From contig JBAYFM010000001.1 in the NCBI GenBank assembly GCA_041667185.1, positions 32,052 through 96,051 on the forward strand: a stretch of DNA of 64,000 nt. Reading direction: 5' to 3'. The notes beneath the pieces were generated by a model. The model worked only from the letters and a program-made list of their open reading frames with translations. It ran no database searches and was not told where the DNA came from. The position numbers and the translations under genes were made by a program. Below are positions 1 through 64,000 of this stretch, one piece after another; position 1 is the stretch's first letter; each line of letters begins with the position of its first letter. The DNA is from Patescibacteria group bacterium (GTDB lineage: Bacteria; Patescibacteriota; Patescibacteriia; SG8-24).

Positions 1-164
1 ACCCGGTCGGTTGGAGGTGGTCAAGCAACGCAAGAGGCGTCTGTGGATAGCTGAGTCAGGAGTCAGGCTTGCGGCGGCCGGTGATTTTGACAAAATAGCC
101 CTAAAGTGTTATGGTGATGACACTTTTATTGTCTAGCCCCAGGAGCGGGGATGAGCTCACATCT

Positions 165-908
165 ATGAAAGAACAACTGGAAAAGGACCTGCAACAGATC
201 GGTCTGTCGGAAAAAGAGGCCAAGGTCTACCTGGCGTCTTTGGAGCTCGGTCCGTCGACCGCGCAGACCATCGCCGCCAAGGCCACAGTCAACCGCCCGA
301 CCACTTACGTGATGATCGAGTCGCTCATCAAACGCGGCCTCATGAGCTCGTTCCAGAAAGGGAAGAAGAGGTTTTTTTCTGCTTCTAGTCCTCGACAAAT
401 GGGATATATTATTCAGCAAGAAAAAAATGAGCTCAAAAGAAAGGAACAAATAATTGAGGATATTTCAAAACAATTGAGCAGTGTAATCGATCCGAAGTCA
501 TCAATGCCCACCGTGCAAGTTTTTGAGGGTATTGCCGGTATTCAAGCGGCACAGAGCGATATTTTACAAACAGCTGCCAATGAATTGTTTGAATTGACGT
601 CCATGGATGAGTCTAGACAAATTTTGCCTCTTATTTACGAGAACGATATACGTCGAAAGATATTAGATAAATATAAAATAAAATCTTTATATTCGAGCAA
701 GTTGGGCTCGACCGAGGTAAAACATAAAAATGTCGATTCGAGAATGTTAAGCGATAAGCAAAAAGTCGCGTGTGACGTAATTATCTACGGAACCAAAGTT
801 TTATTGATATCTTACGATGGAAGCGCAAGCTGCGTATTATTGAATGGCCAGAAAATTGCCACAACTTTTAAAACGTTATTTTTGTCACTTTGGGAAAACG
901 CAAAATAA
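165..908 (+). CDS. TrmB-family transcriptional regulator, tandem paralog 1
   Basis: N-terminal winged-HTH of TrmB type (LSEKEAKVYLASLELGPSTAQTIAAKATVNRPTTYVMIESL). ATG at 165 is in frame within track ORF 111..908. The 5' third of the gene is GC-rich and the remainder AT-rich. Confidence 0.6.
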   Translation: MKEQLEKDLQQIGLSEKEAKVYLASLELGPSTAQTIAAKATVNRPTTYVMIESLIKRGLMSSFQKGKKRFFSASSPRQMGYIIQQEKNELKRKEQIIEDISKQLSSVIDPKSSMPTVQVFEGIAGIQAAQSDILQTAANELFELTSMDESRQILPLIYENDIRRKILDKYKIKSLYSSKLGSTEVKHKNVDSRMLSDKQKVACDVIIYGTKVLLISYDGSASCVLLNGQKIATTFKTLFLSLWENAK

Positions 909-909
909 T

Positions 910-1671
910 ATGTCTGTGAAACCATACGAAGCACAATTGAGCAAGTTAGGTTTTTCCGATAAGGAGGCTCGGGTGTATTTAGCTAGTTTGGAGTTGGGAC
1001 CCTCGCCAGTTCAGGCTATAGCACAAAAGGCCGGAGTAAAAAGAGCAACAACGTATGTAATGATTGAGGCGCTACGTGATCGCGGATTAGTTTCAACTTT
1101 TGAAAAGGGGAAGAAGACAATGTTTGTAGCAGAATCACCAGAAAGGTTGATGCACATTCTCGATCAGGAGGGAGAAACGATTATAAATAAAAAACGGCTT
1201 CTAGAAGATTTAATGCCGGATTTGGTTGCATTTCTTCGTGCCGCGGGTGATAGGCCCAACATATTATTTTATGAAGGCATCGAAGGGCTTAAGGCGATTC
1301 ATGAAGACATCCTAAGGACTAACGATAAGACTTTAGAAAATATTGTCGCGCTCGATGATGTATTAAAGGTGGAATCATCGCCGGATGATGTCGCTGTATT
1401 TCGTAATAGTCTTCATAGTAAGGGTATCGCGATTAGAATCCTTTATTCGTCTAAGTCAAAAGAAATTGAGTTACCGTCCAGGTTCTCATCTTGGGTGGTA
1501 AAAAAGATCCCGTACGAAAAAATGCCGCTACATGGTGAGATTACACTTTATGGTGATAAGGTCGCGGCATTTTCCTATAGAGGAAAGATTTTTGGGACTA
1601 TTATCGAAAGTAAGGAAATCGCACAGACTATAAGAGTTTTGTTTGAGTTGGCATGGGCGTCCATAAAATAA
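910..1671 (+). CDS. TrmB-family transcriptional regulator, tandem paralog 2
   Basis: Same N-terminal motif (FSDKEARVYLASLELGPSPVQAIAQKAGVKRATTYVMIEAL). ATG at 910 lies 1 nt after the stop of the previous gene. The whole gene is AT-rich. Confidence 0.6.
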   Translation: MSVKPYEAQLSKLGFSDKEARVYLASLELGPSPVQAIAQKAGVKRATTYVMIEALRDRGLVSTFEKGKKTMFVAESPERLMHILDQEGETIINKKRLLEDLMPDLVAFLRAAGDRPNILFYEGIEGLKAIHEDILRTNDKTLENIVALDDVLKVESSPDDVAVFRNSLHSKGIAIRILYSSKSKEIELPSRFSSWVVKKIPYEKMPLHGEITLYGDKVAAFSYRGKIFGTIIESKEIAQTIRVLFELAWASIK

Positions 1672-1950
1672 AAAAAGCGGCTGCTTGAGTTAGCGCCACT
1701 TTTGCCGAAGAGATTCGAAGTTGGCTAGTTTTATGAGAGGTGGTAGTTAGCTACCACCGGGGCAGTGAGCCACCGGCCGTAGAAGCCAGCGTTGTCGTAT
1801 TGGAAAGAGCCACATTTTGCTACCCTCCGGTCCCCGGAGATGAAAAGGAGATACTGGTGTGGGGACCATGTTGTGAAGATCGTCGTCGACGACTTCCACA
1901 AGACGGCAATATAACATCAGTTCACCAACTTGTCAATAGTCACTGACAAT

Positions 1951-1982
1951 AAAACTCGCCCCCTCAGCAGGGGCGAGTTTGA
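1951..1982. terminator. Rho-independent terminator hairpin, bidirectional
   Basis: aaaactcgcccc-tcagca-ggggcgagttt: a perfect stem flanked by an A-run and a T-run. Confidence 0.55.
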
Positions 1983-2094
1983 TTGACCAGATGTTTTGAT
2001 CGCGATATTTTGAGTTTTTTCGAAGCTGATCCAGCTTGGGGCGTTCGCGGCCGGTTTAGGCGTTGTTTTCAAGACTCCCGCTCCGTGTTAATCT

Positions 2095-3444
2095 ATGGCC
2101 ATGAAAAGCAAGCTGAAAAAATTGGTTCCGGCCCGTTTTTTTGACGTTTACCACCTGGTCCTGGCTTATTTCGCGGCCTGGCGCCATGGCTTCCCATCGG
2201 AGAAAATGATCGTCATCGGCGTGACCGGCACGAACGGCAAATCGACCACCGCGAATCTCATCGCCCGCATCCTCGAGGAAGCGGGGGAGAAGGTCGGTCT
2301 CACGACGACCGTCAATTTCCGCATCGCCGGCCAGGACTGGCTGAACGACACCAAGATGACCATGCTCGGGCGATCGCGCCTGCAGGCGCTCCTGGCGCGG
2401 ATGGTCGCGGCCGGCTGCCGCTACGCCGTGGTCGAAACCTCTTCCGAGGGCGTCAAACAGCATCGCCACGCGGCCATCAATTATGACGCCGTCGTTTTCA
2501 CGAATCTGACGCCGGAACACCTGGAGTCGCACGGCGGCTTCGAGAATTACAAGCGAGCCAAGGGCGAACTGTTCCGCCATCTGACCGCGCGGCCGGTCAA
2601 GAGATTCGGCGGCCGCGAGATCGTTAAAACTTCCGTCGTCAATCTGAACGATCCGCACGCCGGATATTTCTTGTCTTTCGCCGCGCCGAAGAAGATCGGT
2701 TATCGCGCGGAACTGCCCGGCCGCAGCGCCGTCGCCGCCGCTGTGGATGAAACAACGGTCGCGACCGATGTCCGCGTCACCACCGAAGGTTCCGCGTTCA
2801 GCGTCGGCGGCGCCGCGTTCTTGCTGAAATTGCTCGGCGCTTTCAATGTCGAGAACGCGCTCGCGGCCATCGCGGTCACGAGCAGCCTCGGCGTGCCGCT
2901 TGCGACCGCGGCCCGGGCGCTCGCCAAGATCGAGGTCGTCCCCGGACGCATGGAATTCATCGCGGCCGGCCAGCCGTTCGCCGTGCTCGTCGATTACGCC
3001 CCGGAACCGGAATCCTTCCGCAAATTATACGAAGCGGTCGCCCTGTTCCCGAAGAAGCGCATCATCCACGTGCTGGGTTCCTGCGGCGGCGGCCGCGACC
3101 GCGATCGCCGGCCGGTGCTCGGACGCCTGGCCGCGGAGCACGCCGATATTGTGATCGTCACGAACGAGGATCCGTACGACGACGACCCGCTGGAGATCAT
3201 CCGCGAGGTCGCCGCCGGAGCGCGCGCGGCCGGCAAGCGAGAGAGGGAGAGTCTCTTCCTGGTTCCGGAGCGCCACGAGGCTTTGCGACAAGCTGTTGAT
3301 CTAGCCGCGCCCGGCGACCTGGTCATCGCGACCGGCAAGGGCGCGGAGCAAGCCATCGTCGGCGCGCACGGCGCCAGACAACCCTGGGATGAACGCGTCG
3401 AATTGCGCCGGCTCATCGCCCGCCGGCTCGCCGACGGTAAATAA
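2095..3444 (+). CDS. Mur ligase family protein (MurE/MurT-like)
   Basis: P-loop GVTGTNGKSTT, Mur ligase middle-domain architecture and a C-terminal domain. It lacks the usual N-terminal domain of MurC-F. Confidence 0.6.
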   Translation: MAMKSKLKKLVPARFFDVYHLVLAYFAAWRHGFPSEKMIVIGVTGTNGKSTTANLIARILEEAGEKVGLTTTVNFRIAGQDWLNDTKMTMLGRSRLQALLARMVAAGCRYAVVETSSEGVKQHRHAAINYDAVVFTNLTPEHLESHGGFENYKRAKGELFRHLTARPVKRFGGREIVKTSVVNLNDPHAGYFLSFAAPKKIGYRAELPGRSAVAAAVDETTVATDVRVTTEGSAFSVGGAAFLLKLLGAFNVENALAAIAVTSSLGVPLATAARALAKIEVVPGRMEFIAAGQPFAVLVDYAPEPESFRKLYEAVALFPKKRIIHVLGSCGGGRDRDRRPVLGRLAAEHADIVIVTNEDPYDDDPLEIIREVAAGARAAGKRERESLFLVPERHEALRQAVDLAAPGDLVIATGKGAEQAIVGAHGARQPWDERVELRRLIARRLADGK

Positions 3445-3452
3445 ACCTCGCT

Positions 3453-4145
3453 ATGTCGCTGCTCAAAGCCGTCAAACTGAAAGAGGGGGAGATCGTCGTG
3501 ATGATCCTGCGTCATTTTCCGCTGGTCTACGCGCCGCGGGTCCTGGCTGGCCTTTTGCTCGTGTCCGCGCCGTTCTTTTTCATGGTGCCGCTCTTCGCCA
3601 TGCGAGGCTTCGGCGTGCCGTGGGGGCTGTTCATTTTCGCCGCCTCCGTGCTGGCCGGCCTGCTCCACTCTTTGAAGACCTTTGTCGTCTGGTATTGGAA
3701 CGCTTTCATCATCACCAATCTGCGCGTCATCGACGTCGACCAGCGCGGTTTTTTCGAGCGCACCGTTTCGGAGGCGGCGTATGACAAGGTCCAGGACGTT
3801 TCGTATAAGATCAAGGGATTCTGGGGGACGCTCCTGAATTACGGCACGCTGATCATCCAGACCGCCGGCACCACTTCGAACCTGGAGTTGGAGTACGCGC
3901 GCGATCCCAAAGAGGTGCAGCACCTGCTCTCCGAGATCTTGGCCGCGCGACTGGCGGTGCCGGCTGGCGCTCGCAACGAGAAAGTCTCGGCGCTGCTTGA
4001 GGCGGCGGCGAGCCTGACGGATATCGAGGCCAAGGCCTTCCTAGTCGAACTCAAAGGAGCGGTAAACAACAAGGAGCCGAGGTCGGAGGCGGTCGATCAG
4101 GCCGACGTCGAGAAACTGATGAAGGATGATTCGGCGCAGGATTGA
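3453..4145 (+). CDS. Bacterial PH-domain (YdbT/bPH_2-like) membrane protein
   Basis: Two N-terminal TM helices followed by a bPH_2-like region (FWGTLLNYGTLIIQTAGTTSNLELEYARDPKEVQHLLSEI). Confidence 0.5.
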   Translation: MSLLKAVKLKEGEIVVMILRHFPLVYAPRVLAGLLLVSAPFFFMVPLFAMRGFGVPWGLFIFAASVLAGLLHSLKTFVVWYWNAFIITNLRVIDVDQRGFFERTVSEAAYDKVQDVSYKIKGFWGTLLNYGTLIIQTAGTTSNLELEYARDPKEVQHLLSEILAARLAVPAGARNEKVSALLEAAASLTDIEAKAFLVELKGAVNNKEPRSEAVDQADVEKLMKDDSAQD

Positions 4146-4166
4146 TCCCGCCGCACCGGTCAAAGT

Positions 4167-4574
4167 ATGGACCAGCATCAGAAGGCCAACGGCAGTTTTC
4201 TGGGCCGCCGCCGCATTCTCGCGGCCAATCTGGTCTTGTTGTTTCTGGTTGCCTGGGGATTTGCCGGCGAGCTGGCGCGTAATAACGCCATGAAGCGGGA
4301 TGTCGCCCGTCTGGAGGAACAGGCGCGGAAGCTGGAAGATGAGAACTTCGACATCGCCAAGCTGGGCCAGAAGTTCGCCGCGGCCGACGTTCTGGAGCGC
4401 GAGGCCAGGCTCAATCTTGGTTTGCAGAAGCCTGGGGAATCAGTTATCATCATCAAGGAAACTACGCCGCCGCCGCCGGCTCAGCCGCCGGAGGCAACCG
4501 GGTCCGCAGAGTCCCGGCCGCGCGAGTCGAACGCGCTGAAATGGTGGCGATATTTTTTTCATCAGAAACCATAA
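4167..4574 (+). CDS. FtsB/DivIC-like septum formation initiator
   Basis: N-terminal TM segment then a coiled coil (ARLEEQARKLEDENFDIAKL...LNLGLQKPGESVIII), typical of FtsB/DivIC. Confidence 0.5.
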   Translation: MDQHQKANGSFLGRRRILAANLVLLFLVAWGFAGELARNNAMKRDVARLEEQARKLEDENFDIAKLGQKFAAADVLEREARLNLGLQKPGESVIIIKETTPPPPAQPPEATGSAESRPRESNALKWWRYFFHQKP

Positions 4575-4577
4575 CCC

Positions 4578-5588
4578 ATGCCTATGGCCGAAGAAGAGAA
4601 ACAGGAGTCCCCGGCGATGCCGGAAAAAGTCGAAGCGCCGATCCCGTCGGCGGAACCGGTTAAAACCAGGACCGTCAAATCCGTTGCCCGGAGTTTTGCG
4701 CTGGGTCTCGGAGCCGGCGTGATCCTGCTGGCCCTGATCCTATTGGCGGTTTTCGCGATCGGTATCTACAAGTACAACTGGAGCGGTCCGGCCACCACGG
4801 CCGTGCTCAAGGCGGTTCCGTATCCGGCGGCCATGGTCAACAACAACATCATTACTTACGCTGATTTTCTGGCCGACGTGGATACATTGAAGCATTTCTA
4901 TGCCAAGCTGGCGGCTGAGAATGCCGGCGCTCCGGCCGCGCCGGCGGAACCGGAGATCCGCAAGAACGTCCTGGACCGCCTGATCCAGAATGAGATTCTC
5001 AAGGAACAGGCGCTGAAGTACGATCTCAAAGTGACGGCGGAAGAGGTCGATGCCGAGTTCGCCAAGCTTTCGAGTCAGAGTGAGGGTTCAAGCGTCGAGC
5101 AGGAGATCATGGATCTCTACGGCTGGACCGTCCCCGAGTTCAAGGAAAAGGTCCTGGTGCCGTATCTCCTGCAGCAGAAGCTGGCCGAGGTGCTGGCCAA
5201 GGATGAAGCGTTCAACAAGGAGGCCGCGGACAAGGCTGCCGAGGTGGCGGCCAAGGCCAAGGCGGGCGAGGATTTCGCCGCGCTCGCGGCCGAGTACAGC
5301 GCCGATCTGTCGAACTCCAAGACCGGCGGCGAGCTGGGCTGGTTCGCCAAGGGTCTCATGGTGCCGGAGTTCGAGGCTGCGGCTTTCGCGCTCAAGGCCG
5401 GCGAGATCAGCGACCCAGTCAAGACCTCGTTCGGTTATCACATCATCAAAGTGTCGGAAGTGAAGACGGACAAGGATGGCGCCGTGACCGAGGTGAACGC
5501 GGCTCATATCCTGATCCAGACGATGACTGTCGAGGAGTATCTGCAGAAGCTGGTCGACGCGGCCAGCGTCAAGAAGATGGTCGAGTAA
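4578..5588 (+). CDS. Parvulin-type peptidyl-prolyl isomerase (SurA/PrsA-like) with N-terminal TM anchor
   Basis: PpiC domain ([48 protein letters not shown]), a chaperone-like SurA_N region and a TM helix. Confidence 0.65.
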
Positions 5589-5595
5589 GAATATA

Positions 5596-5628
5596 TAAAA
5601 AGCGCCCGGCATCAGCCGGGCGCTTTTG
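5596..5628. terminator. Rho-independent terminator, bidirectional
   Basis: aaaaagcgcccggc-atca-gccgggcgcttttgg. Confidence 0.6.
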
Positions 5629-5727
5629 GTATCTTGGAAAGCGGCAGTCCAGGCTCCGGCGTCCGCGGGGCGGCAATAAAAAGACCGCGGAGAAGATCAT
5701 CCGCGGTCCGAGCCGGTCGTCTGTTTT

Positions 5728-6309
5728 TCATTCTTTTCTGCCGTGGAGGTGAACCTGGTCGTGCGTCCATTCGTTCTTCAGGGCCTCGGTCAGCAGCGCC
5801 TCGGTCTCCGGGTCCAGTTGGCCCTTGAGTGCCTTGAGCAAAGCGTAGCCCTGACAGGACAGCCCGAGCCGCTTCTCCATGGACCGGTAGTACTTATACG
5901 CCAGCCACAGGAACGGCGACAGCGGCACTAAGAATGGCAGTGAGAAAAAGGCGACGCCGATCTCGCCGGAACCCCCGGGTCCATTGTCGAGAAGCCACGC
6001 GCTGGAGTAGGTATGATCGATCCGGCGCGTCTCATAATTGATAGCGATCGTACATGGCTCTAGAGCCTCCTGCTCGTCGTACTTGTAGTGCAGATCCATG
6101 TTGATGCATCTCAATGGCGGATATAGGTGACCCTTCGATGGATCACAGGTTGCGACTGGAGGCCAATCCAGTTCGTGGCGTTCGCGTTCCCGGCGCGTTT
6201 CAAAGTCGTGGTCGACCGTCAGTTTCAGCCGGTGCGGCGGGCGAACCCAGAAATTGATGCCTGAGAGGACGATAGACGGTATCAGAGCCAGTTTTTCGGT
6301 GAACTTCAC
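5728..6309 (-). CDS. Hypothetical protein, N-terminal hydrophobic segment
   Basis: ORF 5728..6483(-). The likely start is GTG at 6309, preceded by AGGAGG at 6 nt spacing (rc of ttcttcctcctgg). No recognisable domain. Upstream sequence runs into the repeat array. Confidence 0.4.
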   Translation of the reverse strand: MKFTEKLALIPSIVLSGINFWVRPPHRLKLTVDHDFETRRERERHELDWPPVATCDPSKGHLYPPLRCINMDLHYKYDEQEALEPCTIAINYETRRIDHTYSSAWLLDNGPGGSGEIGVAFFSLPFLVPLSPFLWLAYKYYRSMEKRLGLSCQGYALLKALKGQLDPETEALLTEALKNEWTHDQVHLHGRKE

Positions 6310-6418
6310 GTTCTTCCTCCTGGTTGCGATCGAGCTTGTCGGCCCAATCTGCAGAGAAGATGTCAACGAACTGCTGATAATCTGGCAGTATTCCGATGAG
6401 AAGTCAACGGGCCGATAT

Positions 6419-7140
6419 TCAAAAGCGCCGAGCTTACGCCCGGCGCTTTCATTTGTGGAGCCACCTCGGGGAATCCGGCTCACCCGGCGGCGCTGGAAAA
6501 GTTCTCATGTGCGCCGCCTCCTTCGCCGCCCGCCGCATCTCGCCGTGCCATACTAGGCACGGCTCGCTGTCGGCTTCGATTCCCCGACCTATCTCTATAC
6601 GTAAAAAGCGCCTGGGATGAACCCAGCCGCTTTTTATGATGGAGCCACCTCGGGGAATCCTCCTCCCCCGCAGCTCGTCACTTGGGGCCCCTACCCCAAG
6701 TACTCACTGCTCCTCCGGAGCCCGGGTCGTCTCGGCTTGCCATACTAGGCAAGCCTCGCCGTACCCTTCGATTCCCCGACCTATCTCTATACGTAAAAAG
6801 CGCCTGGGATGAACCCAGCCGCTTTTTACGATGGAGCCACCTCGGGGAATCCTCCTCCCCCATAGCCCGTTACTTGGGGCCCCTGCCCCAAGTACTCACT
6901 GCTCCTCCGGAGCCCGGGTCGTCTCGGCTTGCCATACTAGGCAAGCCTCACCGTACCCTTCGATTCCCCTTCGGTGGCTTCTATATTTCAAAAGCGCCGA
7001 GCTTGCGCCCGGCGCTTTCATTTGTGGAGCCACCTCGGGGAATCGAACCCCGGACCTCTGCTTTACGAAAGCATTGCCCTACGGCGTGTCGGCCATGCTT
7101 GGCCGACATTTGGATAGGCGGCTAAGGCCGCCACCTCTAG
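6419..7140. repeat. Tandem array of ~184-193-bp units carrying copies of the tRNA-Thr 3' end plus terminator-like hairpins
   Basis: tggagccacctcggggaatc recurs at 6456, 6640, 6832 and 7025; the 7025 copy matches tRNA-Thr over 53 nt. Two hairpin types alternate: aaaagcgccgagctt(a/g)cgcccggcgcttt at 6419 and 6990, and aaaaagcgcctgggatgaacccagccgcttttt at 6603 and 6795. Units beginning cgattccccgac at 6577, 6769 and 6961 have an exact 192-bp period. Confidence 0.75.
7025..7140 (-). pseudogene. tRNA-Thr-like degenerate copy (3' 53 nt identical to tRNA-Thr, 5' half rearranged with an inserted hairpin)
   Basis: Identical to the genuine tRNA-Thr from the CCA end through the anticodon stem. It then diverges: a 5' strand that could still pair with the acceptor (rc gccgcct) and a gtcggccatgcttggccgac hairpin replacing the D-arm. 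Confidence 0.35.
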
Positions 7141-7253
7141 CCGCAAGCCGCAGTATCGGACGAACTTAGCGCCTTTGCGCGAAGTTCTGTCCGGCGGCTT
7201 ACCAGCTGAGCATGAGGCAAACGAAAAACGGCCGCTTGCGCGGTCGTCTTTCG

Positions 7254-7329
7254 TGGAGCCACCTCGGGGAATCGAACCCCGGACCTCTGCTTTACGAAAG
7301 CATTGCTCTACCAGCTGAGCTAAGGTGGC
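7254..7329 (-). tRNA. tRNA-Thr (anticodon CGT), CCA encoded
   Basis: rc folds as a canonical cloverleaf: GCCACCT / TA / GCTC-AGCTGGTA-GAGC / A / ATGCT-TTCGTAA-AGCAG / AGGTC / CGGGG-TTCGATT-CCCCG / AGGTGGC / T / CCA. Anticodon CGU. Confidence 0.9.
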
Positions 7330-7400
7330 GTCTGTGTGATGGGACCAGCTAAGCTGGTCTCACCTCGCTTTTTTCGCTTTTTAAACCGAGCTGAGCTCGG

Positions 7401-7474
7401 TGGAGCGGGTAACGGGAATCGAACCCGTGTCTCAACCTTGGGAAGGTCGCATACTACCATTGTACTATACCCGC
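7401..7474 (-). tRNA. tRNA-Gly (anticodon CCC), CCA encoded
   Basis: rc: GCGGGTA / TA / GTAC-AATGGTA-GTAT / G / CGACC-TTCCCAA-GGTTG / AGAC / ACGGG-TTCGATT-CCCGT / TACCCGC / T / CCA. Confidence 0.9.
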
Positions 7475-7613
7475 CCGGATAGCTGCAGGCGCGATTTGTC
7501 CCCAGCTGAGCCTGATCCCGCCTCATCCGGCACGCTTGGTCAAAGACGCGAATTATTATATACTTGTCCTATATCTTTGCAAGAACGCCGCCCCGGCAGC
7601 GGCCCAGAGGACC

Positions 7614-8294
7614 ATGATCCGACTTAAGAGCGTCACCAAATTTTATCCTCACGAAGTCGTGGGGCTCAAGAGCGTCAACCTGCATATCCGGCCGGGCGAG
7701 TTCGTGTCCGTGGTCGGCCAGAGCGGTAGCGGCAAGACGACGCTCGCCAAACTGCTCATCGCCGAAGAACGCCCGACCAAGGGCCAGATCATCATCGGCG
7801 GCTGGGATATTTCCGCTATCAGATCTTCGGAGATCCCGCTCCTGCGCCGGCAGATCGGCGTGGTCTTTCAGGATTTCAAACTGCTGCCCAAGAAGACCGT
7901 CTATGAGAACGTCGCGTTCGCTCTCGAGGTCTGCGGTGCGAGTTCCAAAAAGATCGCGAGCATCGTGCCGCAGGCGCTGAAGATCGTCGGGCTCTTGGGC
8001 AAGGGCGACCGCTATCCGTTCCAGATCTCCGGCGGCGAACAGCAGCGCGTGGTCATCGCCCGCGCCCTTGTCCACCGGCCGAAGATCATCGTCGCCGACG
8101 AGCCGACCGGCAATCTCGATTCCATCAACACCCGCGAGATCATCGATCTCCTGAAGAAGATCAACGAGTTCGGCACGACGGTGGTCCTCGTCACCCATAA
8201 TCGCGAGGTCGTGAACGAACTCCAGCGGCGCGTCATCACCATCGACAAGGGCCTGGTCGTTTCCGATCAGGAGGAGGGGAAATACGTCCTATGA
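7614..8294 (+). CDS. ftsE: Cell division ATP-binding protein FtsE
   Basis: ABC ATPase with Walker [10 protein letters not shown], signature ISGGEQQRV and Walker [13 protein letters not shown]. About 227 aa. A GAGGA motif precedes ATG 7614. ftsX follows directly. Confidence 0.9.
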
Positions 8295-9208
8295 GCTTCG
8301 TCTCCCTCGGCCGCGTCATCAGATTCGGCGCGCAGAATTTCACCCGCAATGTCTGGCTCGCGGCCGCGACCGTGAGCGTTCTGGCGCTCACGCTCGTGTC
8401 CATCAACTGCCTGGTCGTCGTCAATCTGCTCGGCAAGGTCGCGATCGACCTGGTCAAGTCCAAGATCGACGTCGCGGTCCATTTCAAGCCGGAGATCGAG
8501 GAGGAGCGGGTACACACCGTCCGCGTGTCGCTCCTGTCGCTGCCGGAGGTCAAGGAAGTGGAGTATGTTTCGCCGGCCCAGTCGCTGGAACGGTTCTCGC
8601 AGCTGTACAAGAAGGACGAGCTGATCCAGAAGTCGCTCGGCGAGATCGGCGACAATCCGTTCGGTTCGACCCTGATCGTCAAGGCCAAGGCGCTCGACGG
8701 TTATCCTAAGATCATCAAAGCGCTCGACGAACCGATCTTCTCGACCCTGATCGAGGAAAAAGATTTCGACGACCGCGAAATCATGATCAGTCGTGTCGAG
8801 CAGGTCGCGCGGCGCGTCGAGACCTTCGGCTTCGGCGCCAGCCTGTTCTTCGGCCTCATCACCCTGCTCATCATCTTCAACACCATCCGTGTCTCGATCT
8901 ACACCCATCGCGAAGAGATCCGCATCATGCGCCTGGTCGGAGCCGCTGACAGCTTCATTCGCGGACCGTTCTACGTCGAGGCGATCTTGTGGAGCACGCT
9001 CGCCATGCTGGCGGCGGCCGCCCTGATCTATCCGCTGCTCAGCCTGCTGCAGCCGTTCGTGCAATCATTCTTCGGCACGACCTCCGTGGATCTGCTGGGT
9101 TTCTACCGGGTTAATTATCTGCGTATTTTCGGTTCGCAGTATCTGGCCGTGGTCGTCATGGCGCTCGTCACGACCAAGCTGGCGACCGGACGGTATCTGC
9201 GCGCCTGA
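8291..9208 (+). CDS. ftsX: Cell division permease FtsX
   Basis: Four-TM FtsX topology with a large extracellular loop. Overlaps the ftsE stop (ATGA). Confidence 0.85.
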   Translation: MSFVSLGRVIRFGAQNFTRNVWLAAATVSVLALTLVSINCLVVVNLLGKVAIDLVKSKIDVAVHFKPEIEEERVHTVRVSLLSLPEVKEVEYVSPAQSLERFSQLYKKDELIQKSLGEIGDNPFGSTLIVKAKALDGYPKIIKALDEPIFSTLIEEKDFDDREIMISRVEQVARRVETFGFGASLFFGLITLLIIFNTIRVSIYTHREEIRIMRLVGAADSFIRGPFYVEAILWSTLAMLAAAALIYPLLSLLQPFVQSFFGTTSVDLLGFYRVNYLRIFGSQYLAVVVMALVTTKLATGRYLRA

Positions 9209-9211
9209 CCT

Positions 9212-9973
9212 ATGTTCCGCAACAAAGCCCATCACGAAGCCTCCAACCAGGCCGCGTTCTTCCTGCTTTTCGGTCTGGCCTTGTCCCTGGTCCTGCTTAG
9301 CGGCGTCCTGTGGCTCAGCGTCGGTTCGGGCATGGGAGCGAATAAAATCCTCGAGACCGGCGGGTCGGATCTGACGCGGTTATTGCCGCCCGGCTGGGCC
9401 GCCGTTGCCGGCTCGGAGGTCTCTTTTGACGACCCGGTTCGGCCGGCCCTGGTTTTCGCCGCCCGGCACGGACAGGCCGGAAGTTTGGAGCTGGCGGTCT
9501 GGGACCGGAAAGCCGGGGATTATCGCCTGGCTGCGCAGGTGGATTCCCGCCTGACCTCGCAGGTGGAATTGGAGGTTGCGGAGCTCGGCCAGGGGGCTGA
9601 GCAGGCGCTTTTGGCGACCGCACCGCTCGCTAATTTGAACGCCAAAGGGATTTTTTTTGCGGTGCGCAACGGCGACCGGCTGGAGATCGCGCGCATGAAG
9701 ACCGGGACCGGCCAAGTGCTGCCCGCCTTTTTTATTGACGGCTCCATTCCGAACGGCGATTCGCGGGTGGCTTTTTATGACGTGACCGGCGATGGTTTTG
9801 ACGAGGTGGTGGTCACGCGCCGGTCTTTCGGCGGCGCCGGCCCGGAGGCGTCCTGGGGCCGATCGGCGGATGTTTTCGAATGGAGCGGCGGCCTGTTCGT
9901 CTACGATCAGGAAATGAGCTGGGCTCTGACCAAGAGCGCGGAGGTTTTTCCGGAGCCGGCGGATCAGGAATAG
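9212..9973 (+). CDS. Membrane-anchored hypothetical protein with FG-GAP/VCBS-like motif
   Basis: N-terminal TM segment. Contains VTGDGFDEVVV (DxDGDG-like). Occupies the position immediately after ftsEX. Confidence 0.4.
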   Translation: MFRNKAHHEASNQAAFFLLFGLALSLVLLSGVLWLSVGSGMGANKILETGGSDLTRLLPPGWAAVAGSEVSFDDPVRPALVFAARHGQAGSLELAVWDRKAGDYRLAAQVDSRLTSQVELEVAELGQGAEQALLATAPLANLNAKGIFFAVRNGDRLEIARMKTGTGQVLPAFFIDGSIPNGDSRVAFYDVTGDGFDEVVVTRRSFGGAGPEASWGRSADVFEWSGGLFVYDQEMSWALTKSAEVFPEPADQE

Positions 9974-10043
9974 GCGCTTGACGCGGGACCGGTCAGACCA
10001 TAATCTGGTCTTTTGAGATCCGGCGGTCGATAGTCGTTTCAGC

Positions 10044-10114
10044 TCGGGGGTCGTCTAAAGGTAGGACCGCAGCCTTTGAAGCTGCTTATCTTGGTTCGAT
10101 TCCAAGCCCCCGAG
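10044..10114 (+). tRNA. tRNA-Gln (anticodon TTG), CCA not encoded
   Basis: TCGGGGG / TC / GTCT-AAAGGTA-GGAC / C / GCAGC-CTTTGAA-GCTGC / TTAT / CTTGG-TTCGATT-CCAAG / CCCCCGA / G. U1:A72 and G73 are typical of bacterial tRNA-Gln. Confidence 0.85.
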
Positions 10115-10324
10115 CCGAGTCGATTATCGCTGGCGCCGCGCGAAGCTGCTTACCGCAGGTCCGTCCGTCAGGACGGACATTATAAATACGCGGCGGTGGC
10201 CGCCACCGCTTGCGGCAAGCCCGCCCTGGTTCCCGCACGAAGTGCGGGGCGGGCTTATCTTGGTTCGATTCCAAGCCCCCGAGCCGAGTCGATTATCGCT
10301 GGCGCCGCGCGAAGCTGCTTACCG
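10084..10324 (+). repeat. 72-bp direct repeat (tRNA-Gln 3' 31 nt plus 41 nt downstream) flanking a ~98-bp hairpin-rich spacer
   Basis: gcttatcttggttcgattccaagcccccgagccgagtcgattatcgctggcgccgcgcgaagctgcttaccg occurs identically at 10084-10155 and 10253-10324. The spacer contains hairpins gtccgtccgtcaggacggac and gcggtggccgccaccgc. Confidence 0.75.
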
Positions 10325-10333
10325 TATTCTCAT

Positions 10334-10366
10334 AAAAAAATCCCGCAACTCATCAGGTTGCGGGAT
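10334..10366 (-). terminator. Rho-independent terminator for the minus-strand membrane-protein gene
   Basis: aaaaaaatcccgcaac-tcatcag-gttgcgggat; on the minus strand the hairpin is followed by a T-run. Confidence 0.55.
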
Positions 10367-10377
10367 CGAATTTGGAT

Positions 10378-10983
10378 TCAGAACAGTTTGAGTCCGCGCT
10401 GCCAGCGGCGCAGGACGCAGACCGCGCCGACGCCGCCGTCCGCGAGCAGGCTGCAGAGCGGGTAGGCGAGATCGATCCACTGTCCTTGCCAGCGCAGGAC
10501 GACGACGATCAGGCTGATGATATAGGCCAGGCCGAAACCGAACCAGGCGAGCGGTTTCTCGGTCAGCGGATCGCGCCAGACGCCGCGGAAAGTGGGGATG
10601 TTCGAGATCAGGAAAGCGACCTGGAGGAGCAGGTTGGCCCAGGCAGCGTCCCGCGAGACCCACCAGATCAGTCCGGCCGTCGAACCGATGGCGAGAATGA
10701 CTCCGTCGAAGCGCGAGAGCCGGGAAAGTTTTCCTTTGCTCGCGGCCAGGGTCAGGGTCACGGCGCAGGCGGCGGCGCCGGCGATGGGCGTGACCGACTT
10801 GGCCCAGTCCGCGCTCATGATGAGATAGCTCGCGGCGTTCAGGCCGGCCAGGAAAGTCCACAGGAGCCAGGTCGTGGTGTTGGGGCGCGACGCTCCGGTG
10901 AGCATTTGGCGATTATAAAGAGCATAAGAGGACAAGTGGATGAGACCGGCCAGGAGGCCGAGGCAGGAGCTGATTTCTAACAT
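10378..10983 (-). CDS. Hypothetical polytopic membrane protein
   Basis: Six or more predicted TM helices and no recognisable motif. Probable start is the M at 10983 (MLEISSCLGLLAGL). Confidence 0.4.
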   Translation of the reverse strand: MLEISSCLGLLAGLIHLSSYALYNRQMLTGASRPNTTTWLLWTFLAGLNAASYLIMSADWAKSVTPIAGAAACAVTLTLAASKGKLSRLSRFDGVILAIGSTAGLIWWVSRDAAWANLLLQVAFLISNIPTFRGVWRDPLTEKPLAWFGFGLAYIISLIVVVLRWQGQWIDLAYPLCSLLADGGVGAVCVLRRWQRGLKLF

Positions 10984-11280
10984 AGGATATATGGTAACAA
11001 TAGCATTGGCGGAGAAGAAATTGATAGGCCACATCGAAATATCGACTTTCGGATGGTCAAGATATTCCGGATCAGGCTGGCATTGGTGCGCGGAAGCTGT
11101 GAATGATCGGTTGGATTGTCGATCGGGTAGATATCCACAACCCTGTTCCAGTCGATTTTTTGTTGTACTGGTTCAGGGTGGTGGCTCTGGGATCAAAGTT
11201 CATAATACCACCCTCCCCTTGACACATATGAAAAAATGTAATTATAATATTGATATATTCTAATACTGAAGTATTTTTTT

Positions 11281-11586
11281 ATGGTAAAGGCGGAGCTTAA
11301 GTCTTATAGGGATGTTTTGACGAATAAGAAGGTCCGTCATCATGCGCGGATGTTGCGGGCTATTTCTGGCCAGGCTCGTTGGCAGGTGCTGATGTTACTC
11401 CGGAACTCGGAAAATGGCCTTACAACCACGGATATAGCCGCAATTCTTAAGGCTACTCTGTCGCGCGTTTCTCATCAGTTGCGCATTCTTAAGGGTCATG
11501 GTCTCGTGAAAACCCAGCGCTATGGACGCAACGTGGTGTACGCCTTGGCCAACCCGTTGATCAAGGATTACATCGTCCTACCCTAA
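11281..11586 (+). CDS. ArsR/SmtB-family transcriptional regulator
   Basis: Winged HTH (LLRNSENGLTTTDIAAILKATLSRVSHQLRILKGHGLV). An AT-rich divergent promoter region lies upstream (11040-11280). Confidence 0.6.
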   Translation: MVKAELKSYRDVLTNKKVRHHARMLRAISGQARWQVLMLLRNSENGLTTTDIAAILKATLSRVSHQLRILKGHGLVKTQRYGRNVVYALANPLIKDYIVLP

Positions 11587-11729
11587 GATCGTCAGTTCGA
11601 CCGGCCGCCTCACGGCGGTCTTTTTTTATCCGCGCGGTCGCCCGGGATCAGCGCTCTCACCAAAGTCTTGAAATATTTATCAAACCAGTTTATAATTCAC
11701 CAGTCGAAGAAATCTTCAGCGAAACGAGT

Positions 11730-12755
11730 ATGGATTCAGGAGCCATCAAGCTGATCTTCAGCGCCCTGGCGAATCCGATCCGTCTGGACATCCTGCACGC
11801 GCTTTATCACGGCGAGAAGAACGTGACCGAACTGGTCCGTGAACTTAGGCGCGATCAGAGTTTGGTCTCCCATAATTTGAAGCGACTCGTCGCATCTAAG
11901 CTCATCCGTTCCCGCAAGGAAGGGCAGTTCCGGTACTACTCGCTGCATCAGGGGTCGGTCGCCCCGCTTCTCCGCAACATTGAGGAACTCAAGAAATTCA
12001 TGGTCAGTAAAAGCGACGAGGTGCGCCGCCAGACGCAGGCTCGTTATGATCAGATCGTCCGGATGACTCCGGCGGCTCTCTTCATCCAGAAGAACGGGGC
12101 GGTCACTTTCGCCAATCGCGCCGGTCTGAAATTGCTCGCCGCCAAGAAAGAGTCCGATATTATCGGCCGGTCGTTCGAGGGGCTCACTAGTCCGGAATGC
12201 CGCGTCGAGATCAAGAAGAGATACATGGCCATGGCCGATGGCCGCAAACTGAAGGCTTATGAGACCCGGATCGTGCGGTTGGATGGCCGGGTCATCGATG
12301 TCCTGGCCAACGAGGAACCTTTGCAGGACGGCAGTAATAACAGCTGCATCGCCGTGCTGGTCGATATCACCGAGCAAAAGGAGATCGAGCGGAGGCTAGC
12401 CGCGGATCAGAACCTGATCAGGATGGCGTTGTCCGCGACTCGTGCGGTCGCCTGGCGCTGGGATATCAAGACCAACCGCGTAGAGATGCTGGGTGACGCC
12501 ATCGGCGTCCTGGGGGCGCGGCCGACCACCTCCCAGGCTATCTGGGCGTTGCTGCATCTTGATGATCTGCCTGTGATGCGCGGCGATTTCGAGGCTTCCA
12601 TGACCAAGCCGCGCGCCTCTTACGTCCGCCGCTGCCGGATCATCCGTCCGGATACCCGCGAGGTGAAGTGGGTCGAGCTCCACTCTTTCGGTTTTTACGA
12701 GAACGGGGTGAAAACACTCGTCGTCGGCATGGCGATCGAGGTCGAAGGAAAGTAG
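11730..12755 (+). CDS. ArsR-type HTH fused to tandem PAS domains (sensor regulator)
   Basis: N-terminus ALANPIRLDILHALYHGEKNVTELVRELRRDQSLVSHNLKRL (ArsR), followed by two PAS-like segments (PAALFIQKNGAVTFANRAG... and AVAWRWDIKTNRVEMLGD...). Confidence 0.6.
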   Translation: MDSGAIKLIFSALANPIRLDILHALYHGEKNVTELVRELRRDQSLVSHNLKRLVASKLIRSRKEGQFRYYSLHQGSVAPLLRNIEELKKFMVSKSDEVRRQTQARYDQIVRMTPAALFIQKNGAVTFANRAGLKLLAAKKESDIIGRSFEGLTSPECRVEIKKRYMAMADGRKLKAYETRIVRLDGRVIDVLANEEPLQDGSNNSCIAVLVDITEQKEIERRLAADQNLIRMALSATRAVAWRWDIKTNRVEMLGDAIGVLGARPTTSQAIWALLHLDDLPVMRGDFEASMTKPRASYVRRCRIIRPDTREVKWVELHSFGFYENGVKTLVVGMAIEVEGK

Positions 12756-13046
12756 GAGAGCGGATAAAGGGAACAATGCCCCGCGCTGAACGTGCTGGGC
12801 GTTTTTAGTTCGCCGCGGCGGAGAGTCGTGGCAGGTGCGGTTGCGCCGCGCGCCGTGGAGGGTCCGGGTCGCGCGAGCGAGGCCGGGCCAGCCTTCGCAC
12901 GTCAGCCAGTCTTGACTTTTTGTCGGACTCGTGCTATCTTTGGGGCCACGGTACAACGATCGATTTCCGGCCGGAAACAAGGCGTCTCAAGCGTCACGAT
13001 ACGAAGGCCATGTCGAACTTTACCGGGTAAAGGTCGTCTAAAAAGA

Positions 13047-13265
13047 ATGCCCGCCGATAAGCGGGCCACACATATGGCTTTCGAACCTCGCCAGGGCGGT
13101 TTCCCGCCACGCCAGATCTTCGACGTTTCGGCCATGGGTCTCAAGTGCGCTGATTGCGGCGCCGACATCAAGGAACTTCCTTTTGAGCCCAAGACCGATC
13201 GCCCCGTCTACTGCCGCGATTGCAACCGCAACCGCCGCCAGAGCTACGGTCCGCGCAAGTTCTAA
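13047..13265 (+). CDS. Small zinc-ribbon protein (CxxC...CxxC)
   Basis: CADCGADIKELPFEPKTDRPVYCRDC. The start is uncertain (ATG 13047 or 13074). A TTGACT-17-TATCTT promoter-like motif sits at 12912-12945. Confidence 0.35.
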   Translation: MPADKRATHMAFEPRQGGFPPRQIFDVSAMGLKCADCGADIKELPFEPKTDRPVYCRDCNRNRRQSYGPRKF

Positions 13266-13269
13266 TGGC

Positions 13270-13305
13270 AAAAAACTCCCCGCCGCAAGGTGGGGAGTTT
13301 TGTTA
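13270..13305. terminator. Rho-independent terminator
   Basis: aaaaaactcccc-gccgcaaggt-ggggagttttgtt. Confidence 0.55.
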
Positions 13306-13424
13306 TCGGGCGGATCGCGGCGCGGGCGCGCGCGGCTGTCCGTTGTTCTACTTATCTTGACTTTATCGGCGGCTGACGTAGGATGATCTGTCAGAGTTCT
13401 TTTTCAAACCACAGGAGGCAATAA

Positions 13425-14513
13425 ATGAACGCGGACCGAAAAGATGAATTGAAGGCTTGTCAGGACAGTCTGGTCCACTTGGCCACTTCCGACGGATCAG
13501 CCCGACGCCGTCATGACTCAGCGTCCGACGAAGACGGCTGGCTGGAGGGTTTCGGCTCGCCGTACGCGGCTGATTTCGACAAATTGCTGTGCAGCAAGGC
13601 GATCCGGCGTCTGGGCCGCAAGACCCAGGTCATCGCACAACCGCGGAATCGCCATGTGCGGGACCGGCTCAGTCATTCGTTCGAGGTGATGAGCACGGCC
13701 GCCATGATCGGCCGGATCCTGGGCCTGAACGAGCAGCTTTGCCGCTCGATCTCGCTTGGACACGATATCGGCCACACGCCGTTCGGCCATGCCGGCGAAT
13801 CGTTCCTGGCTCGCAAGACCGGGAAGAACTTCCGGCACGAGATCTTCGGCGCGGTGATCGCGCAGCAGATCGAGCGCCGCGGCGGCGGCCTCAACCTGAC
13901 CTGGCAGACCTTGAGCGGCATCCGGAACCATTCCCGCGGGTCCGGCGAGCTGCATACTGCCGGTCTCGCGCCGGAGGATGCTGTCGTGATGTACGCCGAC
14001 AAGATCAGCTACATCTTCGCCGACTTCAATGACGTGTTCACGCGCCGGCTGGCTAATGGCCAGTCGCTGCTCGTCGGGGATTTTCTCGGACTGGCCGAGG
14101 TTGTCGCCTGGTTCGGCGCGAATCATCGCGAGCGCGTCCAGACCTGCGTCACCGGTCTCTGCATCGAGTCGGCCGGAGCCGGCGCGGTCAGTTTCAGCGG
14201 ATCGGAGACTGCTCTCCGGTTCGCCGACCTGAAGAGCCGCATGTACAAGGTCTACGGCCGGGTTCACGCCGACGTCGACGAGCAGAAGATCCTGGAAGGC
14301 GTCTTCGCCGCTCTCGCCGAGTCCGCTCCGGACTACGATCCGGCCGTCTTGCTCGCGTTGCTCAATGACGAGGACGTGGCCTGGCTGGACGGTCTGTTGC
14401 ACCAGGGCGTCAGGATGACCAGTGATATTCTCGCGAATCTTTCCGTCGCCGATATCATGCGCCATCTTCTGAACAAGAGCATCGATTTCACCAATCCAGA
14501 TCTGGATTGGTGA
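13425..14513 (+). CDS. dGTPase-like HD-domain triphosphohydrolase
   Basis: RDRLSHSFEV...SLGHDIGHTPFGH, the dGTP triphosphohydrolase signature. AGGAGG lies 7 nt before ATG 13425. A TTGACT promoter-like motif is at 13351. Confidence 0.75.
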   Translation: MNADRKDELKACQDSLVHLATSDGSARRRHDSASDEDGWLEGFGSPYAADFDKLLCSKAIRRLGRKTQVIAQPRNRHVRDRLSHSFEVMSTAAMIGRILGLNEQLCRSISLGHDIGHTPFGHAGESFLARKTGKNFRHEIFGAVIAQQIERRGGGLNLTWQTLSGIRNHSRGSGELHTAGLAPEDAVVMYADKISYIFADFNDVFTRRLANGQSLLVGDFLGLAEVVAWFGANHRERVQTCVTGLCIESAGAGAVSFSGSETALRFADLKSRMYKVYGRVHADVDEQKILEGVFAALAESAPDYDPAVLLALLNDEDVAWLDGLLHQGVRMTSDILANLSVADIMRHLLNKSIDFTNPDLDW

Positions 14514-14652
14514 CAAGATCCAAGCGCCGTCCTCAGGACGGCGCTCTTTTTATCCGCAGCATCGGACGTCGCTGGTTTCGCAGCACGCCGCTCGGCGTGT
14601 CGGGAGCGGATAAAAAAACCGCTCCGGGCGCTGGGCGCGGGGCGGTTGGAGG

Positions 14653-15477
14653 TCAGAGCCGGGAAACGATCCGGCGGAGATAGCTGCCGAGAGCCGCCGA
14701 GGAATTCTTGGCGCGCTCGAGGTTGGTCTCGTGCGAGTGTTCTTCGACGTCGCTGTTCGTGACGAGTGCGAGCGCCAGGATTTTGGTTCCGGGATAGAGC
14801 GCTGCGACGCAACATTCCGGCAGGACGCTCATGCCGACGACGCTGGCGCCGGTGGCTTCGAGCAGTTTCTTGTCGTAGCGGCGGCTTTCGAAGAAGGGGC
14901 CGCGGACCATGACGTGTCCGCCGCCGCCGGCCGCGAGGCGCGGTTCGGTTTCGAAAGCGGCCTCGAAAGCGAGATTGCGCAGATGTTCGTCGAGCGTGTC
15001 CTCGGGCGAACAGAACTCGCCGGCGAAGAGCGGCATCTCCGGCGCGTACAGGGTGACGAAGCCGTCGATGACGCAGATGTTGCCGATCGCGAACTTGCGG
15101 CCGAGAGCGCCGGCGGCGCAGGTGACGATCAGATTCTGGGCGCCGAGCTGGATGAGCATCTCGGTCTGGAGCCGGACCATCGCCGCGAGCCCAGGGTCGC
15201 TGGGCGCTTCGTTCAGGTGGACTCGTCCGGAGAGCGCGGCCACGGTCTTGCCGGCGAGTTCGCCGACGAGGACTTTGCGGGCGTGGCCTTCGATGCCGCG
15301 CAAGCCGTTGAATCCAGGAAGTTGGCAGAATTCGACTTCGCGTTGGTTGTCGAGCTTGAGCGAGCTGCCCCAACCGGTGCCCAGGATGAGTCCGGCGTCG
15401 ATCCGTCCGACGTTGAGCAGATCCCTGATCTTGGCGGCAGCCTTTTCGGCGATGGCTTGATGTTTGAAACTCCTCAT
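14653..15477 (-). CDS. Purine nucleoside phosphorylase / MTAP family (PNP_UDP_1)
   Basis: IILGTGWGSS...GFNGLRGIEGHARKVLVGELAGKTVAALSGRVHLNE; length and motif order match the PNP/MTAP family. Confidence 0.7.
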   Translation of the reverse strand: MRSFKHQAIAEKAAAKIRDLLNVGRIDAGLILGTGWGSSLKLDNQREVEFCQLPGFNGLRGIEGHARKVLVGELAGKTVAALSGRVHLNEAPSDPGLAAMVRLQTEMLIQLGAQNLIVTCAAGALGRKFAIGNICVIDGFVTLYAPEMPLFAGEFCSPEDTLDEHLRNLAFEAAFETEPRLAAGGGGHVMVRGPFFESRRYDKKLLEATGASVVGMSVLPECCVAALYPGTKILALALVTNSDVEEHSHETNLERAKNSSAALGSYLRRIVSRL

Positions 15478-15602
15478 GTTCGTTCTCCGTGGCTTGGTGA
15501 AAAGAGCTGTCGCGAGCGTAGTGTTTTAAGACGGTTCTGTCAATCCCGCGGCCTGTTTGGCCGCCCTGGGTGTATAATGATCTGCGAGAATATCCATATT
15601 TT

Positions 15603-16013
15603 ATGCTGTCGCGCCCAGACCTCGAAAAAATGATCCGGGAAGCGATCCTGGCGATACCGGAACCGATCCGCCGGCGGATCGGCAATGTTGCCGTGGTCGT
15701 CGAGGATCGCTGCCGCGCCGGCGAAGATTGCGACGGCGGATATTGGGGCGAGAATGATCTCCTGGGACTGTTCGAGGGTGTGCCGCTCGTCGACGAGGGG
15801 ATCGAGACGAGCGGTCTGCTGCCGGCGAAGATCACGATCTTCAGGAGCGCGATCGAAGAAGAAGCGGAGACGCCGGCGGAGATCCCGAAGATCGTCCGCG
15901 AGACGGTCTGGCACGAAGTCGCGCATTACGTCGGTTTTGACGAGGCCGAGACGGAGCGGCTGGAGGAAAAATGGGAACGGGGTTTCGCCGGCCGGAAGTT
16001 CGATCAGGGTTGA
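15603..16013 (+). CDS. Zincin-like small metallopeptidase-family protein (HExxH)
   Basis: VWHEVAHYVGFDE (HEVAH). A TATAAT at 15573-15578 sits about 25 nt upstream, implying a short leader. The track ORF starts with GTG at 15570. Confidence 0.5.
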   Translation: MLSRPDLEKMIREAILAIPEPIRRRIGNVAVVVEDRCRAGEDCDGGYWGENDLLGLFEGVPLVDEGIETSGLLPAKITIFRSAIEEEAETPAEIPKIVRETVWHEVAHYVGFDEAETERLEEKWERGFAGRKFDQG

Positions 16014-16069
16014 GATCGCCGGCGGAATAAAAAAATCCGCCTCGCGTCAAGCGCGGGGCGGTTTTGCGT

Positions 16070-17170
16070 TCAGAGGCTGCTGAGGAAGCTGGCGACGGCT
16101 GAGATGGCCGCTCGCGATTTCGCTTCCCAGGAATCGTCGTTCCTGATGAAAGTGAAACGCGGGTGCTGACCCCAGATCCTGGCGATGCGGCGGCCGAGTC
16201 TGACCGCGGTTCCGTACGTTTCGGAACGGGCCGGATTGTTGGCCGACATTTTCTCGAAGATCTCCCGGGGCGGGGTTTCGAGACAGATCACGAGATCGTA
16301 GAGGCTGAATTCATGCTCGCGAGTGGTCCGACAGGCGTACTCCAGTTCCTTGAGGCCGCCGCGGATGTAAGCGGCGCCGTCGATGGTGCCGCGATCGAGC
16401 AGCAGAGCCTTCTTGTCGTCGCTTGCGGCCTGCAGGTCGGAGATCGTTTCGAAGCCGCGCTGGACGCGATAGATCGTGCGCTGGAATTGGCGCGCGCCGA
16501 CCGGGTCGTTCATCGGCGGTTTCACGCCGACCTGGGCGATGACGATTGTCGCGACCTCGGGGACGCAGTGGAGCGCGCCGCCGAAGCGTGCCTGGAGTTC
16601 GGCCATGAGCGCGCTCTTGCCGGAGCAAGGGCCGCCCGTGAGCACGATCCGCGGCCTGCGGTTCGGCAGTAGCTCGCGGACCGGACGGTCAGAGCCGGAG
16701 TCGGCGATGTCGCGCGCGAGCCGCGCCAGATGGCGGTTCGTGAGCGATTGCGTGACCTCGGTGGCGTCCTGGATCCAGTCGGGCAGGCGGAGGTCGAAGT
16801 CAGCCGAGGGCATCTCGTATTCGGCGAGCACCAGCCCGGTCAGGGCGTCGTGGAAGAAGTCGATCTCCCAGCCGTCGCGCACGAAGCGGGTCTTGCGAAT
16901 GACGTCGCTGCAGGAATTCAGCAGGAATTCGGCCGCTTCGACCGTGACGGGCTGGTTGTGTTCCTGCCGCACGGCACCGCAACCGTCCTTGCGGGTGATC
17001 TCGGCCCGAGCTGACTGGTCGCGTTTGCGGGTGATCCGGACGCGCAGGCTGAACTGGGGCGGGGTTTCGAAATAACCCTGGACGATCTCCTTGTTCGGAA
17101 AGCGCTGGATATCTGGATCGATGGAACGGACTAGGAAACGGCGTTCGATCTCTTCGATGGTGTTGGGCAT
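16070..17170 (-). CDS. CYTH (triphosphate tunnel) domain fused to P-loop NTPase of AAA_28/NadR-kinase type
   Basis: N-terminal CYTH hallmark EIERRFLV; C-terminal Walker A LTGGPCSGKSAL. AAGGAGG lies 6 nt before ATG 17170. Confidence 0.6.
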   Translation of the reverse strand: MPNTIEEIERRFLVRSIDPDIQRFPNKEIVQGYFETPPQFSLRVRITRKRDQSARAEITRKDGCGAVRQEHNQPVTVEAAEFLLNSCSDVIRKTRFVRDGWEIDFFHDALTGLVLAEYEMPSADFDLRLPDWIQDATEVTQSLTNRHLARLARDIADSGSDRPVRELLPNRRPRIVLTGGPCSGKSALMAELQARFGGALHCVPEVATIVIAQVGVKPPMNDPVGARQFQRTIYRVQRGFETISDLQAASDDKKALLLDRGTIDGAAYIRGGLKELEYACRTTREHEFSLYDLVICLETPPREIFEKMSANNPARSETYGTAVRLGRRIARIWGQHPRFTFIRNDDSWEAKSRAAISAVASFLSSL

Positions 17171-17316
17171 GATAGCCTCCTTTTGGCAAAGAACGATCCC
17201 GAAGCTGCGAGGGCGTCGGGCGCGCCGTTACCTTAGGCGGCCGCGGCGAAAAAGTCAAAATCCGGCTGACAAAAAAAGACCCGTCCAGCGGACGGGTCAC
17301 AGAACGCGATTGAGGG

Positions 17317-17859
17317 TCACTTGAGCTTGGTGCTGGCGGCCATCGCGTCGAAGATTGGCAGGACCAGCGCGTTCGCTTCAGCTGGCCAGTGGCCGGCGAA
17401 GATCAAGATGAACCGCGGGTTTTCCGGCAAGATCCGGATGGTGACCTTTCCGACCCTGCCCGAGACCGTAGTCACGATGAACGAGGCCTGGTTGTCATCC
17501 TCGGCGGAGGTTATTTCCGAAACCTGGGCGCCGCTTTTTTGAACGCCAGCCGCGAAGTCCGTTGCGATCTTAATCGGAGAGCCGATCGCTGCCGGCAGGA
17601 GGCCGACCTTGATCAGGACTTGCAGTTTTTCGTTGATGACCAGGTTGTCGAGGTCGCCGGGCGTGGTGGAGGGGCCTTTCTGCAGATGCAGCCAGCCTTC
17701 CGGAACATCAATCAGCAATTGGAGCTGTTCTGATGGCGGCGGGCCTTGGTACTGGCGCGGGGTTCCGAGATCGGAGCCCGAGGCGCGGGTCCGGGGTGCG
17801 GCGCAGCTGACGGCGAACAGGGCGAATAGGGAGATGAGCGAAAAGCCCAGCTTCTTCAT
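17317..17859 (-). CDS. Lipoprotein, hypothetical
   Basis: MKKLGFSLISLFALFAVSC: signal peptide with a lipobox Cys. AAGGAG precedes ATG 17859. Confidence 0.45.
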   Translation of the reverse strand: MKKLGFSLISLFALFAVSCAAPRTRASGSDLGTPRQYQGPPPSEQLQLLIDVPEGWLHLQKGPSTTPGDLDNLVINEKLQVLIKVGLLPAAIGSPIKIATDFAAGVQKSGAQVSEITSAEDDNQASFIVTTVSGRVGKVTIRILPENPRFILIFAGHWPAEANALVLPIFDAMAASTKLK

Positions 17860-18057
17860 GACGGACTCCTTGTTTTGTGGCGAAGAACCAACAGCGGTCT
17901 TGTTCCGCTGGTCGGACCTTAACACAATGACGAGGGATGTAAAGCCGGTGCGCGGCGTTCTGGGCCGGACGGTCTCGTAAATCCGGTCGGCAACTATTAT
18001 AATATCAGGGTCGCATCCTGCGCGGTTCTCTTGTGGACGCCGGACGCGTTCAAAGCT

Positions 18058-20538
18058 ATGAGATATCCCGGTTTAAAAGCGCAGGAGGTCAAAGATCTGC
18101 GATTCCAGTTCGGAGCCAACGTCCTGCCGGCCGAACGCGTCGCTTCGGGGCTGCGTATTTTTTTGGCGCAATTCACCAATCCGCTGGTCTACATTCTTTT
18201 GGGCGTCGGCGGGATCTCCCTGGCCATCCGGGAATATCGCGACGCCGGTTTCATCCTGCTGACAGTCGTCCTGAATTCGGTCTTCGGTTTCGTCCAGGAA
18301 TACAAGGCACAAAAGACCCTGACCGCCCTGAAAAGGATGGTCCAGCCGACCGCCAAGGTCATCCGCGACGGCGTGCGCCAGGAGATCGTCGCTTCTGAAT
18401 TGGTGCCCGGCGACATTGTCTTTCTGACCGTCGGCGATCGCGTACCGGCCGATGCTGCGGTCCTGGAAGCGGCGTCCTTTTTCGCCGACGAGTCGTTCCT
18501 GACCGGCGAATCCGAACCGGTCGCCAAGCGCGCCGGCGACGAGGTTTATATGGGGTCGGTGATCTCCTGGGGCACAGCGACGATCAGGATCTCCAAGATC
18601 GGTTCGGCCACCAAGATCGGTGAGATCGCCGCTTCGATCAAAGAGACCGTCCAGCCGCCGACGACCCTGCAGGTCCGACTGGAGAAATACACCCGGACTC
18701 TGATCGCGATCGCCGTCGGCATCAGCATCCTGCTCTTCATCATCGGTTCCGCGACCGGCGTCGGTCCGGCGCAGATGTTCCGGGTATCGACCGTGCTGCT
18801 CATCGCTATGATCCCCGAGGCGCTGCTCATGGCCGTGACCCTGATCCTGGCCATCGCCATGCAGAAGATCCTGAAGCGCAAAGCCCTCATCCGGAAACTC
18901 CTGGCTGTCGAGACTCTCGGTTCCGTGACCACGATCTGCACCGACAAGACCGGCACCCTGACCGAGGGCAAGATGCGGGTGACCGAGGCTGAATTCGTCG
19001 ATCGGCAGTCCGGATTGGACGTGATCTGTCTCTGTAATAATATTTCCGACGCCACGGAGATCGCGCTGTGGGATTATCTGGCCCGGCAGGAAAATTTCGA
19101 TCCTCAGGCCACTTACGATCGGTCGCCGCGAATCCTGGAAATACCTTTCAATAGCGAACATAAGTTCATGGCTGCCGCCAACTGCGCGGCCGCGTCAACC
19201 GAATGTTCGCTGTCGGTCAAGGGCGCACCTGAAGTGGTCTTGGCTATGACCGAGCTCGCGGCGGAGGAACAGGCGGTCATCTTGAAGAAGGTCGAAAAAT
19301 GGGGCGGCGAAGGTCTGCGGGTCCTGGCGCTCGCGCGGCGCGCGCTGGCCCGGGAAGAGCTCGATTCCGTCGCGGTCGGTTCGATGCCGACGCTCAAATT
19401 CATCGGTCTCGTCGGTTTGTGGGATCCGCCGCGCCAGGAAGTCAAGGAAGCGCTGCGGACGGCCCGGGAAGCCGGCATCAAGATCAAAGTGATCACGGGT
19501 GACTACCGGCACACGGCCGTGAAGATCATGGATCATCTGGGGCTGGCGATCGGTCCGAACGGTCTGCTCGAGGGGCGCGAGATCGACGGACTCAGCGACG
19601 AGGCTCTGAGATCCCGGGTGACCGAGGCTGTGCTGTTCACGCGGGTCATGCCGCGGCACAAGCTCAGGATCGTGAACGCCCTGCAGTCCCTGGGCGAGAT
19701 CGTGGCCATGACCGGCGACGGCGTGAACGACGCGCCGGCCCTGAAGAAGGCTAATATCGGCATCGTGGTCGGCACCGCTTCCGAAGTGGCCAAGGAAACC
19801 GCCGACGTCATTCTTTTGGACAGCAATTTCAAGACCATCGTGGCCGCCGTGGAAGAGGGGCGGGTCGTGTTCGAGAATATCCGCAAAGCCATCTTCTACA
19901 TGCTGGCCAATTCTTTCAGCGCGGTCATGATCACGTCGGGAGCGATCATCTTCGGCTGGCCGATGCCGCTCTCCGTCGCCCAGATCCTCTGGATCCACCT
20001 GATCTGCGACGGGCCGCAGGACATCACTCTGGGACTCGAACCTAAGGAAGAGGAGATCTTGGGTGAAGGCCCCAAACGGCTCAGTGAGCCGATCCTGGAC
20101 CGGACCAGATTGTTCCTGATCTTCAGTACGTCGTTCCTCTCAGCCGCTTTCGCCCTGTCGCTGTTCTGGTATTTCGGCTTGCGCCTGGCCGATATGGAAC
20201 TCGGGCGGACCATGGCGCTCACGGCGGCCACGCTCGGTTCGATCCTGTTTATCATTCCCAGCCGCAGCTTCCGCAAGCCTTTCTGGCGCTACGGCAATTT
20301 CTGGAAGAATCCCTGGCTGCTCGCCGCCGTAGCCATCAATCTGACCCTCCAGATAGTCGTGACCTATGTGCCGTATACGCGTAATTTCTTGAAGCTGGCG
20401 CCGCTCGGAGCCGCTCATTGGGGGCTGCTGTTTTTGGGCATAGCCGCCATGATCATGTTCATCGAGGCGGTCAAATGGTGGCAGCAGAAGCATGGCCTCC
20501 GGCTGCGGACCGGACGGGCCGGCAGCGCCGTCGTTTAA
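18058..20538 (+). CDS. P-type cation-transporting ATPase (P2/P3-type, Ca2+/Mg2+-like)
   Basis: ICTDKTGTLTEGKM phosphorylation site, TGDGVNDAPALKKANIGI hinge and about 10 TM helices. The track ORF starts with TTG at 18031; ATG 18058 is preferred but not certain. Confidence 0.85.
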   Translation: MRYPGLKAQEVKDLRFQFGANVLPAERVASGLRIFLAQFTNPLVYILLGVGGISLAIREYRDAGFILLTVVLNSVFGFVQEYKAQKTLTALKRMVQPTAKVIRDGVRQEIVASELVPGDIVFLTVGDRVPADAAVLEAASFFADESFLTGESEPVAKRAGDEVYMGSVISWGTATIRISKIGSATKIGEIAASIKETVQPPTTLQVRLEKYTRTLIAIAVGISILLFIIGSATGVGPAQMFRVSTVLLIAMIPEALLMAVTLILAIAMQKILKRKALIRKLLAVETLGSVTTICTDKTGTLTEGKMRVTEAEFVDRQSGLDVICLCNNISDATEIALWDYLARQENFDPQATYDRSPRILEIPFNSEHKFMAAANCAAASTECSLSVKGAPEVVLAMTELAAEEQAVILKKVEKWGGEGLRVLALARRALAREELDSVAVGSMPTLKFIGLVGLWDPPRQEVKEALRTAREAGIKIKVITGDYRHTAVKIMDHLGLAIGPNGLLEGREIDGLSDEALRSRVTEAVLFTRVMPRHKLRIVNALQSLGEIVAMTGDGVNDAPALKKANIGIVVGTASEVAKETADVILLDSNFKTIVAAVEEGRVVFENIRKAIFYMLANSFSAVMITSGAIIFGWPMPLSVAQILWIHLICDGPQDITLGLEPKEEEILGEGPKRLSEPILDRTRLFLIFSTSFLSAAFALSLFWYFGLRLADMELGRTMALTAATLGSILFIIPSRSFRKPFWRYGNFWKNPWLLAAVAINLTLQIVVTYVPYTRNFLKLAPLGAAHWGLLFLGIAAMIMFIEAVKWWQQKHGLRLRTGRAGSAVV

Positions 20539-20700
20539 GGCGGATTTCTCGGCCGACTGGCGCGGCTGGTTGACAAGGGCGCGATCTTGGTATAAGCTCA
20601 GGCACGTTATTACTCCGCTATTCGGCGGAGCCGGACTCGATCCTCTGGAGTGTCATCGAATTAAGATGCGACCCTGAAGGCTTCGGGTCGCATATTTCGT

Positions 20701-22095
<1,395 letters not shown>

Positions 22096-22216
22096 GCGGC
22101 ATCAGCCCGTTGAATAAATAGCAGCCCCGTGAGGCGTATCGCGGGGCTGTTTGGTATCTGGCACGGCTGCGGGAGTGTGTTAATATGAAAAGCGCTATTC
22201 GCGGACCTGCGCTGTT

Positions 22217-22909
22217 ATGCAAGAAAAGTTTGTCGAACAATCCGGCTGTCGGCTGAGATATCTTCAGCAAGGGGAGGAGCCGGTCTGGCTCATTCATACC
22301 GGCACGCACGGCGATGAGCAAGCGGTCATTGATTCCGTCGGGCGTTATTTGCGTTCGCGCGCCGGGGTCTTGCCGGATCTGATCTGGGTGCCGGAGACAA
22401 GTCCGTCGGCGGTCGCGCGCGGGACGCGCCTGAATGCGCGGGACGTGAATTTGAACCGGGTCTTCTATGACGATGCGGAAGAGCCCGAGGTGCGGGCTAA
22501 TCTGCGTCTGCTTGCCGGCCGGAGCTTCCGTCATTTTTTGTCGGCCCACGAGGATCTGACCACGGATAAATTTTATCTGTACGAGCAGGACGATAATTCG
22601 GCGACGCCGGAGTTCGCGCGCCTGTACGCCGGACTCGCCGCGCTCGGCATCGGCCTGTACGAGGGTCTGGATGACGACGATCCGGTGCTCGGCAATGACA
22701 TCAAACGCGGATATTTTTTCAGCCGCACATCGCGGCGCCCGAACGGCGTTCTCGATGGCACGGTCGAAGGGTATGTCGGGTTCAACCGTTTGGCGTCGGG
22801 CAAGATCATCACCGCCGAAGTGCCGGGGCGGCTGCCTCAGGAAAAGAAGGATGCCGTGGTGGCGCTGTTGTTCGAATATTTGGCTGGGAGTGACGGAGTC
22901 AGGGAGTGA
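22217..22909 (+). CDS. M14-type zinc carboxypeptidase / succinylglutamate desuccinylase-aspartoacylase family (MpaA-like)
   Basis: IHTGTHGDEQAV (HxxE zinc site) in a ~230-aa AstE/AspA-type fold. The stop codon lies inside a dispersed repeat copy. Confidence 0.55.
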   Translation: MQEKFVEQSGCRLRYLQQGEEPVWLIHTGTHGDEQAVIDSVGRYLRSRAGVLPDLIWVPETSPSAVARGTRLNARDVNLNRVFYDDAEEPEVRANLRLLAGRSFRHFLSAHEDLTTDKFYLYEQDDNSATPEFARLYAGLAALGIGLYEGLDDDDPVLGNDIKRGYFFSRTSRRPNGVLDGTVEGYVGFNRLASGKIITAEVPGRLPQEKKDAVVALLFEYLAGSDGVRE

Positions 22910-22998
22910 CGGAGTCATTAGAACTTCAAAGCGCATAAAAAAGAGCGGGATATTATCCCGCTCTTTTTAAATTTACTTCGTCTCTCCCTGACTTCGCA
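22886..22998. repeat. MITE-like dispersed repeat copy (family R1) containing a bidirectional terminator
   Basis: Left end gggagtgacggagtcagggagtgacggagtc; internal terminator aaaaaagagcggga-tatt-atcccgctcttttt; right end tctctccctgacttcgca, the inverse of gagtcagggag. Confidence 0.5.
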
Positions 22999-23006
22999 TC
23001 TTCTGC

Positions 23007-24092
23007 CTACTGCACGAACGGCCCCACGAACTCGATGCTTGCGTCCGGCTTGATGATCGTCTTGCCGCCGATAGGGATGAGCAGCGGATTCTTCGTCACG
23101 CCGTGGCCGAAGTTCGTGACCATGAGTACGGGCAGCGGGTCGTTGCTTTCGATGCGATCCTCCAGGACCTCGCTCAGCAGATATTGGATGTAATGCGGCG
23201 CCGATTCGGTGGTGAATTCGCCGCAGTTGGCGGCGTTCGGCGTTACCGGCGCGGGGTTCGCCGCCGGCGCGGCTCCTGGCACGGCGGGCGCCGGAGGCTG
23301 GCCGAAGATCTGGTCATATTTGCGTTCGGCGCTGGCGTAGTCCTTGTCGTCCATACGGCCGATGACGATCGCTCGGAGTTGCCGGAAGACGCGGCGCTGG
23401 TCGAGCGCGATGACGATGCGATGGAAATCCTCGGCGTCGAGATCAACGTCCTCCATGAACAGGATGAATGGTTTCCAGGAGGCCGAGCCGTAGCGGCAGA
23501 CGTCGAGCATGTCGCGGAAAGTCTCCAGATTGCCGCCGATGGCGATGCCTTCGATCGGTTTCGTCGGCGGGGGACAGGTCAGCCAGCGGCTGCCGGGTTC
23601 GTTGAAGGAGAAATTCTGGGTCCGGCCCTCGATGACGTCGAAGAAGAGCTGGTGGTTGTCGTGCGAGAAGATACCGCCGGCGTTGGCGTAATGGAACGTC
23701 AGCAGGTCAATCTCGAAATAAAGATGATTGATGAGGAAAGTCGTGTCGCTGAAGCCGTTCACGATCGGCGCCTGCTTCTTGATGACCTTCAGATCCTCTT
23801 CGGAGAGATGCCGGACGATGTCGCCGCAGCCGGTGCCGCCGTAGATCGGCAGGAGCCAGTTGGCGTTCTTCGAAGCCGCGCGGAATTGCTTGAGGCGTTC
23901 GCGTTCGGAGGCCGCGAGATAGCGCGGGTCGAGTTCGTGCCGCTCGACGTCGTAGACCTTGGTCTTCGGGTAGGACTTGGTCAGTCTTTTCACCGCCGCC
24001 TCGAAACCATGAAGATCGCTGCGTCCGACCGGGGACGAAGTATGCACGAGATTGATCTGGCTGTCGGGCGTCAGGCGCTTGGGGAGCAGCAT
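23007..24092 (-). CDS. LD-carboxypeptidase (peptidase S66, LdcA/MccF-like)
   Basis: VNGFSDTTFL (the GFSDxT serine motif) in an S66 fold, with a C-terminal Pro/Ala-rich stretch. Confidence 0.7.
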   Translation of the reverse strand: MLLPKRLTPDSQINLVHTSSPVGRSDLHGFEAAVKRLTKSYPKTKVYDVERHELDPRYLAASERERLKQFRAASKNANWLLPIYGGTGCGDIVRHLSEEDLKVIKKQAPIVNGFSDTTFLINHLYFEIDLLTFHYANAGGIFSHDNHQLFFDVIEGRTQNFSFNEPGSRWLTCPPPTKPIEGIAIGGNLETFRDMLDVCRYGSASWKPFILFMEDVDLDAEDFHRIVIALDQRRVFRQLRAIVIGRMDDKDYASAERKYDQIFGQPPAPAVPGAAPAANPAPVTPNAANCGEFTTESAPHYIQYLLSEVLEDRIESNDPLPVLMVTNFGHGVTKNPLLIPIGGKTIIKPDASIEFVGPFVQ

Positions 24093-24096
24093 AATA

Positions 24097-24672
24097 TCAG
24101 TCTTTAGGGTAAGCGGTGAGACCGTCTTTGCGGCGGGCTTCTTTTTCGGCGGCGTTGGCGTATTCGTGAGCGTCGTTGTAGCACTTGCCGCGTTTCATGA
24201 GCGCATACTCGAACAGCTCGTGGACCGCGATGTATTTCAGTTCCGGTCCGGCCGCCGCTGAATCGAGCCAGATCTCGTTTTTCGGGACGTACTTGTAAAC
24301 CAGGTTGTGTCCGCCGAAGAAAAAATCCGGGTCCAGGTGGCGGCGTACGGCCGGGCCGTCCGCGAGATAGATCTTGAGCTGGCCGTGTCGGGCCAAAAGC
24401 TCGAGGCGGCAGCGTTGCGGCAGGTCGCGATTGAATTTATCCGGACGCAGCAAGGCTTTGGCTTTTTCCCAGCCGAATTTTTTCACGAGCCGCTTCTTGA
24501 TCCTGTAGACATGCAGCAGAAAATCCTTTTCCGGCAGAAAATACCGCTCCAGCCAGAGTTGGCCGGGCTTCACGTACGGATAGATGTCTTGGTCTCCCAG
24601 AGCGCAAAATTCGATGTCCTGGGTGTTGCGGATTTTGAAACCGTCGACGATCTTGAGCTTTTTGGCGGCCAT
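24097..24672 (-). CDS. Hypothetical protein (possible HExxE-type minimal metalloprotein)
   Basis: No clear family; contains IAVHELFEYALMK. Its stop abuts the LdcA-like start, suggesting an operon. Confidence 0.35.
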   Translation of the reverse strand: MAAKKLKIVDGFKIRNTQDIEFCALGDQDIYPYVKPGQLWLERYFLPEKDFLLHVYRIKKRLVKKFGWEKAKALLRPDKFNRDLPQRCRLELLARHGQLKIYLADGPAVRRHLDPDFFFGGHNLVYKYVPKNEIWLDSAAAGPELKYIAVHELFEYALMKRGKCYNDAHEYANAAEKEARRKDGLTAYPKD

Positions 24673-24840
24673 ACTGATAATAGCGCTTATTTTAGCTTAG
24701 TATCAGCTCTTCAATCTTTAAATACTGTGGGTTGATCGTAACCTGTTTTGGCCTTAAAGTCAACCCTGAGGATCAGGCCGAGGCAGTGGCCGTGATTGCG
24801 CTTAATGCTGAAATTGGTATATTTCCCGGGTCAATGCGTT

Positions 24841-25977
24841 ATGGAATTCAAACTTTTGAAGCGTTCGCGGCATAGCCGGGCCCGGCTCGGCATCCTGAAG
24901 ACGGCTCATGGCGAGGTTGAGACCCCGGCCATTGTTCCGGTTGCCACCCAGGCTACGGTCAAGACGCTCACTTCGCGGCAGGTCGAGGAGGCCGGTTGCC
25001 AGCTGCTCATCTGCAACACGTTCCATCTGCACTTGAAACCCGGCGAGGAAGTGGTGAAGCGCGGCGGCGGGCTGCACGGGTTCATGAACTGGAAGCGGCC
25101 GCTCATGACCGATTCCGGCGGCTACCAGGTGTTCAGTCTGGGCTTCGGCCGCGACCTCGGCGTCGGCAAGATCGCCAAGCCCGGTTCGGCGAAGCGCGTG
25201 AAGAGCGGCCAGCAGCCGCACCTCCTGAAGATCGACGAGGACGGGGTCTGGTTCACGTCCTACATCGACGGGCGCAAGGTGTTCATCGGGCCGGAGGAAT
25301 CGATCCGCATCCAGCAGGCGCTCGGCGCGGACATCATTTTCGCGTTCGACGAGTGCACGGCGCCGTCGGCCGACAAGGCCTACACCAAAAAATCGCTCGC
25401 GCTCACTCACCGCTGGGCGGCGCGCTGTCTCGCCGCGAAGAAAGGGGAGCGGCAGGCGCTCTATGGCGTCGTGCAGGGCGGCCGCTTCGAGGATCTGCGG
25501 CGCGAGAGCGCGCGGTTCATGGCCGGACTGGATTTCAACGGTTTCGGCATCGGCGGCGAGTTCGGCGACGACAAGAAAGCGATGGGCCGGATGATCCGCT
25601 GGGTCACGGACGAACTGCCGGAAGCGAAACCGCGGCACCTGCTGGGCATCGGCCATCCCGACGATCTCGTCACGATCGTCAAAGCCGGGGCCGACACTTT
25701 TGATTGCACGGCGCCGACCCATTACGCCCGCCACGGCACAGCCTTCGTTTCGAATGGCCGTCTCGATCTGAACCAGAGCCGTTTTCTCAGGGATCGCCGG
25801 CCGCTCGATCCGCGTTGCGGCTGCTTCGTCTGTGCTGAGCACACGCGGAGCTACCTGAGTCACTTGATCCGCGCCAAAGAGGTCGCCGGCATGGTGCTGC
25901 TCACCAGCCATAATCTGCATTTTTTCAACGGCTTGGTCGCCGACATCCGGCGGCGGATAAAGAAAGGCCTGTTGTGA
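24841..25977 (+). CDS. tgt: Queuine tRNA-ribosyltransferase
   Basis: LICNTFHL, FDEC and the zinc site CGCFVCAEHTRSYLSHL. Confidence 0.9.
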   Translation: MEFKLLKRSRHSRARLGILKTAHGEVETPAIVPVATQATVKTLTSRQVEEAGCQLLICNTFHLHLKPGEEVVKRGGGLHGFMNWKRPLMTDSGGYQVFSLGFGRDLGVGKIAKPGSAKRVKSGQQPHLLKIDEDGVWFTSYIDGRKVFIGPEESIRIQQALGADIIFAFDECTAPSADKAYTKKSLALTHRWAARCLAAKKGERQALYGVVQGGRFEDLRRESARFMAGLDFNGFGIGGEFGDDKKAMGRMIRWVTDELPEAKPRHLLGIGHPDDLVTIVKAGADTFDCTAPTHYARHGTAFVSNGRLDLNQSRFLRDRRPLDPRCGCFVCAEHTRSYLSHLIRAKEVAGMVLLTSHNLHFFNGLVADIRRRIKKGLL

Positions 25978-27020
25978 GCGTCGCTTTGAGCCTGAAAAAA
26001 ATGCTGCAGCGGTACGATTACGATTTTCCGCCGGAGCTCATCGCCAAGGAGCCGGCGTCGCCGCGTGATGCCGCCCGGCTTTTGGTCTATCGCCGCGCCA
26101 AAAAAGACATCGTTCACGCGCGCTTCCTCGATCTGCCCGGCCAGCTGCCGCCCGGTTCCGTGCTGGTCTTCAATGAGACTAAGGTCGTGCCCGCACGGCT
26201 GGTGCTCCGCAAGCCGACGGGCGGCAAAGCCGTCCTGCTTTACGTTGACCGCGCCGGCCGCGATCTGCGGTTCATGGCCGATCGCCGGCTGGAGATCGGC
26301 TCGACGCTGACGCTCGACGCGCGCCATCATTTCAAGATCACCGGTCAGCAGGCGAATTTTTATCTGCTGCGGCCGCTTTTTCCCATGGCGCGTTTTCCGG
26401 GACTCCTGGAACGTCACGGCTTGACCCCGCTGCCGCCATACATAAAAGACTCGCCGCTCACGGAAGCCCAGGCGCGCGAGAAATACCAGGCGGTCTTCGC
26501 GAAACGCCGCGGGTCGGTCGCCGCGCCCACGGCTTCGCTGCATTTTACCGGGCGGCTGCTCGCCAAGCTCCGCCGGCGCGGTTTCGACGCGCGGTTCGTG
26601 ACCTTGCATGTCGGGCTCGGGACTTTCGCGCCGGTCACGGAAGATCACTGGCGCCGCGGCCGCCTGCATCGCGAGCGCTACGAGATCGATCCGGCGACGG
26701 CCAGATTCCTTGAGCGCGCCAAGCGGCAGGGGAGGCCGATCGTCGCCGTCGGCACCACCGTGGTCCGGACGCTCGAGTCGGCGGCGGACGACCGCGGCCG
26801 TCTCCGCCAGCTCCGCGGCGACACCGACCTCTTCATCCGCGAGGGCGCGAAGTTCCGGTTCGTGGACGCGCTCGTCACCAATTTCCACGTGCCGCGTTCG
26901 AGCTTGCTTATGCTGGTCTCGGCTTTCGCCGGCCGCCGCGAGGTCCGGAAATTATACAGGCTGGCGATCGCGGAAAAATACCGCCTGTTCTCGTTCGGCG
27001 ACGGCATGCTGATCGTCTGA
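25974..27020 (+). CDS. queA: S-adenosylmethionine:tRNA ribosyltransferase-isomerase
   Basis: QueA family over its length (…PLPPYIKD…, VGTTVVRTLES). The GTG start overlaps the tgt stop. Confidence 0.85.
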   Translation: MSVALSLKKMLQRYDYDFPPELIAKEPASPRDAARLLVYRRAKKDIVHARFLDLPGQLPPGSVLVFNETKVVPARLVLRKPTGGKAVLLYVDRAGRDLRFMADRRLEIGSTLTLDARHHFKITGQQANFYLLRPLFPMARFPGLLERHGLTPLPPYIKDSPLTEAQAREKYQAVFAKRRGSVAAPTASLHFTGRLLAKLRRRGFDARFVTLHVGLGTFAPVTEDHWRRGRLHRERYEIDPATARFLERAKRQGRPIVAVGTTVVRTLESAADDRGRLRQLRGDTDLFIREGAKFRFVDALVTNFHVPRSSLLMLVSAFAGRREVRKLYRLAIAEKYRLFSFGDGMLIV

Positions 27021-27123
27021 CGTCCGGTCGTCAGCTGGTCGGGGCTGCGGAGATACCTTATTCGGTCATTCTGTAATATACTGTTCCTGATAAAGCGCTG
27101 GGCCGACCAGCCCGGCGAAATCT

Positions 27124-29481
27124 ATGGAAGCAGAAAAACCGCTTGATACGACCGCTCAGCCAGTTCATCTGGCCCGCACGCTCGGACCCGGATCCATCAT
27201 TTTCATGGGCATCGGCTGCCTGATCGGCGGCGGTATCTTCACTTTGCTCGGACCGGCCGCTGGTCTCGCCGGACCAGGACTTTTTCTCGCCATGATCCTC
27301 GGCTCCAGCGTGGCCTTCCTCAACTTGCAGATGTACCTGGCCTTGGGCACCACTTTTCCGGAGGCCGGCGGCGGTTATCTCTGGGTCCGCAAAGGGCTGG
27401 GCAACTTCCAGGGTTTCATGTCCGGCTGGCTCAGCTGGTTCGCCCACGCCGCGGCTTGCGGCACGTACGCCCTCAGCTTGGCCTACTACGGTTACGAACT
27501 ACTGCGCATGGTCGGCTTCGATCCGGGCATCAGCGTCGCTTCGTTCATGAAAGTCTTGGCCGTCGTCCTGATTCTGCTCTTCGGTTATCTTAACTGGCGC
27601 GGCACCAAGAGCATGGGTAACGCCGGCATCATCATCACCGGCGGCCTGCTGACCGTGCTCGCGGTTTTCATCGCAAGCGGTTTCGCCAAGATCGGGGCCG
27701 CGGCCCATCCACTCGCCAATTTTTCGCCGTTCCTGCCGAATGGTTTCTTTGGCGTCATCGCGGCCACGGCGTTTTTCTATATCGCCTTCGAGGGTTCGGA
27801 GATCCAGGTCCAGGCCGGCGAGGAAACAAAGAATCCGGAACGCGACCTGAAGGTCGGGCTGATCACTTCCTGGGCCGTCGTCTCGATCCTGTACATCCTG
27901 GTCAGTTTCGTCGTGATCGGCGCCACGCCGGCGGAGGGCGGAGCGGTCCATAAGGTGTTGAGCGGCTTCGGCGAAGGCGCGATCGTCCGCGCGGCCGAAG
28001 CCTTCATGCCCTGGGGCGCCGTCCTCATGACCATCGGCGGCTTTTTGGCCAATCTCGCCGCCCTGAACGCGACGATCTTTTCGGCCAGCCACGTCGCCTT
28101 TGCCATGGCCCGCGACAACAACATCTGGTCCCGGATGTCCCGCGTCCATCTGAAGAACTTCACGCCGGATCTGGCGGTCATCGTCTCGACTCTGCTCGTC
28201 TCCGTCATGGTCGTGGCCCTGCCACTCTTCGATGTCGCGAGCGCGGCCTCGCTGCTGTTCGTGCTCCTGTTCCTGCAGTTGAACCTCGCCGGCATCACCA
28301 TCCACCTCAAGTTTCCGGACATACGCTGGAAATATCGCATCCCGTTCTTTCCGGTCACGCCGCTCCTCGCCATCGTGCTGTATGTCTTCCTGGCCGCGAC
28401 GATGCTCCAGACCAACCTGACCGCTTGGCTCGTGACGATGGTCTGGATACTTTTGGGCCTCGTCAATTATTTCGCCTACGCCGCGCGCAAGGGCCGCGAG
28501 CAGTTCGAGGCCGAGATCGTCTACGAGGAACAGGTCCGTATCGGTCCGAAGACCGGCCAGCGGCTCCTGTTGCCGATCATGCCGACCGCGACCTTCGAAG
28601 ATATCGCCAAGCGCCTGGAGACCGCCGTGGTCATCGCTAGCCGCATGAAAGGGGAGATCATCATCCTCATGGTCCACGAGGTGCCGCAGCCGCTGATGCT
28701 GCTCGACGGCGCGACGATGACCCATGACCGCCAGATGCTCGACAATATCAAGCGCTGGGTCGAAGAGTTCAATGAAAAGACCCCCGGCCTCGATCATGAC
28801 ATCAATTTCCACAACCTGGTCATGGTCGGACGCGATATCACCGACACGATCCTGGAGGTCGTGAAGATGGAGGATTGCGACCTGCTGATGCTCTCCTGGA
28901 AGGGTTACACCCGGGTCAAGGGCACGGTCTTCGGCAGCAAGATCGACCGTATCCTGCGGGAGGCTCATTGCGATCTTCTGGTCCTCAAGGATCCGCAGCC
29001 GGTGAGTTCGATCATCTTGGCCGCGAATCCCAAGGGCAAGAATCCATCATTGAAACTGATCGGCGAGATCTACTCGGCGCTCAACGCCCAATACCATCCC
29101 AAGACCGAGCTGTTCTGCGTCCTGGGCAAAGAGGTGCCGGTCTATCTCAAGACCGACCCGACGGCGGTGCTCGGCGGTTTGGGTCTTCAAAAACAGGATG
29201 TCCAGGATATCAAGTTCACGAGTTCCAGTTCCATCACCAAGGCACTGATCGAAGAAGTGGACAGCGTCAGCGCCGACTTGGTCATTGTCGGGGCTTCCAA
29301 ACCCAAGTTCCTCAAAGACATCCGTTTCGGCCGGATCCCGGAGTCGCTGGCCAAACATCTTGAAGGCTCGTCGCTCATGATCGTCAAAGCCCACCAGACG
29401 GTGGCCGAGGCTTTCGGCGAGCGGTTGCGCGATTTCCTGGCGCGCCGGCCGAAGAATCTGCCGCCCGCGCCGCCTGTTTAG
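27124..29481 (+). CDS. APC-family amino acid permease fused to two C-terminal UspA (universal stress protein) domains
   Basis: About 12 TM helices over the first 440 aa. Two Usp-like modules follow (…IIILMVHEV… and …LVIVGASKPKF…). Confidence 0.8.
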   Translation: MEAEKPLDTTAQPVHLARTLGPGSIIFMGIGCLIGGGIFTLLGPAAGLAGPGLFLAMILGSSVAFLNLQMYLALGTTFPEAGGGYLWVRKGLGNFQGFMSGWLSWFAHAAACGTYALSLAYYGYELLRMVGFDPGISVASFMKVLAVVLILLFGYLNWRGTKSMGNAGIIITGGLLTVLAVFIASGFAKIGAAAHPLANFSPFLPNGFFGVIAATAFFYIAFEGSEIQVQAGEETKNPERDLKVGLITSWAVVSILYILVSFVVIGATPAEGGAVHKVLSGFGEGAIVRAAEAFMPWGAVLMTIGGFLANLAALNATIFSASHVAFAMARDNNIWSRMSRVHLKNFTPDLAVIVSTLLVSVMVVALPLFDVASAASLLFVLLFLQLNLAGITIHLKFPDIRWKYRIPFFPVTPLLAIVLYVFLAATMLQTNLTAWLVTMVWILLGLVNYFAYAARKGREQFEAEIVYEEQVRIGPKTGQRLLLPIMPTATFEDIAKRLETAVVIASRMKGEIIILMVHEVPQPLMLLDGATMTHDRQMLDNIKRWVEEFNEKTPGLDHDINFHNLVMVGRDITDTILEVVKMEDCDLLMLSWKGYTRVKGTVFGSKIDRILREAHCDLLVLKDPQPVSSIILAANPKGKNPSLKLIGEIYSALNAQYHPKTELFCVLGKEVPVYLKTDPTAVLGGLGLQKQDVQDIKFTSSSSITKALIEEVDSVSADLVIVGASKPKFLKDIRFGRIPESLAKHLEGSSLMIVKAHQTVAEAFGERLRDFLARRPKNLPPAPPV

Positions 29482-29499
29482 CAGTTTCAGCCTGTGGTA

Positions 29500-29513
29500 T
29501 AATTTTGTCGGCT
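29500..29513 (+). promoter_or_regulatory. Extended -10 promoter (tgtggTATAAT) for the hydrogenase operon
   Basis: cctgtggtataatttt lies about 30 nt upstream of the ferredoxin gene ATG. Confidence 0.45.
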
Positions 29514-29544
29514 TTAAATAATCTTTTTTAAACGTGAAAAAACT

Positions 29545-29823
29545 ATGGCTGCTCGCAAGATCGCCAAAGTCGAGGTCAAACGCGACCTCTGCATCGGGGC
29601 TTCGCCCTGCGTCATCGCCGCTCCGGGCGCGATGGAACTCGACGCCGACAACAAGGCTGTCTACAAACTCAAGGACGGCCAGCGCCTGTCCGGTCCGGTC
29701 GAGCGCGCGCTTCTCGAGGACCCGACCGTCGACGACGACACGCTTCTGACCGCGGCCCAGTCCTGCCCGGTCAAAGCGATCTATCTTTACGACGAAGAGG
29801 GGAAGCAGATCTTCCCGGAATAA
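29545..29823 (+). CDS. Small ferredoxin (single-cluster, Fer4_13/15-like)
   Basis: CIGASPCV...SCPVKAI cysteine pattern in a 92-aa protein. First gene of the operon. Confidence 0.5.
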   Translation: MAARKIAKVEVKRDLCIGASPCVIAAPGAMELDADNKAVYKLKDGQRLSGPVERALLEDPTVDDDTLLTAAQSCPVKAIYLYDEEGKQIFPE

Positions 29824-29832
29824 TCTTCGGCT

Positions 29833-31071
29833 ATGGCCGAAACCCGTTATCTCATCATCGGCGGCGGGGTCGCGGGGACCACGGCCGCCGATACCATTCG
29901 TAAACAGGACGCGACTGGCGCGATCACGATCGTCTCCGACGAGCCGTACCGGTTCTATTCGCGTATCATGATCTCCAAGCTGCATTATTTCCTGGGGAAG
30001 GTTCCGGCCGACCAGATCTGGCTGAAAAAAGAGGAATGGTATCGCGATAATCGCGTGAATCTGATCGCTGGGCGCACGGCCGCGAAACTGGATACGGCCG
30101 CCAAGACGGTGATCCTCGATGACGGCACGATGCTCGGCTATGACAAATTACTCCTGGCCATCGGCATCCGCGCCCGGCGCTGGACTGTGCCTGGTTCCGA
30201 CAAACAGGGTATACATTACGTCCGGACGCTCGACGACTTCAAGGGCATCACGGCCGATGTGAAGACTGCCAGACAGGCGGTCGTGATCGGCGGCGGCGCC
30301 ATCGGTTTCGAGGTCTGCGAACTTTTCCAAGCTTCCGGCCTCGACACCACGCTCGTGATCCGCGAACCGCATTACTGGGATCCGGTGCTTGACGCCGGTT
30401 CCGGCCAGATGATCGAGAAAGCCCTGGAGAAGGCCGGCGTGAAGATCGTGCGCGGCAAATATGTGACTGAAGCCTACGGCGGCGAGCGGGTCGAGGGCGT
30501 CATCCTGGAGAGTGGCGAAAAACTTCCCTGTCAGATCGTTTCGGTCGGCATCGGCGGCGTCTGCCCGCTCGATTTCGCGAAAGCCGCCGGCCTCGCGACC
30601 AACCGTGGCCTCGTCGCCAACGAATATCTCGAGACCAGCGCGCCGGACATCTGGGCGGCGGGGGATTGCGCTGAGTACCAGGACCTGATCTTCGGCGAGC
30701 GGACGCAGTTCGGCAGCTGGAGCAACGCCCAGTCGCAGGGTCGCACCGTCGGCGCCAACATGTCCGGACGCCATGAACCCTACCGCCTCGTGACCTTCTA
30801 TGCCGTGAGCGGTCTTGGCTTGAGCATCGCCTTCATCGGCTCCGTGGCGCCGCCCGGCGCCGGCCGCGACGTCGTACCGCGCGGATCGCCGGAGGCTAAT
30901 TCCTACGCTCGGCTGCTCCTCAAGGACAACCGCATCGTCGGCGCGACCCTCATGAACCGCACCGCGGACATCGGTCCGATCTCGAAACTCATCGAGAAAC
31001 AGACGGACGTCGCCGGCCGCTACTCGGAGCTCGCGGACACGAATTTCGATCTCAAATCGCTTTTGTCGTAA
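29833..31071 (+). CDS. FAD/NAD(P)-dependent pyridine-nucleotide-disulfide-type oxidoreductase (ferredoxin/rubredoxin reductase-like)
   Basis: YLIIGGGVAGTTAAD (FAD-binding GxGxxG), a second Rossmann fold VVIGGGAIGFEV and GDCAEY. Confidence 0.75.
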   Translation: MAETRYLIIGGGVAGTTAADTIRKQDATGAITIVSDEPYRFYSRIMISKLHYFLGKVPADQIWLKKEEWYRDNRVNLIAGRTAAKLDTAAKTVILDDGTMLGYDKLLLAIGIRARRWTVPGSDKQGIHYVRTLDDFKGITADVKTARQAVVIGGGAIGFEVCELFQASGLDTTLVIREPHYWDPVLDAGSGQMIEKALEKAGVKIVRGKYVTEAYGGERVEGVILESGEKLPCQIVSVGIGGVCPLDFAKAAGLATNRGLVANEYLETSAPDIWAAGDCAEYQDLIFGERTQFGSWSNAQSQGRTVGANMSGRHEPYRLVTFYAVSGLGLSIAFIGSVAPPGAGRDVVPRGSPEANSYARLLLKDNRIVGATLMNRTADIGPISKLIEKQTDVAGRYSELADTNFDLKSLLS

Positions 31072-31083
31072 CCGACATTTTTT

Positions 31084-31578
31084 ATGGCCGCCACCGAACA
31101 GCCCAAGATCCGCATCGGCTGGTTCTCTTTCTCCTGTTGCGAGGACAGCACGATCGTTTTCACGGAACTCCTGAACGACCACTGGCAGGAGTGGAAGAAG
31201 ATCTTCGATTTTCGCCACGCCCGCGTCCTGAAGACGAAGAACGTGCTCGATGAGATGGATATTGCCTTCATCGAAGGAGCCATCGCGTCGGACAAGCAGG
31301 CCAAGGAAGCCGAGGAGATCCGCGCCTTGTCCAAAGTCGTCGTGGCCGTCGGCGCCTGCGCTTGCACCGGCATGCCTTCGGCCCAACGCAACGCTTTCAC
31401 CGACGAGCAGAAGCAGGAGATCGAATTCCTGCTCGCGCGTTTCGCCGCCTCGCCCAAGGTCCGCAAACTCTCCGAGGTGATCAAGGTGGATGCCGAGGTC
31501 GGCGGCTGTCCGATGGATCCGAAAAAATTCCTCGCCGCGGTCGACCAGCTGGTCGGCCAGTTCCGGGGCGCTAAGTAG
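31084..31578 (+). CDS. [NiFe] hydrogenase small subunit, NuoB-like minimal type
   Basis: SCCEDS, GACACTG and GGCPMDP match the NuoB/PSST proximal-cluster pattern (CCxxE ... GxCxxxG ... GCP). 164 aa. Confidence 0.7.
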   Translation: MAATEQPKIRIGWFSFSCCEDSTIVFTELLNDHWQEWKKIFDFRHARVLKTKNVLDEMDIAFIEGAIASDKQAKEAEEIRALSKVVVAVGACACTGMPSAQRNAFTDEQKQEIEFLLARFAASPKVRKLSEVIKVDAEVGGCPMDPKKFLAAVDQLVGQFRGAK

Positions 31579-31586
31579 AACCGGTT

Positions 31587-32879
31587 ATGCATACTTTCGA
31601 CCTGAGTCTCGAACACGTCACCAAGGTGGAGGGCGCCGCGAACGTCAACGTCAAAGTGAAAGACGGCAAAGTGGAGTCGGTCCGCTACGAGATCGCCGAG
31701 TTCAAGCGCTTCTACACGCGCGGCATCGAGGGCAAGCCGCTCATGGCCATCCCGCAGCTCCTGGCGCGTATCTGCGGCACCTGCTCGAACGCACATCTCC
31801 TGTGCGCCATCGAAGCCTGCGAGCACGCGCTCGATCTACAGCCTACGCCGCAGACCATGCTGCTCCGCGAGCTCACCATGTGCGGGCTCAACATCCGTGA
31901 CCACGCGCTGCATCTCTATCTGTTCGTCTTGCCGGACATCGTCGGCAAGGACGCATTGCTGGAGTTCGACGAGAACGACCCGGTCCAGCATCAGATGCTG
32001 CACGACGCTTTCGACATCAAGGCCGCCGGCAATTTCCTGGCCGAGCTCGTGGCCGGACGTTCCGTCCATGCGGTCTATCCGACGCTCGGCGGCTTCCTGA
32101 AGTTCCCGGACAAGGCCGGCGTGGAAAAAGCGATCAAACTGCTCGAGTCGGTCCGTCCGGCGGTCCTGCGCACGGTCGAGATCTTCGAAAAAGCGCCATT
32201 CCATCTGGATCGCAAGACCAATTACATGGCGCTCGTGCCCAAGGATCATTTCGGATTCATTGACGGCGAGATCCATGACAGCTTCGGCCACGTCGTGCCG
32301 GAGTCCGGCTTCCGCGATCATCTTGAACACGTCGTCCTGCCGTATTCGCAGGCTTCGGCTTACAAACATGAAGGCAAATCCTACATGGTCGGGTCGCTCG
32401 CGCGCCTGAATCTGGCCAAGGACCTGCTGCACGCGAAGACGAAAGAGTCGCTCAAGGAAACACTGAAACTCTTCCCCTCGACCGACATCTTCTACAACAA
32501 TCTGGCTCAGGCCATCGAGATCCTGCACTGCCTCGACCGGGCCGTGGACGTCCTGAAGACCGTCGAGTTCAAGGCTGAACCGCTGGTGCGCATGCCGAAC
32601 AAGGCTGGCGTTGGCATCGGCGTCGTCGAAGCGCCGCGCGGCACGCTCTATCATCGCGTGGAGACCGACGAAAAGGGGAATGTGGTCAGAGGCGAGGTCA
32701 TCGTGCCCACCAACCAGAACCAGGTGAACATCGAGGAGGATGTTTGGAAGCTCATCCAGGACAACCTGGACAAGATGAGCCAGGAAGAGATGATCCACGA
32801 AATGGAGAAACTCGTCCGCGCCTACGACCCGTGCATGTCCTGCGCCGCGCACTTCCTGAAGTTGAAGTGGGAGGAGTAG
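31587..32879 (+). CDS. [NiFe] hydrogenase large subunit (soluble, group 3-like)
   Basis: N-terminal RICGTCSNAH (RxCGxCxxxH) and C-terminal DPCMSCAAH (DPCxxCxxH), followed by an 8-aa tail FLKLKWEE. Confidence 0.85.
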   Translation: MHTFDLSLEHVTKVEGAANVNVKVKDGKVESVRYEIAEFKRFYTRGIEGKPLMAIPQLLARICGTCSNAHLLCAIEACEHALDLQPTPQTMLLRELTMCGLNIRDHALHLYLFVLPDIVGKDALLEFDENDPVQHQMLHDAFDIKAAGNFLAELVAGRSVHAVYPTLGGFLKFPDKAGVEKAIKLLESVRPAVLRTVEIFEKAPFHLDRKTNYMALVPKDHFGFIDGEIHDSFGHVVPESGFRDHLEHVVLPYSQASAYKHEGKSYMVGSLARLNLAKDLLHAKTKESLKETLKLFPSTDIFYNNLAQAIEILHCLDRAVDVLKTVEFKAEPLVRMPNKAGVGIGVVEAPRGTLYHRVETDEKGNVVRGEVIVPTNQNQVNIEEDVWKLIQDNLDKMSQEEMIHEMEKLVRAYDPCMSCAAHFLKLKWEE

Positions 32880-32949
32880 CCTGATCCGCCCGCATCTTAG
32901 AATCATGACGACCGCGCCGCTGGCGCGATCGTTTTAGTCTTCGCCGGCG

Positions 32950-33002
32950 GTCCGGCGCTTGACAGCTTTTCGTTCGCGATCCATAATGGATAATGATTAT
33001 CC
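32950..33002 (+). promoter_or_regulatory. Promoter (TTGACA-17-CATAAT) overlapped by a Fur/PerR-type box
   Basis: cttgacagcttttcgttcgcgatccataatggataatgattatcc. The element gataatgattatc matches the Fur-box core. Confidence 0.6.
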
Positions 33003-33014
33003 ACAAGGAATAAT

Positions 33015-33431
33015 ATGCCAATGAGTCCCAGCGAGATCGCGATCAGGGTGAAGCGCTTCGAGGCCGAGTGCCGGCGCCGCCGCCTGCCGCTCACGCCGCA
33101 GAAACGCGCTGTCTTCGAGGCTGTCGCCTCGACCGACCGCCATCCTACGGCGCAGGAGCTCCACGTCGCGATCCGCCGGCGGCTGCCCGATCTGTCCTTC
33201 GCTACGGTCTATAAGAATCTGGCTCTGCTCTCCAGCCTCGGCCTCGTCCGCGAGTTCCGGATCGGCGGGGGAGTCTCCCGGTTCGACGCGAACACCGGCG
33301 TCCACGCGCATGTCTATAGCCTCGGCTCGGACACGCTCCGGGACGCGGATGTTCGCGGGCCGTTGCCGCTCCCCAAAGGAGTGAAGGCTGGTTCGGTCGA
33401 CAGCATCCTCTTGGTCTATTACGTCCATTAA
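33015..33431 (+). CDS. Fur-family metalloregulator (PerR/Fur-like)
   Basis: Fur-family winged helix (TPQKRAVFEAVASTDRHPTAQELH). Sits upstream of a peroxiredoxin gene behind a Fur box. Confidence 0.75.
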   Translation: MPMSPSEIAIRVKRFEAECRRRRLPLTPQKRAVFEAVASTDRHPTAQELHVAIRRRLPDLSFATVYKNLALLSSLGLVREFRIGGGVSRFDANTGVHAHVYSLGSDTLRDADVRGPLPLPKGVKAGSVDSILLVYYVH

Positions 33432-33446
33432 CGCATCAGCGAAAAT

Positions 33447-33974
33447 ATGTTGATCCTAGGAAAACCCGCGCCGGATTTCAAGGCCGTACCGGCCTACCAG
33501 ACCGGCGAATTCCGTTCCGTCAGCCTGTCCGAATATCGCGGGCATTGGCTCGTCCTGTTCTTTTATCCGCGCGATTTCACTTTCGTCTGCCCGACGGAAT
33601 TACGCGGATTCGCCGCGCACGAGCATGAATTCGAGAAGCTCGGCGCCAAGATCGTCGCCGCCTCGACCGATTCTCAGTGGTCGCATAAGGCCTGGTTCGA
33701 GCGCGACCTGCCGGAGGTGAAGTATCCGGTCCTGGCCGATACGGCGCTCAAACTCGCCGATGCTTACGGTGTCTTGAATGCCGATGATGGTTCCGCGGAG
33801 CGCGGACTCTTCATCATCGATCCGGAGGGGATCGTGCGCTACATCGTCGTATCGGCCTCGGCGGTCGGCCGTTCGGTGACCGAGACCCTGCGCGTCCTGC
33901 AGGCCCTGAAGAGCGGCGGACTTTGCCCGCTCGACTGGAAGGACGGAGAAAAAACGCTCGGCAAAGCCAAATAA
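33447..33974 (+). CDS. 2-Cys peroxiredoxin (AhpC/TSA family)
   Basis: FTFVCPTE peroxidatic-Cys motif with conserved Prx spacing. Confidence 0.85.
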   Translation: MLILGKPAPDFKAVPAYQTGEFRSVSLSEYRGHWLVLFFYPRDFTFVCPTELRGFAAHEHEFEKLGAKIVAASTDSQWSHKAWFERDLPEVKYPVLADTALKLADAYGVLNADDGSAERGLFIIDPEGIVRYIVVSASAVGRSVTETLRVLQALKSGGLCPLDWKDGEKTLGKAK

Positions 33975-34082
33975 GGGTTTTGCCAAAATGCTTGTCGTGA
34001 GACCGGTGATTGGGCCGCTAGCGGCCGGTCATCGGCGACCCGTTGCTTCGGCTCGGGTCGAAAGGTTAAATTCATCTATCTT

Positions 34083-34499
34083 ATGAAACATAGTTTTGTC
34101 TTGTTAGGGGTACTCGCCGGCTCCGTACTTTTAGTTGGCGCCGGTTGTGCCGGCCAGACAACGGTCAGGACGCAAACAACGGAGCGTCCGGCGGCCGTTG
34201 CCGCTCTATCCGTCCCTCCGGCAGCCAATGCGCCGGATCAAGCTTCAGCGAGGGAAATCACTGCGGCTGAGGTCGCGAAACATAAGACGCCGGATGATTG
34301 TTGGCTCGCCATCAACGGCATCGTCTACGATGTTTCCGGTTACGCCACGAAGCATCCCGGCCGGGAGGCGGTCTACGCCGGTTGCGGTCGGGACGCGACG
34401 GTCCTTTTCGAGACCCGTCCGATGGGTTCCGGAACGCCGCATTCGGACAAGGCCAGGGCTTACATGAAGAATTACGAGATCGGAACGTATAAGCCGTAG
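34083..34499 (+). CDS. Secreted/membrane-anchored cytochrome b5-like heme-binding domain protein
   Basis: N-terminal signal/TM. Cyt-b5 core EVAKHKTPDDCWLAINGIVYDVSGYATKHPG. Confidence 0.6.
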   Translation: MKHSFVLLGVLAGSVLLVGAGCAGQTTVRTQTTERPAAVAALSVPPAANAPDQASAREITAAEVAKHKTPDDCWLAINGIVYDVSGYATKHPGREAVYAGCGRDATVLFETRPMGSGTPHSDKARAYMKNYEIGTYKP

Positions 34500-34522
34500 C
34501 CACGGATAATTGCCGCCCGACG

Positions 34523-34550
34523 AAAAGACCGCGCTCCGACGCGGTCTTTT
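34523..34550. terminator. Bidirectional rho-independent terminator between convergent genes
   Basis: aaaagaccgcg-ctccgac-gcggtctttt. Confidence 0.6.
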
Positions 34551-34579
34551 AGGTTATCGCAACGGTGGTGCGGCCCGGG

Positions 34580-34951
34580 TCAGCCATTCATCAGCGAATT
34601 TCGGATGAAGTCGAGCGCTTTCCGCAGCTCTATGCCTGGCGGCAGGCCGATGATGCGGAGATTTTTCAGTCGTCCGAGTTTTTGCAGCCATTTCAGGTTG
34701 GCGTAGGCGTCGAAGTCATGCGTAGTGAGGCGTGGCGCGGCGGCGAAGGCGTCCAGGGAAGCGAAGATGCGCGGTTCGGCGATGCCGACGACTGTGTCGA
34801 TGACGGTCAGTTCCGACGGCACCTCCCACTCTTCATTCGGATCTTTTATTTCAAAAACAACGTCCGGTCGGAGTTTTTGGAGTTCTGGAATAAGTTTCAG
34901 CGGCAGGGAATCTTCCGGTAGGTCGGGATTTCCGAAAATATAGACGATCAT
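34580..34951 (-). CDS. [NiFe] hydrogenase maturation endopeptidase (HybD/HoxW/HycI family, peptidase A31)
   Basis: Starting at ATG 34951, MIVYIFGNPDLPEDSLPL..LTVIDTV..TTHDFDAYANLKWLQKLG..LRIIGLPPG aligns with HybD. The three metal-ligand positions (E, D, H) are conserved. Confidence 0.65.
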   Translation of the reverse strand: MIVYIFGNPDLPEDSLPLKLIPELQKLRPDVVFEIKDPNEEWEVPSELTVIDTVVGIAEPRIFASLDAFAAAPRLTTHDFDAYANLKWLQKLGRLKNLRIIGLPPGIELRKALDFIRNSLMNG

Positions 34952-34952
34952 A

Positions 34953-34994
34953 AAAGTGCTGAAGTTGGGGAGTGCTGGAGTGCTGAAGATTGAG
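34953..34994. repeat. R1-family repeat copy (inverted partner of 35395-35430)
   Basis: aaagtgctgaagttggggagtgctggagtgctgaagattgag. Confidence 0.5.
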
Positions 34995-35351
34995 TTATCC
35001 GACCTGTTTAGCAAGTGCCGCCAGTCCAGCGCAAAGACCCTCATAGCGGCAGATCAATCCGGCCGCCTCGGTTTCTGATAAGAATCCCAGGTCTTTGGCC
35101 AGGAGAAGAAAGTATTCGGTTTCTTTCGCCGACCCGCGAGCGATGGAAAGGAAATTTTTGAACTCTTTTTTACCGGAACGTCCGTAGCCTTCAGCGATAT
35201 TGGCGCCGACTGATGTTGTTGAGCGTCGAATCTGTTGTGTAAGTCCGAATCTTTCTGTCATCGGAAAGGAGCTGGTGACCCGGTAGATCGACAAGGACAA
35301 GGCGCGGGCCTCTTTCCAGACGCGAAGGTTGCGGTGAGCACTATCGGTCAT
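34995..35351 (-). CDS. Four-helix-bundle protein (TIGR02436; the 23S rRNA intervening-sequence-protein family)
   Basis: NLRVWKEARALSLSIYRVTSSFP...RSTTSVGANIAEGYGR...SAKETEYFLLLAKDLGF: diagnostic family motifs. About 118 aa from the ATG at 35351. Confidence 0.75.
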   Translation of the reverse strand: MTDSAHRNLRVWKEARALSLSIYRVTSSFPMTERFGLTQQIRRSTTSVGANIAEGYGRSGKKEFKNFLSIARGSAKETEYFLLLAKDLGFLSETEAAGLICRYEGLCAGLAALAKQVG

Positions 35352-35394
35352 ACGCCGCCGGACGTTGCCCCACCTGTCTAAAATAGTCAAATCT

Positions 35395-35430
35395 CCGGCA
35401 CTCCAGAACTTCAGTACTTCAGCACTTGGT
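35395..35430. repeat. R1-family repeat copy
   Basis: ccggcactccagaacttcagtacttcagcacttgg, the inverse of the 34953 copy. Confidence 0.5.
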
Positions 35431-36161
35431 CAGATCGTCTTATTGGCGAGGGCAATGTGTTGTAGAGTGTATTTCCTCAATTGGGCCGCCTGCGCTTCGG
35501 AAATCACCTCGCAGGGCACGCCCCAGTGGACGCTCACGAGTTCGCCAGGCTGGATCTGTTCGATGTCCGAGCGCGCCTCGAGGCTGCGCCGGACCTGGCG
35601 TTTCGCCGGCTCGCCGAGCGCCAGTTTACCGCTGATCAAGAGCAGTGGTTCGGTCTCGATCATGATATTCGGACCGTCAACTTCCAGCACTTTGCCCCAG
35701 CTGATGCGGCATTCTTCCATGCTCTCGAGCGTGTGGGCGATCGGTAAATGCCCGGTCCGCTTCCAGATGTCGAGTACGTGGAAGGAGTGATGCGGCATGG
35801 CACCCTTGGCGATCTTGTCCTCGACCAGTTCGAACGAACGCGCATCAAGTTTCTTTTTCATCTGCAGGTTCTCGGCCAGGTGGCGGTGCAACCGTTGTTT
35901 GCCGACATTCTCCAGAAGTTCGTTGCCGATCCAGTAAGCCTCGACCACGCGGTCGTCGAAGGGGTCGCGGACACCGTTCGCGGCGGCGATAGTCGCGAGA
36001 TAGGGGAACATCGTGGCGAAACCGCGCATCAGCGCCGCAAGTCCGGGATCGGTCGCACCTTCGTTGATGTACGCCAAAATCTCCTGATTGGCGTCAGGTC
36101 CGCAATAATGCAGGCGATTCGGTCCGAAAGCGTAGCGGCTGCAGCGGAGCACTCCGTCCAT
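35430..36161 (-). CDS. Conserved hypothetical protein
   Basis: 243-aa ORF (RCSRYAFGPNRLHYCGPD...) with no family assignable from sequence alone. Confidence 0.35.
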   Translation of the reverse strand: MDGVLRCSRYAFGPNRLHYCGPDANQEILAYINEGATDPGLAALMRGFATMFPYLATIAAANGVRDPFDDRVVEAYWIGNELLENVGKQRLHRHLAENLQMKKKLDARSFELVEDKIAKGAMPHHSFHVLDIWKRTGHLPIAHTLESMEECRISWGKVLEVDGPNIMIETEPLLLISGKLALGEPAKRQVRRSLEARSDIEQIQPGELVSVHWGVPCEVISEAQAAQLRKYTLQHIALANKTI

Positions 36162-36269
36162 AGGTCTGCTTAGCCAGTAGTTAACGCGATCAGTTTACAC
36201 TAATCCGGTCCAGCATTGAACAACATCCGGCCTCAGGGTATACTGTAGAAGTTAATCACCGCCTTAATT

Positions 36270-36746
36270 ATGACAACTGAAAAATATCTTAAGATCGCCC
36301 TGCCCCTCACGCTCGCCGGCGTCCTGTTCTCCGGCTATCTGAGCGGCATCAAGTTCTTCAGCGGCATCTGCGCCTTCAAAGAAGCCTGTCCGACCTTCCT
36401 TGGATATCCGGCCTGTTATTATGGCTTCGCGATGTTCTCGACCATGTTCGTCGCCACGGTCATCGCTTTCGCCAAGAAAGCCGCCGGCCGCTGGCCGATC
36501 AGGCTGAACCTGATCGTGTCCGTCATGGGCATGATCTTCTCCGGCTCCTTCACGGTGCGCGAGATGGCGGTCTGGTTCACCGAGGGCTTCAAGTCGTTCG
36601 GCCTCCTCGGACTCTCGACCTGCGCCTATGGTTTCGTTTTCTTCATCATCGTCTTCGTTTTCTCGCTGGTTTCCTGTCTGAAGCGGGTCGCCTCCGACAA
36701 AGCCGCGGCTCCGGTCGTTCCGCCGCCAGCACCGCCGCAGGCCTAG
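36270..36746 (+). CDS. Small polytopic membrane protein, Cys-containing
   Basis: About 4 TM helices; Cys residues in the first loop (ICAFKEACPTF). A TTGAAC-17-TATACT promoter is upstream. Confidence 0.4.
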   Translation: MTTEKYLKIALPLTLAGVLFSGYLSGIKFFSGICAFKEACPTFLGYPACYYGFAMFSTMFVATVIAFAKKAAGRWPIRLNLIVSVMGMIFSGSFTVREMAVWFTEGFKSFGLLGLSTCAYGFVFFIIVFVFSLVSCLKRVASDKAAAPVVPPPAPPQA

Positions 36747-36809
36747 GCAGCGTCAGATAAGATATCGGAACAACCCGGCTCATCAGCCGGGTTGTTTGTT
36801 CAGGCGTCG

Positions 36810-36912
36810 GAGAGTGCAGAAGCAGGGGGTTCGGGAGTGTGGTAAAATACAGTTAAGTGCTGGGTGGATCACAAATCAGGTCTCCCGCACTCCTTCACTC
36901 CCGCACTCTTTC
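36810..36912. repeat. R1-family repeat copy upstream of nrdJ
   Basis: Left end ggagagtgcagaagcagggggttcgggagtgtgg; right end tctcccgcactccttcactcccgcactc. Confidence 0.45.
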
Positions 36913-36915
36913 TCT

Positions 36916-38739
36916 ATGTCCCCAGAAGACATCATTCCGTTGATCAGCGACAATGCCCGGCTCGTGCTTGAGTCGCGATATTTGCTGCGGGACTCGAAAG
37001 GCAAACTGATCGAGACTCCAGCCCAGCTCTTCCGCCGCGTAGCGCGGGTGATCGCGGTCGAGGAACGGCATTATGGCGCGACGGCGGCCGAGGCCCGCAA
37101 CTGGGAGAATCTGTTCTACGCCATGATGGCGCACGGCGAGTTCTTGCCGAACACGCCTACGCTCATGAACGCCGGCGCCTCGCTCGGCCAGCTTTCGGCT
37201 TGCTACGTCATTCCGATCAAGGACTCGGTCGACAGTATTTTTGACGCGCTCAAAGCCGCGGCCGAGGTCCATAAGTCTGGCGGCGGCACCGGCTTCGATT
37301 TCTCCGAGATCAGGCCGCGCGGCGATCTCGTGCGTTCGACCGGCGGCATCGCTTCCGGCCCGGTCAGCTTCCTGCATATCTTCGACGCCGTGACCGACGT
37401 CATCCGCCAGGGCGGCAAGCGCCGCGGCGCCAACATGGGCGTGCTGCGCGTGGACCATCCGGACATCCTGGAATTCATCGAGGCTAAGTTGCATGACGAA
37501 TGCCTGCGCAACTTCAACGTTTCAGTCTCGGTCACGGACGCTTTCATGCGCGCCGTCGCCGCCGGCCGGAACTACAAATTATACAATCCCCACACCGGCA
37601 AGGTCGCGGCTGAACGCCCGGCGCGCGAGATCTTCGACAAGATCGTGGCCGCGGCCTGGCGCACGGGCGACCCGGGTATCCTCTTCATCGACGCGATCAA
37701 CCGTCTGAACCCGACGCGCCACATCGGTCCGATCGCTTCCACCAATCCCTGCGGCGAAGTGCCGCTCCATCCCTGGGAGTCCTGCAATCTCGGCTCGATC
37801 AACCTGTCGAAACTGGTCGCAGGCGAACCGCTCAGCGGCAAATTCGACTGGCTCCGGCTCAAAGGGCTGGTCCACGACGCCGTCCGTTTCCTTGATGACA
37901 TCATCGACGCGAATCGTTTCCCGCTGGAGCAGTGCGCCGCCGCCGCCCGAGACAATCGCCGCATCGGTCTGGGCATCATGGGTTTCGCCGAGGCCCTGAT
38001 CCATCTCGGCATTCCGTATGATTCCGATGAGGCGTTGAAGTTCGCTGACCGCTTGATGGGCTTCATCGAGCGCGAGGGCCACGCCGCTTCCGCCGAGCTC
38101 GCCCGGCAGCGCGGCAGCTTCCCGAATTTCCGCGGTTCGCTCTGGCAGAAGCGGGGAGCGAAACGGATGCGCAACGCCACGATCACGACGATTGCGCCGA
38201 CGGGGACGATCTCGGTCCTGGCCGGCTGTTCATCCGGCATCGAGCCGTTGTTCGCCGTTTCTTTCGTCCGGCACGTCCTTGAGGGTCAGCATCTCGTCGA
38301 GACCACGCCGCTGTTCCGCGAGGTCGCCAAAAAACGCGGCCTCTGGAACACCGAGCTTGAACTCCGCGTCGCGGCCAATGGCTCGGTCCAGGACGTGGAG
38401 GGTCTGTCCGCCGCGGAGAAGCGGATCTTCCGGACCGCGCACGAGATCAATGTGGCGCATCATGTCCGGATGCAGGCGGCTTTCCAGCGCCACACCGACA
38501 ACGCCGTCTCGAAGACCATCAATCTGCCGGAGACCGCCTCGCCAGCCGAGGTCCGCAACGCCTATCTCGAGGCCTGGAAATTGAAGTGCAAAGGCATCAC
38601 CGTCTATCGCGACGGCAGCAAGACGAATCAGGTGCTCACGACCGGCGCGGCGGCGGGCGGCAAGAAGGACCTCGTCGGCGCTGGCAGCGAATACGCCGGC
38701 GGCTGTCCGGCCGGCGTGTGCGCGTATATGCCGACGTGA
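36916..38739 (+). CDS. nrdJ: Class II (adenosylcobalamin-dependent) ribonucleotide reductase
   Basis: TPTLMNAG, ACYVIPIKDSVDSIF, SGGGTGFDFSEIRPRGDLV and a C-terminal Cys pair. 608 aa; no intein. Confidence 0.85.
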   Translation: MSPEDIIPLISDNARLVLESRYLLRDSKGKLIETPAQLFRRVARVIAVEERHYGATAAEARNWENLFYAMMAHGEFLPNTPTLMNAGASLGQLSACYVIPIKDSVDSIFDALKAAAEVHKSGGGTGFDFSEIRPRGDLVRSTGGIASGPVSFLHIFDAVTDVIRQGGKRRGANMGVLRVDHPDILEFIEAKLHDECLRNFNVSVSVTDAFMRAVAAGRNYKLYNPHTGKVAAERPAREIFDKIVAAAWRTGDPGILFIDAINRLNPTRHIGPIASTNPCGEVPLHPWESCNLGSINLSKLVAGEPLSGKFDWLRLKGLVHDAVRFLDDIIDANRFPLEQCAAAARDNRRIGLGIMGFAEALIHLGIPYDSDEALKFADRLMGFIEREGHAASAELARQRGSFPNFRGSLWQKRGAKRMRNATITTIAPTGTISVLAGCSSGIEPLFAVSFVRHVLEGQHLVETTPLFREVAKKRGLWNTELELRVAANGSVQDVEGLSAAEKRIFRTAHEINVAHHVRMQAAFQRHTDNAVSKTINLPETASPAEVRNAYLEAWKLKCKGITVYRDGSKTNQVLTTGAAAGGKKDLVGAGSEYAGGCPAGVCAYMPT

Positions 38740-38935
38740 GGAGTGGGGAAGTGCGGGAGAGACGGAGCCACGTCGTTCGCGAACGACGTGACGGAGCCGT
38801 GTCGCTCGCGAGCTATACGGCGGAGTGCTGGAGTGCGGGAGTGCAGGAGAGCTGAAGGTTTGAGATCAAACTCCAGCACTTCAGAACTTCAGTACTCCAG
38901 CACTCCCACACTTAATCTCTCCCTGACTCCGCAAC
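38740..38935. repeat. R1-family repeat copy (largest) with nested palindromes
   Basis: Left end ggagtggggaagtgcgggagagacggagcc. Contains the perfect 22-bp palindrome cacgtcgttcgcgaacgacgtg and an inverted pair ggagtgctggagtgcggg / cactccagcactcc. Right end tctccctgactccgca. Confidence 0.55.
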
Positions 38936-39088
38936 TCGCCTATTCTTCCACGATGAACGCGATCTTTACGGCCACAACATGACGATCAGACATTCATTTG
39001 GTGAGCATATTATTTTCGAGTTTGTGATGGGCAGCGATAAAAAAAGAACGCCGCAGAGGGCGTTCAATGAGAAGGTGTTCGGCCGCTG

Positions 39089-39556
39089 TTATTCCGGCTT
39101 CTCGAGCGGCAGGTTGATGTCGATCGGCCAGTCGCTTTCCCGGACGGTCACGACCGCATACTGGACGTGGTCATCCATCAGTGTCTGGATCGTCGGTCCT
39201 TCATAGCCACAGGGTTCCCAGTTGAATCTGATGGTCGGAACCGCGGCGGCGTTGTCCAGCTTCACGCGGATCCTCTCGAGCGGTAGTGATGAGATGGCGT
39301 AGATGCCGTCCGGCATCTGCCAAGCGAATCGCACGATCACCTGCTGTTGTGACGAAGACCCGTAGCTGCCGACAAAGAGGAAGAATCCTCCCGTTGCCCG
39401 CGAACTGGTCTCGGTGCGTTCCGCTATCTTGCGGAGCTGGTGTTCGCCCTGCAGGATCGCGTCTGTAGCCGCTTGGTTCTTCGCCACGTCTTGCATTGTC
39501 AGACAGCTCATTGAGCAAGCGGCGATGACTGACATCAAGATGATCTGTCGGAACAT
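39089..39556 (-). CDS. Lipoprotein, hypothetical
   Basis: MFRQIILMSVIAACSMSC: signal peptide plus lipobox. A terminator follows on the minus strand at 39030-39060. Confidence 0.4.
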   Translation of the reverse strand: MFRQIILMSVIAACSMSCLTMQDVAKNQAATDAILQGEHQLRKIAERTETSSRATGGFFLFVGSYGSSSQQQVIVRFAWQMPDGIYAISSLPLERIRVKLDNAAAVPTIRFNWEPCGYEGPTIQTLMDDHVQYAVVTVRESDWPIDINLPLEKPE

Positions 39557-39689
39557 GGTTCACTCCTTTTGTGAAAGTACCAGTGACGAGGCTATCCTAA
39601 TATTTGAGATTTGGAAAGTCAATCGTTCAGCCGGGGGAGAGGCAGCAAGCGCTCTTCAAAAGTCCGTCCGGAAATGATATAATATTTTC

Positions 39690-40115
39690 ATGAAGAAGTT
39701 CGACCTTAAACCCGGCGAGTCCGATATCCGCGTCGTGGCCACCACCAAGGCTGGTTTCCTGCAGGCCGCTTTAGAGGGCGCTTTTGCCGTGGGCGGCATT
39801 GATTTCGCTAAAATGACCGAAGATGGGACGCCGCCAGCCACTGATCGCGAGCGCCATTTCACGGTCGAAGCCGCTGATTTCACCCAGATCCTGATCGCGC
39901 TGCTCAACGAAGCGCTCAAATTGGCCGCGGAAAAGAAAGAAGCCTATGCCGGCCTGCGCTTGGCGCTCATCACCGACAAGAAGGTCGAGGGCGACTTTTT
40001 GGGCCAAGGTGGCCTTAAATTGAAGAAAGAGATCAAGACCGCCGCTTGTTCGCCCGAGGGTGTCCACAAGAACCAGCTCGGCTACTGGGAAGCGAATATT
40101 GAATTCCGAGTCTGA
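39690..40115 (+). CDS. Archease-like protein
   Basis: About 140 aa. ESDIRVVATTKAGFLQAALEGAFAV and a C-terminal ...EIKTAACSPEGVHKNQLGYWEANIEF resemble archease motifs. A TATAAT lies only about 10 nt upstream of the ATG. Confidence 0.4.
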   Translation: MKKFDLKPGESDIRVVATTKAGFLQAALEGAFAVGGIDFAKMTEDGTPPATDRERHFTVEAADFTQILIALLNEALKLAAEKKEAYAGLRLALITDKKVEGDFLGQGGLKLKKEIKTAACSPEGVHKNQLGYWEANIEFRV

Positions 40116-40217
40116 TGTCCGAGAGTCGTCCGATAGTGTCCGGGGCCGCGTTCAAGGCGGCTTTTTACTTAGGCTGCGCCGGCCTCGTCGAGAGTCTGGC
40201 AGCACGCGAATGTAAGT

Positions 40218-40850
40218 ATGGTTTTCGCTGACCGGCATGAGGCCGGAGTCAAATTAGCCGCCGCTCTCGGTAAGTACGCCGGCCAGCCGGACGTGGCGGT
40301 GGTCGCTTTGCCGCGCGGCGGCGTCGTGCCTGGGAGGGTCGTCGCCGACGCCCTGGACGCGCCGCTCGACATCGTCGTGCCGCGCAAGATCGGCGCGCCG
40401 TCCGACGAAGAGTACGCGATCGGAGCCGTCACTGAAGCTGGTCAGGTGGTCTGGAACGAAGCGGAGCGGGCCGGGTACGATCCAGCCAAGCTTGCAGCGA
40501 TCATCAAGAAAGAGACGGCCGAGGCCGCCCGGCGACTCGGCAAGTTCCGCGCCGGCCTGCCGCCGCTCGATCTTCGCGGCAAGATGGTCATCATCGTTGA
40601 TGACGGCGTCGCCACCGGTTTCACCATGCTGGCCGCGATCGCCACGGTCAGGTCCCGGCAGCCGCGCCGGATCGTCGTGGCCGTACCGGTGGGTCCGCCA
40701 GATTCCTTGGCCCGGATCGGGTCGGTTGCCGATGAAGTCATCGCTCTTGAGCGGCCGGATTCGTTCCAGGCCATCGGTTCGTTTTATGAAGAATTCGACC
40801 AGGTCGATGACGGCGCTGTCATGCGCTTGTTGCATCCCCAGTCGGATTAG
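40218..40850 (+). CDS. Phosphoribosyltransferase-domain protein
   Basis: PRPP-binding motif MVIIVDDGVATGFTM. Confidence 0.65.
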   Translation: MVFADRHEAGVKLAAALGKYAGQPDVAVVALPRGGVVPGRVVADALDAPLDIVVPRKIGAPSDEEYAIGAVTEAGQVVWNEAERAGYDPAKLAAIIKKETAEAARRLGKFRAGLPPLDLRGKMVIIVDDGVATGFTMLAAIATVRSRQPRRIVVAVPVGPPDSLARIGSVADEVIALERPDSFQAIGSFYEEFDQVDDGAVMRLLHPQSD

Positions 40851-40954
40851 GTCTGAAGATCATGTTTTTTCAGCATAGTTACGCCGCAAGGCGTTATTTT
40901 ATTGCTGGCGGCCCGCTGCCCGAACCAGACCAAGGTCCGGCTGCCTGTACAGTA

Positions 40955-40990
40955 GCGTTGACAAAAGCCGGTTTTTAGGCTACATTGTCC
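40955..40990 (+). promoter_or_regulatory. Promoter TTGACA-17-TACATT
   Basis: gttgacaaaagccggtttttaggctacattg. It is followed by an ~85-nt leader and GGGAGG before ATG 41080. Confidence 0.45.
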
Positions 40991-41079
40991 TGTCCGCTTT
41001 GAATCAGCGTGACATCAGCTTAAGCGGCTGAAAAGCCGCCCCGATCCTTAACATCTGCCGTCATCACGGGAGGTTTGCC

Positions 41080-41997
41080 ATGATCAAGCGCTCAAGCGTT
41101 GTCTGCTGGTGCAGTTTCGTCTTCGCCGCTTGCGGCTCTCAGAACGCGTCCGGCGGGGATCTGGTCCTGGAGACCAGCCTCGTTTGCGATCGCACCGCGA
41201 GCGCGTCGTCTTCGGACTATCAGGACGAGTCGCTGCTCGCGACCGTCGCGTTCGCCGACTTGGATGTCGCCGCGGCCGCTCCGGCCAGCGACGCTTCCTT
41301 CGAAGCCGCGTCCGCCAAATCGGCGGTCTGTCCGCCGGAGGCCGAGCAGTGTCTCGACCAGTGCTGCGACAATGGTCCGAGGTCTGAGCCGACATCGACC
41401 GATTACGTCATCACGCGCGAGGATCGCGACGCGGCCAAAGCCGCCGGCCAGAACGTGCTCGAGTATCTTTACGGCTCCGCGGCCGTGAACGTATCGCGCT
41501 TCAACCGGCTCGACCCGCGCTTCGCTCACGCCGGACACAAGCTCCGCGTGCCGCAGCTGGCCGAGGGCGAGGTCTACACGCCGCTGCCGCAACGCTACGA
41601 ACCAGCGAAGGGCCAGGTCAAGTTCATCCTGGTCGACCTCAAGCGCCAGTTCGTCGGACTTTATGAGTGCGGCCAGCTCAGAGATTCGTTCCCGATCAGT
41701 TCGGGACGTCTCAGCCGCGGTCCGCATGGCGAGAACTACCGGACGCCGACCGGCACCACCAAGGTCCGCGCCAAGAAGATCGACGCCAAGTCATCGAAAT
41801 ATCCGGAACCGAACGGTGGCGCGCCGATGCCTTACGCGGTCAATTTCCGCGGTTCGGCCTACTGGATGCATGGCGGCGATCTCGTCGGTTCGCCGGCTTC
41901 GCACGGTTGCGTGCGCCTGCTTCTCGAGGACGCCAAAAAGATCTTCGCCTGGGCGGAGATCGGCATCCCCGTGAGCGTCGTGAGTTCTTTCGACTGA
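41080..41997 (+). CDS. L,D-transpeptidase (YkuD domain) with signal peptide
   Basis: Catalytic motif SHGCVRL. N-terminal signal peptide. Confidence 0.75.
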   Translation: MIKRSSVVCWCSFVFAACGSQNASGGDLVLETSLVCDRTASASSSDYQDESLLATVAFADLDVAAAAPASDASFEAASAKSAVCPPEAEQCLDQCCDNGPRSEPTSTDYVITREDRDAAKAAGQNVLEYLYGSAAVNVSRFNRLDPRFAHAGHKLRVPQLAEGEVYTPLPQRYEPAKGQVKFILVDLKRQFVGLYECGQLRDSFPISSGRLSRGPHGENYRTPTGTTKVRAKKIDAKSSKYPEPNGGAPMPYAVNFRGSAYWMHGGDLVGSPASHGCVRLLLEDAKKIFAWAEIGIPVSVVSSFD

Positions 41998-42003
41998 GTC
42001 TTT

Positions 42004-42037
42004 CCGCCCCCGCCCTTTTTGGGAGGGGCGGTTTTTT
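42004..42037 (+). terminator. Rho-independent terminator
   Basis: ccgcccc-cgccctttttgggag-gggcgg-ttttttt. Confidence 0.6.
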
Positions 42038-42127
42038 TATCTGGCCAAATCGTCTCGCAGCCGTTATCATTTCTTCAGCGAGAAAATTTGGCGGCGCGTT
42101 ATTTTTGCGGCGCTATCCGATGAGTCT

Positions 42128-42397
42128 ATGGCCAGACATTATGACATCAAGGTCCGCGGCCGGGTCCAGGGCATCTATTTTCGTCTGGCCGCGAAAGAGC
42201 TGGCGCAGCGGCTGCTGCTCGCTGGCCACGTCAAGAACGAATCCGACGGCAGTGTGAGCGTCGCGGTCGAAGGGGAAGCGGCCGCGCTCGAGACTTTCGC
42301 AGCCTGGTGCCAGCGCGGGCCGGAGCAGGCGACGGTCAAGGAAGCGGTCGTGACGGAGGGCGAAGTCGTCGGCCTGACGCAGTTCCGCATCTTGTGA
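42128..42397 (+). CDS. acyP: Acylphosphatase
   Basis: VRGRVQGIYFR...AGHVKNESDGSV: acylphosphatase signatures in an 89-aa protein. Confidence 0.75.
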   Translation: MARHYDIKVRGRVQGIYFRLAAKELAQRLLLAGHVKNESDGSVSVAVEGEAAALETFAAWCQRGPEQATVKEAVVTEGEVVGLTQFRIL

Positions 42398-42465
42398 ACG
42401 GCTTCGGCTGGCGGGGCCGTCATGCTATCCTATATATAAGATGAAAGCAGGGGGAACTTCCGAAT

Positions 42466-43047
42466 ATGACCGAGCGCAAGCAAAGGATCCTGGTCGCCGC
42501 GGCGATCCTGCTCGTCGGTCTGGCCGGCGTCGCGATCCTGGCGGCGGTCAGCGGGACGGCGGCGAAAAAGACCATTAATCCTATCATCGGCAGCGGTCAT
42601 ATGAAGATCACCAGTCCGCAATTCGAGCAGGATGGCGCCATCCCGGCGCGGTACACCTGCGACGGGGAGAACATCAATCCGCCGTTGCGCGTGAGCGGCG
42701 TGCCGGAGGAAGCCCGGACGCTGGCGCTCATCGTTGACGATCCGGATGCCGCGGCCGGCGCCTGGACCCATTGGACGGTCTGGAATATTCCCGCCGCCGA
42801 TATCGTCGAGATCGGCGAGAAGTCCGTGCCGGGAGGAGCGGTCGAAGGCCTGACTGATTTTGGCCGCGCGGGTTACGGCGGTCCCTGCCCGCCGAGCGGG
42901 GAGCATCGTTATTTTTTCCAGGCGTACGCGCTGGACGCGGAATTGGAGCTGACCGCCGCAGCCGGCGTGAAAGAGCTGGAAGCGGCCATGCGGGATCATA
43001 TTTTGGACAAAGCCGGTCTCATCGGGGTTTACCGGCGGCAGCCATGA
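42466..43047 (+). CDS. YbhB/YbcL (PEBP/RKIP) family protein with N-terminal anchor
   Basis: GEHRYFFQAYALD, the PEBP signature. Confidence 0.75.
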   Translation: MTERKQRILVAAAILLVGLAGVAILAAVSGTAAKKTINPIIGSGHMKITSPQFEQDGAIPARYTCDGENINPPLRVSGVPEEARTLALIVDDPDAAAGAWTHWTVWNIPAADIVEIGEKSVPGGAVEGLTDFGRAGYGGPCPPSGEHRYFFQAYALDAELELTAAAGVKELEAAMRDHILDKAGLIGVYRRQP

Positions 43048-43200
43048 ATTCTCGGCCGCCGGGCGGAGCGTCAGCCGCCTGATGTGGGGATAAATCGTCT
43101 GGCCTGATAGCCAAAAAAAGGTTATTATGGCTTATCGCTGGTCTCATCGGCCGGCTTAACTGAGTTAAATCAAGGGATTCTATTTATTTTTTACAGCTTT

Positions 43201-43965
43201 ATGATCCACGAAGAACAGCAGTCGGCCCGCGCTTTGACGCTCTCGCCGAAGATGAGTTTCATCCTGGGCATCGTCGGCGGAATCTTGGTCTTCTGCACCA
43301 TCGGTTTTTTCATCCTGTTGTCCATCGTCCTGAAGGGCAATATCGTCCCGGCGGAGAATAAACAGCCGGCTCCGGCTGCCGCCAACGTCAACGATCAGGC
43401 CGCGGCTCCGGCCGAACAGCCGGGAGAACAGGTCGGCGAGGTCGCTCCGGTCACGAGCGATGATCATGTTCTCGGCGACGTCAACGCTCCGGTCACGCTC
43501 ATCACTTACACCGATCTCCAGTGCCCTTACTGCGAGAAATTCCACACGACCATGCAGCAGGTCATGGCTGATTACAAGGGCAAGGTCCGCTGGGTCTATC
43601 GGCATTTCCCGCTGTCGTTCCACCCCTTCGCCATGCCGGCCGCGAACGCCGCGGAATGCGCCGCGGAGCAGGGTAAGTTCTTCGAGTTCGCCGACAAGAT
43701 CTTTGCCGACCAGGCGAACATCGGCACCGCTCTCTTCGACAAGATCGCGGTCGAGCTCAAGCTGAACAAGTCCAAGTTCGACAGCTGCGTCAAAACCAGC
43801 AAGTATCAGGCTCGCATCGACAATGATCGCACGACCGGCGGCGCGGCTGGCATCAGCGGTACTCCCGGAACGATCATCCTGACCGCCGACGGCGGCAAGC
43901 AGCTCATCCCGGGCGCCCTGCCTTACGAGAGCGTGGCTGGCATGATCGACAGTGTGCTGAAATAG
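43201..43965 (+). CDS. DsbA-like thioredoxin-fold protein, membrane-anchored
   Basis: CPYC active site (LQCPYCEKFH) and an N-terminal TM helix. Confidence 0.7.
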   Translation: MIHEEQQSARALTLSPKMSFILGIVGGILVFCTIGFFILLSIVLKGNIVPAENKQPAPAAANVNDQAAAPAEQPGEQVGEVAPVTSDDHVLGDVNAPVTLITYTDLQCPYCEKFHTTMQQVMADYKGKVRWVYRHFPLSFHPFAMPAANAAECAAEQGKFFEFADKIFADQANIGTALFDKIAVELKLNKSKFDSCVKTSKYQARIDNDRTTGGAAGISGTPGTIILTADGGKQLIPGALPYESVAGMIDSVLK

Positions 43966-44109
43966 AGCGAGACGATCCGCGTGACCTTCGACCGACCCGG
44001 CCCAGCGCCGGGTCGGTTTGTTATCTTGGCGGAGGGGGGTGTCGCTTGACGGTCAGTGTCTTTGCCGTTACTTTGCCAACAGCTCTTTACCATTCCAAAG
44101 GAGAACCAC

Positions 44110-44559
44110 ATGGAACTCGCGGAAATGCGCGCGACAGCGAAACGACTTGAGCGCCGACGCGTGTGCTGGCTGATCGCGACCCTAGCGTCATATCTGGTGA
44201 CCGGCGTCAGCCTTGGCGCCATCTTTTTCGCCACCAGCGATCAGCGACCGGGATCGGTAGCGCCTGCGATCATCCTGACGGTGTTCGTGGGCGGCATGAT
44301 CCTGATGAGGAGCTGCGTCGGTCGGACCACAGCTGTTTACAGGCAGATCAAACTGCTCGAAGCGGTCGTTGCCGAAGGGGAAGTGGCCCGCGTCGAGGCG
44401 TTCCGCATCACCCCTGACAATCAGCCGGTATACCGCGTCCATTTTTCCGATGGCCGCTTGCACGAGGTCAACGCCATCCTTCCGGTTTTCGTCGGCGCTG
44501 GCCAGCATGTCCGGATGTTCGAGAATGGTCTGGGAAGACACCGTTTCGAACGGATCTGA
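44110..44559 (+). CDS. Hypothetical membrane protein
   Basis: AAGGAG lies 6 nt before ATG 44110. Two TM helices. A terminator is at 44641-44672 (gaggctcctcagcctc plus T-run). Confidence 0.35.
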   Translation: MELAEMRATAKRLERRRVCWLIATLASYLVTGVSLGAIFFATSDQRPGSVAPAIILTVFVGGMILMRSCVGRTTAVYRQIKLLEAVVAEGEVARVEAFRITPDNQPVYRVHFSDGRLHEVNAILPVFVGAGQHVRMFENGLGRHRFERI

Positions 44560-44812
44560 TCCGGCAGCGGGATTTTTCCAGCTTTGCCGTCGGATCATCA
44601 TGGACAGCTCGAAAAATCGCCTTTCAAGCCAGCCTGGTCTTCGAATGAGGCTCCTCAGCCTCATTTTTATTTTCAATTAGCGCGTTTTTCGGCCGCGCCA
44701 CGGTTGACTTTTTCGGCCGTTTCGTCTATACTCAAGCGCACGTCGAATATTATAGCCAAAGGATCGCGCCCCGCCGCCGCGCGCGGGACTCCGGCCTAGC
44801 CGCAGATAACGT

Positions 44813-46633
44813 ATGGATCACAAGGAAATTCGCAACATCGCCATCATCGCCCACGTCGACCATGGCAAGACCACGCTCGTCGACGCGTTATTGAGGCAAT
44901 CGCACGCCCTGAAGAAGGACGTCGGCGGTGAATTGATCATGGATTCCAATGATCTGGAACGCGAGCGCGGCATCACGATCTTCTCCAAGAACGCCGCGGT
45001 CGAATATCAGGGCGTCAAGATCAACATCATCGACACTCCCGGCCACGCTGATTTCGGCGGCGAGGTCGAGCGCATCATGCGCATGGTCGACGGCGCCATC
45101 CTGCTCGTGGACGCCAAGGAAGGCCCGATGCCGCAGACCAAGTTCGTCCTCCGGAACGCCATCAAAGCCGGCCATAAGATCATCGTGGTCATCAACAAGA
45201 TCGACAAGCCGGAGGCCCGCGTCGAATGGGTGCTGAACAAGACCTTCGACCTGTTCGTCGAACTCGGCGCTTCGGACGAACAGACCAATTTTCCCGTGCT
45301 GTACGCTTCGGGCGTCAAGGGTCTGGCCGGTCTGGAATCGGATCTCGACAAGATGACTGACATCCGGCCGGTGTTCGACACCATTCTCGAGGTCATCAAA
45401 CCGGCCCGGGCGGAGATGGACAAGCCGCCGCAGATGCTCACGGTCAATCTGACTTACGACAATTTCAAGGGCAAGATCGCCATCGGCCGCCTGTATTCCG
45501 GCACGCTGCGCAAAGGTATGGAGGTCATGCATATCGCGCGCGACGGTAAGATGAAGAAGGTCAAACTGACCGGCGTCATGTCTTTCGAGGGGTTGCAGCG
45601 CGTGGATCGCGACGAGGTTTACGCCGGCGACGTCGTCGCCGTGGCCGGCATTCCGGACGTGTCCATCGGCGAGACCATCTGCGATGTCGAGCACCCCGAG
45701 GCGCTGCCCATCATCGCCATCGAAGAACCGACGGTCAAGATGACCTTCGGCATCAACACGTCGCCGTTCTCCGGCCAGGAAGGCCAATTCACCACCTCGC
45801 GGCAGATCAAGGAGCGGCTGGAGCGCGAACTCGAGACCGATGTGGCCCTGCGCCGCTTCGAGACCGAATCCATGGATCGCTGGACTCTGGCCGGCCGCGG
45901 CGAGCTGCACCTCGCCATCCTCATCGAGAAGATGCGCCGCGAAGGTTTCGAACTGGAGGTCTCCAAGCCCCAGGTCATCTTCAAGGAAGAGGGCGGCCGC
46001 AAACTTGAGCCTGTGGAACAGGTGACGATCGAGGTGCCGGAGGAGCACGTCGGCGTGGTCATCGAGAAGATGGGCCAGCGCCGCGGCGAGATGACGGATA
46101 TGCGCGTGGAGAACAAGACGGCCTATCTGGAATTCACCATTCCGACCCGCGGCCTCATCGGCTATCGTTCCCAGCTGCTCACCGACACCAAGGGGTTGGG
46201 CATCATGAATTCGCTGTTCCTCGGCTACGAGGATTACAAGGGTGATTTTGACGCCAACGCTCACGGTTCGCTCGTCGCTTTCGAGGACGGCGTGACGGTC
46301 ACTTATGGCCTGGTCGCCGCTCAGGAGCGCGGCCAGCTGTTCGTCGGTCCGGGCGTGCAGGTGTATGCCGGCATGGTCGTCGGCCAGAACGCCAAATCGG
46401 ATGATATCGAAGTGAACGTCTGCAAAGAGAAGAAGCTTTCCAATATGCGTTCCAAGGGTGACGGCGGCAGCGCCAAAGTGGACGTGCCGCGCACCATGGG
46501 TCTCGAGGATGCGCTCGAGTTCATCAGCGACGACGAGCTGGTGGAAGTGACGCCGAAGAACGTCCGCATCCGCAAGACGGTCCTGGATCATCTGGCGCGC
46601 AAGCGTTCCGAGCGCGACGCCAGCAAAGAATAA
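44813..46633 (+). CDS. typA: Translational GTPase TypA/BipA
   Basis: G-domain [22 protein letters not shown]; EF-G-like domains; 606 aa. Confidence 0.9.
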
Positions 46634-46737
46634 GTAATCACAAATCAGCCGGCAGCTAGTGGTTGGCAGCCGCTAGCTGCTTTGTTGCTGGTCGGGAGGT
46701 CGGCATCGTGGTAAAATTATCCTGTAACCGTTATCCT

Positions 46738-47172
46738 ATGACCAACCAAGAATCCAAAAAGATCACTTGCGAACATCTCCAGAAGCTGCGCACCGGCGAG
46801 TTGGAGCATATCGTGCTGGACGTGCGCGATGAGGCTGATTTCGAGACTGGGCACATCACGGATTCGATCCATGTCCCGGCGCGTGAGCTTGAGACCAATC
46901 TGCCGAACCTGCTTACGAACAAGGAGCGCAAGGTGGTCGTGGTGGTCGGTCCGACGCAGGAAGCCGAGATCGAGCGCTTGCATGAGCAGTTGGCCGGTCT
47001 GGGTTACAGCAACGTCGAGTTCCTGGCCGGCGGTATCGACCGCTGGTGCGAGATCGCGCCGCTCGAGATTGAGCCGGAACTGGTCGAGCTGACGCCTGAG
47101 GAATCCGGGTTCGTCGGCGATGAACTGAATGAGATCGATCCCGAGGGCAAGGACAACGAGCCGCTGATGTGA
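46738..47172 (+). CDS. Rhodanese-homology domain protein (probably catalytically inactive)
   Basis: Rhodanese fold (LDVRDEADFETGHITDSIHVP...FLAGGIDRW). The active-site loop lacks a Cys (VVVVVGPTQEAE). Confidence 0.55.
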   Translation: MTNQESKKITCEHLQKLRTGELEHIVLDVRDEADFETGHITDSIHVPARELETNLPNLLTNKERKVVVVVGPTQEAEIERLHEQLAGLGYSNVEFLAGGIDRWCEIAPLEIEPELVELTPEESGFVGDELNEIDPEGKDNEPLM

Positions 47173-47364
47173 GTTGAGCCGCCGCCGTGGGCGGCAGGGG
47201 AGCGTGGTTAGTCCGGTACAAGCTGGTTTTGTCAAAGACTCTTGACAAAACATCAGAAATATGATAACGTCATTGCGAGTGTCAGGTCGATTTTAAGCGC
47301 CCTTCCGAGGGCGTTTTTTTGTTTTTGTTCAGCCAAGAAACGGCATTTTTAGAGAACTCGCGAA

Positions 47365-47400
47365 ATTGAATCCGGGCCCTAGCAGTGCTATAATTTGAAT
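47365..47400 (+). promoter_or_regulatory. Promoter TTGAAT-17-TATAAT for the GH1 gene
   Basis: attgaatccgggccctagcagtgctataatttg. Confidence 0.5.
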
Positions 47401-47410
47401 AGCTTGTCAT

Positions 47411-48754
47411 ATGTCAGACGCTGCTGTTACAGCCGAAAATCGCCTCCAAGGGCTGGATTATCTCTCAGAATTGCCCCAGGTCCGGCCGCACAACCACGAA
47501 ACGCGGTTGTTTCCGGATGGTTTTTTGTGGGGCAGCGCGACCTCGGCGCATCAGGTCGAGGGCGGCAATGTGCTGAACGATTGGTACGGATGGGAGAAGA
47601 TCCCCGGGCATATCGTGGACAGGACGGTTTCCGGCAAGGCTTGCGACCACTACCATCGCTACGAACAGGATTTCGATCTGGCCGCGGAGCTCGGTCAGAA
47701 CGCGCACCGCTTGTCGGTGGAATGGTCGCGGCTGGAGCCGCAGGAAGGGCAGTGGGACGTCGACGAATTCGTCCATTACCGGCGAGTGCTCGAATCGCTG
47801 AAACGCCGCGGCATGAAAGTGATGCTCACGGCCTGGCATTTCACGCTGCCGCAATGGTTCGCGGCGCGGGGCGGCTGGCAGGCGCGCGATGCCGTCCGGC
47901 TCTTCTCCAGGTTCGTCGAGAAACTGGCCGCGGAGTACGGCGATCTGGTCGACGTCTGGGTCACGATCAACGAGCCGATGGTCTACCTGTCAAATTCCTA
48001 CACCATCGGCGTCTGGCCGCCGGGCCAACGTTCCGGCTGGTCGACCTTCCGGGTCTTCCAAAAATTGGTCCAGGCGCACCGTGCGGCCTACAAGACCCTG
48101 CATCGCCGCCTCGACCGCCCCGGCCGCCGGGCGCTCGTCGGCATCTCGCAGAACGTGATCACGTTCGAGCCGTACCGCAAAGGCTCGTTGGTCGACGCAG
48201 TGTTCGTCTGGTTCGCGGACCGGGTGTTCAACCGGCAGTTCTTCATCTGGACCAAGGGGCGCCATGATTTCATTGGCATCAATTATTATTTCCATTACCG
48301 GGTCAAATACGTTCCCTGGAAGGTCTCGCAGTTCTTCTACGAGGTGCACACAGAGAACCGCAGCGTGAGCGATCTGGGCTGGGAGATCAATCAGCAGGGC
48401 ATCTTCGAGGCGATCATGAACATGGCACGCTACAAGCTGCCGATCTACATCACCGAGCACGGCGTGGCCAACGCTGACGACAGCAAGCGGCCGCGGCTCC
48501 TGGTCGCCGGCATCATGGAGATCTACCACGCGATTCGCGCCGGCGTGGATGTGCGCGGTTATTTCCACTGGTCGCTCTTGGATAATTTCGAATGGGAAAA
48601 AGGCTACTCCGGCCGTTTCGGCCTCGTGGCCATCGATTACGCTAATGGCCAACGGACGCCACGCCGCAGCGCTTACATCTATCAGGACATCTGCCGGGCG
48701 AACGGTATGCCGCATCAGCTGCTCAAGTTCACGGGGCACGGGATCAGGTGGTGA
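47411..48754 (+). CDS. Glycoside hydrolase family 1 beta-glucosidase
   Basis: FLWGSATSAHQVEGG; TINEPM (acid/base Glu); ITEHGVA (nucleophile Glu). Confidence 0.85.
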   Translation: MSDAAVTAENRLQGLDYLSELPQVRPHNHETRLFPDGFLWGSATSAHQVEGGNVLNDWYGWEKIPGHIVDRTVSGKACDHYHRYEQDFDLAAELGQNAHRLSVEWSRLEPQEGQWDVDEFVHYRRVLESLKRRGMKVMLTAWHFTLPQWFAARGGWQARDAVRLFSRFVEKLAAEYGDLVDVWVTINEPMVYLSNSYTIGVWPPGQRSGWSTFRVFQKLVQAHRAAYKTLHRRLDRPGRRALVGISQNVITFEPYRKGSLVDAVFVWFADRVFNRQFFIWTKGRHDFIGINYYFHYRVKYVPWKVSQFFYEVHTENRSVSDLGWEINQQGIFEAIMNMARYKLPIYITEHGVANADDSKRPRLLVAGIMEIYHAIRAGVDVRGYFHWSLLDNFEWEKGYSGRFGLVAIDYANGQRTPRRSAYIYQDICRANGMPHQLLKFTGHGIRW

Positions 48755-48757
48755 TGA

Positions 48758-48820
48758 AGAGACGGAGTCAGGGAGTGCTGGAGTTGCGGAGCCGTCATTT
48801 TATTTCGTGTCGTCTCTCCT
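48758..48820. repeat. R1-family repeat copy
   Basis: agagacggagtcagggagtgctggagttgcggagccgtcattttatttcgtgtcgtctctcc; terminal inverted pair gagacg / cgtctc. Confidence 0.5.
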
Positions 48821-48850
48821 TCAATCTTCGATCGATGATATAATGACCAT

Positions 48851-50197
48851 ATGAAACTGACGCTCTACGGCGCGGCGCAGGAGGTGACCGGTTCCTGCAC
48901 GCTCATCGATACCGGCCGGACGCGGGTGCTCATCGACTGCGGCCTGTTTCAAGGCGCGTCGGTGGCGCATGAACGCAATCTCGACGAGTTCAAATTCGAC
49001 CCCAAAAGCCTGGATGCCGTCATCCTGACCCACGCCCACATCGATCATATCGGCCGTTTTCCCAGACTGGTCAAAGCGGGTTTTTCTGGCCGCACTTTTG
49101 CCACGCATCCGACCAAGGCGCTGACCAAGCTCATGTGGGTCGACGCGGCCAAGGTCATGAAAGATGACGCCCGACGCCACAAGAAAGAACCGATCTATCT
49201 TCTGGATGACATCTGGCCGGCCTACGAGCTGGTCCATGGCATGCCCTATGACACCGAGATCGCCATCGCCGGTGATTTCAAGTTCCGTTTCCGCGAGGCT
49301 GGGCACATCTTCGGCTCGGCCTTCCTCGAGATCGAAGCGGCCGGCGTCCGGCTGACGGCCTCGGGCGATCTGGGCAATGATAACGTGCCGATCCTGCGGC
49401 CGACCGTCGACGCGGCGCCGTCCGATATCGTGCTGCTCGAATCCACCTATGGCGATCGGCTGCATGACGCGCCGGGCGAGCGGGTGAAGCGGCTCAAGGC
49501 GGCCATTAAGGACACCGTCAAGCGCCAGGGCACGCTGCTTGTGCCGGCTTTTTCGCTCGAACGCACGCAGGAGATCCTCTATGAGTTGAACGGCCTGGTC
49601 GAGAATCATGAAGTGCCGCGGATCCCGGTCTTCCTCGACAGTCCGCTAGCGATCAAGGTCCTGCCGATCTACCACCAGTTCTCGGAATATTACAACCGCG
49701 CGGCCAAGGAGCTCGCCAAGCGCGACAATTTCTTCGATTTCCCCGGACTCAAGGTCACCCGCAAGCCGGACGAGTCCGCCGCCATCTCTTCCGTGGCTCC
49801 GCCCAAGATCATCATCGCCGGCAGCGGCATGATGCATGGCGGGCGCATCATGCATCATCTCGTCGAGTACCTGAACAACGACCGCAACACGCTCGTGATC
49901 GTCGGCTTCCAGTCGGCTGGCACGCTCGGCCGCCAGGTCATGGAGGGCGCGAATCACGTGGTCATCGACCATGAGGAGATCATGGTCCGGGCGAAGGTCG
50001 ACATCATCGGTTCGTATTCGGCGCACGCCGATCAGGCCAAGCTGATCCGCTGGGCGACCGGCGGCAGCGCGCAGCCGAAGAGGATCCTGTTGAACCATGG
50101 CGAACTTTCCGCCATGGAGGCGCTGGCGGATATGCTCAAGGAGCGGCAGGGGATCGATGTCGCCATCCCGTCGCCGGACCAGGAGATTGAGATCTAA
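48851..50197 (+). CDS. beta-CASP family MBL-fold ribonuclease
   Basis: HAHIDHIG (HxHxDH) and a beta-CASP middle region, with C-terminal His/Asp motifs. Confidence 0.7.
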   Translation: MKLTLYGAAQEVTGSCTLIDTGRTRVLIDCGLFQGASVAHERNLDEFKFDPKSLDAVILTHAHIDHIGRFPRLVKAGFSGRTFATHPTKALTKLMWVDAAKVMKDDARRHKKEPIYLLDDIWPAYELVHGMPYDTEIAIAGDFKFRFREAGHIFGSAFLEIEAAGVRLTASGDLGNDNVPILRPTVDAAPSDIVLLESTYGDRLHDAPGERVKRLKAAIKDTVKRQGTLLVPAFSLERTQEILYELNGLVENHEVPRIPVFLDSPLAIKVLPIYHQFSEYYNRAAKELAKRDNFFDFPGLKVTRKPDESAAISSVAPPKIIIAGSGMMHGGRIMHHLVEYLNNDRNTLVIVGFQSAGTLGRQVMEGANHVVIDHEEIMVRAKVDIIGSYSAHADQAKLIRWATGGSAQPKRILLNHGELSAMEALADMLKERQGIDVAIPSPDQEIEI

Positions 50198-50607
50198 TGG
50201 GAATACGTATGAAGTTAAAAAAGATCTCGTATTCAAAATTGAATTCAAGGCAGCGAGAAAATTATAATTTTCAAAAAATTGCCGCGAAATTGGCGGATTA
50301 TGGGTTCAATGCAGTTCGGTTGAGCGATGACTGGCAGGGCGCAGATGCTGTGGCTATCCATGTCGACCAAAAAACTTTTTTGAAAGTCCAGGTTAAGGGT
50401 AGATTTTCGTTCGACAAAAAATATATCGGTAAAAATATCTGGATAGCATTTCATGATAAGGACACAGACACGTATTATCTTTATAATCATGACCGTTTGC
50501 TTAAGAAGCTCCCCGATGTTTTTCGTTATGTGAGTAGGAAAGGGAGTCGAAATACGCCGCATATTTCCGCGGAACATAGACGGGTGTTGGAAGAGTATAA
50601 ATTTTGA
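50197..50607 (+). CDS. Small AT-rich PD-(D/E)xK-fold (UPF0102/YraN-like) nuclease-like protein
   Basis: GADAVAIHVDQKTFLKVQVKGRFS resembles the YraN core GEIDLI..D..LVFVEVKTRRS, with Q in place of the catalytic E. The start overlaps the upstream stop (TAATG). Lys-rich and visibly AT-rich. Confidence 0.4.
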   Translation: MGIRMKLKKISYSKLNSRQRENYNFQKIAAKLADYGFNAVRLSDDWQGADAVAIHVDQKTFLKVQVKGRFSFDKKYIGKNIWIAFHDKDTDTYYLYNHDRLLKKLPDVFRYVSRKGSRNTPHISAEHRRVLEEYKF

Positions 50608-50662
50608 GCGAATCAAGAAAAAAGCCGTCCCGGAGCCGGGGCGGCTTTTTTGCGCGAGCGCG

Positions 50663-51508
50663 TCAGGATTTCAGCGCGGCGTCGATGACGTCGGCGATGG
50701 CCTGATCGCGGCGAATCTGGAGTTCGACTTGCTTTTTCGAGATCAGCACCAACGCATCGGCAGCCTTTTGGCGGATCTCGGCGAGGCCTGAGCCGGCTTC
50801 AGCGAGCCGGTTCAGGTTCAGGAGGCTCAGGAAGTCGAAGTTGCCGTTGAGACTGAGATCGAAGATCAGATCGAGCGTGTCGTCCGGGAGGGTCAGTTCG
50901 ACCTCGATCTTGGCGGCCGTGTCGGCCAGATCGCGGTACTTGTCCAGTTCTTCCTGGAAGTGGCGCAGTCGGCGGTTGACCCGCTGGATCGCTTTCTTGG
51001 CTTCCTCGGTCTCGATATGAGAGAGGGCGCTGACCATCTTGCTCTTCGAGAACAGATCGAACGTCTCGCAATTCGAGGCTTTGTCGACCTCTCGCACGGC
51101 CGTGCTGATGGCGTGGAGCAGACTCTCGGCTGTTGTCGCAGCGTTTGTCGCCAGGATATGGGCGGCGTTCAGACGGGCGAAGTCCGGATCTGTTTTGGCG
51201 AGGTGGTCGATTGCCGCTTTTTTGGCCAGTTCAGCCGCGGTCTCGATCTCTTGCGTGTAGCGCAGAGCGAGTTTGTCGGTCTCGACGGCCTCCGCGACGG
51301 TCCGCTGATAGTCCGCGGTCAACCCTCTGTTGCCGCCGAACCAGCCGGCCAGATACTTCTCGCGAAAACCCATCTTCGAGCGCAGTGCGTCGAGTTCGTT
51401 CTTCAGGCGCGAGCGGTGGCCTTCAGCGCGTTTGAGTTTGCGGCGATATTCTTTTTGGGCGTCGGTCAGCTCCCAGATCCGGCGGCAGAAATCAGCTGTG
51501 AATTCCAT
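50663..51508 (-). CDS. Hypothetical coiled-coil protein
   Basis: AAGGAGG lies 5 nt before ATG 51508. Predicted helical protein; no family assignable. Confidence 0.4.
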   Translation of the reverse strand: MEFTADFCRRIWELTDAQKEYRRKLKRAEGHRSRLKNELDALRSKMGFREKYLAGWFGGNRGLTADYQRTVAEAVETDKLALRYTQEIETAAELAKKAAIDHLAKTDPDFARLNAAHILATNAATTAESLLHAISTAVREVDKASNCETFDLFSKSKMVSALSHIETEEAKKAIQRVNRRLRHFQEELDKYRDLADTAAKIEVELTLPDDTLDLIFDLSLNGNFDFLSLLNLNRLAEAGSGLAEIRQKAADALVLISKKQVELQIRRDQAIADVIDAALKS

Positions 51509-51778
51509 CGGTCGCCTCCTTGGCAAAGAGCGTCGGGATTCGGACAGAAAATCCGGATACCGCAGGATATCGCGCCCGGGGCGTAGTGTCAATTTCGCGC
51601 AGCCGCCGGTCGTAAACACTGAAGAGGGACGCACATCAACAAAAAAATGGCTTATTTCAGCGCCGCCATTTCAACCCCGGGACAGTCCCCAAATTGACAG
51701 ATAGCTCGCGAATGGTTAACGTCGTCCCAGTGGTTCTTTAGAAAATCCGATCCCCATCACCGAACAGGAGACAGAGCC

Positions 51779-53812
51779 ATGGCCGAAAAAGAGAACGCCG
51801 AGATCGAGGCTACTGATCCCTATCGCTGGCTCGAAGATAACGCGACACCGCGGGTTCAGGACTGGCTGAAGGCGCAACAAGAACGGACCGAGGAATATTT
51901 CCGCCAGCTGCCGATGAGAGATGGTCTGCGCGAGCGGTTCCGGCAATTGTTCGCGCTGGACACGGTCGGTATGCCGTACCCGTATCAGGGACGCTATTTC
52001 ACGACCAGACGTTCCGCTGGCCAGGACATGCATGTCCTGTATGTCCAGGACGGTCTGACCGGCGAGCCGCGCGTCGTGCTCGATCCGCATACCTTCTCAG
52101 CCGATAAGTCCGTGACCTTGTCGAGCTGGGCGCCGTCACCCGACGGCGGCTTGCTCGTTTACGGTCTGTCACAGGCCGGCAATGACAAACGGTCCCTGCA
52201 CGTCCTGAACGTGCTGACCGGCGAGAAGTTCGCGGACACGATTCCTGATGACTTCTATCCGGCTTTCAGCGCTTGGAACGTCGATGGCACCGGTTTCTGG
52301 TATGCGAAACACGACCCCCGCGCGTCCATGGAAGAAGCCAAGCTTCATAAGCGGCTCTATTACCACGCGCTGGGCACCGCCTGGCCGGACGATCCGGTCG
52401 TCTTCGGCGAAGGCCGCGACAAGGAAGATATGGTCAGCGGTGGTCCGACCGAAGACGGTCATTATTTCTTGGTCACGGTCTACGGCCAAGATAAGGAGGC
52501 TGGCCGCGAATGGAACGAGGTTTGGCTGCGCGATCTGCGGGCTTCTGACGGTGCTTTCACACGCATCGTCGATCGTCGTCCCGGAACGTATTGCACGGTC
52601 TCGATCCATCGCGACCGGCTGTACTTCCTCTCCAACCAGGACGCGCCGCGCTGGCGGATCCTGGAACTGGAGATCGAAGCGGCCTTGGCTGGCGGTACCG
52701 CGCCGCGCGTCCTCATCCCCGAGGGCGCGGGCGTTATCGAGTCCCACGCCCTCGTCGGCGACAAGCTGTTCGTCGGCACGCTCGAGGACGTCCATACGGT
52801 CCTGCGCCAGTACGATCTCGGCGGCCGATTCGTGCGGGAAGTGGCGCTGCCTACGCTCGGCAGCGTCGGTGGTTTCGCTTACGAAGAGGAAGGTGAAGAG
52901 TTGTTCTTCGACTTCGATTCGTTCGCGGTGCCGCCCACGATCTATCGGCTCGATCTCCGGACGGACGGCCTCGCGGTCTTCGCCCGGGCCGAAGCCGGAT
53001 TCGACACTTCGCGCCTGGTCACGGAACAGGTCTGGTATCCGTCTGGTGACGGCACCCGTATCCCGATGTTCCTGATCCATGAGCAAGGACTCGCGCGCGA
53101 TGGCGACCGGCCGACGGTGCTTTGTGGTTATGGCGGGTTCGACATCAGTCTGACCCCGTCGTTCATGAAGAGTGTCGTGCCGTTCCTGGAGCATGGCGGC
53201 GTCTATGCCATCGCCAACCTGCGGGGCGGCGGCGAGTTCGGTGCTGCCTGGCACGAGGCTGGCATGAAGAAGAACAAGCAGAACGTGTTCGATGATTTCG
53301 CCGCGGCCGCGCGGTGGCTCATCGACTCGGGTTACACGCGGCGCGAGCGCCTCGCCATCGAGGGCGGCAGCAACGGCGGCCTGCTCACCATGGCGACCAT
53401 CACGCAGCACCCGGATCTAGTGGCGGCAGCGATCGCTCAGGTGCCGGTCACTGACATGCTCCGCTACCACCTGTTCTTCGGGGGCGTGTACTGGATCCCG
53501 GACTACGGCGATCCCGATGATCCGGACATGCGGCAGTATCTGCTGACGTACAGTCCGTATCACAACGTGCGCGACGGCGAGAAATATCCCGCCACGCTCA
53601 TCTCGACCTCGGATAACGACGATCGCGTCCATCCGATGCATTCGTACAAGATGGCCGCGCGTCTCCAGGAAGCGAACGCTTCGGAGGGCCCGATCTATTT
53701 GCGGGTCGAACTCAAAGCCGGGCATGGCGGCGCCAGCGCCGTCTCCAAGTATGTGGAGCAGGCCGCGGACGAATGGAGTTTCATCTTCGACCGGCTCGGC
53801 ATCAAGTGGTGA
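51779..53812 (+). CDS. Prolyl oligopeptidase (S9A)
   Basis: N-terminal beta-propeller and C-terminal alpha/beta-hydrolase domain with GGSNGGLL (catalytic Ser) plus the Asp/His region. Confidence 0.85.
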   Translation: MAEKENAEIEATDPYRWLEDNATPRVQDWLKAQQERTEEYFRQLPMRDGLRERFRQLFALDTVGMPYPYQGRYFTTRRSAGQDMHVLYVQDGLTGEPRVVLDPHTFSADKSVTLSSWAPSPDGGLLVYGLSQAGNDKRSLHVLNVLTGEKFADTIPDDFYPAFSAWNVDGTGFWYAKHDPRASMEEAKLHKRLYYHALGTAWPDDPVVFGEGRDKEDMVSGGPTEDGHYFLVTVYGQDKEAGREWNEVWLRDLRASDGAFTRIVDRRPGTYCTVSIHRDRLYFLSNQDAPRWRILELEIEAALAGGTAPRVLIPEGAGVIESHALVGDKLFVGTLEDVHTVLRQYDLGGRFVREVALPTLGSVGGFAYEEEGEELFFDFDSFAVPPTIYRLDLRTDGLAVFARAEAGFDTSRLVTEQVWYPSGDGTRIPMFLIHEQGLARDGDRPTVLCGYGGFDISLTPSFMKSVVPFLEHGGVYAIANLRGGGEFGAAWHEAGMKKNKQNVFDDFAAAARWLIDSGYTRRERLAIEGGSNGGLLTMATITQHPDLVAAAIAQVPVTDMLRYHLFFGGVYWIPDYGDPDDPDMRQYLLTYSPYHNVRDGEKYPATLISTSDNDDRVHPMHSYKMAARLQEANASEGPIYLRVELKAGHGGASAVSKYVEQAADEWSFIFDRLGIKW

Positions 53813-53979
53813 CAGTCGGCCACCAGGGCGGTCCTCTCGGACCGCTCTTTTTTGTTGCGCGGGAGCGGTAACAGGTTGACCGGTCGGTTGCGCTGTGTTA
53901 ACCTCACTCTCCGGACATAAGAATAGCGGCTCCGTCGACCCCCTAGTGCGCCAAGGCAGGGGGCCTTTGGGCATATCAT

Positions 53980-56061
53980 ATGGATTTCAAGTTAAGTTCG
54001 AAATACCAGCCTGCGGGCGATCAGCCTGAGGCCATCGAACAGCTCACGCGCGGCGTTGGCGCGGGTTTGCGTTACCAGACGCTTCTTGGCGTGACCGGTT
54101 CCGGCAAGACCTTCACCATGGCGAACGTCATCGCCCGGTCCGCCCGTCCGGCGCTCGTCATCGCTCATAATAAAACGCTCGCGGCCCAGCTCTGCAACGA
54201 GTTCCGCCAGTATTTCCCGAAGAACGCCGTCGAATATTTCGTCTCTTACTACGACTACTATCAGCCGGAGGCCTACTTGCCGACGTCCGACACTTACATC
54301 GAGAAAGAGGCGATGATCAATCAGGAGATCGATCGGTTGCGGCACGCCGCCACGCAGGCGCTTTTGACGCGCCGCGATGTCATCATCGTCGCGTCCGTAT
54401 CCTGCATCTACGGCCTCGGCGCGCCGGAGGTCTATAAGAAAATGCACGTGCGGCTGGAGATCGGGATGGAACTCGACCGCGCCGGACTCCTGCGCCACCT
54501 CGTTCAGACCCAGTTCGAGCGGACGACCTCGGACTTGAAGCGCGGCTCGTTCCGGTCGCGCGGCGACGTCGTCGAGATTATGCCGGCGAGCGAAGAGATC
54601 ATTGTCCGCGTCGAGCTGAAGCGCGGCCGCGTCGACGCCATCCTGATCATCGATCCGGTCACGCGCAAACAGCGCGAGCGGGCCAAGGAATACTGGATCT
54701 TCCCGGCCAAGCATTTCATCACTTCCGGACCGGAGCGCGAGCGGGCGATTCAGGCTATCCGCGCCGAGCTCAAGGAGCGACTCGCGGTGTTCGAGAAAGA
54801 TGGGAAGCTGCTTGAAGCCGAGCGGTTGGAGCGGCGCACGAATTTCGATCTGGCGATGCTGGCCGAGGTCGGTTATTGCCACGGCATCGAGAATTATTCG
54901 CGGCCCTTGTCCGGCCGCGCTCCCGGTTCGCCGCCGGAAACGTTGCTGGATTATTTTCCCGAAGACCTGCTCGTCTTCATCGACGAGTCGCATGTGACCG
55001 TGCCGCAGCTCGCGGGCATGTCCAATGGCGACCAGGCCCGCAAGAAGACCCTGATCGAATACGGTTTCCGGCTGCCGTCGGCGGCTGACAATCGTCCGCT
55101 GCGTTATGAAGAGTTCGCGGCACGCATCCCGCAGACCGTTTACGTGTCGGCTACTCCGGGCGATCACGAGCGCCGGGTTTCCGCGGCTGTCGTCGAACAG
55201 GTCATCCGGCCGACCGGCCTCATCGATCCGCTCGTGACCATCCGTCCGGTCACGGCGCAAGGGGATGCGCCCGGCCAGATCGACGACCTCATCAGCCGCA
55301 TCGAAGAGCGGGTGAAGAAACATGAGCGCGTGCTCGTCACGACGCTCACGAAGAAAATGGCCGAGGACCTGACCGAATATCTGAAGGACAAGAAGATCAA
55401 GACCAGCTATCTCCACAGCGACATCGTCACCATCGATCGCGTGAAGATCCTGACCGAGTTCCGCCGCGGCGTCTTCGATGTGCTCGTGGGCGTGAACCTG
55501 CTGCGCGAAGGCCTCGATCTGCCGGAGGTGACGCTGGTCGGCATCCTCGACGCCGACAAGGAAGGCTTCCTCCGGAGCGACACCTCGCTCATCCAGACCA
55601 TCGGCCGCGCGGCCCGGAACGTGAACGGCGAGGTCGTGCTCTACGCCGACGAGATCACCGGTTCGATCGGGCGCGCGGTGGCCGAGACTGATCGCCGCCG
55701 CGCCAAACAGCTGGCTTATAACGCCGCGCATGGCATCACGCCGCGGACGATCAAGAAAGCCGTGCACGACATCATGGGCGAACTGGCCAGGAAAGACGAG
55801 AAACTGGCGAAACAGATCCTGGAGATCGAGGCGGCGCCGGAGGATCGGCCGCTCGCGGAGATCATCGAAGAGAAGGAGAAACAGATGCGCGCCGCGGCCA
55901 AGGATCTGGAGTTCGAGCTGGCGGCCGTGTTGCGCGACGAGCTGAAAGAATTGCGGAAGATTTTTGAGAAAGGCGGAGGGCGCGGAACCGACACTGGTTC
56001 TTTGCCGCGCCGGAAGTCCCGGCGGGCGGCAGCGTATCCCGCTCATAGGGGCAGGCGGTAA
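53980..56061 (+). CDS. uvrB: Excinuclease ABC subunit B
   Basis: GVTGSGKTF; helicase motifs; the YxxYYQPE beta-hairpin region; C-terminal UVR domain ([10 protein letters not shown]). Confidence 0.9.
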
Positions 56062-56169
56062 GCCGGAGGCGTTCCTTTCATCAGACGACGGAAAAGCACA
56101 TGCGTTCGCCGCCTCGCGGAAGAAAAAGAAAACCCCGCCAAAAAGGCGGGGCAAGACTTGAGTTGTCGG

Positions 56170-56367
56170 CTATCCAGCGAACAGCCACTCGATCTGGAGA
56201 TCGGTCAGGCCGCGGTGCCGGAGTTCGGTGCGGATAGACCTGGATTCGATCAGCATCTGGCGGACGCCGTCGACGGTCCACTCTCCGGATTCGAAGGTCC
56301 GTTGCAGGTCCTTCAGCCGGACGATGAGTTCCCTCGCCGTCAGTTTGCGCAGGTCGGGATCAGTCAC
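56170..56367 (-). CDS. Small hypothetical protein (65 aa), translationally coupled to the upstream gene
   Basis: ORF 56170..56367(-). Its start overlaps the stop of the 134-aa gene by 8 nt. A terminator lies downstream on the minus strand (ccccgcctttttggcgggg plus T-run). Confidence 0.3.
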
Positions 56368-56764
56368 GGGTCTTCGTCTTTCTGCCGGCGGAAACCAGCG
56401 GTTCGGCGGCGAGCAGATTGTCGAGATCGAGAGCGATCACCCGGAAGACGCGGGCGGAATCCATCGACAATTGGCCGTCCGCGACGAGCGCCGCCTCCAT
56501 GAATTCGTTGAGGCGCGCGACATCTTCGCTGATCTGCCGCAGGATGCTCTCGCGCGAGATGCCGGTCCGCGGTTCGTCGTCGGCCAACGGTTCGTCCAGG
56601 TCGCAGCGGCGACCGATGATCCGGCGGGCTTCCCGCAGCCGTTCGGCGATGCCGGCGAAGTCGGCCCGGCGCGTTTCCTCGAGTTCGGCCTGGGCGGCGT
56701 AGAAGTGGTTGATCACGTCAGTGGCGATTCCCAGCATCAGCTGCTTCTCCAAGGTTTTCACCAT
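56360..56764 (-). CDS. Hypothetical protein (134 aa)
   Basis: AAGGAG lies 7 nt before ATG 56764. No assignable family. Confidence 0.4.
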
Positions 56765-56890
56765 CGTTCACTCCTTTGTTTTTGCAAGGAACATTATCGC
56801 CCGGTTACCCGGTCGAACGGACTATACTACCCTAACTGGCAAAAAAATGCAAGACTCCGCTGCCGGTCCGGCCGGTTTCTGACCAAACTT

Positions 56891-59425
56891 ATGCAGGAAA
56901 ATATCATCATCCGCGGCGCTCGCGAGCATAACCTGAAGAACGTTTCCGTGACGCTGCCGCGCAACAAAATGATCGTCTTCACCGGTTTGTCGGGCTCCGG
57001 CAAGTCGTCTTTGGCGTTCGACACCATCTTCGCCGAAGGGCAGCGCCGCTACGTCGAGTCGCTGTCGGCCTACGCCCGCCAGTTCCTCGGCCAGATGAGC
57101 AAGCCGGATGTCGACGAGATCGAGGGCCTGTCGCCGGCCATCTGCATCGACCAGAAAGCGCATTCGGCCAATCCGCGCTCGACGGTCGCGACGATCACCG
57201 AGATCTACGATTACCTACGCGTGCTCTACGCGCGCATCGGCCGGCCGCACTGTCCGAGCTGCGACAAGCCGATCCGCAAGATGACGGCCGAGGAGATGGT
57301 CGACCTGATCGCCAAGGAAGCCGCCGAAGCCGCGGCCAAACTCGGACCGACGCCGCCGGAGGACGCCGAACTGCTGATCCTGGCGCCCTTGGCGCGCGGC
57401 CGGAAAGGGGAGTACCACCAGCAGCTGTACGATCTCTATAACAACGGCTTCTCGACCGTCCGCGTCAACGGCCGGCTGCGGTCGCTGCGGACGCGCCTCG
57501 TGCTCGATCGCAACATGCGGCACACGATCGAACTCGTGGTCGACCGTTTTGCCGTCAAGACGATCGCGGCCGGCGGCGCGGAGTTGCGCGCCCGGATCGC
57601 CGAGGCCGTCGAGATCGCGCTCAAGCACGGCAACGGCCTGGTCCAGGCGGTCCACTCCGACGGCGAGGAACGCCTGCTCTCGAGCGAGTTCAGCTGCGCG
57701 GATTGCGGGTTCTCTTTTCCGGAGATCGAGCCGCGGTTATTCTCATTCAACAGCCCTTACGGCGCCTGTCCGGCCTGCCACGGTCTCGGGGTCAAGGATT
57801 TTTTTTCGACCGACCTGTGCGAGGCCTGCGGCGGCGCGCGCCTGCGCAAGGAAAGCCAGTTCGTCCGCGTCGGCGGCAAGAGCATTGTCGAATTCGCGGC
57901 TCTGGATATCGGCCACGCGGCGGAATTCATCGTCGGACTCGGCCTCACGGAGCGCGAGACTGAGATCTCCGAGGTCATCCTGAAGGAGATCCGCGGCCGT
58001 CTCCGATTCCTGAACGACGTCGGCCTGCATTACGTCACCCTGAATCGCACGGCCGGCACGCTCTCGGGCGGCGAAGCCCAGCGCATCCGCCTCGCTTCGC
58101 AGATCGGTTCGAAACTCGTTGGCGCGCTCTACGTGCTCGACGAGCCGACCATCGGCCTGCACCAGCGCGACAACGAGCGGCTGCTCGCGACGCTCAAGGA
58201 GCTGCGCGACGCCGGCAACACTATCGTCGTCGTCGAACATGACGAGGACACCATCTTGGAAGCCGATTACCTGGTCGATTTCGGCCCCGGCGCCGGCAAG
58301 CACGGCGGCGAGATCGTCGCGGCCGGGACGCTTGCGGAGGTCCTGAAGAATCCGAAGTCACTCACGGCCCTGTATCTCACCGGCAAGCGGAGTATCCCGA
58401 CGCCGGCCGTCCGCCATACGAAGAACCGCGACTCCATCAAGATCCTCGGGGCTGCGGAGAACAACCTGCGGCACGTCGACGTCGAGGTGCCGCTGCGCCG
58501 CTTCGTCTGCGTTACGGGCGTCAGCGGTTCGGGCAAGAGCACGCTCGTGAATGAGATCCTTTATAACGAGCTCTCCAACCGCCTGAATCACACCCAGTAC
58601 CAGGTCGGCAAGCACCGCAAGATCCTCGGCCTCGAGTATCTCGACCGCGTCGCGCTCGTCGATCAGTCGCCGATCGGCCGCACGCCGCGCTCGAATCCGG
58701 CGACTTACACCGGCGCGTTCACTCATATCCGCGAGCTGTTCGCCGCCACCGAAGAAGCGCGGCTGCGCGGCTACCGCCCCGGCCGGTTCAGTTTCAACGT
58801 GCCTGGCGGTCGCTGCGAGAATTGCGAAGGCAACGGGACGCTCGCCATCGAGATGCATTTCCTGCCGACGGTCTACGTCACCTGCGACGTCTGTCGCGGC
58901 CGCCGCTTCGATCGCGAGACGCTGGAAGTCAAATTCCGCGGCAAGAACATCCATGAGGTGCTGGCCATGACCGTCGAAGAAGCGGATAAATTCTTCGAGG
59001 ATATCCCGTTCATCCACGACAAGTTTGGCGTGCTGAATCGCGTCGGCCTCGGTTATCTGGAGCTCGGCCAGGCGGCGACGACACTCTCGGGCGGCGAAGC
59101 CCAACGCATCAAACTGGGCTTCGAGCTGTCGAAGCGCTCCGCTGGCCGCACACTCTACCTCTTCGACGAACCGACGACCGGCCTGCACTACGAGGACATC
59201 CGCCGCCTGCTCGAGGTCCTGCACGAGCTCGTCGAGCGCGGTAATTCCGTCGTGGTCATCGAGCACAATCTCGACGTCATCAAGACTGCCGACCACATCA
59301 TCGATCTCGGCCCGGAGGGTGGTGACGGCGGCGGCCGGATCGTGGCCACGGGCACTCCCGAGGAGGTCGCCAAATACGGCGATTCGCATACGGCGAAATA
59401 TCTCAAGCGGACGCTGAAACTGTAA
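56891..59425 (+). CDS. uvrA: Excinuclease ABC subunit A (compact form, about 845 aa)
   Basis: Two ABC modules ([20 protein letters not shown]), LSGGEAQR signatures and zinc-finger Cys clusters. ATG 56891 is in frame with the long track ORF. Confidence 0.9.
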
Positions 59426-59444
59426 GAGCCGCCAGCACCCGAAA

Positions 59445-59478
59445 TAAAAAAATCAGGCGCTCCGAGCGGAGCGCCTGT
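59445..59478. terminator. Bidirectional rho-independent terminator
   Basis: aaaaaaat-caggcgctc-cgag-cggagcgcctg. Confidence 0.55.
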
Positions 59479-59480
59479 TA

Positions 59481-60206
59481 TCAGTTATCCCGAAGGATCA
59501 GGTTTTCGAAGAGTTCGTCGATCTTTTCCGGCGCCGGCAGATTGCCGGCTTCGTGATCCAGTTTGTTGCGGCGCGGCAAGATCCGTTGCGCGACCACTGT
59601 GTCCGTGGCGACGGGGAAGCGTTTGACCGTGAACGTTGTGTCCGGCTGGTTGTCAGACCAGACGTCCGACCAGTCGTCTTCCGCCGCTGCGATGACCGTG
59701 ATCTCCGAGTCGTCGATATAGGTCGGTCCGTCGGCGGCGATGACTGGTCCGGCCGGCGATTCCGGAGGGATGATGACCCTCGGGTTCGTAAAGCTGGGCG
59801 CGGCGACGGGTTGGAAGGACGGTGCTCGGGACAGAGGTAATTGCCGGCGAACGTTGTCGCCAGCGGCATTTGTCGGCGCGTTTTTGACCGTTTGGCGAGC
59901 CTGCAAGGAGAGGATCCCCAGCGTGCGCCGGCTGGCTCCAGTCTCATACAACTCGAAACCCTCGCGTTCAGCCAGGTTCATCACGAGCTTGACGAGTACG
60001 GGAACCTGTATCACTTGTTCGAGGTTTTTCGAACTGGCCGCCTGGCGGATGCGCCGCACCAGTTCGCGGGCGCGCTGAAGCGCCCACATTCTTTTGCTGC
60101 GCTGGCGTCGTCGGATAACGGCGAGTACGACGCAAGTTCCGATGCTGACGAGCACCAGGAAGATCGCCATGACGGCGAGATGGCTCGGTGCTTTGTAAAG
60201 GAACAT
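59481..60206 (-). CDS. Membrane-anchored hypothetical protein with Pro-rich linker
   Basis: AGGAGG lies 9 nt before ATG 60206. N-terminal TM helix. No family. Confidence 0.4.
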   Translation of the reverse strand: MFLYKAPSHLAVMAIFLVLVSIGTCVVLAVIRRRQRSKRMWALQRARELVRRIRQAASSKNLEQVIQVPVLVKLVMNLAEREGFELYETGASRRTLGILSLQARQTVKNAPTNAAGDNVRRQLPLSRAPSFQPVAAPSFTNPRVIIPPESPAGPVIAADGPTYIDDSEITVIAAAEDDWSDVWSDNQPDTTFTVKRFPVATDTVVAQRILPRRNKLDHEAGNLPAPEKIDELFENLILRDN

Positions 60207-60423
60207 TTTGGTCACCCTCCTATGTCCGACATGGACGATATATTTAAGCCTAAATGGCGTCTTTTGTCAAGATGACGCCGCCAGTGTTGGTTGTTGCGGC
60301 CCGCGGCGGTCTTGCCGTCTGGGCCGGTTCATCCATCGTTTCGTGTTGAACCAGGCCGGTTTTCGTGGGAATATGGACTGATTCCGGCCTGAACCGGCGG
60401 TTCCAGTTCCAGTCGGACGACCT

Positions 60424-61707
60424 ATGGCGATACCCGACGATATCAAGATCAAGGGCGGCGAGCTGCCGGCTGTCCCCGGCGTTTACCTGATGAAAGGCGA
60501 ACGCGGACGGCTGCTTTATGTCGGCAAGGCGACCTCGCTCCGGTCGCGCGTTTCGAGTTACTTCGTCCGCCCGGCTGACGCCCGGATCGCCAAGATGGTC
60601 ACGCTCATCCGGCGCATTGATTATCTGCCGACGCCGACGACCATCGAAGCGTTGGTCCTGGAGTCGCGGCTCATCAAGAAATACCAGCCGCCGTATAACA
60701 TCCTGGAGAAGGACGACAAGAGCTACATCCACCTGGCTTTCACCCGCGAGCCGTTCCCACGGCCGGTCATGATCCGGGGACATGAACTCGCGCGCATGCC
60801 CAAGCGGCAGTTTTTGCGCGTCTTCGGACCGTTCGACAGCGCGAGCGACGTCCAGGCCGCGCTCGACGCGCTGCGCCGCGTGTTTCCCTGGACGCTTTGC
60901 CGCCCGGGCGCGAAGCGGCCGTGCTTTTATCGCCATCTCGGTTTGTGCCCTGGGGTCTGCACCGACGAGATCTCATCCCGCGATTACCGGCGCATCATCA
61001 GCCAGTTGTTCCTGTTCTTCGACGGACGCCGCAGCCGGGTGCTCGCCGAGATCGAACGCGCGATGCGGGTGGCGGCGGCCGCGGAAAATTACGAAGAGGC
61101 CGCCGCGCTGCGCAACCGCTTGCGCCAGCTCGGCCACATCCAGGATATCGCCGTCCTGCGCCGCCGCGACGCCGGTCTCGACCAGTTCGTCGACGCTTTC
61201 GGCCGCATCGAGGGTTATGATATTTCGAACATCGGCGGTCGGCAGGCGGTCGGCAGCTTAGTTGTCTTCGAGGACGGCCGGCCGCGCAAGACCGAGTATC
61301 GCCGCTTCATCGTCCGGACGGAGCGGGACGCCGGCGATGTCGCCATGCTCGCAGAAGTGCTTGAACGCCGCTTCCGCCATGCGCCGCCGCGGCGAGGCGG
61401 GGGAGCGGGCGCGCCTCGCGGACGCTGGCCGCTGCCGGATCTGATGCTCGTTGACGGCGGTGCCGCGCAGGTCGCCGCCGCCCGCCGGGTGCTCAAACGC
61501 CATCGGCTCGATCTGCCGGTCATCGGCGTCGCCAAAGGCCCGGATCGCAAGCGCGACGAGCTGATCTACGACCACGGCGACCACGAACTGGCGCGTCTCG
61601 CGGCCGCGGTGCGGCCGCTCTTCCAGCGCGTCCGCGATGAAGCGCATCGTTTCGCTATCACGTTCCATCGCCGTCGCCGCGCCAAGGAATTTCTGCCGGC
61701 CGTATGA
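60424..61707 (+). CDS. uvrC: Excinuclease ABC subunit C (short, 427 aa; lacks C-terminal HhH region)
   Basis: GIY-YIG (PGVYLMKGERGRLLYVGKATSLRSRVSSYF), a UVR domain (AENYEEAAALRNRLRQL) and part of the endonuclease domain. Confidence 0.75.
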   Translation: MAIPDDIKIKGGELPAVPGVYLMKGERGRLLYVGKATSLRSRVSSYFVRPADARIAKMVTLIRRIDYLPTPTTIEALVLESRLIKKYQPPYNILEKDDKSYIHLAFTREPFPRPVMIRGHELARMPKRQFLRVFGPFDSASDVQAALDALRRVFPWTLCRPGAKRPCFYRHLGLCPGVCTDEISSRDYRRIISQLFLFFDGRRSRVLAEIERAMRVAAAAENYEEAAALRNRLRQLGHIQDIAVLRRRDAGLDQFVDAFGRIEGYDISNIGGRQAVGSLVVFEDGRPRKTEYRRFIVRTERDAGDVAMLAEVLERRFRHAPPRRGGGAGAPRGRWPLPDLMLVDGGAAQVAAARRVLKRHRLDLPVIGVAKGPDRKRDELIYDHGDHELARLAAAVRPLFQRVRDEAHRFAITFHRRRRAKEFLPAV

Positions 61708-62900
61708 AGATCTTCACGTTCCAACGCCGCTCGTCGGTCGTCCTGGCCGCGCTCATGATTATGTGGATCGCGGGTTTCAATCTGTTCCTGTCGTCGCCCA
61801 ATCGCCATTTCGTCTGGCTGGCCAATTCCTTCGCCGCCGGCCGTCTGGATATCCCGGCGGAGAAGCTCGGGGAGGCGGGGATGACCGATATCGTGATGAA
61901 GGATGGTCGTTTCTACTGGCCGCTCGAACCGCTGCCGGCCGTGCTCATGATGCCGCTCACCCCTTTCGTCGCTGAAGAAAATCTGCAGCAGGTCGCGCAG
62001 ATCCTGGCGTCTTTGGCACTGCTCGGCTTGGCGTTCCTGCTCGCGCGGCGTCTCCGCTTCAACGACGATGACGCCGTTCTTTTCGCTTGTCTCTTCGGTT
62101 TCGGTTCCATGACCATCGGCGTCATCTCGATCAACGGACCCTGGTATCTCGGCAATACTGTGGCCGCTGTTTTCGTGCTCGCGGCCGTGCTGGAGACACG
62201 CGGCCGGAATCGCCCCTGGCTCGTCGGCCTCCTGGCTGGCCTGGCCGGACTCTCCCGCCTCACGGCCGGGATCGGAGCTTTCTATTTCATCCTGCTCGAA
62301 CTCCTGGCCCGCCGCGGCCGTCGCGAAAAACTGCGCCGTCTGGCCTGGCTCGCCTTGCCGGCTCTCGCGGCGATCACGCTCGCCGCGGCCTACAATTATG
62401 GCCGTTTCGGCGGCTGGTTCGATACCGGCCACAAGGACCATTTCCTGTTGCCAGCTGGCCGCGAGGCCTGGCACGTGGCTCGCTACGGCTTATTCAACGC
62501 CGTTTATTTCCTGCGCAATTTTTATTTTTATTTCCTGAAGCTGCCGGAACTCTACGGCTGGCTGCCGCTGGTCCATCCTTACGGGGTCAGTGTTTTTGTG
62601 GTCGCTCCGGTCTTTCTGTACGCCTGGACAGCTGATCGCCGCCGGCCGGAATTCATCGCCGCCCTCGTCGCTTCGCTCGCACCGTTCGCCGTCTACCTGA
62701 CGTATTTCACCACTGGTTTCTGGCAGTTCGGTCCGCGCTACGTGTTGGATATCCTGCCGTACTGGTTTTTATTAGTGCTCTTGTCCTTCGAAAAGTCAGG
62801 CTTGCGGCAGCGCCATCGCTTGATGATCATGGCGAGCGCCGCGCTGAACTGCGTCCTGTTCGTCATCTTCCTGCTCCACTACGATCTGAAAGTCATTTGA
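61704..62900 (+). CDS. Polytopic membrane protein, GT-C-fold glycosyltransferase-like (PMT/ArnT-like)
   Basis: About 11 TM helices. N-terminal loop has a DI..E-type motif (GRLDIPAEK). Overlaps the uvrC stop. Confidence 0.4.
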   Translation: MKIFTFQRRSSVVLAALMIMWIAGFNLFLSSPNRHFVWLANSFAAGRLDIPAEKLGEAGMTDIVMKDGRFYWPLEPLPAVLMMPLTPFVAEENLQQVAQILASLALLGLAFLLARRLRFNDDDAVLFACLFGFGSMTIGVISINGPWYLGNTVAAVFVLAAVLETRGRNRPWLVGLLAGLAGLSRLTAGIGAFYFILLELLARRGRREKLRRLAWLALPALAAITLAAAYNYGRFGGWFDTGHKDHFLLPAGREAWHVARYGLFNAVYFLRNFYFYFLKLPELYGWLPLVHPYGVSVFVVAPVFLYAWTADRRRPEFIAALVASLAPFAVYLTYFTTGFWQFGPRYVLDILPYWFLLVLLSFEKSGLRQRHRLMIMASAALNCVLFVIFLLHYDLKVI

Positions 62901-62910
62901 ACGCGCCTGT

Positions 62911-63372
62911 ATGTTTCTCATCGCCCATGCCGCGATCGGCGCCGCTGTCGCGCCACTGACCGGTTCGCCGCTGCCGGCTTTTTTTCTCGGCTGGCTCACG
63001 CATTATCTTGCTGACGCCGTGCCGCACGGCGATGAGAGCCTCGGTCGCTGGGCCACGGCCCGCGACGGGATCAGACGTTTCGTTTTTTTAGCTGGCGTGG
63101 ATTTCCTGCTCGTCGCCGCGATTCTCGCGATCGTTTTTGTCGCGCGCGGTTTTGACTGGACGATCCTGGCCGGAGCCGTCGGCGCCACGGTGCCGGATTT
63201 CATGTGGGGTCTGGAAAAGACTTTCCAGCGCCGCCTGTTCGGGCCATTTCAAGATTGGCACGGGTTGGCGCACGGGATCATCAAGAAAAAAATTCCGACC
63301 GCCGCCGGCCTCGCGCTGCAATTTCTTGTCGCGGCGGCGTCATGGTTTTGGGTCGCGGGAGCGGGAAGGTGA
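62911..63372 (+). CDS. Small membrane protein (possible DUF457-like metal-dependent hydrolase)
   Basis: LTHYLADAVPHGDE and a later His motif in a 4-TM protein. A terminator follows at 63412-63445. Confidence 0.35.
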   Translation: MFLIAHAAIGAAVAPLTGSPLPAFFLGWLTHYLADAVPHGDESLGRWATARDGIRRFVFLAGVDFLLVAAILAIVFVARGFDWTILAGAVGATVPDFMWGLEKTFQRRLFGPFQDWHGLAHGIIKKKIPTAAGLALQFLVAAASWFWVAGAGR

Positions 63373-63519
63373 ACGGAGCGGGGGAGAGATAAAATCCTGA
63401 ATATTCGCTGATGCGGAGGCTGTCCGGCCTCTGTATTTATTTTAGCTATTTTTCAATAGTCTTTACCTTGCGCTTCGGGATTTAAGGATTTCCACAACCT
63501 CGACTCCTCATCTGGTTGC

Positions 63520-63580
63520 GTGGGGAATATTGGTGTATACTAGAACTAAGGTGGTTTAAAGTGGGGATAAGTGGGGATAA
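63520..63580 (+). promoter_or_regulatory. mra promoter region with GTGGGG direct repeats (candidate MraZ boxes)
   Basis: GTGGGG at 63520, 63561 and 63571, plus a degenerate GTGGTT at 63551. The last three are spaced 10 bp apart. An extended -10 gtgTATACT is at 63531-63539. Confidence 0.5.
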
Positions 63581-63645
63581 GAAGGAATAAAAGCAGCTGT
63601 GGATAAAAACTTTTAAGCACGGCTGCTGCACAAAAATCCAAAACC

Positions 63646-64000
63646 ATGTTCATCGGCGAATATCAGCACACTATCGATGAAAAAGGGCGGCTGGCCATTC
63701 CGGTCAAATTTCGCGCTGAACTTCGCAAAGGCGCGGTCGTGACCAAGGGGCTTGATAGCTGCCTTTTTGTGTACTCGCTCGCCGAATGGAAGAAGCTGGC
63801 CGCGAAGGTCGCGAGCCTGCCGTTCAGCCAGGCCGATAACCGCGCTTTCTCCCGCCAGATCCTCGGCGGCGCCATGGATGCCGAACTGGATGCTCAGGGG
63901 CGGGTGATCCTGCCGGAATATCTTCGCCGTTTCGCCGGTCTCGCCAAGGACACCGTGATCACCGGGCTCTACGATCGCCTGGAGATCTGGGACAAGGCCG
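63646..64000 (+). CDS. mraZ: Transcriptional regulator MraZ (3' end beyond window)
   Basis: MFIGEYQHTIDEKGRLAIPVKFR...GRVILPEYLRRFAGL: the duplicated MraZ/SpoVT-AbrB-like motif. No stop before the window end. Confidence 0.8.
   Translation, partial: MFIGEYQHTIDEKGRLAIPVKFRAELRKGAVVTKGLDSCLFVYSLAEWKKLAAKVASLPFSQADNRAFSRQILGGAMDAELDAQGRVILPEYLRRFAGLAKDTVITGLYDRLEIWDKA

What the first reader, a model, noticed from the sequence alone, without database searches (positions are those of the whole stretch)
29500..32879. Compact four-gene soluble [NiFe] hydrogenase operon with an unusual electron-transfer module
The operon encodes, in order, a ferredoxin (92 aa), a pyridine-nucleotide-disulfide-type FAD oxidoreductase (412 aa), a NuoB-like small subunit (164 aa) and a large subunit (430 aa). 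It uses a ferredoxin-reductase module instead of HoxFU/HydBG-type diaphorase subunits. The large subunit has both Ni-binding motifs, RxCGxCxxxH and DPCxxCxxH, plus a short 8-residue C-terminal tail. The small subunit has only the proximal-cluster Cys pattern (CCxxE...CxC...GCP). Canonical cytoplasmic group 3 enzymes use a NuoF/NuoE-like or FNR-like diaphorase. Here a putidaredoxin-reductase-like flavoprotein plus a tiny ferredoxin appear to connect H2 oxidation or evolution to NAD(P)(H). That may represent an undescribed modular variant. A single extended -10 promoter (tgtggtataat) precedes the operon.
Basis: partly seen in the sequence, partly recalled or inferred. Interest (0 to 1): 0.65.

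Follow-up and report, generated by a model that had tools for sequence, protein, structure and literature searches.

The report
Patescibacterial hydrogenase with ferredoxin-reductase module
A real four-gene operon from an ultra-small (Patescibacteria/CPR) bacterium encodes a stripped-down nickel-iron hydrogenase that appears to trade electrons with NADH through a small ferredoxin and a ferredoxin reductase instead of the usual subunits. The gene set was noticed in 2020 as the 'hyd2' clade, but its function has never been tested.

Summary
Four tightly packed + strand genes (29545-32879) encode a 3-Cys ferredoxin, a putidaredoxin-reductase-type FAD/NAD flavoprotein, a 164-aa small subunit with the proximal cluster only, and a 430-aa [NiFe] large subunit with both Ni-binding motifs and an 8-residue tail.

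The window comes from a Patescibacteria MAG. The enzyme matches the CPR-specific, group-3b-related 'hyd2' clade of Jaffe et al. 2020 by its features. That paper reported the 164-aa small subunit and nearby PF07992 and Fe-S proteins, and left the function open. 'Undescribed' is therefore wrong.

A survey of 81 related loci gave these results:
- The reductase sits directly upstream of the small subunit in at least 32 loci.
- In one locus the reductase is fused to the small subunit.
- In a derived clade the pair is separated from the hydrogenase genes only by an inserted 2-oxoacid:ferredoxin oxidoreductase plus acyl-CoA synthetase cassette.
- In a minority of loci the reductase is missing.

A minimal maturation endopeptidase (34580-34951, -) and a HypC-fusion protein, DUF6390 (35430-36161, -), are almost always nearby.

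Best reading: a reversible NADH- and ferredoxin-linked hydrogenase with a non-canonical diaphorase. This is plausible but untested.

The parts
29495..29503 (+). Extended -10-like promoter motif TGgTATAAT, 41 nt upstream of the ferredoxin ATG
   Evidence: Read directly from the sequence. The consensus scan found no -35 element. A similar TGTTATAAT is kept in the closest relative L009, but not in the other 30 loci checked. Function is unverified.
29545..29823 (+). Single-cluster ferredoxin, 92 aa, with the CxxAxxC...SCP motif ([3Fe-4S] type, three Cys ligands)
   Evidence: Pfam Fer4_15 7.6e-10 and Fer4_13. The nearest solved structures are the D. africanus Fd I, B. thermoproteolyticus Fd and P. 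furiosus Fd. The second Cys of their CxxCxxC motif is Ala here. C16, C22 and C74-P75 are invariant, and there is no fourth Cys in any of 21 relatives.
29833..31071 (+). FAD/NAD(H) ferredoxin reductase of the putidaredoxin-reductase/BphA4 type, 412 aa; the proposed diaphorase subunit
   Evidence: Pfam Pyr_redox_2 1.8e-55, Pyr_redox and Reductase_C. Best PDB matches are 3fg2, 3lxd, BphA4, TodA and putidaredoxin reductase. The best NCBIfam match is PadH, below its cut-off. GGGxAG...E37 and G153...E178 (Glu in 37/38) are conserved and there is no CxxxxC. The stop codon lies -8 to +16 nt from the small-subunit start in most compact loci, and the two genes are fused in L042.
31084..31578 (+). Truncated [NiFe]-hydrogenase small subunit, 164 aa, with the proximal [4Fe-4S] cluster only
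   Evidence: Pfam Oxidored_q6 3e-19. It aligns to residues 12-158 of the 266-aa P. furiosus SHI delta subunit, so the domain carrying the medial and distal clusters is absent. The conserved Cys are C18, C19, C92 and C142. The N-terminus has no twin-arginine signal (read directly from the sequence).
31587..32879 (+). [NiFe]-hydrogenase large subunit, 430 aa, group-3b-related CPR 'hyd2' clade
   Evidence: Pfam NiFeSe_Hases. NCBIfam ShyA scores 253 bits and HydA 235 bits, both far below their cut-offs of 700 and 880. Best PDB matches are group 3b enzymes at about 1e-65 (T. kodakarensis 5yxy, P. furiosus 9nez), against 1e-43 for Mvh and 4e-30 for the NAD-reducing SH. The protein is 100% identical to an NCBI 'Patescibacteria group bacterium' protein. 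Both Ni-binding motifs and the HFLK tail are invariant.
32913..32927 (+). G+C-rich hairpin with a short T-run after hydL; a possible operon end
   Evidence: Terminator-like site. It is followed by a TTGACA-17-CATAAT promoter-like site at 32959-32987 in front of the Fur-family gene. Neither is verified.
34580..34951 (-). Minimal hydrogenase maturation endopeptidase, 123 aa (the true start is M32 of the 154-aa ORF); no Pfam hit and annotated 'hypothetical'
   Evidence: Called as a 123-aa gene on the public contigs. It is present in 32 of 33 related loci that have at least 5 kb downstream of hydL. G7-N8, D14, D52 and H78-D79 are invariant. The AF2 model has pLDDT 85.9. The top Foldseek PDB hits are HybD 1cfz (6.7e-6), 2kml, HycI 2e85/2i8l and 5ttx. 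Sequence-only searches were negative.
35430..36161 (-). DUF6390, 243 aa: an N-terminal Cys/His-rich helical domain fused to a C-terminal HypC-like OB domain; a putative maturation chaperone

Best explanation
The operon encodes a cytoplasmic, CPR-specific ('hyd2') relative of group 3b [NiFe]-hydrogenases, with a non-canonical electron-transfer module.

Shown:
- The large subunit keeps all four Ni/Fe-binding cysteines.
- The large subunit has a conserved 8-residue tail.
- The small subunit keeps only the proximal-cluster domain.

Inferred:
- Electrons pass between the proximal [4Fe-4S] cluster and NAD(H) through a putidaredoxin-reductase-type FAD flavoprotein that acts as a hydrogenase subunit.
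- The three-Cys ([3Fe-4S]-type) ferredoxin serves as a relay between cluster and flavin, as a branch point to ferredoxin-dependent enzymes such as 2-oxoacid:ferredoxin oxidoreductase, or as both.
- The enzyme is probably reversible. It could serve as a redox valve (NADH or reduced ferredoxin to H2) during fermentation, or as a source of NADH from H2.
- Maturation uses a dedicated minimal endopeptidase, which presumably removes the tail, and a HypC-domain protein (DUF6390). Both are encoded just downstream on the opposite strand.
For: Identity:
- Domain content.
- Best solved relatives are group 3b alpha and delta subunits.
- 100% identity to Patescibacteria proteins.
- The small subunit is 164 aa, the same as the mean reported for hyd2, and it lacks beta and gamma subunits as hyd2 does.

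Linkage of the reductase to the hydrogenase, from 81 non-redundant loci:
- At least 32 loci have the reductase directly upstream of the small subunit.
- Junctions are -8 to +16 nt in most of these, and overlap in several.
- In L042 the reductase and small subunit form one 620-aa ORF joined by a Pro/Ala/Ser linker.
- Of 24 loci with at least 8.4 kb upstream, 21 carry the reductase.
- Reductase distances track large-subunit distances (Spearman 0.63). The small subunit gives 0.73 and DUF6390 gives 0.57.
- Compact loci form the basal grade of the large-subunit tree.

Flavoprotein type:
- FAD and NAD Rossmann motifs are present, with Glu178 at the end of the second beta-strand. There is no redox disulfide.
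- Nearest structures are ferredoxin- or putidaredoxin-reducing reductases.
- The best NCBIfam match is PadH, and a PDB match is AorC (8c0z_E). Both are FAD subunits that link ferredoxin-type enzymes to NAD (their role is from my own knowledge).

Ferredoxin link:
- In 22 loci forming one derived clade, a two-subunit OFOR plus an ADP-forming acyl-CoA synthetase lies between the ferredoxin-reductase pair and the small and large subunit genes.

Maturation.
Against: - No biochemical data exist for any member, and no multimer model could be run.
- The ferredoxin is absent next to the reductase in 6 of 25 compact loci.
- Three loci with about 10 kb of upstream sequence, and five with less, have neither ferredoxin nor reductase. 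The small and large subunit pair can therefore exist without a co-located module.
- A [3Fe-4S] cluster is usually less reducing than the H+/H2 couple (my own knowledge). This would favour H2 uptake over H2 evolution, so the direction is open.
- The distance correlation could partly reflect shared vertical descent.
- NADH versus NADPH preference rests on one motif residue.
Confidence: 0.6

Rival explanations
1. The small/large subunit dimer is a ferredoxin-dependent, H2-evolving hydrogenase. Its physiological donor is ferredoxin reduced by 2-oxoacid:ferredoxin oxidoreductase. The flavoprotein is a free-standing ferredoxin:NAD+ oxidoreductase that balances the two pools, not a hydrogenase subunit.
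For: - In 22 loci an OFOR alpha/beta plus ADP-forming acyl-CoA synthetase cassette lies next to the small and large subunit genes. In those loci the ferredoxin-reductase pair is several kb away, beyond the opposite-strand cassette.
- Loci without any reductase exist.
- The ferredoxin is a separate small protein of the kind that shuttles between enzymes.
Against: - The reductase is fused to the small subunit in L042, and the two genes overlap or abut in most compact loci.
- Six compact loci keep the reductase but have no ferredoxin.
- Compact loci are basal in the tree and the OFOR cassette is a derived insertion.
- The window itself has no OFOR or acyl-CoA synthetase in 64 kb.
Confidence: 0.25
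2. The complex is an electron-confurcating or bifurcating hydrogenase. The FAD of the Pyr_redox_2 subunit combines electrons from NADH and from reduced ferredoxin to make H2, and splits them in reverse.
For: - Both an NAD-type flavoprotein and a ferredoxin are encoded with the enzyme.
- OFOR, a source of reduced ferredoxin, is co-located in a large clade.
- Flavoproteins of the same superfamily are bifurcating in NfnAB and HdrA (my own knowledge).
- A bifurcating role has been proposed for canonical CPR 3b enzymes (PMC10811913).
Against: - The flavoprotein's closest relatives are simple one-flavin ferredoxin reductases with no Fe-S domains of their own.
- Only two clusters exist besides the active site (proximal 4Fe-4S and 3Fe-4S), so two separate electron paths are not evident.
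- The ferredoxin is dispensable in some loci.
Confidence: 0.08
3. It is a sulfhydrogenase in the manner of P. furiosus SHI, reducing S0 or polysulfide with H2 or NAD(P)H, as is often assumed for CPR 'group 3b' annotations.
For: - The large subunit's best named matches are the sulfhydrogenase alpha subunits ShyA and HydA.
- Several database entries name its relatives 'sulfhydrogenase subunit alpha'.
Against: - The beta (AsrA/HydB-like) and gamma (HydG) subunits are absent from the operon and from the 64-kb window.
- Scores are far below the equivalog cut-offs (253 against 700).
- Jaffe et al. found these subunits only with hyd1, not hyd2.
Confidence: 0.04
4. The ferredoxin and reductase are neighbours by chance, or serve another process such as oxidative-stress defence. 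The window has Fur/PerR, a peroxiredoxin and cytochrome b5 immediately downstream.
For: Fur-family, AhpC-TSA and Cyt-b5 genes lie at 33015-34499, between hydL and the endopeptidase gene.
Against: - That trio is specific to the window's own contigs and did not appear among the top 45 recurrent neighbour families of 82 loci.
- The reductase adjacency, the fusion and the co-divergence hold across the family.
Confidence: 0.03

Closest known systems
[quoted passage not shown] 2020, BMC Biol 18:69, PMC7304191)
   Same: - Same organismal group.
- Small subunit of 164 aa, equal to the reported mean.
- No beta or gamma subunits.
- A PF07992 flavoprotein and a small Fe-S protein nearby.
- A HypC-like family nearby.
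By these features the window operon is a member. I did not place its sequence in their tree.
   Different: Nothing structural differs. The paper reported the PF07992 and Fe-S families only for 'some' or 'a subset' of members and left the function uncertain. The survey here adds the frequencies, the fusion, the OFOR cassette, the endopeptidase and the DUF6390 fold.
Group 3b NAD(P)-linked hydrogenase / sulfhydrogenase (P. furiosus SHI, T. kodakarensis Hyh)
   Same: - Closest solved large subunit (about 1e-65) and small subunit (about 6e-13).
- Cytoplasmic.
- Large subunit of about 430 aa with a short C-terminal tail.
- Presumably linked to a nicotinamide cofactor.
   Different: - The small subunit lacks the roughly 100-residue domain that carries the medial and distal clusters.
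- There is no HydB or HydG homologue. A glutathione-reductase-fold ferredoxin reductase and a 3-Cys ferredoxin take their place.
- Scores are far below the NCBIfam equivalog cut-offs.
Group 3d NAD-reducing soluble hydrogenase (HoxFUYH; H. thermoluteolus 5xf9) and the NiFe-HydABCSL enzyme (7t2r)
   Same: - It works in a similar way. Their short small subunits (189 and 179 aa in the matched chains) carry only the proximal cluster (my own knowledge) and hand electrons to a separate flavin- and NAD-binding module.
   Different: - Their diaphorase is NuoF/NuoE/NuoG-like (FMN plus several Fe-S clusters). Here it is an unrelated FAD ferredoxin reductase.
- Large-subunit similarity is much lower (4e-30 and 5e-38).
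Class I three-component electron-transfer chains (putidaredoxin reductase-putidaredoxin, BphA4-BphA3, and the R. palustris reductase 3fg2, which I recall as PuR)
   Same: - The flavoprotein shares their fold, motifs and C-terminal domain.
- It is encoded next to a small ferredoxin, as in those systems.
   Different: - The terminal partner is a hydrogenase, not a P450 or a Rieske dioxygenase.
- The ferredoxin is a 3-Cys Fer4_15 type rather than a [2Fe-2S] type.
FAD 'adaptor' subunits PadH (phenylglyoxylate:NAD+ oxidoreductase) and AorC (A. aromaticum tungsten aldehyde oxidoreductase, 8c0z_E)
   Same: - PadH is the best NCBIfam match (2.5e-65), and 8c0z_E is a PDB match at 1.4e-37.
- Both are PF07992-type subunits that make a ferredoxin-type enzyme NAD-linked (my own knowledge). 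The same role is proposed here.
   Different: - The score is below the PadH equivalog cut-off (221 against 475).
- The catalytic partners are unrelated to hydrogenases.

Membership tests
CPR hyd2 clade (Jaffe et al. 2020) | Large subunit related to group 3b, found in CPR/Patescibacteria | tested here: met
   Best PDB and NCBIfam matches are group 3b alpha subunits. The protein is 100% identical to an NCBI Patescibacteria protein, and its relatives come from Sungbacteria, Azambacteria, Kerfeldbacteria, WWE3 and Minisyncoccia. Placement in the authors' own tree was not reproduced.
CPR hyd2 clade (Jaffe et al. 2020) | Consistently truncated small subunit (mean 164 aa, against about 250 aa) | tested here: met
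   The small subunit is 164 aa. It aligns only to residues 12-158 of the 266-aa SHI delta subunit.
CPR hyd2 clade (Jaffe et al. 2020) | No co-located beta (HydB) or gamma (HydG) subunits; PF07992 and Fe-S families nearby instead | tested here: met
   for the window; for relatives.
Canonical group 3b [NiFe]-hydrogenase (alpha-beta-gamma-delta) | Delta (small) subunit with three Fe-S clusters | tested here: not met
   Only C18, C19, C92 and C142 are conserved, and the C-terminal cluster domain is absent.
Canonical group 3b [NiFe]-hydrogenase (alpha-beta-gamma-delta) | Beta (AsrA/HydB-like Fe-S) and gamma (FNR-like FAD/NAD(P) plus 2Fe-2S) subunits | tested here: not met
   No such genes were found in the operon, within 10 kb on either side, or among the other genes scanned in the 64-kb window.
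Canonical group 3b [NiFe]-hydrogenase (alpha-beta-gamma-delta) | Large subunit reaches the curated family score | tested here: not met
   ShyA scores 253 bits against a cut-off of 700, and HydA 235 against 880. A HydDB classification could not be run.
Group 3d NAD-reducing hydrogenase (HoxEFUYH) | HoxF/HoxU (NuoF/NuoG-like) diaphorase | tested here: not met
   None is present in the window. Large-subunit similarity to 5xf9_D is only 3.6e-30.
Group 3d NAD-reducing hydrogenase (HoxEFUYH) | Small subunit with the proximal cluster only | tested here: met
   The feature is shared, but it is not sufficient for membership.
Putidaredoxin-reductase-type ferredoxin-NAD+ reductases (PF07992 + PF14759) | FAD and NAD Rossmann motifs, C-terminal reductase domain, no redox-active disulfide | tested here: met
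   Pyr_redox_2 1.8e-55 and Reductase_C 2e-8. GGGxAG...E37 and G153...E178 are conserved, with no CxxxxC. Full-length alignment to 3fg2, 3lxd, BphA4 and putidaredoxin reductase.
Putidaredoxin-reductase-type ferredoxin-NAD+ reductases (PF07992 + PF14759) | NAD(P)H-dependent reduction of a partner ferredoxin | not testable with these tools
   This needs an enzyme assay.
Single-cluster [3Fe-4S] ferredoxins (Fer4_15 / Fer4_13) | CxxXxxC...CP motif with a non-Cys residue at the second position | tested here: met
   C16-I-G-A-S-P-C22...S-C74-P, with three Cys only, in all 21 relatives. The cluster type itself needs EPR.
Hydrogenase maturation endopeptidases (HybD/HycI, PF01750) | HybD/HycI fold | tested here: met
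   The 123-aa protein's AF2 model (pLDDT 85.9) has HybD, HycI and an archaeal hydrogenase peptidase as six of its seven best PDB matches.
Hydrogenase maturation endopeptidases (HybD/HycI, PF01750) | Acidic-Asp-His metal-binding triad | tested here: inconclusive
   D14, D52 and H78 are invariant and spaced as in HybD and HycI. Residue-by-residue structural equivalence was not extracted.
Hydrogenase maturation endopeptidases (HybD/HycI, PF01750) | Sequence match to the family profile | tested here: not met
   No Pfam or NCBIfam hit at E <= 0.01. A profile search against PDB sequences was negative.
HypC/HupF chaperones | OB-fold with a conserved Cys and His that hold the Fe(CN)2CO group | tested here: met
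   [not shown]
HypC/HupF chaperones | The essential Cys is residue 2 of a protein of about 75-90 aa | tested here: not met
   The Cys is internal (residue 151) and follows a 150-aa helical domain.

The most novel reading that the evidence does not exclude
hyd2 is a self-contained minimal hydrogenase system that deserves its own subgroup. Two readings are not excluded by the evidence:
- An FAD ferredoxin reductase plus a [3Fe-4S] ferredoxin replaces both the lost small-subunit clusters and the diaphorase. It may allow NADH and OFOR-derived reduced ferredoxin to be confurcated to H2.
- The NiFe cofactor is assembled with a reduced, non-canonical machinery. In this reading the Cys/His-rich N-terminal domain of DUF6390, fused to a HypC domain, takes over part of the HypC-HypD scaffold role in genomes that carry few or no other hyp genes.
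Probability: 0.12. Interest if true: 0.8.

Novelty: new variant of a known kind. Interest (0 to 1): 0.45.

Why it matters
CPR/Patescibacteria are abundant in groundwater.

If the hyd2 enzymes are instead NADH- and ferredoxin-linked through a ferredoxin-reductase module, three things follow:
- Those annotations are wrong for a large share of CPR hydrogenases.
- The sulfur link disappears.
- In many members the enzyme sits in a simple pyruvate (2-oxoacid) to acetate + ATP + H2 fermentation module.

The system would also be one of the smallest NAD-linked [NiFe]-hydrogenases: two Fe-S clusters, one flavin and about 1100 residues. That makes it attractive for engineering. Its dedicated 123-aa protease and HypC-fusion protein offer a compact model for [NiFe] maturation.

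Tried and rejected
- The genome-contig scan with a single protein returned only 2 loci, so the survey rests on metagenome contigs and four exact-match look-ups.
- Sequence-only searches for the 123-aa protein gave nothing: Pfam, NCBIfam and an HMM against PDB sequences. Only the fold search identified it.
- The afdb50 fold library was unavailable.
- DUF6390's N-terminal domain found no PDB relative among the rows listed.
- An HMM of the ferredoxin did not recover a hidden ferredoxin in the six compact loci that lack one. L001 has a Cys-rich 57-aa ORF there instead, and the others have nothing obvious.
- Hyp genes were looked for in the window and among recurrent neighbour families. None appeared beyond the endopeptidase and the HypC-like proteins. 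Whole genomes could not be searched, so their absence from the organism is not established.
- The oxidative-stress reading of the Fur-AhpC-cyt b5 neighbours was rejected, because these genes are not recurrent near hyd2.
- The sulfhydrogenase reading was rejected for lack of beta and gamma subunits.
- The promoter motif is not conserved beyond the nearest relative.
- Literature searches for later functional work on hyd2 found nothing.

Full report
**1. What is in the sequence**

- 29545-29823: 92 aa.
- 29833-31071: 412 aa.
- 31084-31578: 164 aa.
- 31587-32879: 430 aa.

The gaps between them are 9, 12 and 8 nt. The same four genes are called on two independent public contigs that carry identical sequence.

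Pfam assigns them as follows:
- Ferredoxin: Fer4_15.
- Flavoprotein: Pyr_redox_2 + Pyr_redox + Reductase_C.
- Small subunit: Oxidored_q6.
- Large subunit: NiFeSe_Hases.

The large subunit has RICGTCSNAH (61-70) and DPCMSCAAH (414-422), followed by FLKLKWEE. All of these residues are invariant in 31 relatives.

The string tgtggtataat lies at 29493-29503, 41 nt before the first ATG. It is an extended -10 match without a -35 element. It is kept only in the closest of 31 related loci. A G+C-rich hairpin (32913-32927) and a strong promoter-like site (32959-32987) follow hydL. The four genes therefore look like one transcription unit, but this is unverified.

**2. Corrections of detail**

- The small-subunit N-terminal motif is S-C18-C19-E-D-S, not CCxxE.
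- Against the P. furiosus SHI delta subunit, C19 aligns with the first Cys of CxxC, and the second Cys is Ser22.
- In 69 relatives, C18, C92 and C142-P are invariant and C19 is Cys in 62. C94 is Cys in only 14, so 'CxC' is not a family feature.
- The protein aligns to residues 12-158 of the 266-aa delta subunit. It therefore lacks the domain that carries the medial and distal clusters.
- The ferredoxin has three cysteines (CxxAxxC...SCP) in all 21 relatives. The Ala replaces the second Cys of the CxxCxxC motif in the nearest solved ferredoxins. This is the [3Fe-4S]-type pattern. That assignment rests on established knowledge of these ferredoxins and was not measured here.

**3. Whose gene is it, and is it known?**

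The large subunit is 100% identical to an NCBI 'Patescibacteria group bacterium' protein. It has hundreds of relatives at 58-86% identity. The relatives that carry a source name are almost all from CPR lineages.

Its best solved relatives are group 3b alpha subunits (about 1e-65), well ahead of Mvh, Frh and the NAD-reducing SH. It falls far below the NCBIfam equivalog cut-offs.

Jaffe et al. 2020 (PMC7304191, read) split CPR 3b-related enzymes into hyd1 and hyd2:
- hyd1 has beta and gamma subunits.
- hyd2 has a small subunit truncated to a mean of 164 aa and no beta or gamma subunits.
- hyd2 has a PF07992 family near 'some' members, an Fe-S family near 'a subset', and a family with HypC homology nearby.
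- The authors wrote that 'its function remains uncertain'.

By all of these features the window operon is a hyd2 member. I did not place its sequence in their tree. The variant is therefore not undescribed. Four literature searches found no later functional work.

**4. Is the ferredoxin/reductase module co-conserved?**

I collected 88 loci, of which 81 are non-redundant, and searched their six-frame ORFs with the window proteins. Three architectures appear.

*Compact, as in the window.* The order is ferredoxin, reductase, small subunit, large subunit.
- 28 loci were classed automatically. Four more are evident.
- Among the 25 with enough upstream sequence, the ferredoxin is adjacent in 19.

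*Expanded.* A minus-strand cassette of two-subunit 2-oxoacid:ferredoxin oxidoreductase plus ADP-forming acyl-CoA synthetase lies between the ferredoxin-reductase pair and the small and large subunit genes.
- 22 loci have this form.
- All 9 with enough upstream sequence have the reductase, and 8 have the ferredoxin.
- NifS and NifU genes often lie further upstream.

*Bare.* No module is within reach, and the upstream genes are unrelated.
- 3 loci with about 10 kb upstream are in this class, plus 5 with less.

Of 24 loci with at least 8.4 kb upstream, 21 carry the reductase.

In a neighbour-joining tree of the large subunit, compact loci form the basal grade. This grade includes the window's own clade. 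The expanded loci form one derived clade. Adjacency therefore looks ancestral.

Further linkage evidence:
- Reductase stop to small-subunit start distances are -8 to +16 nt in most compact loci.
- In L042 the two proteins form one 620-aa ORF joined by a Pro/Ala/Ser-rich linker, which is a natural fusion.
- Pairwise distances of the reductase track those of the large subunit (Spearman 0.63). This is comparable to the small subunit (0.73) and DUF6390 (0.57).

**5. What kind of flavoprotein?**

It aligns end to end with 3fg2 (deposited as a putative rubredoxin reductase), 3lxd, BphA4, TodA and putidaredoxin reductase.

Its sequence features:
- The FAD motif GGGxAG...E37 is kept.
- The second Rossmann motif is kept, with Glu178 (37 of 38 sequences) at the end of the second strand. 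This is the usual mark of NADH rather than NADPH preference, and that reading is an inference.
- There is no redox disulfide.

The best NCBIfam match is PadH, and a PDB match is AorC. In my own knowledge, both are FAD subunits that make ferredoxin-type enzymes NAD-linked. That is the role proposed here.

**6. The system is larger than the finding**

*Endopeptidase.* On the opposite strand downstream lies a 123-aa gene (34580-34951; the 154-aa ORF starts too early).
- It is present in 32 of 33 loci that have at least 5 kb downstream.
- It has no Pfam, NCBIfam or PDB-sequence match.
- Its invariant residues are G7-N8, D14, D52 and H78-D79.
- Its AF2 model (pLDDT 85.9) has HybD, HycI and an archaeal hydrogenase peptidase as its best PDB matches.
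- It is most likely the endopeptidase that removes the 8-residue tail.

*DUF6390.* This 243-aa gene (35430-36161) is present in 26 of 33 such loci.
- It is as conserved as the large subunit.
- The invariant C151 and H212 sit in HypC-like motifs.
- The N-terminal 150-residue helical domain carries invariant C7, C20, H124, H125 and H128. It has no listed PDB relative.

*Second HypC-like protein.* Expanded loci carry a second, shorter protein directly after hydL. Its C-terminus aligns to the DUF6390 HypC-like domain, with hhalign probability 86% and E 4.7e-6.

*Other hyp genes.* No HypA, B, D, E or F was seen among the window genes scanned or among recurrent neighbours. Whole genomes could not be examined.

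**7. Mechanism**

Shown:
- Domain content.
- Conserved ligands.
- Loss of the medial and distal cluster domain.
- Genomic coupling.
- The fusion.

Inferred:
- H2 is split or made at the NiFe site.
- Electrons pass through the single proximal cluster.
- They then go either directly or through the [3Fe-4S] ferredoxin to the FAD of the reductase, and on to NAD+.
- The ferredoxin also connects to OFOR where that enzyme is co-encoded.
- The direction is open.

I put 0.6 on this model. The rivals are:
- 0.25: the reductase is a free ferredoxin:NAD+ oxidoreductase beside a ferredoxin-dependent hydrogenase.
- 0.08: a confurcating scheme.
- Very little on sulfhydrogenase activity or chance adjacency.

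**8. Verdict**

The enzyme is not a canonical group 3b or 3d member, because defining subunits were tested and not met. It works most like a 3d-type NAD-linked enzyme, but with a non-homologous diaphorase.

It belongs to the already reported hyd2 clade. The novelty therefore lies in the functional reading and in the added comparative evidence, not in the existence of the variant. Interest is moderate.

Noticed in passing
window 34580-34951 (-): A 123-aa gene annotated 'hypothetical', with no Pfam hit, is a minimal HybD/HycI-like hydrogenase maturation endopeptidase by predicted fold and conserved D/D/H residues. It is almost universal next to hyd2 large subunits (32 of 33 loci).
   Followed up: yes
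[not shown]
   Followed up: yes
L027, L036, L045, L047, L050, L057, L066, L073, L078, L081 (about 2-6 kb upstream of hydL): In one derived hyd2 clade, a minus-strand cassette of two-subunit 2-oxoacid:ferredoxin oxidoreductase plus ADP-forming acyl-CoA synthetase is inserted between the ferredoxin-reductase pair and the small and large subunit genes. NifS and NifU often lie further upstream. Together these form a compact oxoacid to acid + ATP + H2 module.
   Followed up: partly
L042 779-2638 (+): A natural fusion of the ferredoxin reductase and the hydrogenase small subunit in one 620-aa ORF, joined by a Pro/Ala/Ser-rich linker.
   Followed up: partly
L076 7167-7625 (+) and 12 other loci with the OFOR cassette, directly after hydL: A second family of about 150 aa (LFLRYAWPC...HHGHxGxC...). 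Its C-terminus aligns to the HypC-like domain of DUF6390 (hhalign probability 86%). It is absent from the window.
   Followed up: partly
window 33015-34499 (+): Fur/PerR-family regulator, peroxiredoxin (AhpC-TSA) and secreted cytochrome b5-like genes are inserted between hydL and the endopeptidase gene. A near-consensus TTGACA-17-CATAAT site precedes them at 32959-32987. They are not recurrent in other hyd2 loci.
   Followed up: partly
window 34995-35390 (-): A 131-aa 23S_rRNA_IVP (four-helix-bundle) family gene sits between the endopeptidase and DUF6390 genes, which are usually adjacent or overlapping elsewhere.
   Followed up: no
window 27124-29481 (+); also L046, L052, L058: A 785-aa amino-acid permease fused to universal stress protein (Usp) domains lies directly upstream of the operon. 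The same family recurs upstream of hyd2 genes in 6 loci. These include loci where it abuts the small subunit with no ferredoxin or reductase, as if the pair had been deleted.
   Followed up: partly
L052 4640-7220; L012 about 8835-9985: Extra DNA lies between the small- and large-subunit genes in some relatives: two ORFs of 568 and 319 aa in L052, and about 1.1 kb in L012. These may be mobile insertions that split the structural genes.
   Followed up: no
L001 4072-4242 (+): Where the ferredoxin is missing upstream of the reductase, this Sungbacteria locus has a 57-aa Cys-rich ORF (CxxC...FCCKECC...CEFC) of unknown nature.
   Followed up: no
L008 (contig CAYPMU010000043.1): A 7.7-kb contig with an 83% identical hyd2 operon is filed in a MAG labelled 'uncultured Gammaproteobacteria'. 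This is probably a binning error rather than a non-CPR host.
   Followed up: no
window 1-2000 and 50248-50670: Two stretches have much lower G+C than the rest. The first 2 kb has 0.44 against about 0.60 and contains a TrmB-family regulator at 105-905. The second is a low-GC 141-aa ORF with no Pfam hit. Both may be foreign DNA.
   Followed up: no
window 36270-36746 (+); L001, L003: Small membrane proteins recur beside DUF6390 in several loci (VKOR-like, DoxX and EamA families). One database protein (P0304) is an EamA-DUF6390 fusion.
   Followed up: no

Follow-up and report, generated by a model that had tools for sequence, protein, structure and literature searches.

The 64-kb stretch of DNA that was analyzed, hereafter referred to as the window, contains a gene for a 118-aa protein of the four-helix-bundle (FHB) family (34995..35351, minus strand), located between two host genes that are present on the same strand. 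The upstream host gene (35430..36161, minus strand) encodes a 243-aa DUF6390 protein (PF19927, E 1.1e-61), while the downstream host gene (34580..34951, minus strand) encodes a 123-aa product for which no Pfam, NCBIfam or PDB sequence match was obtained. An AlphaFold model of this product (pLDDT 85) was found by Foldseek to be closest to HybD (1CFZ; E 6.9e-6, TM 0.69), followed by HycI (2E85; E 4.7e-4), indicating a HybD/HycI-like endopeptidase fold, and residues D14, D52 and H78, which are invariant among its database homologues, are presumably the counterparts of the HybD metal ligands. The designation of this gene as 'HybD/HoxW-like protease' in a first-pass annotation of the window therefore stands at the level of the fold. 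NiFe hydrogenase genes are located close to this locus.

The FHB gene, which had been assigned to TIGR02436 in the same annotation, indeed matches this family with 119.8 bits (E 6e-35; cut-off 24), and also PF05635, the S23p or Avd-like family, with 126.4 bits (E 6.9e-37; cut-off 33.8). In public assemblies a 131-aa product is called from an alternative in-frame TTG start at 35390, yet the ATG at 35351 agrees better with the N termini of aligned homologues. The FHB family profile matches PDB entry 2GSC, which has five chains (E 2.3e-37), and FHB homologues have been described as homopentameric rings (PMC4990558); by homology, the protein encoded in the window is likely to form such a ring. PHROG 3206, annotated as 'Avd protein of DGR', was matched as well, though weakly (E 3.4e-4). 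A PADLOC search of the FHB gene and the two host genes returned a defence-system match for none of the three.

The FHB gene is bracketed by two inverted arms. Reading in the sense of the gene, the 5' arm (35387..35427, minus strand; AAGTGCTGAAGTACTGAAGTTCTGGAGTGCCGGAGATTTGA; nhmmer E 1.6e-10) is followed by a spacer (35352..35386, minus strand) that leads to the FHB ATG, while the 3' arm, written here as the plus strand (34954..34992; AAGTGCTGAAGTTGGGGAGTGCTGGAGTGCTGAAGATTG; nhmmer E 5.8e-10), ends 2 nt ahead of the endopeptidase start codon. Direct comparison of the arms (34954-34991 and 35390-35427) yields 38 nt with 82% complementarity, which is extended by nhmmer to 34954-34992 and 35427-35387 (38-41 nt); inverted copies of a repeat termed R1 had been annotated at 34953-34994 and 35395-35430, which proved correct to within a few bases. 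The local-alignment score of the pair, using fixed scoring, is 23.0, as compared to a median of 7.5, a 99th percentile of 11.5 and a maximum of 13.5 for 1,429 window intervals of matching geometry placed at random. Both arms are built from tandem 8-nt units of the AGTGCTGR type: the 5' arm, in which TGA stop codons are present, consists of four such octamers and a terminal unit, AGATTTGA, while the 3' arm appears on the mRNA as CAGCACU-type units. With one mismatch allowed, the motif AGTGCTGAAGT is present in 11 copies (0.68 expected; none of 100 shuffles reached 11), and with two mismatches allowed, AGTNCTGNAGTNCTG is present in 17 copies (1.97 expected). The complete cassette (34952..35429, minus strand; 478 bp) thus comprises the 5' arm, the spacer, the FHB ORF and the 3' arm, and fills the interval that separates the TGA stop codon of DUF6390 (35430-35432) from the ATG with which the endopeptidase gene starts (34949-34951). 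Three independent assemblies (ENA ERZ27249449, Logan SRR6484324 and Logan SRR18595301) show this arrangement unchanged, and the cassette is therefore not an assembly artefact.

Comparison with orthologous loci revealed both filled and empty versions of this site. In six related Patescibacteria lineages the DUF6390 and endopeptidase genes overlap by 4 bp, ATGA, within the sequence ..ACGATATGAYCGTC.., and neither an FHB gene nor repeats are present; the nearest relatives of the window, with endopeptidase identities of 78%, 75% and 73%, are all empty. The site is filled in two lineages, i.e., that of the window and that of locus L012, the latter carrying the FHB gene together with the repeats at the same place. 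In the window the filled site reads ..ACGATCTGA followed by CC-AAGTGCTGAAGT on one side, and ACTTCAGCACTT-TT followed by ATGATCGTC.. on the other, where AAGTGCTGAAGT and ACTTCAGCACTT represent perfect 12-nt inverted tips. These data show that the whole 478-bp cassette is a discrete insertion positioned exactly at the ATGA stop/start overlap, with both host reading frames intact. The insertion had been anticipated in the first-pass annotation, although the region there described as lying upstream of the protease gene is the DUF6390 gene, which is translationally coupled to the endopeptidase gene in relatives. The same annotation attributed the missing ribosome-binding site of the protease gene to the insertion; a Shine-Dalgarno sequence at the endopeptidase start is equally absent in relatives without the cassette, so that the insertion is not its cause, and what is broken instead is the translational coupling that the 4-bp overlap indicates.

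The cassette is flanked by CTGA and ATGA in the window, as compared to the single ATGA of empty sites, and by TAA and ATG in L012, and no unambiguous target-site duplication was found at these two insertions. As only a duplication-like outcome keeps both host genes intact, selection alone could explain the CTGA/ATGA pattern. The FHB proteins of the window and L012 are 86% identical, while the neighbouring endopeptidases are 64% identical. Recent horizontal transfer was considered as a cause of this high identity and discarded, given that dS between the two FHB genes is saturated (approximately 2.9) and dN/dS is 0.03; the identity is thus attributable to constraint, and such strong purifying selection indicates that the FHB protein is made and used. 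Owing to the same saturation, the distribution of filled and empty sites fits equally a single old insertion followed by several precise losses and two independent insertions, which the sequences do not separate.

No sigma-70-like promoter was found on the strand of the cassette, its spacer lacks a well-placed Shine-Dalgarno sequence ahead of the FHB ATG, and a terminator search of the cassette returned a sole, weak terminator-like match within the FHB ORF. In view of the lack of a recognisable promoter or terminator, the cassette probably relies on transcription that reads through from the host gene upstream of it. In the predicted minimum-free-energy fold of the RNA (-176.9 kcal/mol, z = -4.4) the 5' arm pairs with the 3' arm, and the host flanks add an 8-bp outer helix (AGACGAUC/GAUCGUCU). 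Targeting of hairpin loops was examined as a general rule for insertion and rejected, as the complementarity of host flanks outside the arrays averaged 4.18 as compared to 4.19 for mismatched pairs across 45 loci.

Arrays related to the arms also occur elsewhere in the window, where they lack an FHB gene. A strong example is a hairpin at 38824-38920, composed of two inverted octamer arrays (38824-38865, plus strand, and 38920-38880, minus strand; nhmmer E approximately 1e-9 for each arm) whose AG(G)TTTGA ends face each other across a loop of approximately 4 nt. As had been suspected for the additional R1 copies, this hairpin is homologous to the cassette arms, with which it shares the loop-proximal unit AG(A/G)TTTGA, and it has the appearance of a cassette from which the ORF is missing. 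It is missing downstream of nrdJ in two relatives (L005 and L007), as is, from their orthologous leaders, a partial array in the nrdJ 5' leader (36876..36908, minus strand; E 0.0018), which ends 8 nt before the nrdJ ATG at 36917. A weak array, GAGTGGGGAAGTGCGGGAGAGACGGA (38741..38766, plus strand; E 2), starts 1 nt past the nrdJ stop codon and is likewise missing in relatives, while a short array (48757..48786, plus strand; E 0.0024) directly follows the stop codon of a glycosidase-like gene and a weaker copy was detected by nhmmer at 22889-22915 (plus strand). Orphan arrays with the unit of the local cassette were also found at three other FHB loci (L024, L025 and L055). A metagenome scan for the exact octamer pattern retrieved 120 loci, mostly ORF-less arrays and hairpins, just two of which had an FHB gene in the fetched DNA, implying that arrays can persist and spread without a local FHB gene. 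At two loci (L210 and L222) a 559-nt cargo between octamer arms showed no clear ORF and no Rfam match.

FHB loci from GTDB genomes (79), viral contigs (11) and plasmids of cultured strains (6) were surveyed, the sample being seeded with motifs of one FHB subfamily and the loci being searched from a 12-sequence alignment. Flanks of 120 nt were scored by local alignment against displaced controls, whose 99th percentile (11.3) served as cut-off. Inverted repeats above this value flank 60 of the 79 GTDB loci, which bears out the expectation that other TIGR02436 genes would be similarly bordered; neither of the two outcomes named in the first-pass annotation as speaking against its proposal was thus encountered, at this site in relatives or around other TIGR02436 genes. 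These include 45 of 52 loci in Acidobacteriota, four of six in Bacteroidota and three of four in Chloroflexota, as well as single loci in Planctomycetota, Omnitrophota, Deltaproteobacteria, Gemmatimonadota and archaea. Among viral contigs 10 of 11 loci exceeded 11.3, although with flanks of 150 nt as opposed to the 120 nt used for GTDB loci, and arrays were present at five of the six plasmid loci. The period of the arms is 7 nt in nearly all cassettes, with the unit consensus AGCWNYY, while an 8-nt period was seen in the window cassette and at one Planctomycetales locus (L025).

At 69 of 76 loci the FHB gene and the gene upstream of it point in the same direction. The 5' array lies close behind this upstream gene, with a median distance of 2.5 nt from its stop codon, and ends 15-30 nt ahead of the FHB start codon, and the 3' array often begins within the FHB stop codon. 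The operons concerned are unrelated to one another: cassettes were found between cas6 and cas4 (cas6-FHB-cas4 on pANA02 of Anabaena sp. 90), between cmr2 and cmr3 (cmr2-FHB-cmr3 in Picosynechococcus PCC 7003), within a BMC operon and, in a setting where topA comes next, downstream of a DprA-domain gene. Beside FHB genes the density of period-7 arrays is approximately 27-fold that of the rest of the +/-2.5 kb at these loci (173 matches per 21.6 kb versus 101 matches per 347 kb, overlapping matches included).

This enrichment bears on the possibility that the arrays are native intergenic elements of the host, acting as terminators, attenuators or mRNA-stability hairpins in the manner of REP or STRR sequences, and that the FHB gene arrived separately and thereby created two spacers. 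Such a role would be in keeping with the arrays in other leaders and trailers of the window (the nrdJ 5' leader and the copies past stop codons at 38741 and 48757), with the tandem heptamers reported just ahead of start codons in Beggiatoaceae and cyanobacteria (PMC4679880) and with inverted heptamer-array pairs in Xanthomonas (PMC4692102). However, the concentration of arrays beside FHB genes, the agreement between the two arms of one gene, which at the same time differ from the arms of other cassettes, the joint retention of gene and arms in L012 and the absence of both from empty sites all argue against it, and we consider separate arrival of gene and hairpins highly improbable.

The relationship between the two arms of a cassette is informative in a further respect. 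The 5' unit is the reverse complement of the 3' unit, within 1 nt, at 39 of 45 loci as compared to 15% for mismatched loci, whereas different cassettes have different units, which holds even for cassettes sharing a genome (L038; L087 versus L103). At one conserved Terriglobia site the flanking host protein is 93-96% identical while the FHB proteins are only 54-60% identical and the repeat units differ, those in both arms changing together with the FHB protein; judged from these sequences, the site is occupied by non-orthologous cassettes. As units differ among cassettes while the arms of each match, the FHB gene and its arms represent a single co-inherited unit, in the manner of ORF-bearing 23S rRNA IVSs (intervening sequences), and the proposal of a MITE-like vehicle with the FHB gene as its cargo probably inverts the true relationship.

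Under that proposal, an ordinary, genome-specific R1 hairpin that is moved in trans by a transposase would have captured or flanked an unrelated FHB gene. Similarities to MITEs and to REP/REPIN-RAYT systems are evident, as the window elements are short inverted-repeat hairpins dispersed in intergenic DNA, with several ORF-less copies in 64 kb and many ORF-less octamer hairpins in metagenomes, a protein-coding version is flanked by the same repeats, the terminal inverted repeats have perfect 12-nt tips, and the cassette site displays presence/absence polymorphism and a possible 4-bp duplication (CTGA/ATGA). The duplication is nevertheless ambiguous, the arms are internally tandem-repetitive, the encoded protein is a 118-aa helical bundle for which we know of no catalytic motif, and no transposase or recombinase was seen among called genes within +/-10 kb of the cassette. 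Moreover, a passenger would not account for the association of FHB genes with arms of different units in more than eight phyla, for two cassettes with different units in one genome, or for a genuine 23S rRNA intervening sequence of the same design in Azospirillum (see below), nor would random cargo show such a placement of the arrays relative to FHB start and stop codons. An ordinary MITE with a passenger is accordingly viewed as improbable.

Among the known elements closest to the cassette are the ORF-bearing intervening sequences (IVSs) of 23S rRNA described for Leptospira, Coxiella burnetii, Xanthomonas and Brucella, in which a PF05635/S23p protein is likewise encoded in the loop. The two are of similar size (428-444 nt in Coxiella (PMC4990558) and 478 nt in the window), carry the FHB ORF in the sense orientation of the host transcript, possess terminal inverted repeats with a predicted long stem enclosing the insert and have a patchy phyletic distribution. 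ORF-bearing IVSs are bounded by a stem that is cut by RNase III (28 bp in Coxiella), their protein is seemingly not made in Coxiella, and they have long been suspected of mobility (PMC4990558, citing Ralph & McClelland 1993). A direct connection is provided by plasmid AZO_p2 of Azospirillum lipoferum 4B, on which an FHB locus lies inside a hairpin loop of LSU rRNA (model positions ~1211-1218) and has arms composed of tandem heptamers (CAGAGGA CGGATGA ...); this locus is a genuine 23S rRNA IVS with the same design as the cassettes outside rRNA. In contrast to IVSs, which reside in helix 25 or 45 of 23S rRNA, the window cassette is located between two protein-coding genes, in a window where Rfam identifies three tRNAs only and no rRNA, and its repeat period is 8 rather than 7 nt; furthermore, cutting of an mRNA would uncouple two cistrons, unlike cutting of an rRNA.

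On balance, we favour the reading that the cassette is a selfish, promoter-less element of the IVS type which resides in an mRNA operon instead of 23S rRNA, and the gene-plus-repeat elements found across phyla and in the 23S IVS probably belong to one widespread mobile family. The cassette entered as a single 478-bp piece at the ATGA overlap, preserving the host frames, and following read-through transcription base pairing between its arms is predicted to form a stem of approximately 38 bp with the FHB coding region enclosed. RNase III, which cuts the stem of ORF-bearing 23S rRNA IVSs, is by analogy likely to act on the cassette stem as well, in which case the FHB message would be released and the DUF6390 and endopeptidase cistrons would come apart. 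The FHB protein most likely serves the maintenance or spread of the element itself, possibly by binding the repeat arrays, and the ORF-less hairpins and half-arrays of the window are probably derivatives of the cassette element. Counting against this reading are the ambiguous target-site duplication, the lack of a transposase or recombinase among called genes within +/-10 kb, the metagenomic octamer arrays without a nearby FHB gene and the IVS protein of Coxiella, which is seemingly not made.

The involvement of an RNA stem was also assessed through the mismatches between arms. Across 64 loci these comprise 80 of the sense G.U type, 69 of the A.C type (p = 0.41) and 187 transversions, and therefore carry no RNA signature. 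Selection for RNA base pairing was thus rejected as the force that maintains the arms, and the lack of a strand-specific signature implies that their complementarity stems mainly from the shared unit rather than from selection on each base pair. A mirrored order of units between arms was not detectable in the seven usable loci (p = 0.58); the arms of the window and L012 share their unit order. RNAduplex energies of 150-nt flanks failed to discriminate between FHB loci and controls, as any long GC-rich sequence yields a large energy.

The mismatch and unit-order results lend some weight to a different emphasis, whereby the arrays are chiefly putative binding sites, as DNA or as single strands, for an FHB oligomer rather than halves of an RNA stem. 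The FHB protein would then relate to 7-8-nt arrays as the RAYT transposase does to REP/REPIN hairpins, recognising, maintaining or disseminating its own arms and the orphan arrays, or regulating itself and its neighbours. Avd, a relative of FHB, binds nucleic acid and reverse transcriptase. Consistent with binding, the AG(C/T) core of the unit is conserved across phyla while its middle position varies freely, arms match by unit with neither a significant mirrored order nor a G.U bias, units in both arms change with the FHB protein at the orthologous Terriglobia site, orphan arrays share the unit of the local cassette (in the window and at L024, L025 and L055), and homologues form pentameric rings, as in 2GSC. 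One unit per pentamer subunit would, however, call for five units per arm, an expectation that was discarded since four is the most common number (55 of 113 arms). In addition, 118 of the 120 metagenomic octamer-array loci have no FHB gene in the fetched DNA, a protein of this family has, to our knowledge, no catalytic motif, and co-inheritance of gene and arms by itself gives the same correlation between protein and unit, with no need for binding. A system built chiefly on recognition of the arrays by the protein is therefore considered rather unlikely as compared to the IVS-type element.

The Avd protein of diversity-generating retroelements is homologous to FHB in both fold and family (PF05635, Avd-like; PMC10053308). 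In contrast to Avd, the window FHB gene stands alone between tandem arrays, and no reverse-transcriptase domain was present among the Pfam matches of called genes within +/-10 kb of the cassette.

Tandem heptamers have independently been described in several bacteria, without any connection to FHB genes, as regulatory or G-quadruplex elements (PMC4679880, PMC4692102). They include the STRR sequences of heterocystous cyanobacteria and the TAACTGA repeats of Beggiatoaceae, Cyanobacteria and Bacteroidetes (PMC4679880); 70-75 arrays of the GGGAATC heptamer in Xanthomonas form convergent inverted pairs (PMC4692102), and the binding partner of the Nostoc arrays is still unidentified (bioRxiv 10.1101/2022.06.06.494920), a vacancy which the FHB protein could fill if it does bind arrays. 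Like FHB arms, the STRR, TAACTGA and GGGAATC arrays are intergenic, have a 7-nt period and most often approximately four units (PMC4692102), frequently lie just before start codons or after stop codons and contain stop codons within their units, and their hosts (cyanobacteria, Bacteroidetes and Xanthomonas) belong to groups in which FHB genes are also seen. FHB arms differ in that they bracket one specific gene family, and the window array has a period of 8 nt. No paper linking FHB genes to heptamer arrays was found. As a tentative proposal of low confidence, FHB genes and tandem 7-8-nt arrays may constitute a widespread promoter-less mobile family that settles just past the stop codons of transcribed genes, of which ORF-bearing 23S IVSs would be the rRNA-resident minority, with the FHB oligomer as the putative sequence-specific partner of the STRR, TAACTGA and GGGAATC arrays and orphan arrays as footprints or non-autonomous derivatives.

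Three puzzles that have stood apart for some thirty years, i.e., ORF-bearing 23S IVSs, the abundant 'four helix bundle' or 'S23 ribosomal' proteins and bacteria rich in heptanucleotide repeats, are thereby suggested to be different aspects of one element, in which inverted tandem arrays enclose a small gene and which would ride on host transcripts, be replaced at fixed sites and leave behind ORF-less hairpins. For genome annotation, cassettes of this kind split operons, as illustrated by the uncoupled hydrogenase-maturation gene pair of the window, and should be recognised as insertions. The element is experimentally tractable, as its carriers include cultured strains of Azospirillum and Riemerella anatipestifer as well as Anabaena sp. 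90, Picosynechococcus PCC 7003 and Nostoc punctiforme with pNPUN01, whose cassettes lie within operons of known function, such as those for CRISPR-Cas and rRNA.

Three co-oriented genes occupy the minus strand between 36161 and 34580, i.e., a DUF6390 gene (36161-35430; PF19927, E 1.1e-61), a gene encoding a 118-aa four-helix-bundle (FHB) protein (35351-34995; PF05635, E 6.9e-37; TIGR02436, E 6e-35) and a 123-aa endopeptidase gene (34951-34580). An inverted repeat surrounds the FHB gene; its 38-nt arms (34954-34991 and 35390-35427) are 82% complementary and obtain a pair score of 23.0 under a fixed scoring scheme, as compared to a median of 7.5 and a maximum of 13.5 when this geometry was placed at random within the window 1,429 times, which confirms the first-pass annotation in placing this gene between inverted repeats. 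Each arm represents a tandem octamer array (AGTGCTGA AGTACTGA AGTTCTGG AGTGCCGG AGATTTGA), and the octamer core motif is enriched in the window (11 matches versus 0.68 expected in one count, and 17 versus 1.97 in another). The arrangement of gene and arms is shared by three independent assemblies, the source contig being derived from a Patescibacteria metagenome assembly.

The cassette, previously suggested to be inserted, was indeed acquired as a unit, as evidenced by orthologous loci of relatives selected on the basis of DUF6390 (79-87%) or endopeptidase (71-78%) identity. In six distinct lineages (L005/L006, L007/L008, L010/L011, L230, L231 and a JGI contig) the orthologous junction is empty, the host genes overlapping by 4 bp (..ACGATATGAYCGTC..) with neither an FHB gene nor repeats. 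The filled junction of the window (..ACGATCTGA|CC-AAGTGCTGAAGT ... ACTTCAGCACTT-TT|ATGATCGTC...) holds 478 bp, flanked by a stop codon and a start codon that are both intact, and the inverted tips are perfect over 12 nt. One other lineage, L012 (GCA_036706575.1), is filled at the same junction, with homologous arms and an FHB protein that is 86% identical to that of the window; its endopeptidase is only 64% identical, and the closest relatives of the window by endopeptidase identity (78%, 75% and 73%) are all empty. Synonymous divergence between the two FHB genes is saturated (dS 2.9) at a dN/dS of 0.03, and therefore the gene is under strong purifying selection and the shared site is old. The shared filled site reflects either a single insertion that was then precisely lost several times, or two separate hits at this position, and both histories require precise, site-faithful insertion or excision. 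With regard to target-site duplication, the window and L012 junctions present an ambiguous pattern. The host sequences immediately outside the window cassette (AGACGATC and GATCGTCT; 34940-34951 with 35430-35441) are complementary and add 8 bp to the predicted stem; across other FHB loci, no general complementarity of the host flanks outside the arrays was found. The reconstructed empty site of the window would form a small hairpin with the ATG in its loop.

Two unrelated FHB loci identified via protein homologues, one inside a BMC operon and the other downstream of a DprA-domain gene with topA next to it, exhibit the same arrangement with different repeat units. In a survey of 80 FHB loci fetched from GTDB species genomes, the 120 nt upstream of each gene was scored against the reverse complement of the 120 nt downstream, the controls being 734 shifted positions of identical geometry in these loci. 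The FHB flanks returned a median score of 16.5 (controls: median 7.5, 99th percentile 11.3, maximum 13), and 60 of 79 loci exceeded the control 99th percentile, including 45 of 52 from Acidobacteriota, four of six from Bacteroidota and three of four from Chloroflexota, together with single loci from Planctomycetota, Omnitrophota, Deltaproteobacteria, Gemmatimonadota and archaea. Above the same 11.3 cut-off, applied here to 150-nt rather than 120-nt flanks, were 10 of 11 FHB loci on viral contigs. Arrays were also present at five of six FHB loci on plasmids of cultured strains (Anabaena sp. 90, Picosynechococcus PCC 7003, Nostoc punctiforme, Riemerella anatipestifer and Azospirillum). Two of these cassettes are located in CRISPR-Cas operons, between cas6 and cas4 on pANA02 of Anabaena sp. 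90 (L225) and between cas10/cmr2 and cmr3 on the Picosynechococcus PCC 7003 plasmid (L227); both possess heptamer arms and are annotated only as ‘four helix bundle protein’.

Nearly all arms display a 7-nt period, the 8-nt period of the window recurring in one Planctomycetales locus, and four units per arm is the commonest number. Arms are alike within a cassette and different between cassettes: the 5' and 3' units are reverse complements of each other within 1 nt in 39 of 45 loci with arrays on both sides, as compared to 15% for mismatched loci, with AGCWNYY as the unit consensus across cassettes. The 5' array ends approximately 15-30 nt upstream of the FHB start codon, while the 3' array often starts within the ORF, 5-6 nt from its end, which places the stop codon inside the first unit of the array; a sense stop codon is present in the 3' unit at 36 of 45 loci (37% expected for random heptamers). 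Beside FHB genes, the density of period-7 arrays is ~27 times that in the remainder of the same loci, in a count that includes overlapping hits. The genome of locus L038 has two FHB genes 1.2 kb apart; the second (3694-4159; 126 aa, opposite strand) is divergent and bracketed by a different heptamer (CTAAAYN / GTTTAGR). In a Gemmatimonadaceae locus (L067, 2332-3319), the inverted heptamer arrays enclose the FHB gene plus a 125-aa ORF that, judging from its sequence, may encode an S4/Hsp15-type RNA-binding protein. The FHB gene of a Flavobacterium locus (L071) has 8-nt-period arrays on both sides (2319-2369 and downstream; ACATTTTT and GTTTCACA types), apparently in direct rather than inverted orientation.

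The FHB locus of Azospirillum lipoferum 4B is situated inside LSU rRNA, the insert occupying a hairpin loop at Rfam model positions ~1211-1218, which we take to be the helix-45 region. Tandem heptamers (CAGAGGA CGGATGA CAGAGGA ...) form the arms of this insert, and a genuine ORF-bearing intervening sequence (IVS) of 23S rRNA therefore shares the architecture of the window cassette, the two designs being identical. ORF-bearing IVSs have been described as elements of ~430 nt with an S23p ORF inside, suspected of mobility, and with a terminal stem (28 bp in Coxiella) that is cut by RNase III (PMC4990558, citing Ralph & McClelland 1993). The window cassette differs in its 8-nt units and its location in an mRNA operon, where it represents an IVS-like element; more noteworthy than this single locus is that FHB genes are coupled to inverted tandem arrays throughout the family. 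The first-pass annotation had suggested that the FHB gene may be cargo of a MITE-like vehicle; its insertion, its linkage to the repeats and the existence of ORF-less relatives stand, whereas the gene is probably the core of an IVS-type cassette and not the passenger of a genome-specific MITE. Tandem heptamers have been reported immediately before start codons in Beggiatoaceae, cyanobacteria and Bacteroidetes (PMC4679880), as Xanthomonas arrays of ~4 units, with 70-75 convergent inverted pairs (PMC4692102), and in Nostoc as regulatory elements for which a binding partner has yet to be identified (bioRxiv 10.1101/2022.06.06.494920); FHB/S23p genes are mentioned in none of the three. No literature tying FHB genes to heptamer arrays was found in the full text searched, which lay mostly outside subscription journals, and an earlier notice elsewhere is possible.

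Cassettes adjoin the stop codon of a co-oriented upstream gene: this gene is co-oriented at 69 of 76 loci (43 of 78 for the downstream gene), and the median distance from its stop codon to the 5' array is 2.5 nt. Since, in addition, no promoter-like site was found on the cassette strand in the window, the cassettes look promoter-less and reliant on read-through from the host gene. The sole terminator-like match in the window cassette is weak and located inside the ORF. At one orthologous Terriglobia site, which lies after a conserved gene ending ..AAGAGCTTCTAG and is followed by ..GTAACTTGTT, a cassette is present in 29 genomes. Among 389 Terriglobia genome pairs, FHB identity is on average 14.7 points lower than the identity of the flanking host protein and exceeds it by 4.9 points at most; where the host protein is 93-96% identical, FHB identity can be as low as 54-60%, and the repeat units of such cassettes differ (AGCTTCT, AGCTATC, AGCGATG), which indicates that cassettes at this fixed site were replaced rather than having diverged in place. 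A contig of uncertain taxonomy (L014) holds a similar arrangement downstream of a DprA-domain gene.

In the minimum-free-energy fold of the cassette transcript the arms are predicted to pair (-176.9 kcal/mol, z = -4.4), the endopeptidase AUG lying 2 nt from the stem base. By analogy with rRNA IVSs, RNase III would cut this stem, thereby freeing the FHB message and parting DUF6390 from the endopeptidase message. Mismatches between arms exhibit no bias towards G.U (80, versus 69 A.C, p = 0.41; 187 transversions), and no mirrored unit order between arms was detectable; the complementarity is thus mostly a consequence of the two arms being built from one unit, which tempers the RNA-stem reading and leaves room for a rival model, in which the arrays would act as binding sites for the FHB oligomer.

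A profile built from the four best arms recovered further copies of the repeat family, namely a cargo-less hairpin (38824-38865 / 38920-38880) and weaker array copies at 36908-36876, 48757-48786, 38741-38766 and 22889-22915. The copies in the nrdJ leader and trailer are missing from the orthologous regions of relatives. The nrdJ 5' leader (36800-36916) additionally includes a hairpin resembling a terminator and a -10-like box (TGGTAAAAT). Octamer-family sequences occur on both of its strands (GGAGAGTGCAGAAGCAGG... / ...CTCCCGCACTCCTTCACTCCCGCACT) and stop 8 nt short of the ATG at 36917; in two relatives (L005 and L007) the orthologous leader is ~60 nt shorter and devoid of such sequences. Another short motif, AGAGACGGAGCC, occurs alongside the octamer arrays at 38741-38823 and 48757-48815, and a perfect small palindrome, ACGTCGTTCGCGAACGACGT, is located at 38770-38789. 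In a metagenome scan (L104-L223), at least 40 of 120 octamer-pattern loci represent GGAGTRNT-unit arrays with an inverted partner nearby, mostly within ~150 nt, some arrays reaching 18 units. Several of the arrays fall within reading frames that stay open over more than 150 codons, and a few may therefore be translated repeats. At two metagenome loci (L210, 1257-1880; L222, 893-1516), GGAGTGAT/GGAGTGCT-type octamer arrays surround 559 nt in which no convincing ORF, FHB match or Rfam family was found, and which may be a decayed cassette or a different cargo.

The 123-aa protein downstream of the cassette returned no match in Pfam, NCBIfam or PDB sequences. Its AlphaFold model (35 homologues; pLDDT 85) has HybD (1CFZ, E 6.9e-6, TM 0.69) and HycI (2E85) as best structural matches, and NiFe hydrogenase subunit genes lie within a few kb; the HybD/HoxW-like protease label therefore holds at the fold level. 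D14, D52 and H78 are invariant in the homologue alignment and may be the counterparts of the HybD metal ligands. Positions 29000-33000 (13283-16617 of the fetched locus L001) encode NiFe hydrogenase large and small subunits, a pyridine-nucleotide-disulfide oxidoreductase and a 4Fe-4S ferredoxin-like protein, and from this gene content the enzyme may be a cytoplasmic hydrogenase of group-3 type; genes for Fur, AhpC and a cytochrome b5-like protein adjoin. At the window start (1-1700), where G+C is low (0.44 versus ~0.60 elsewhere), two adjacent, apparently paralogous ~270-aa genes have the appearance of TrmB-like helix-turn-helix regulators, and this region may have been horizontally acquired.
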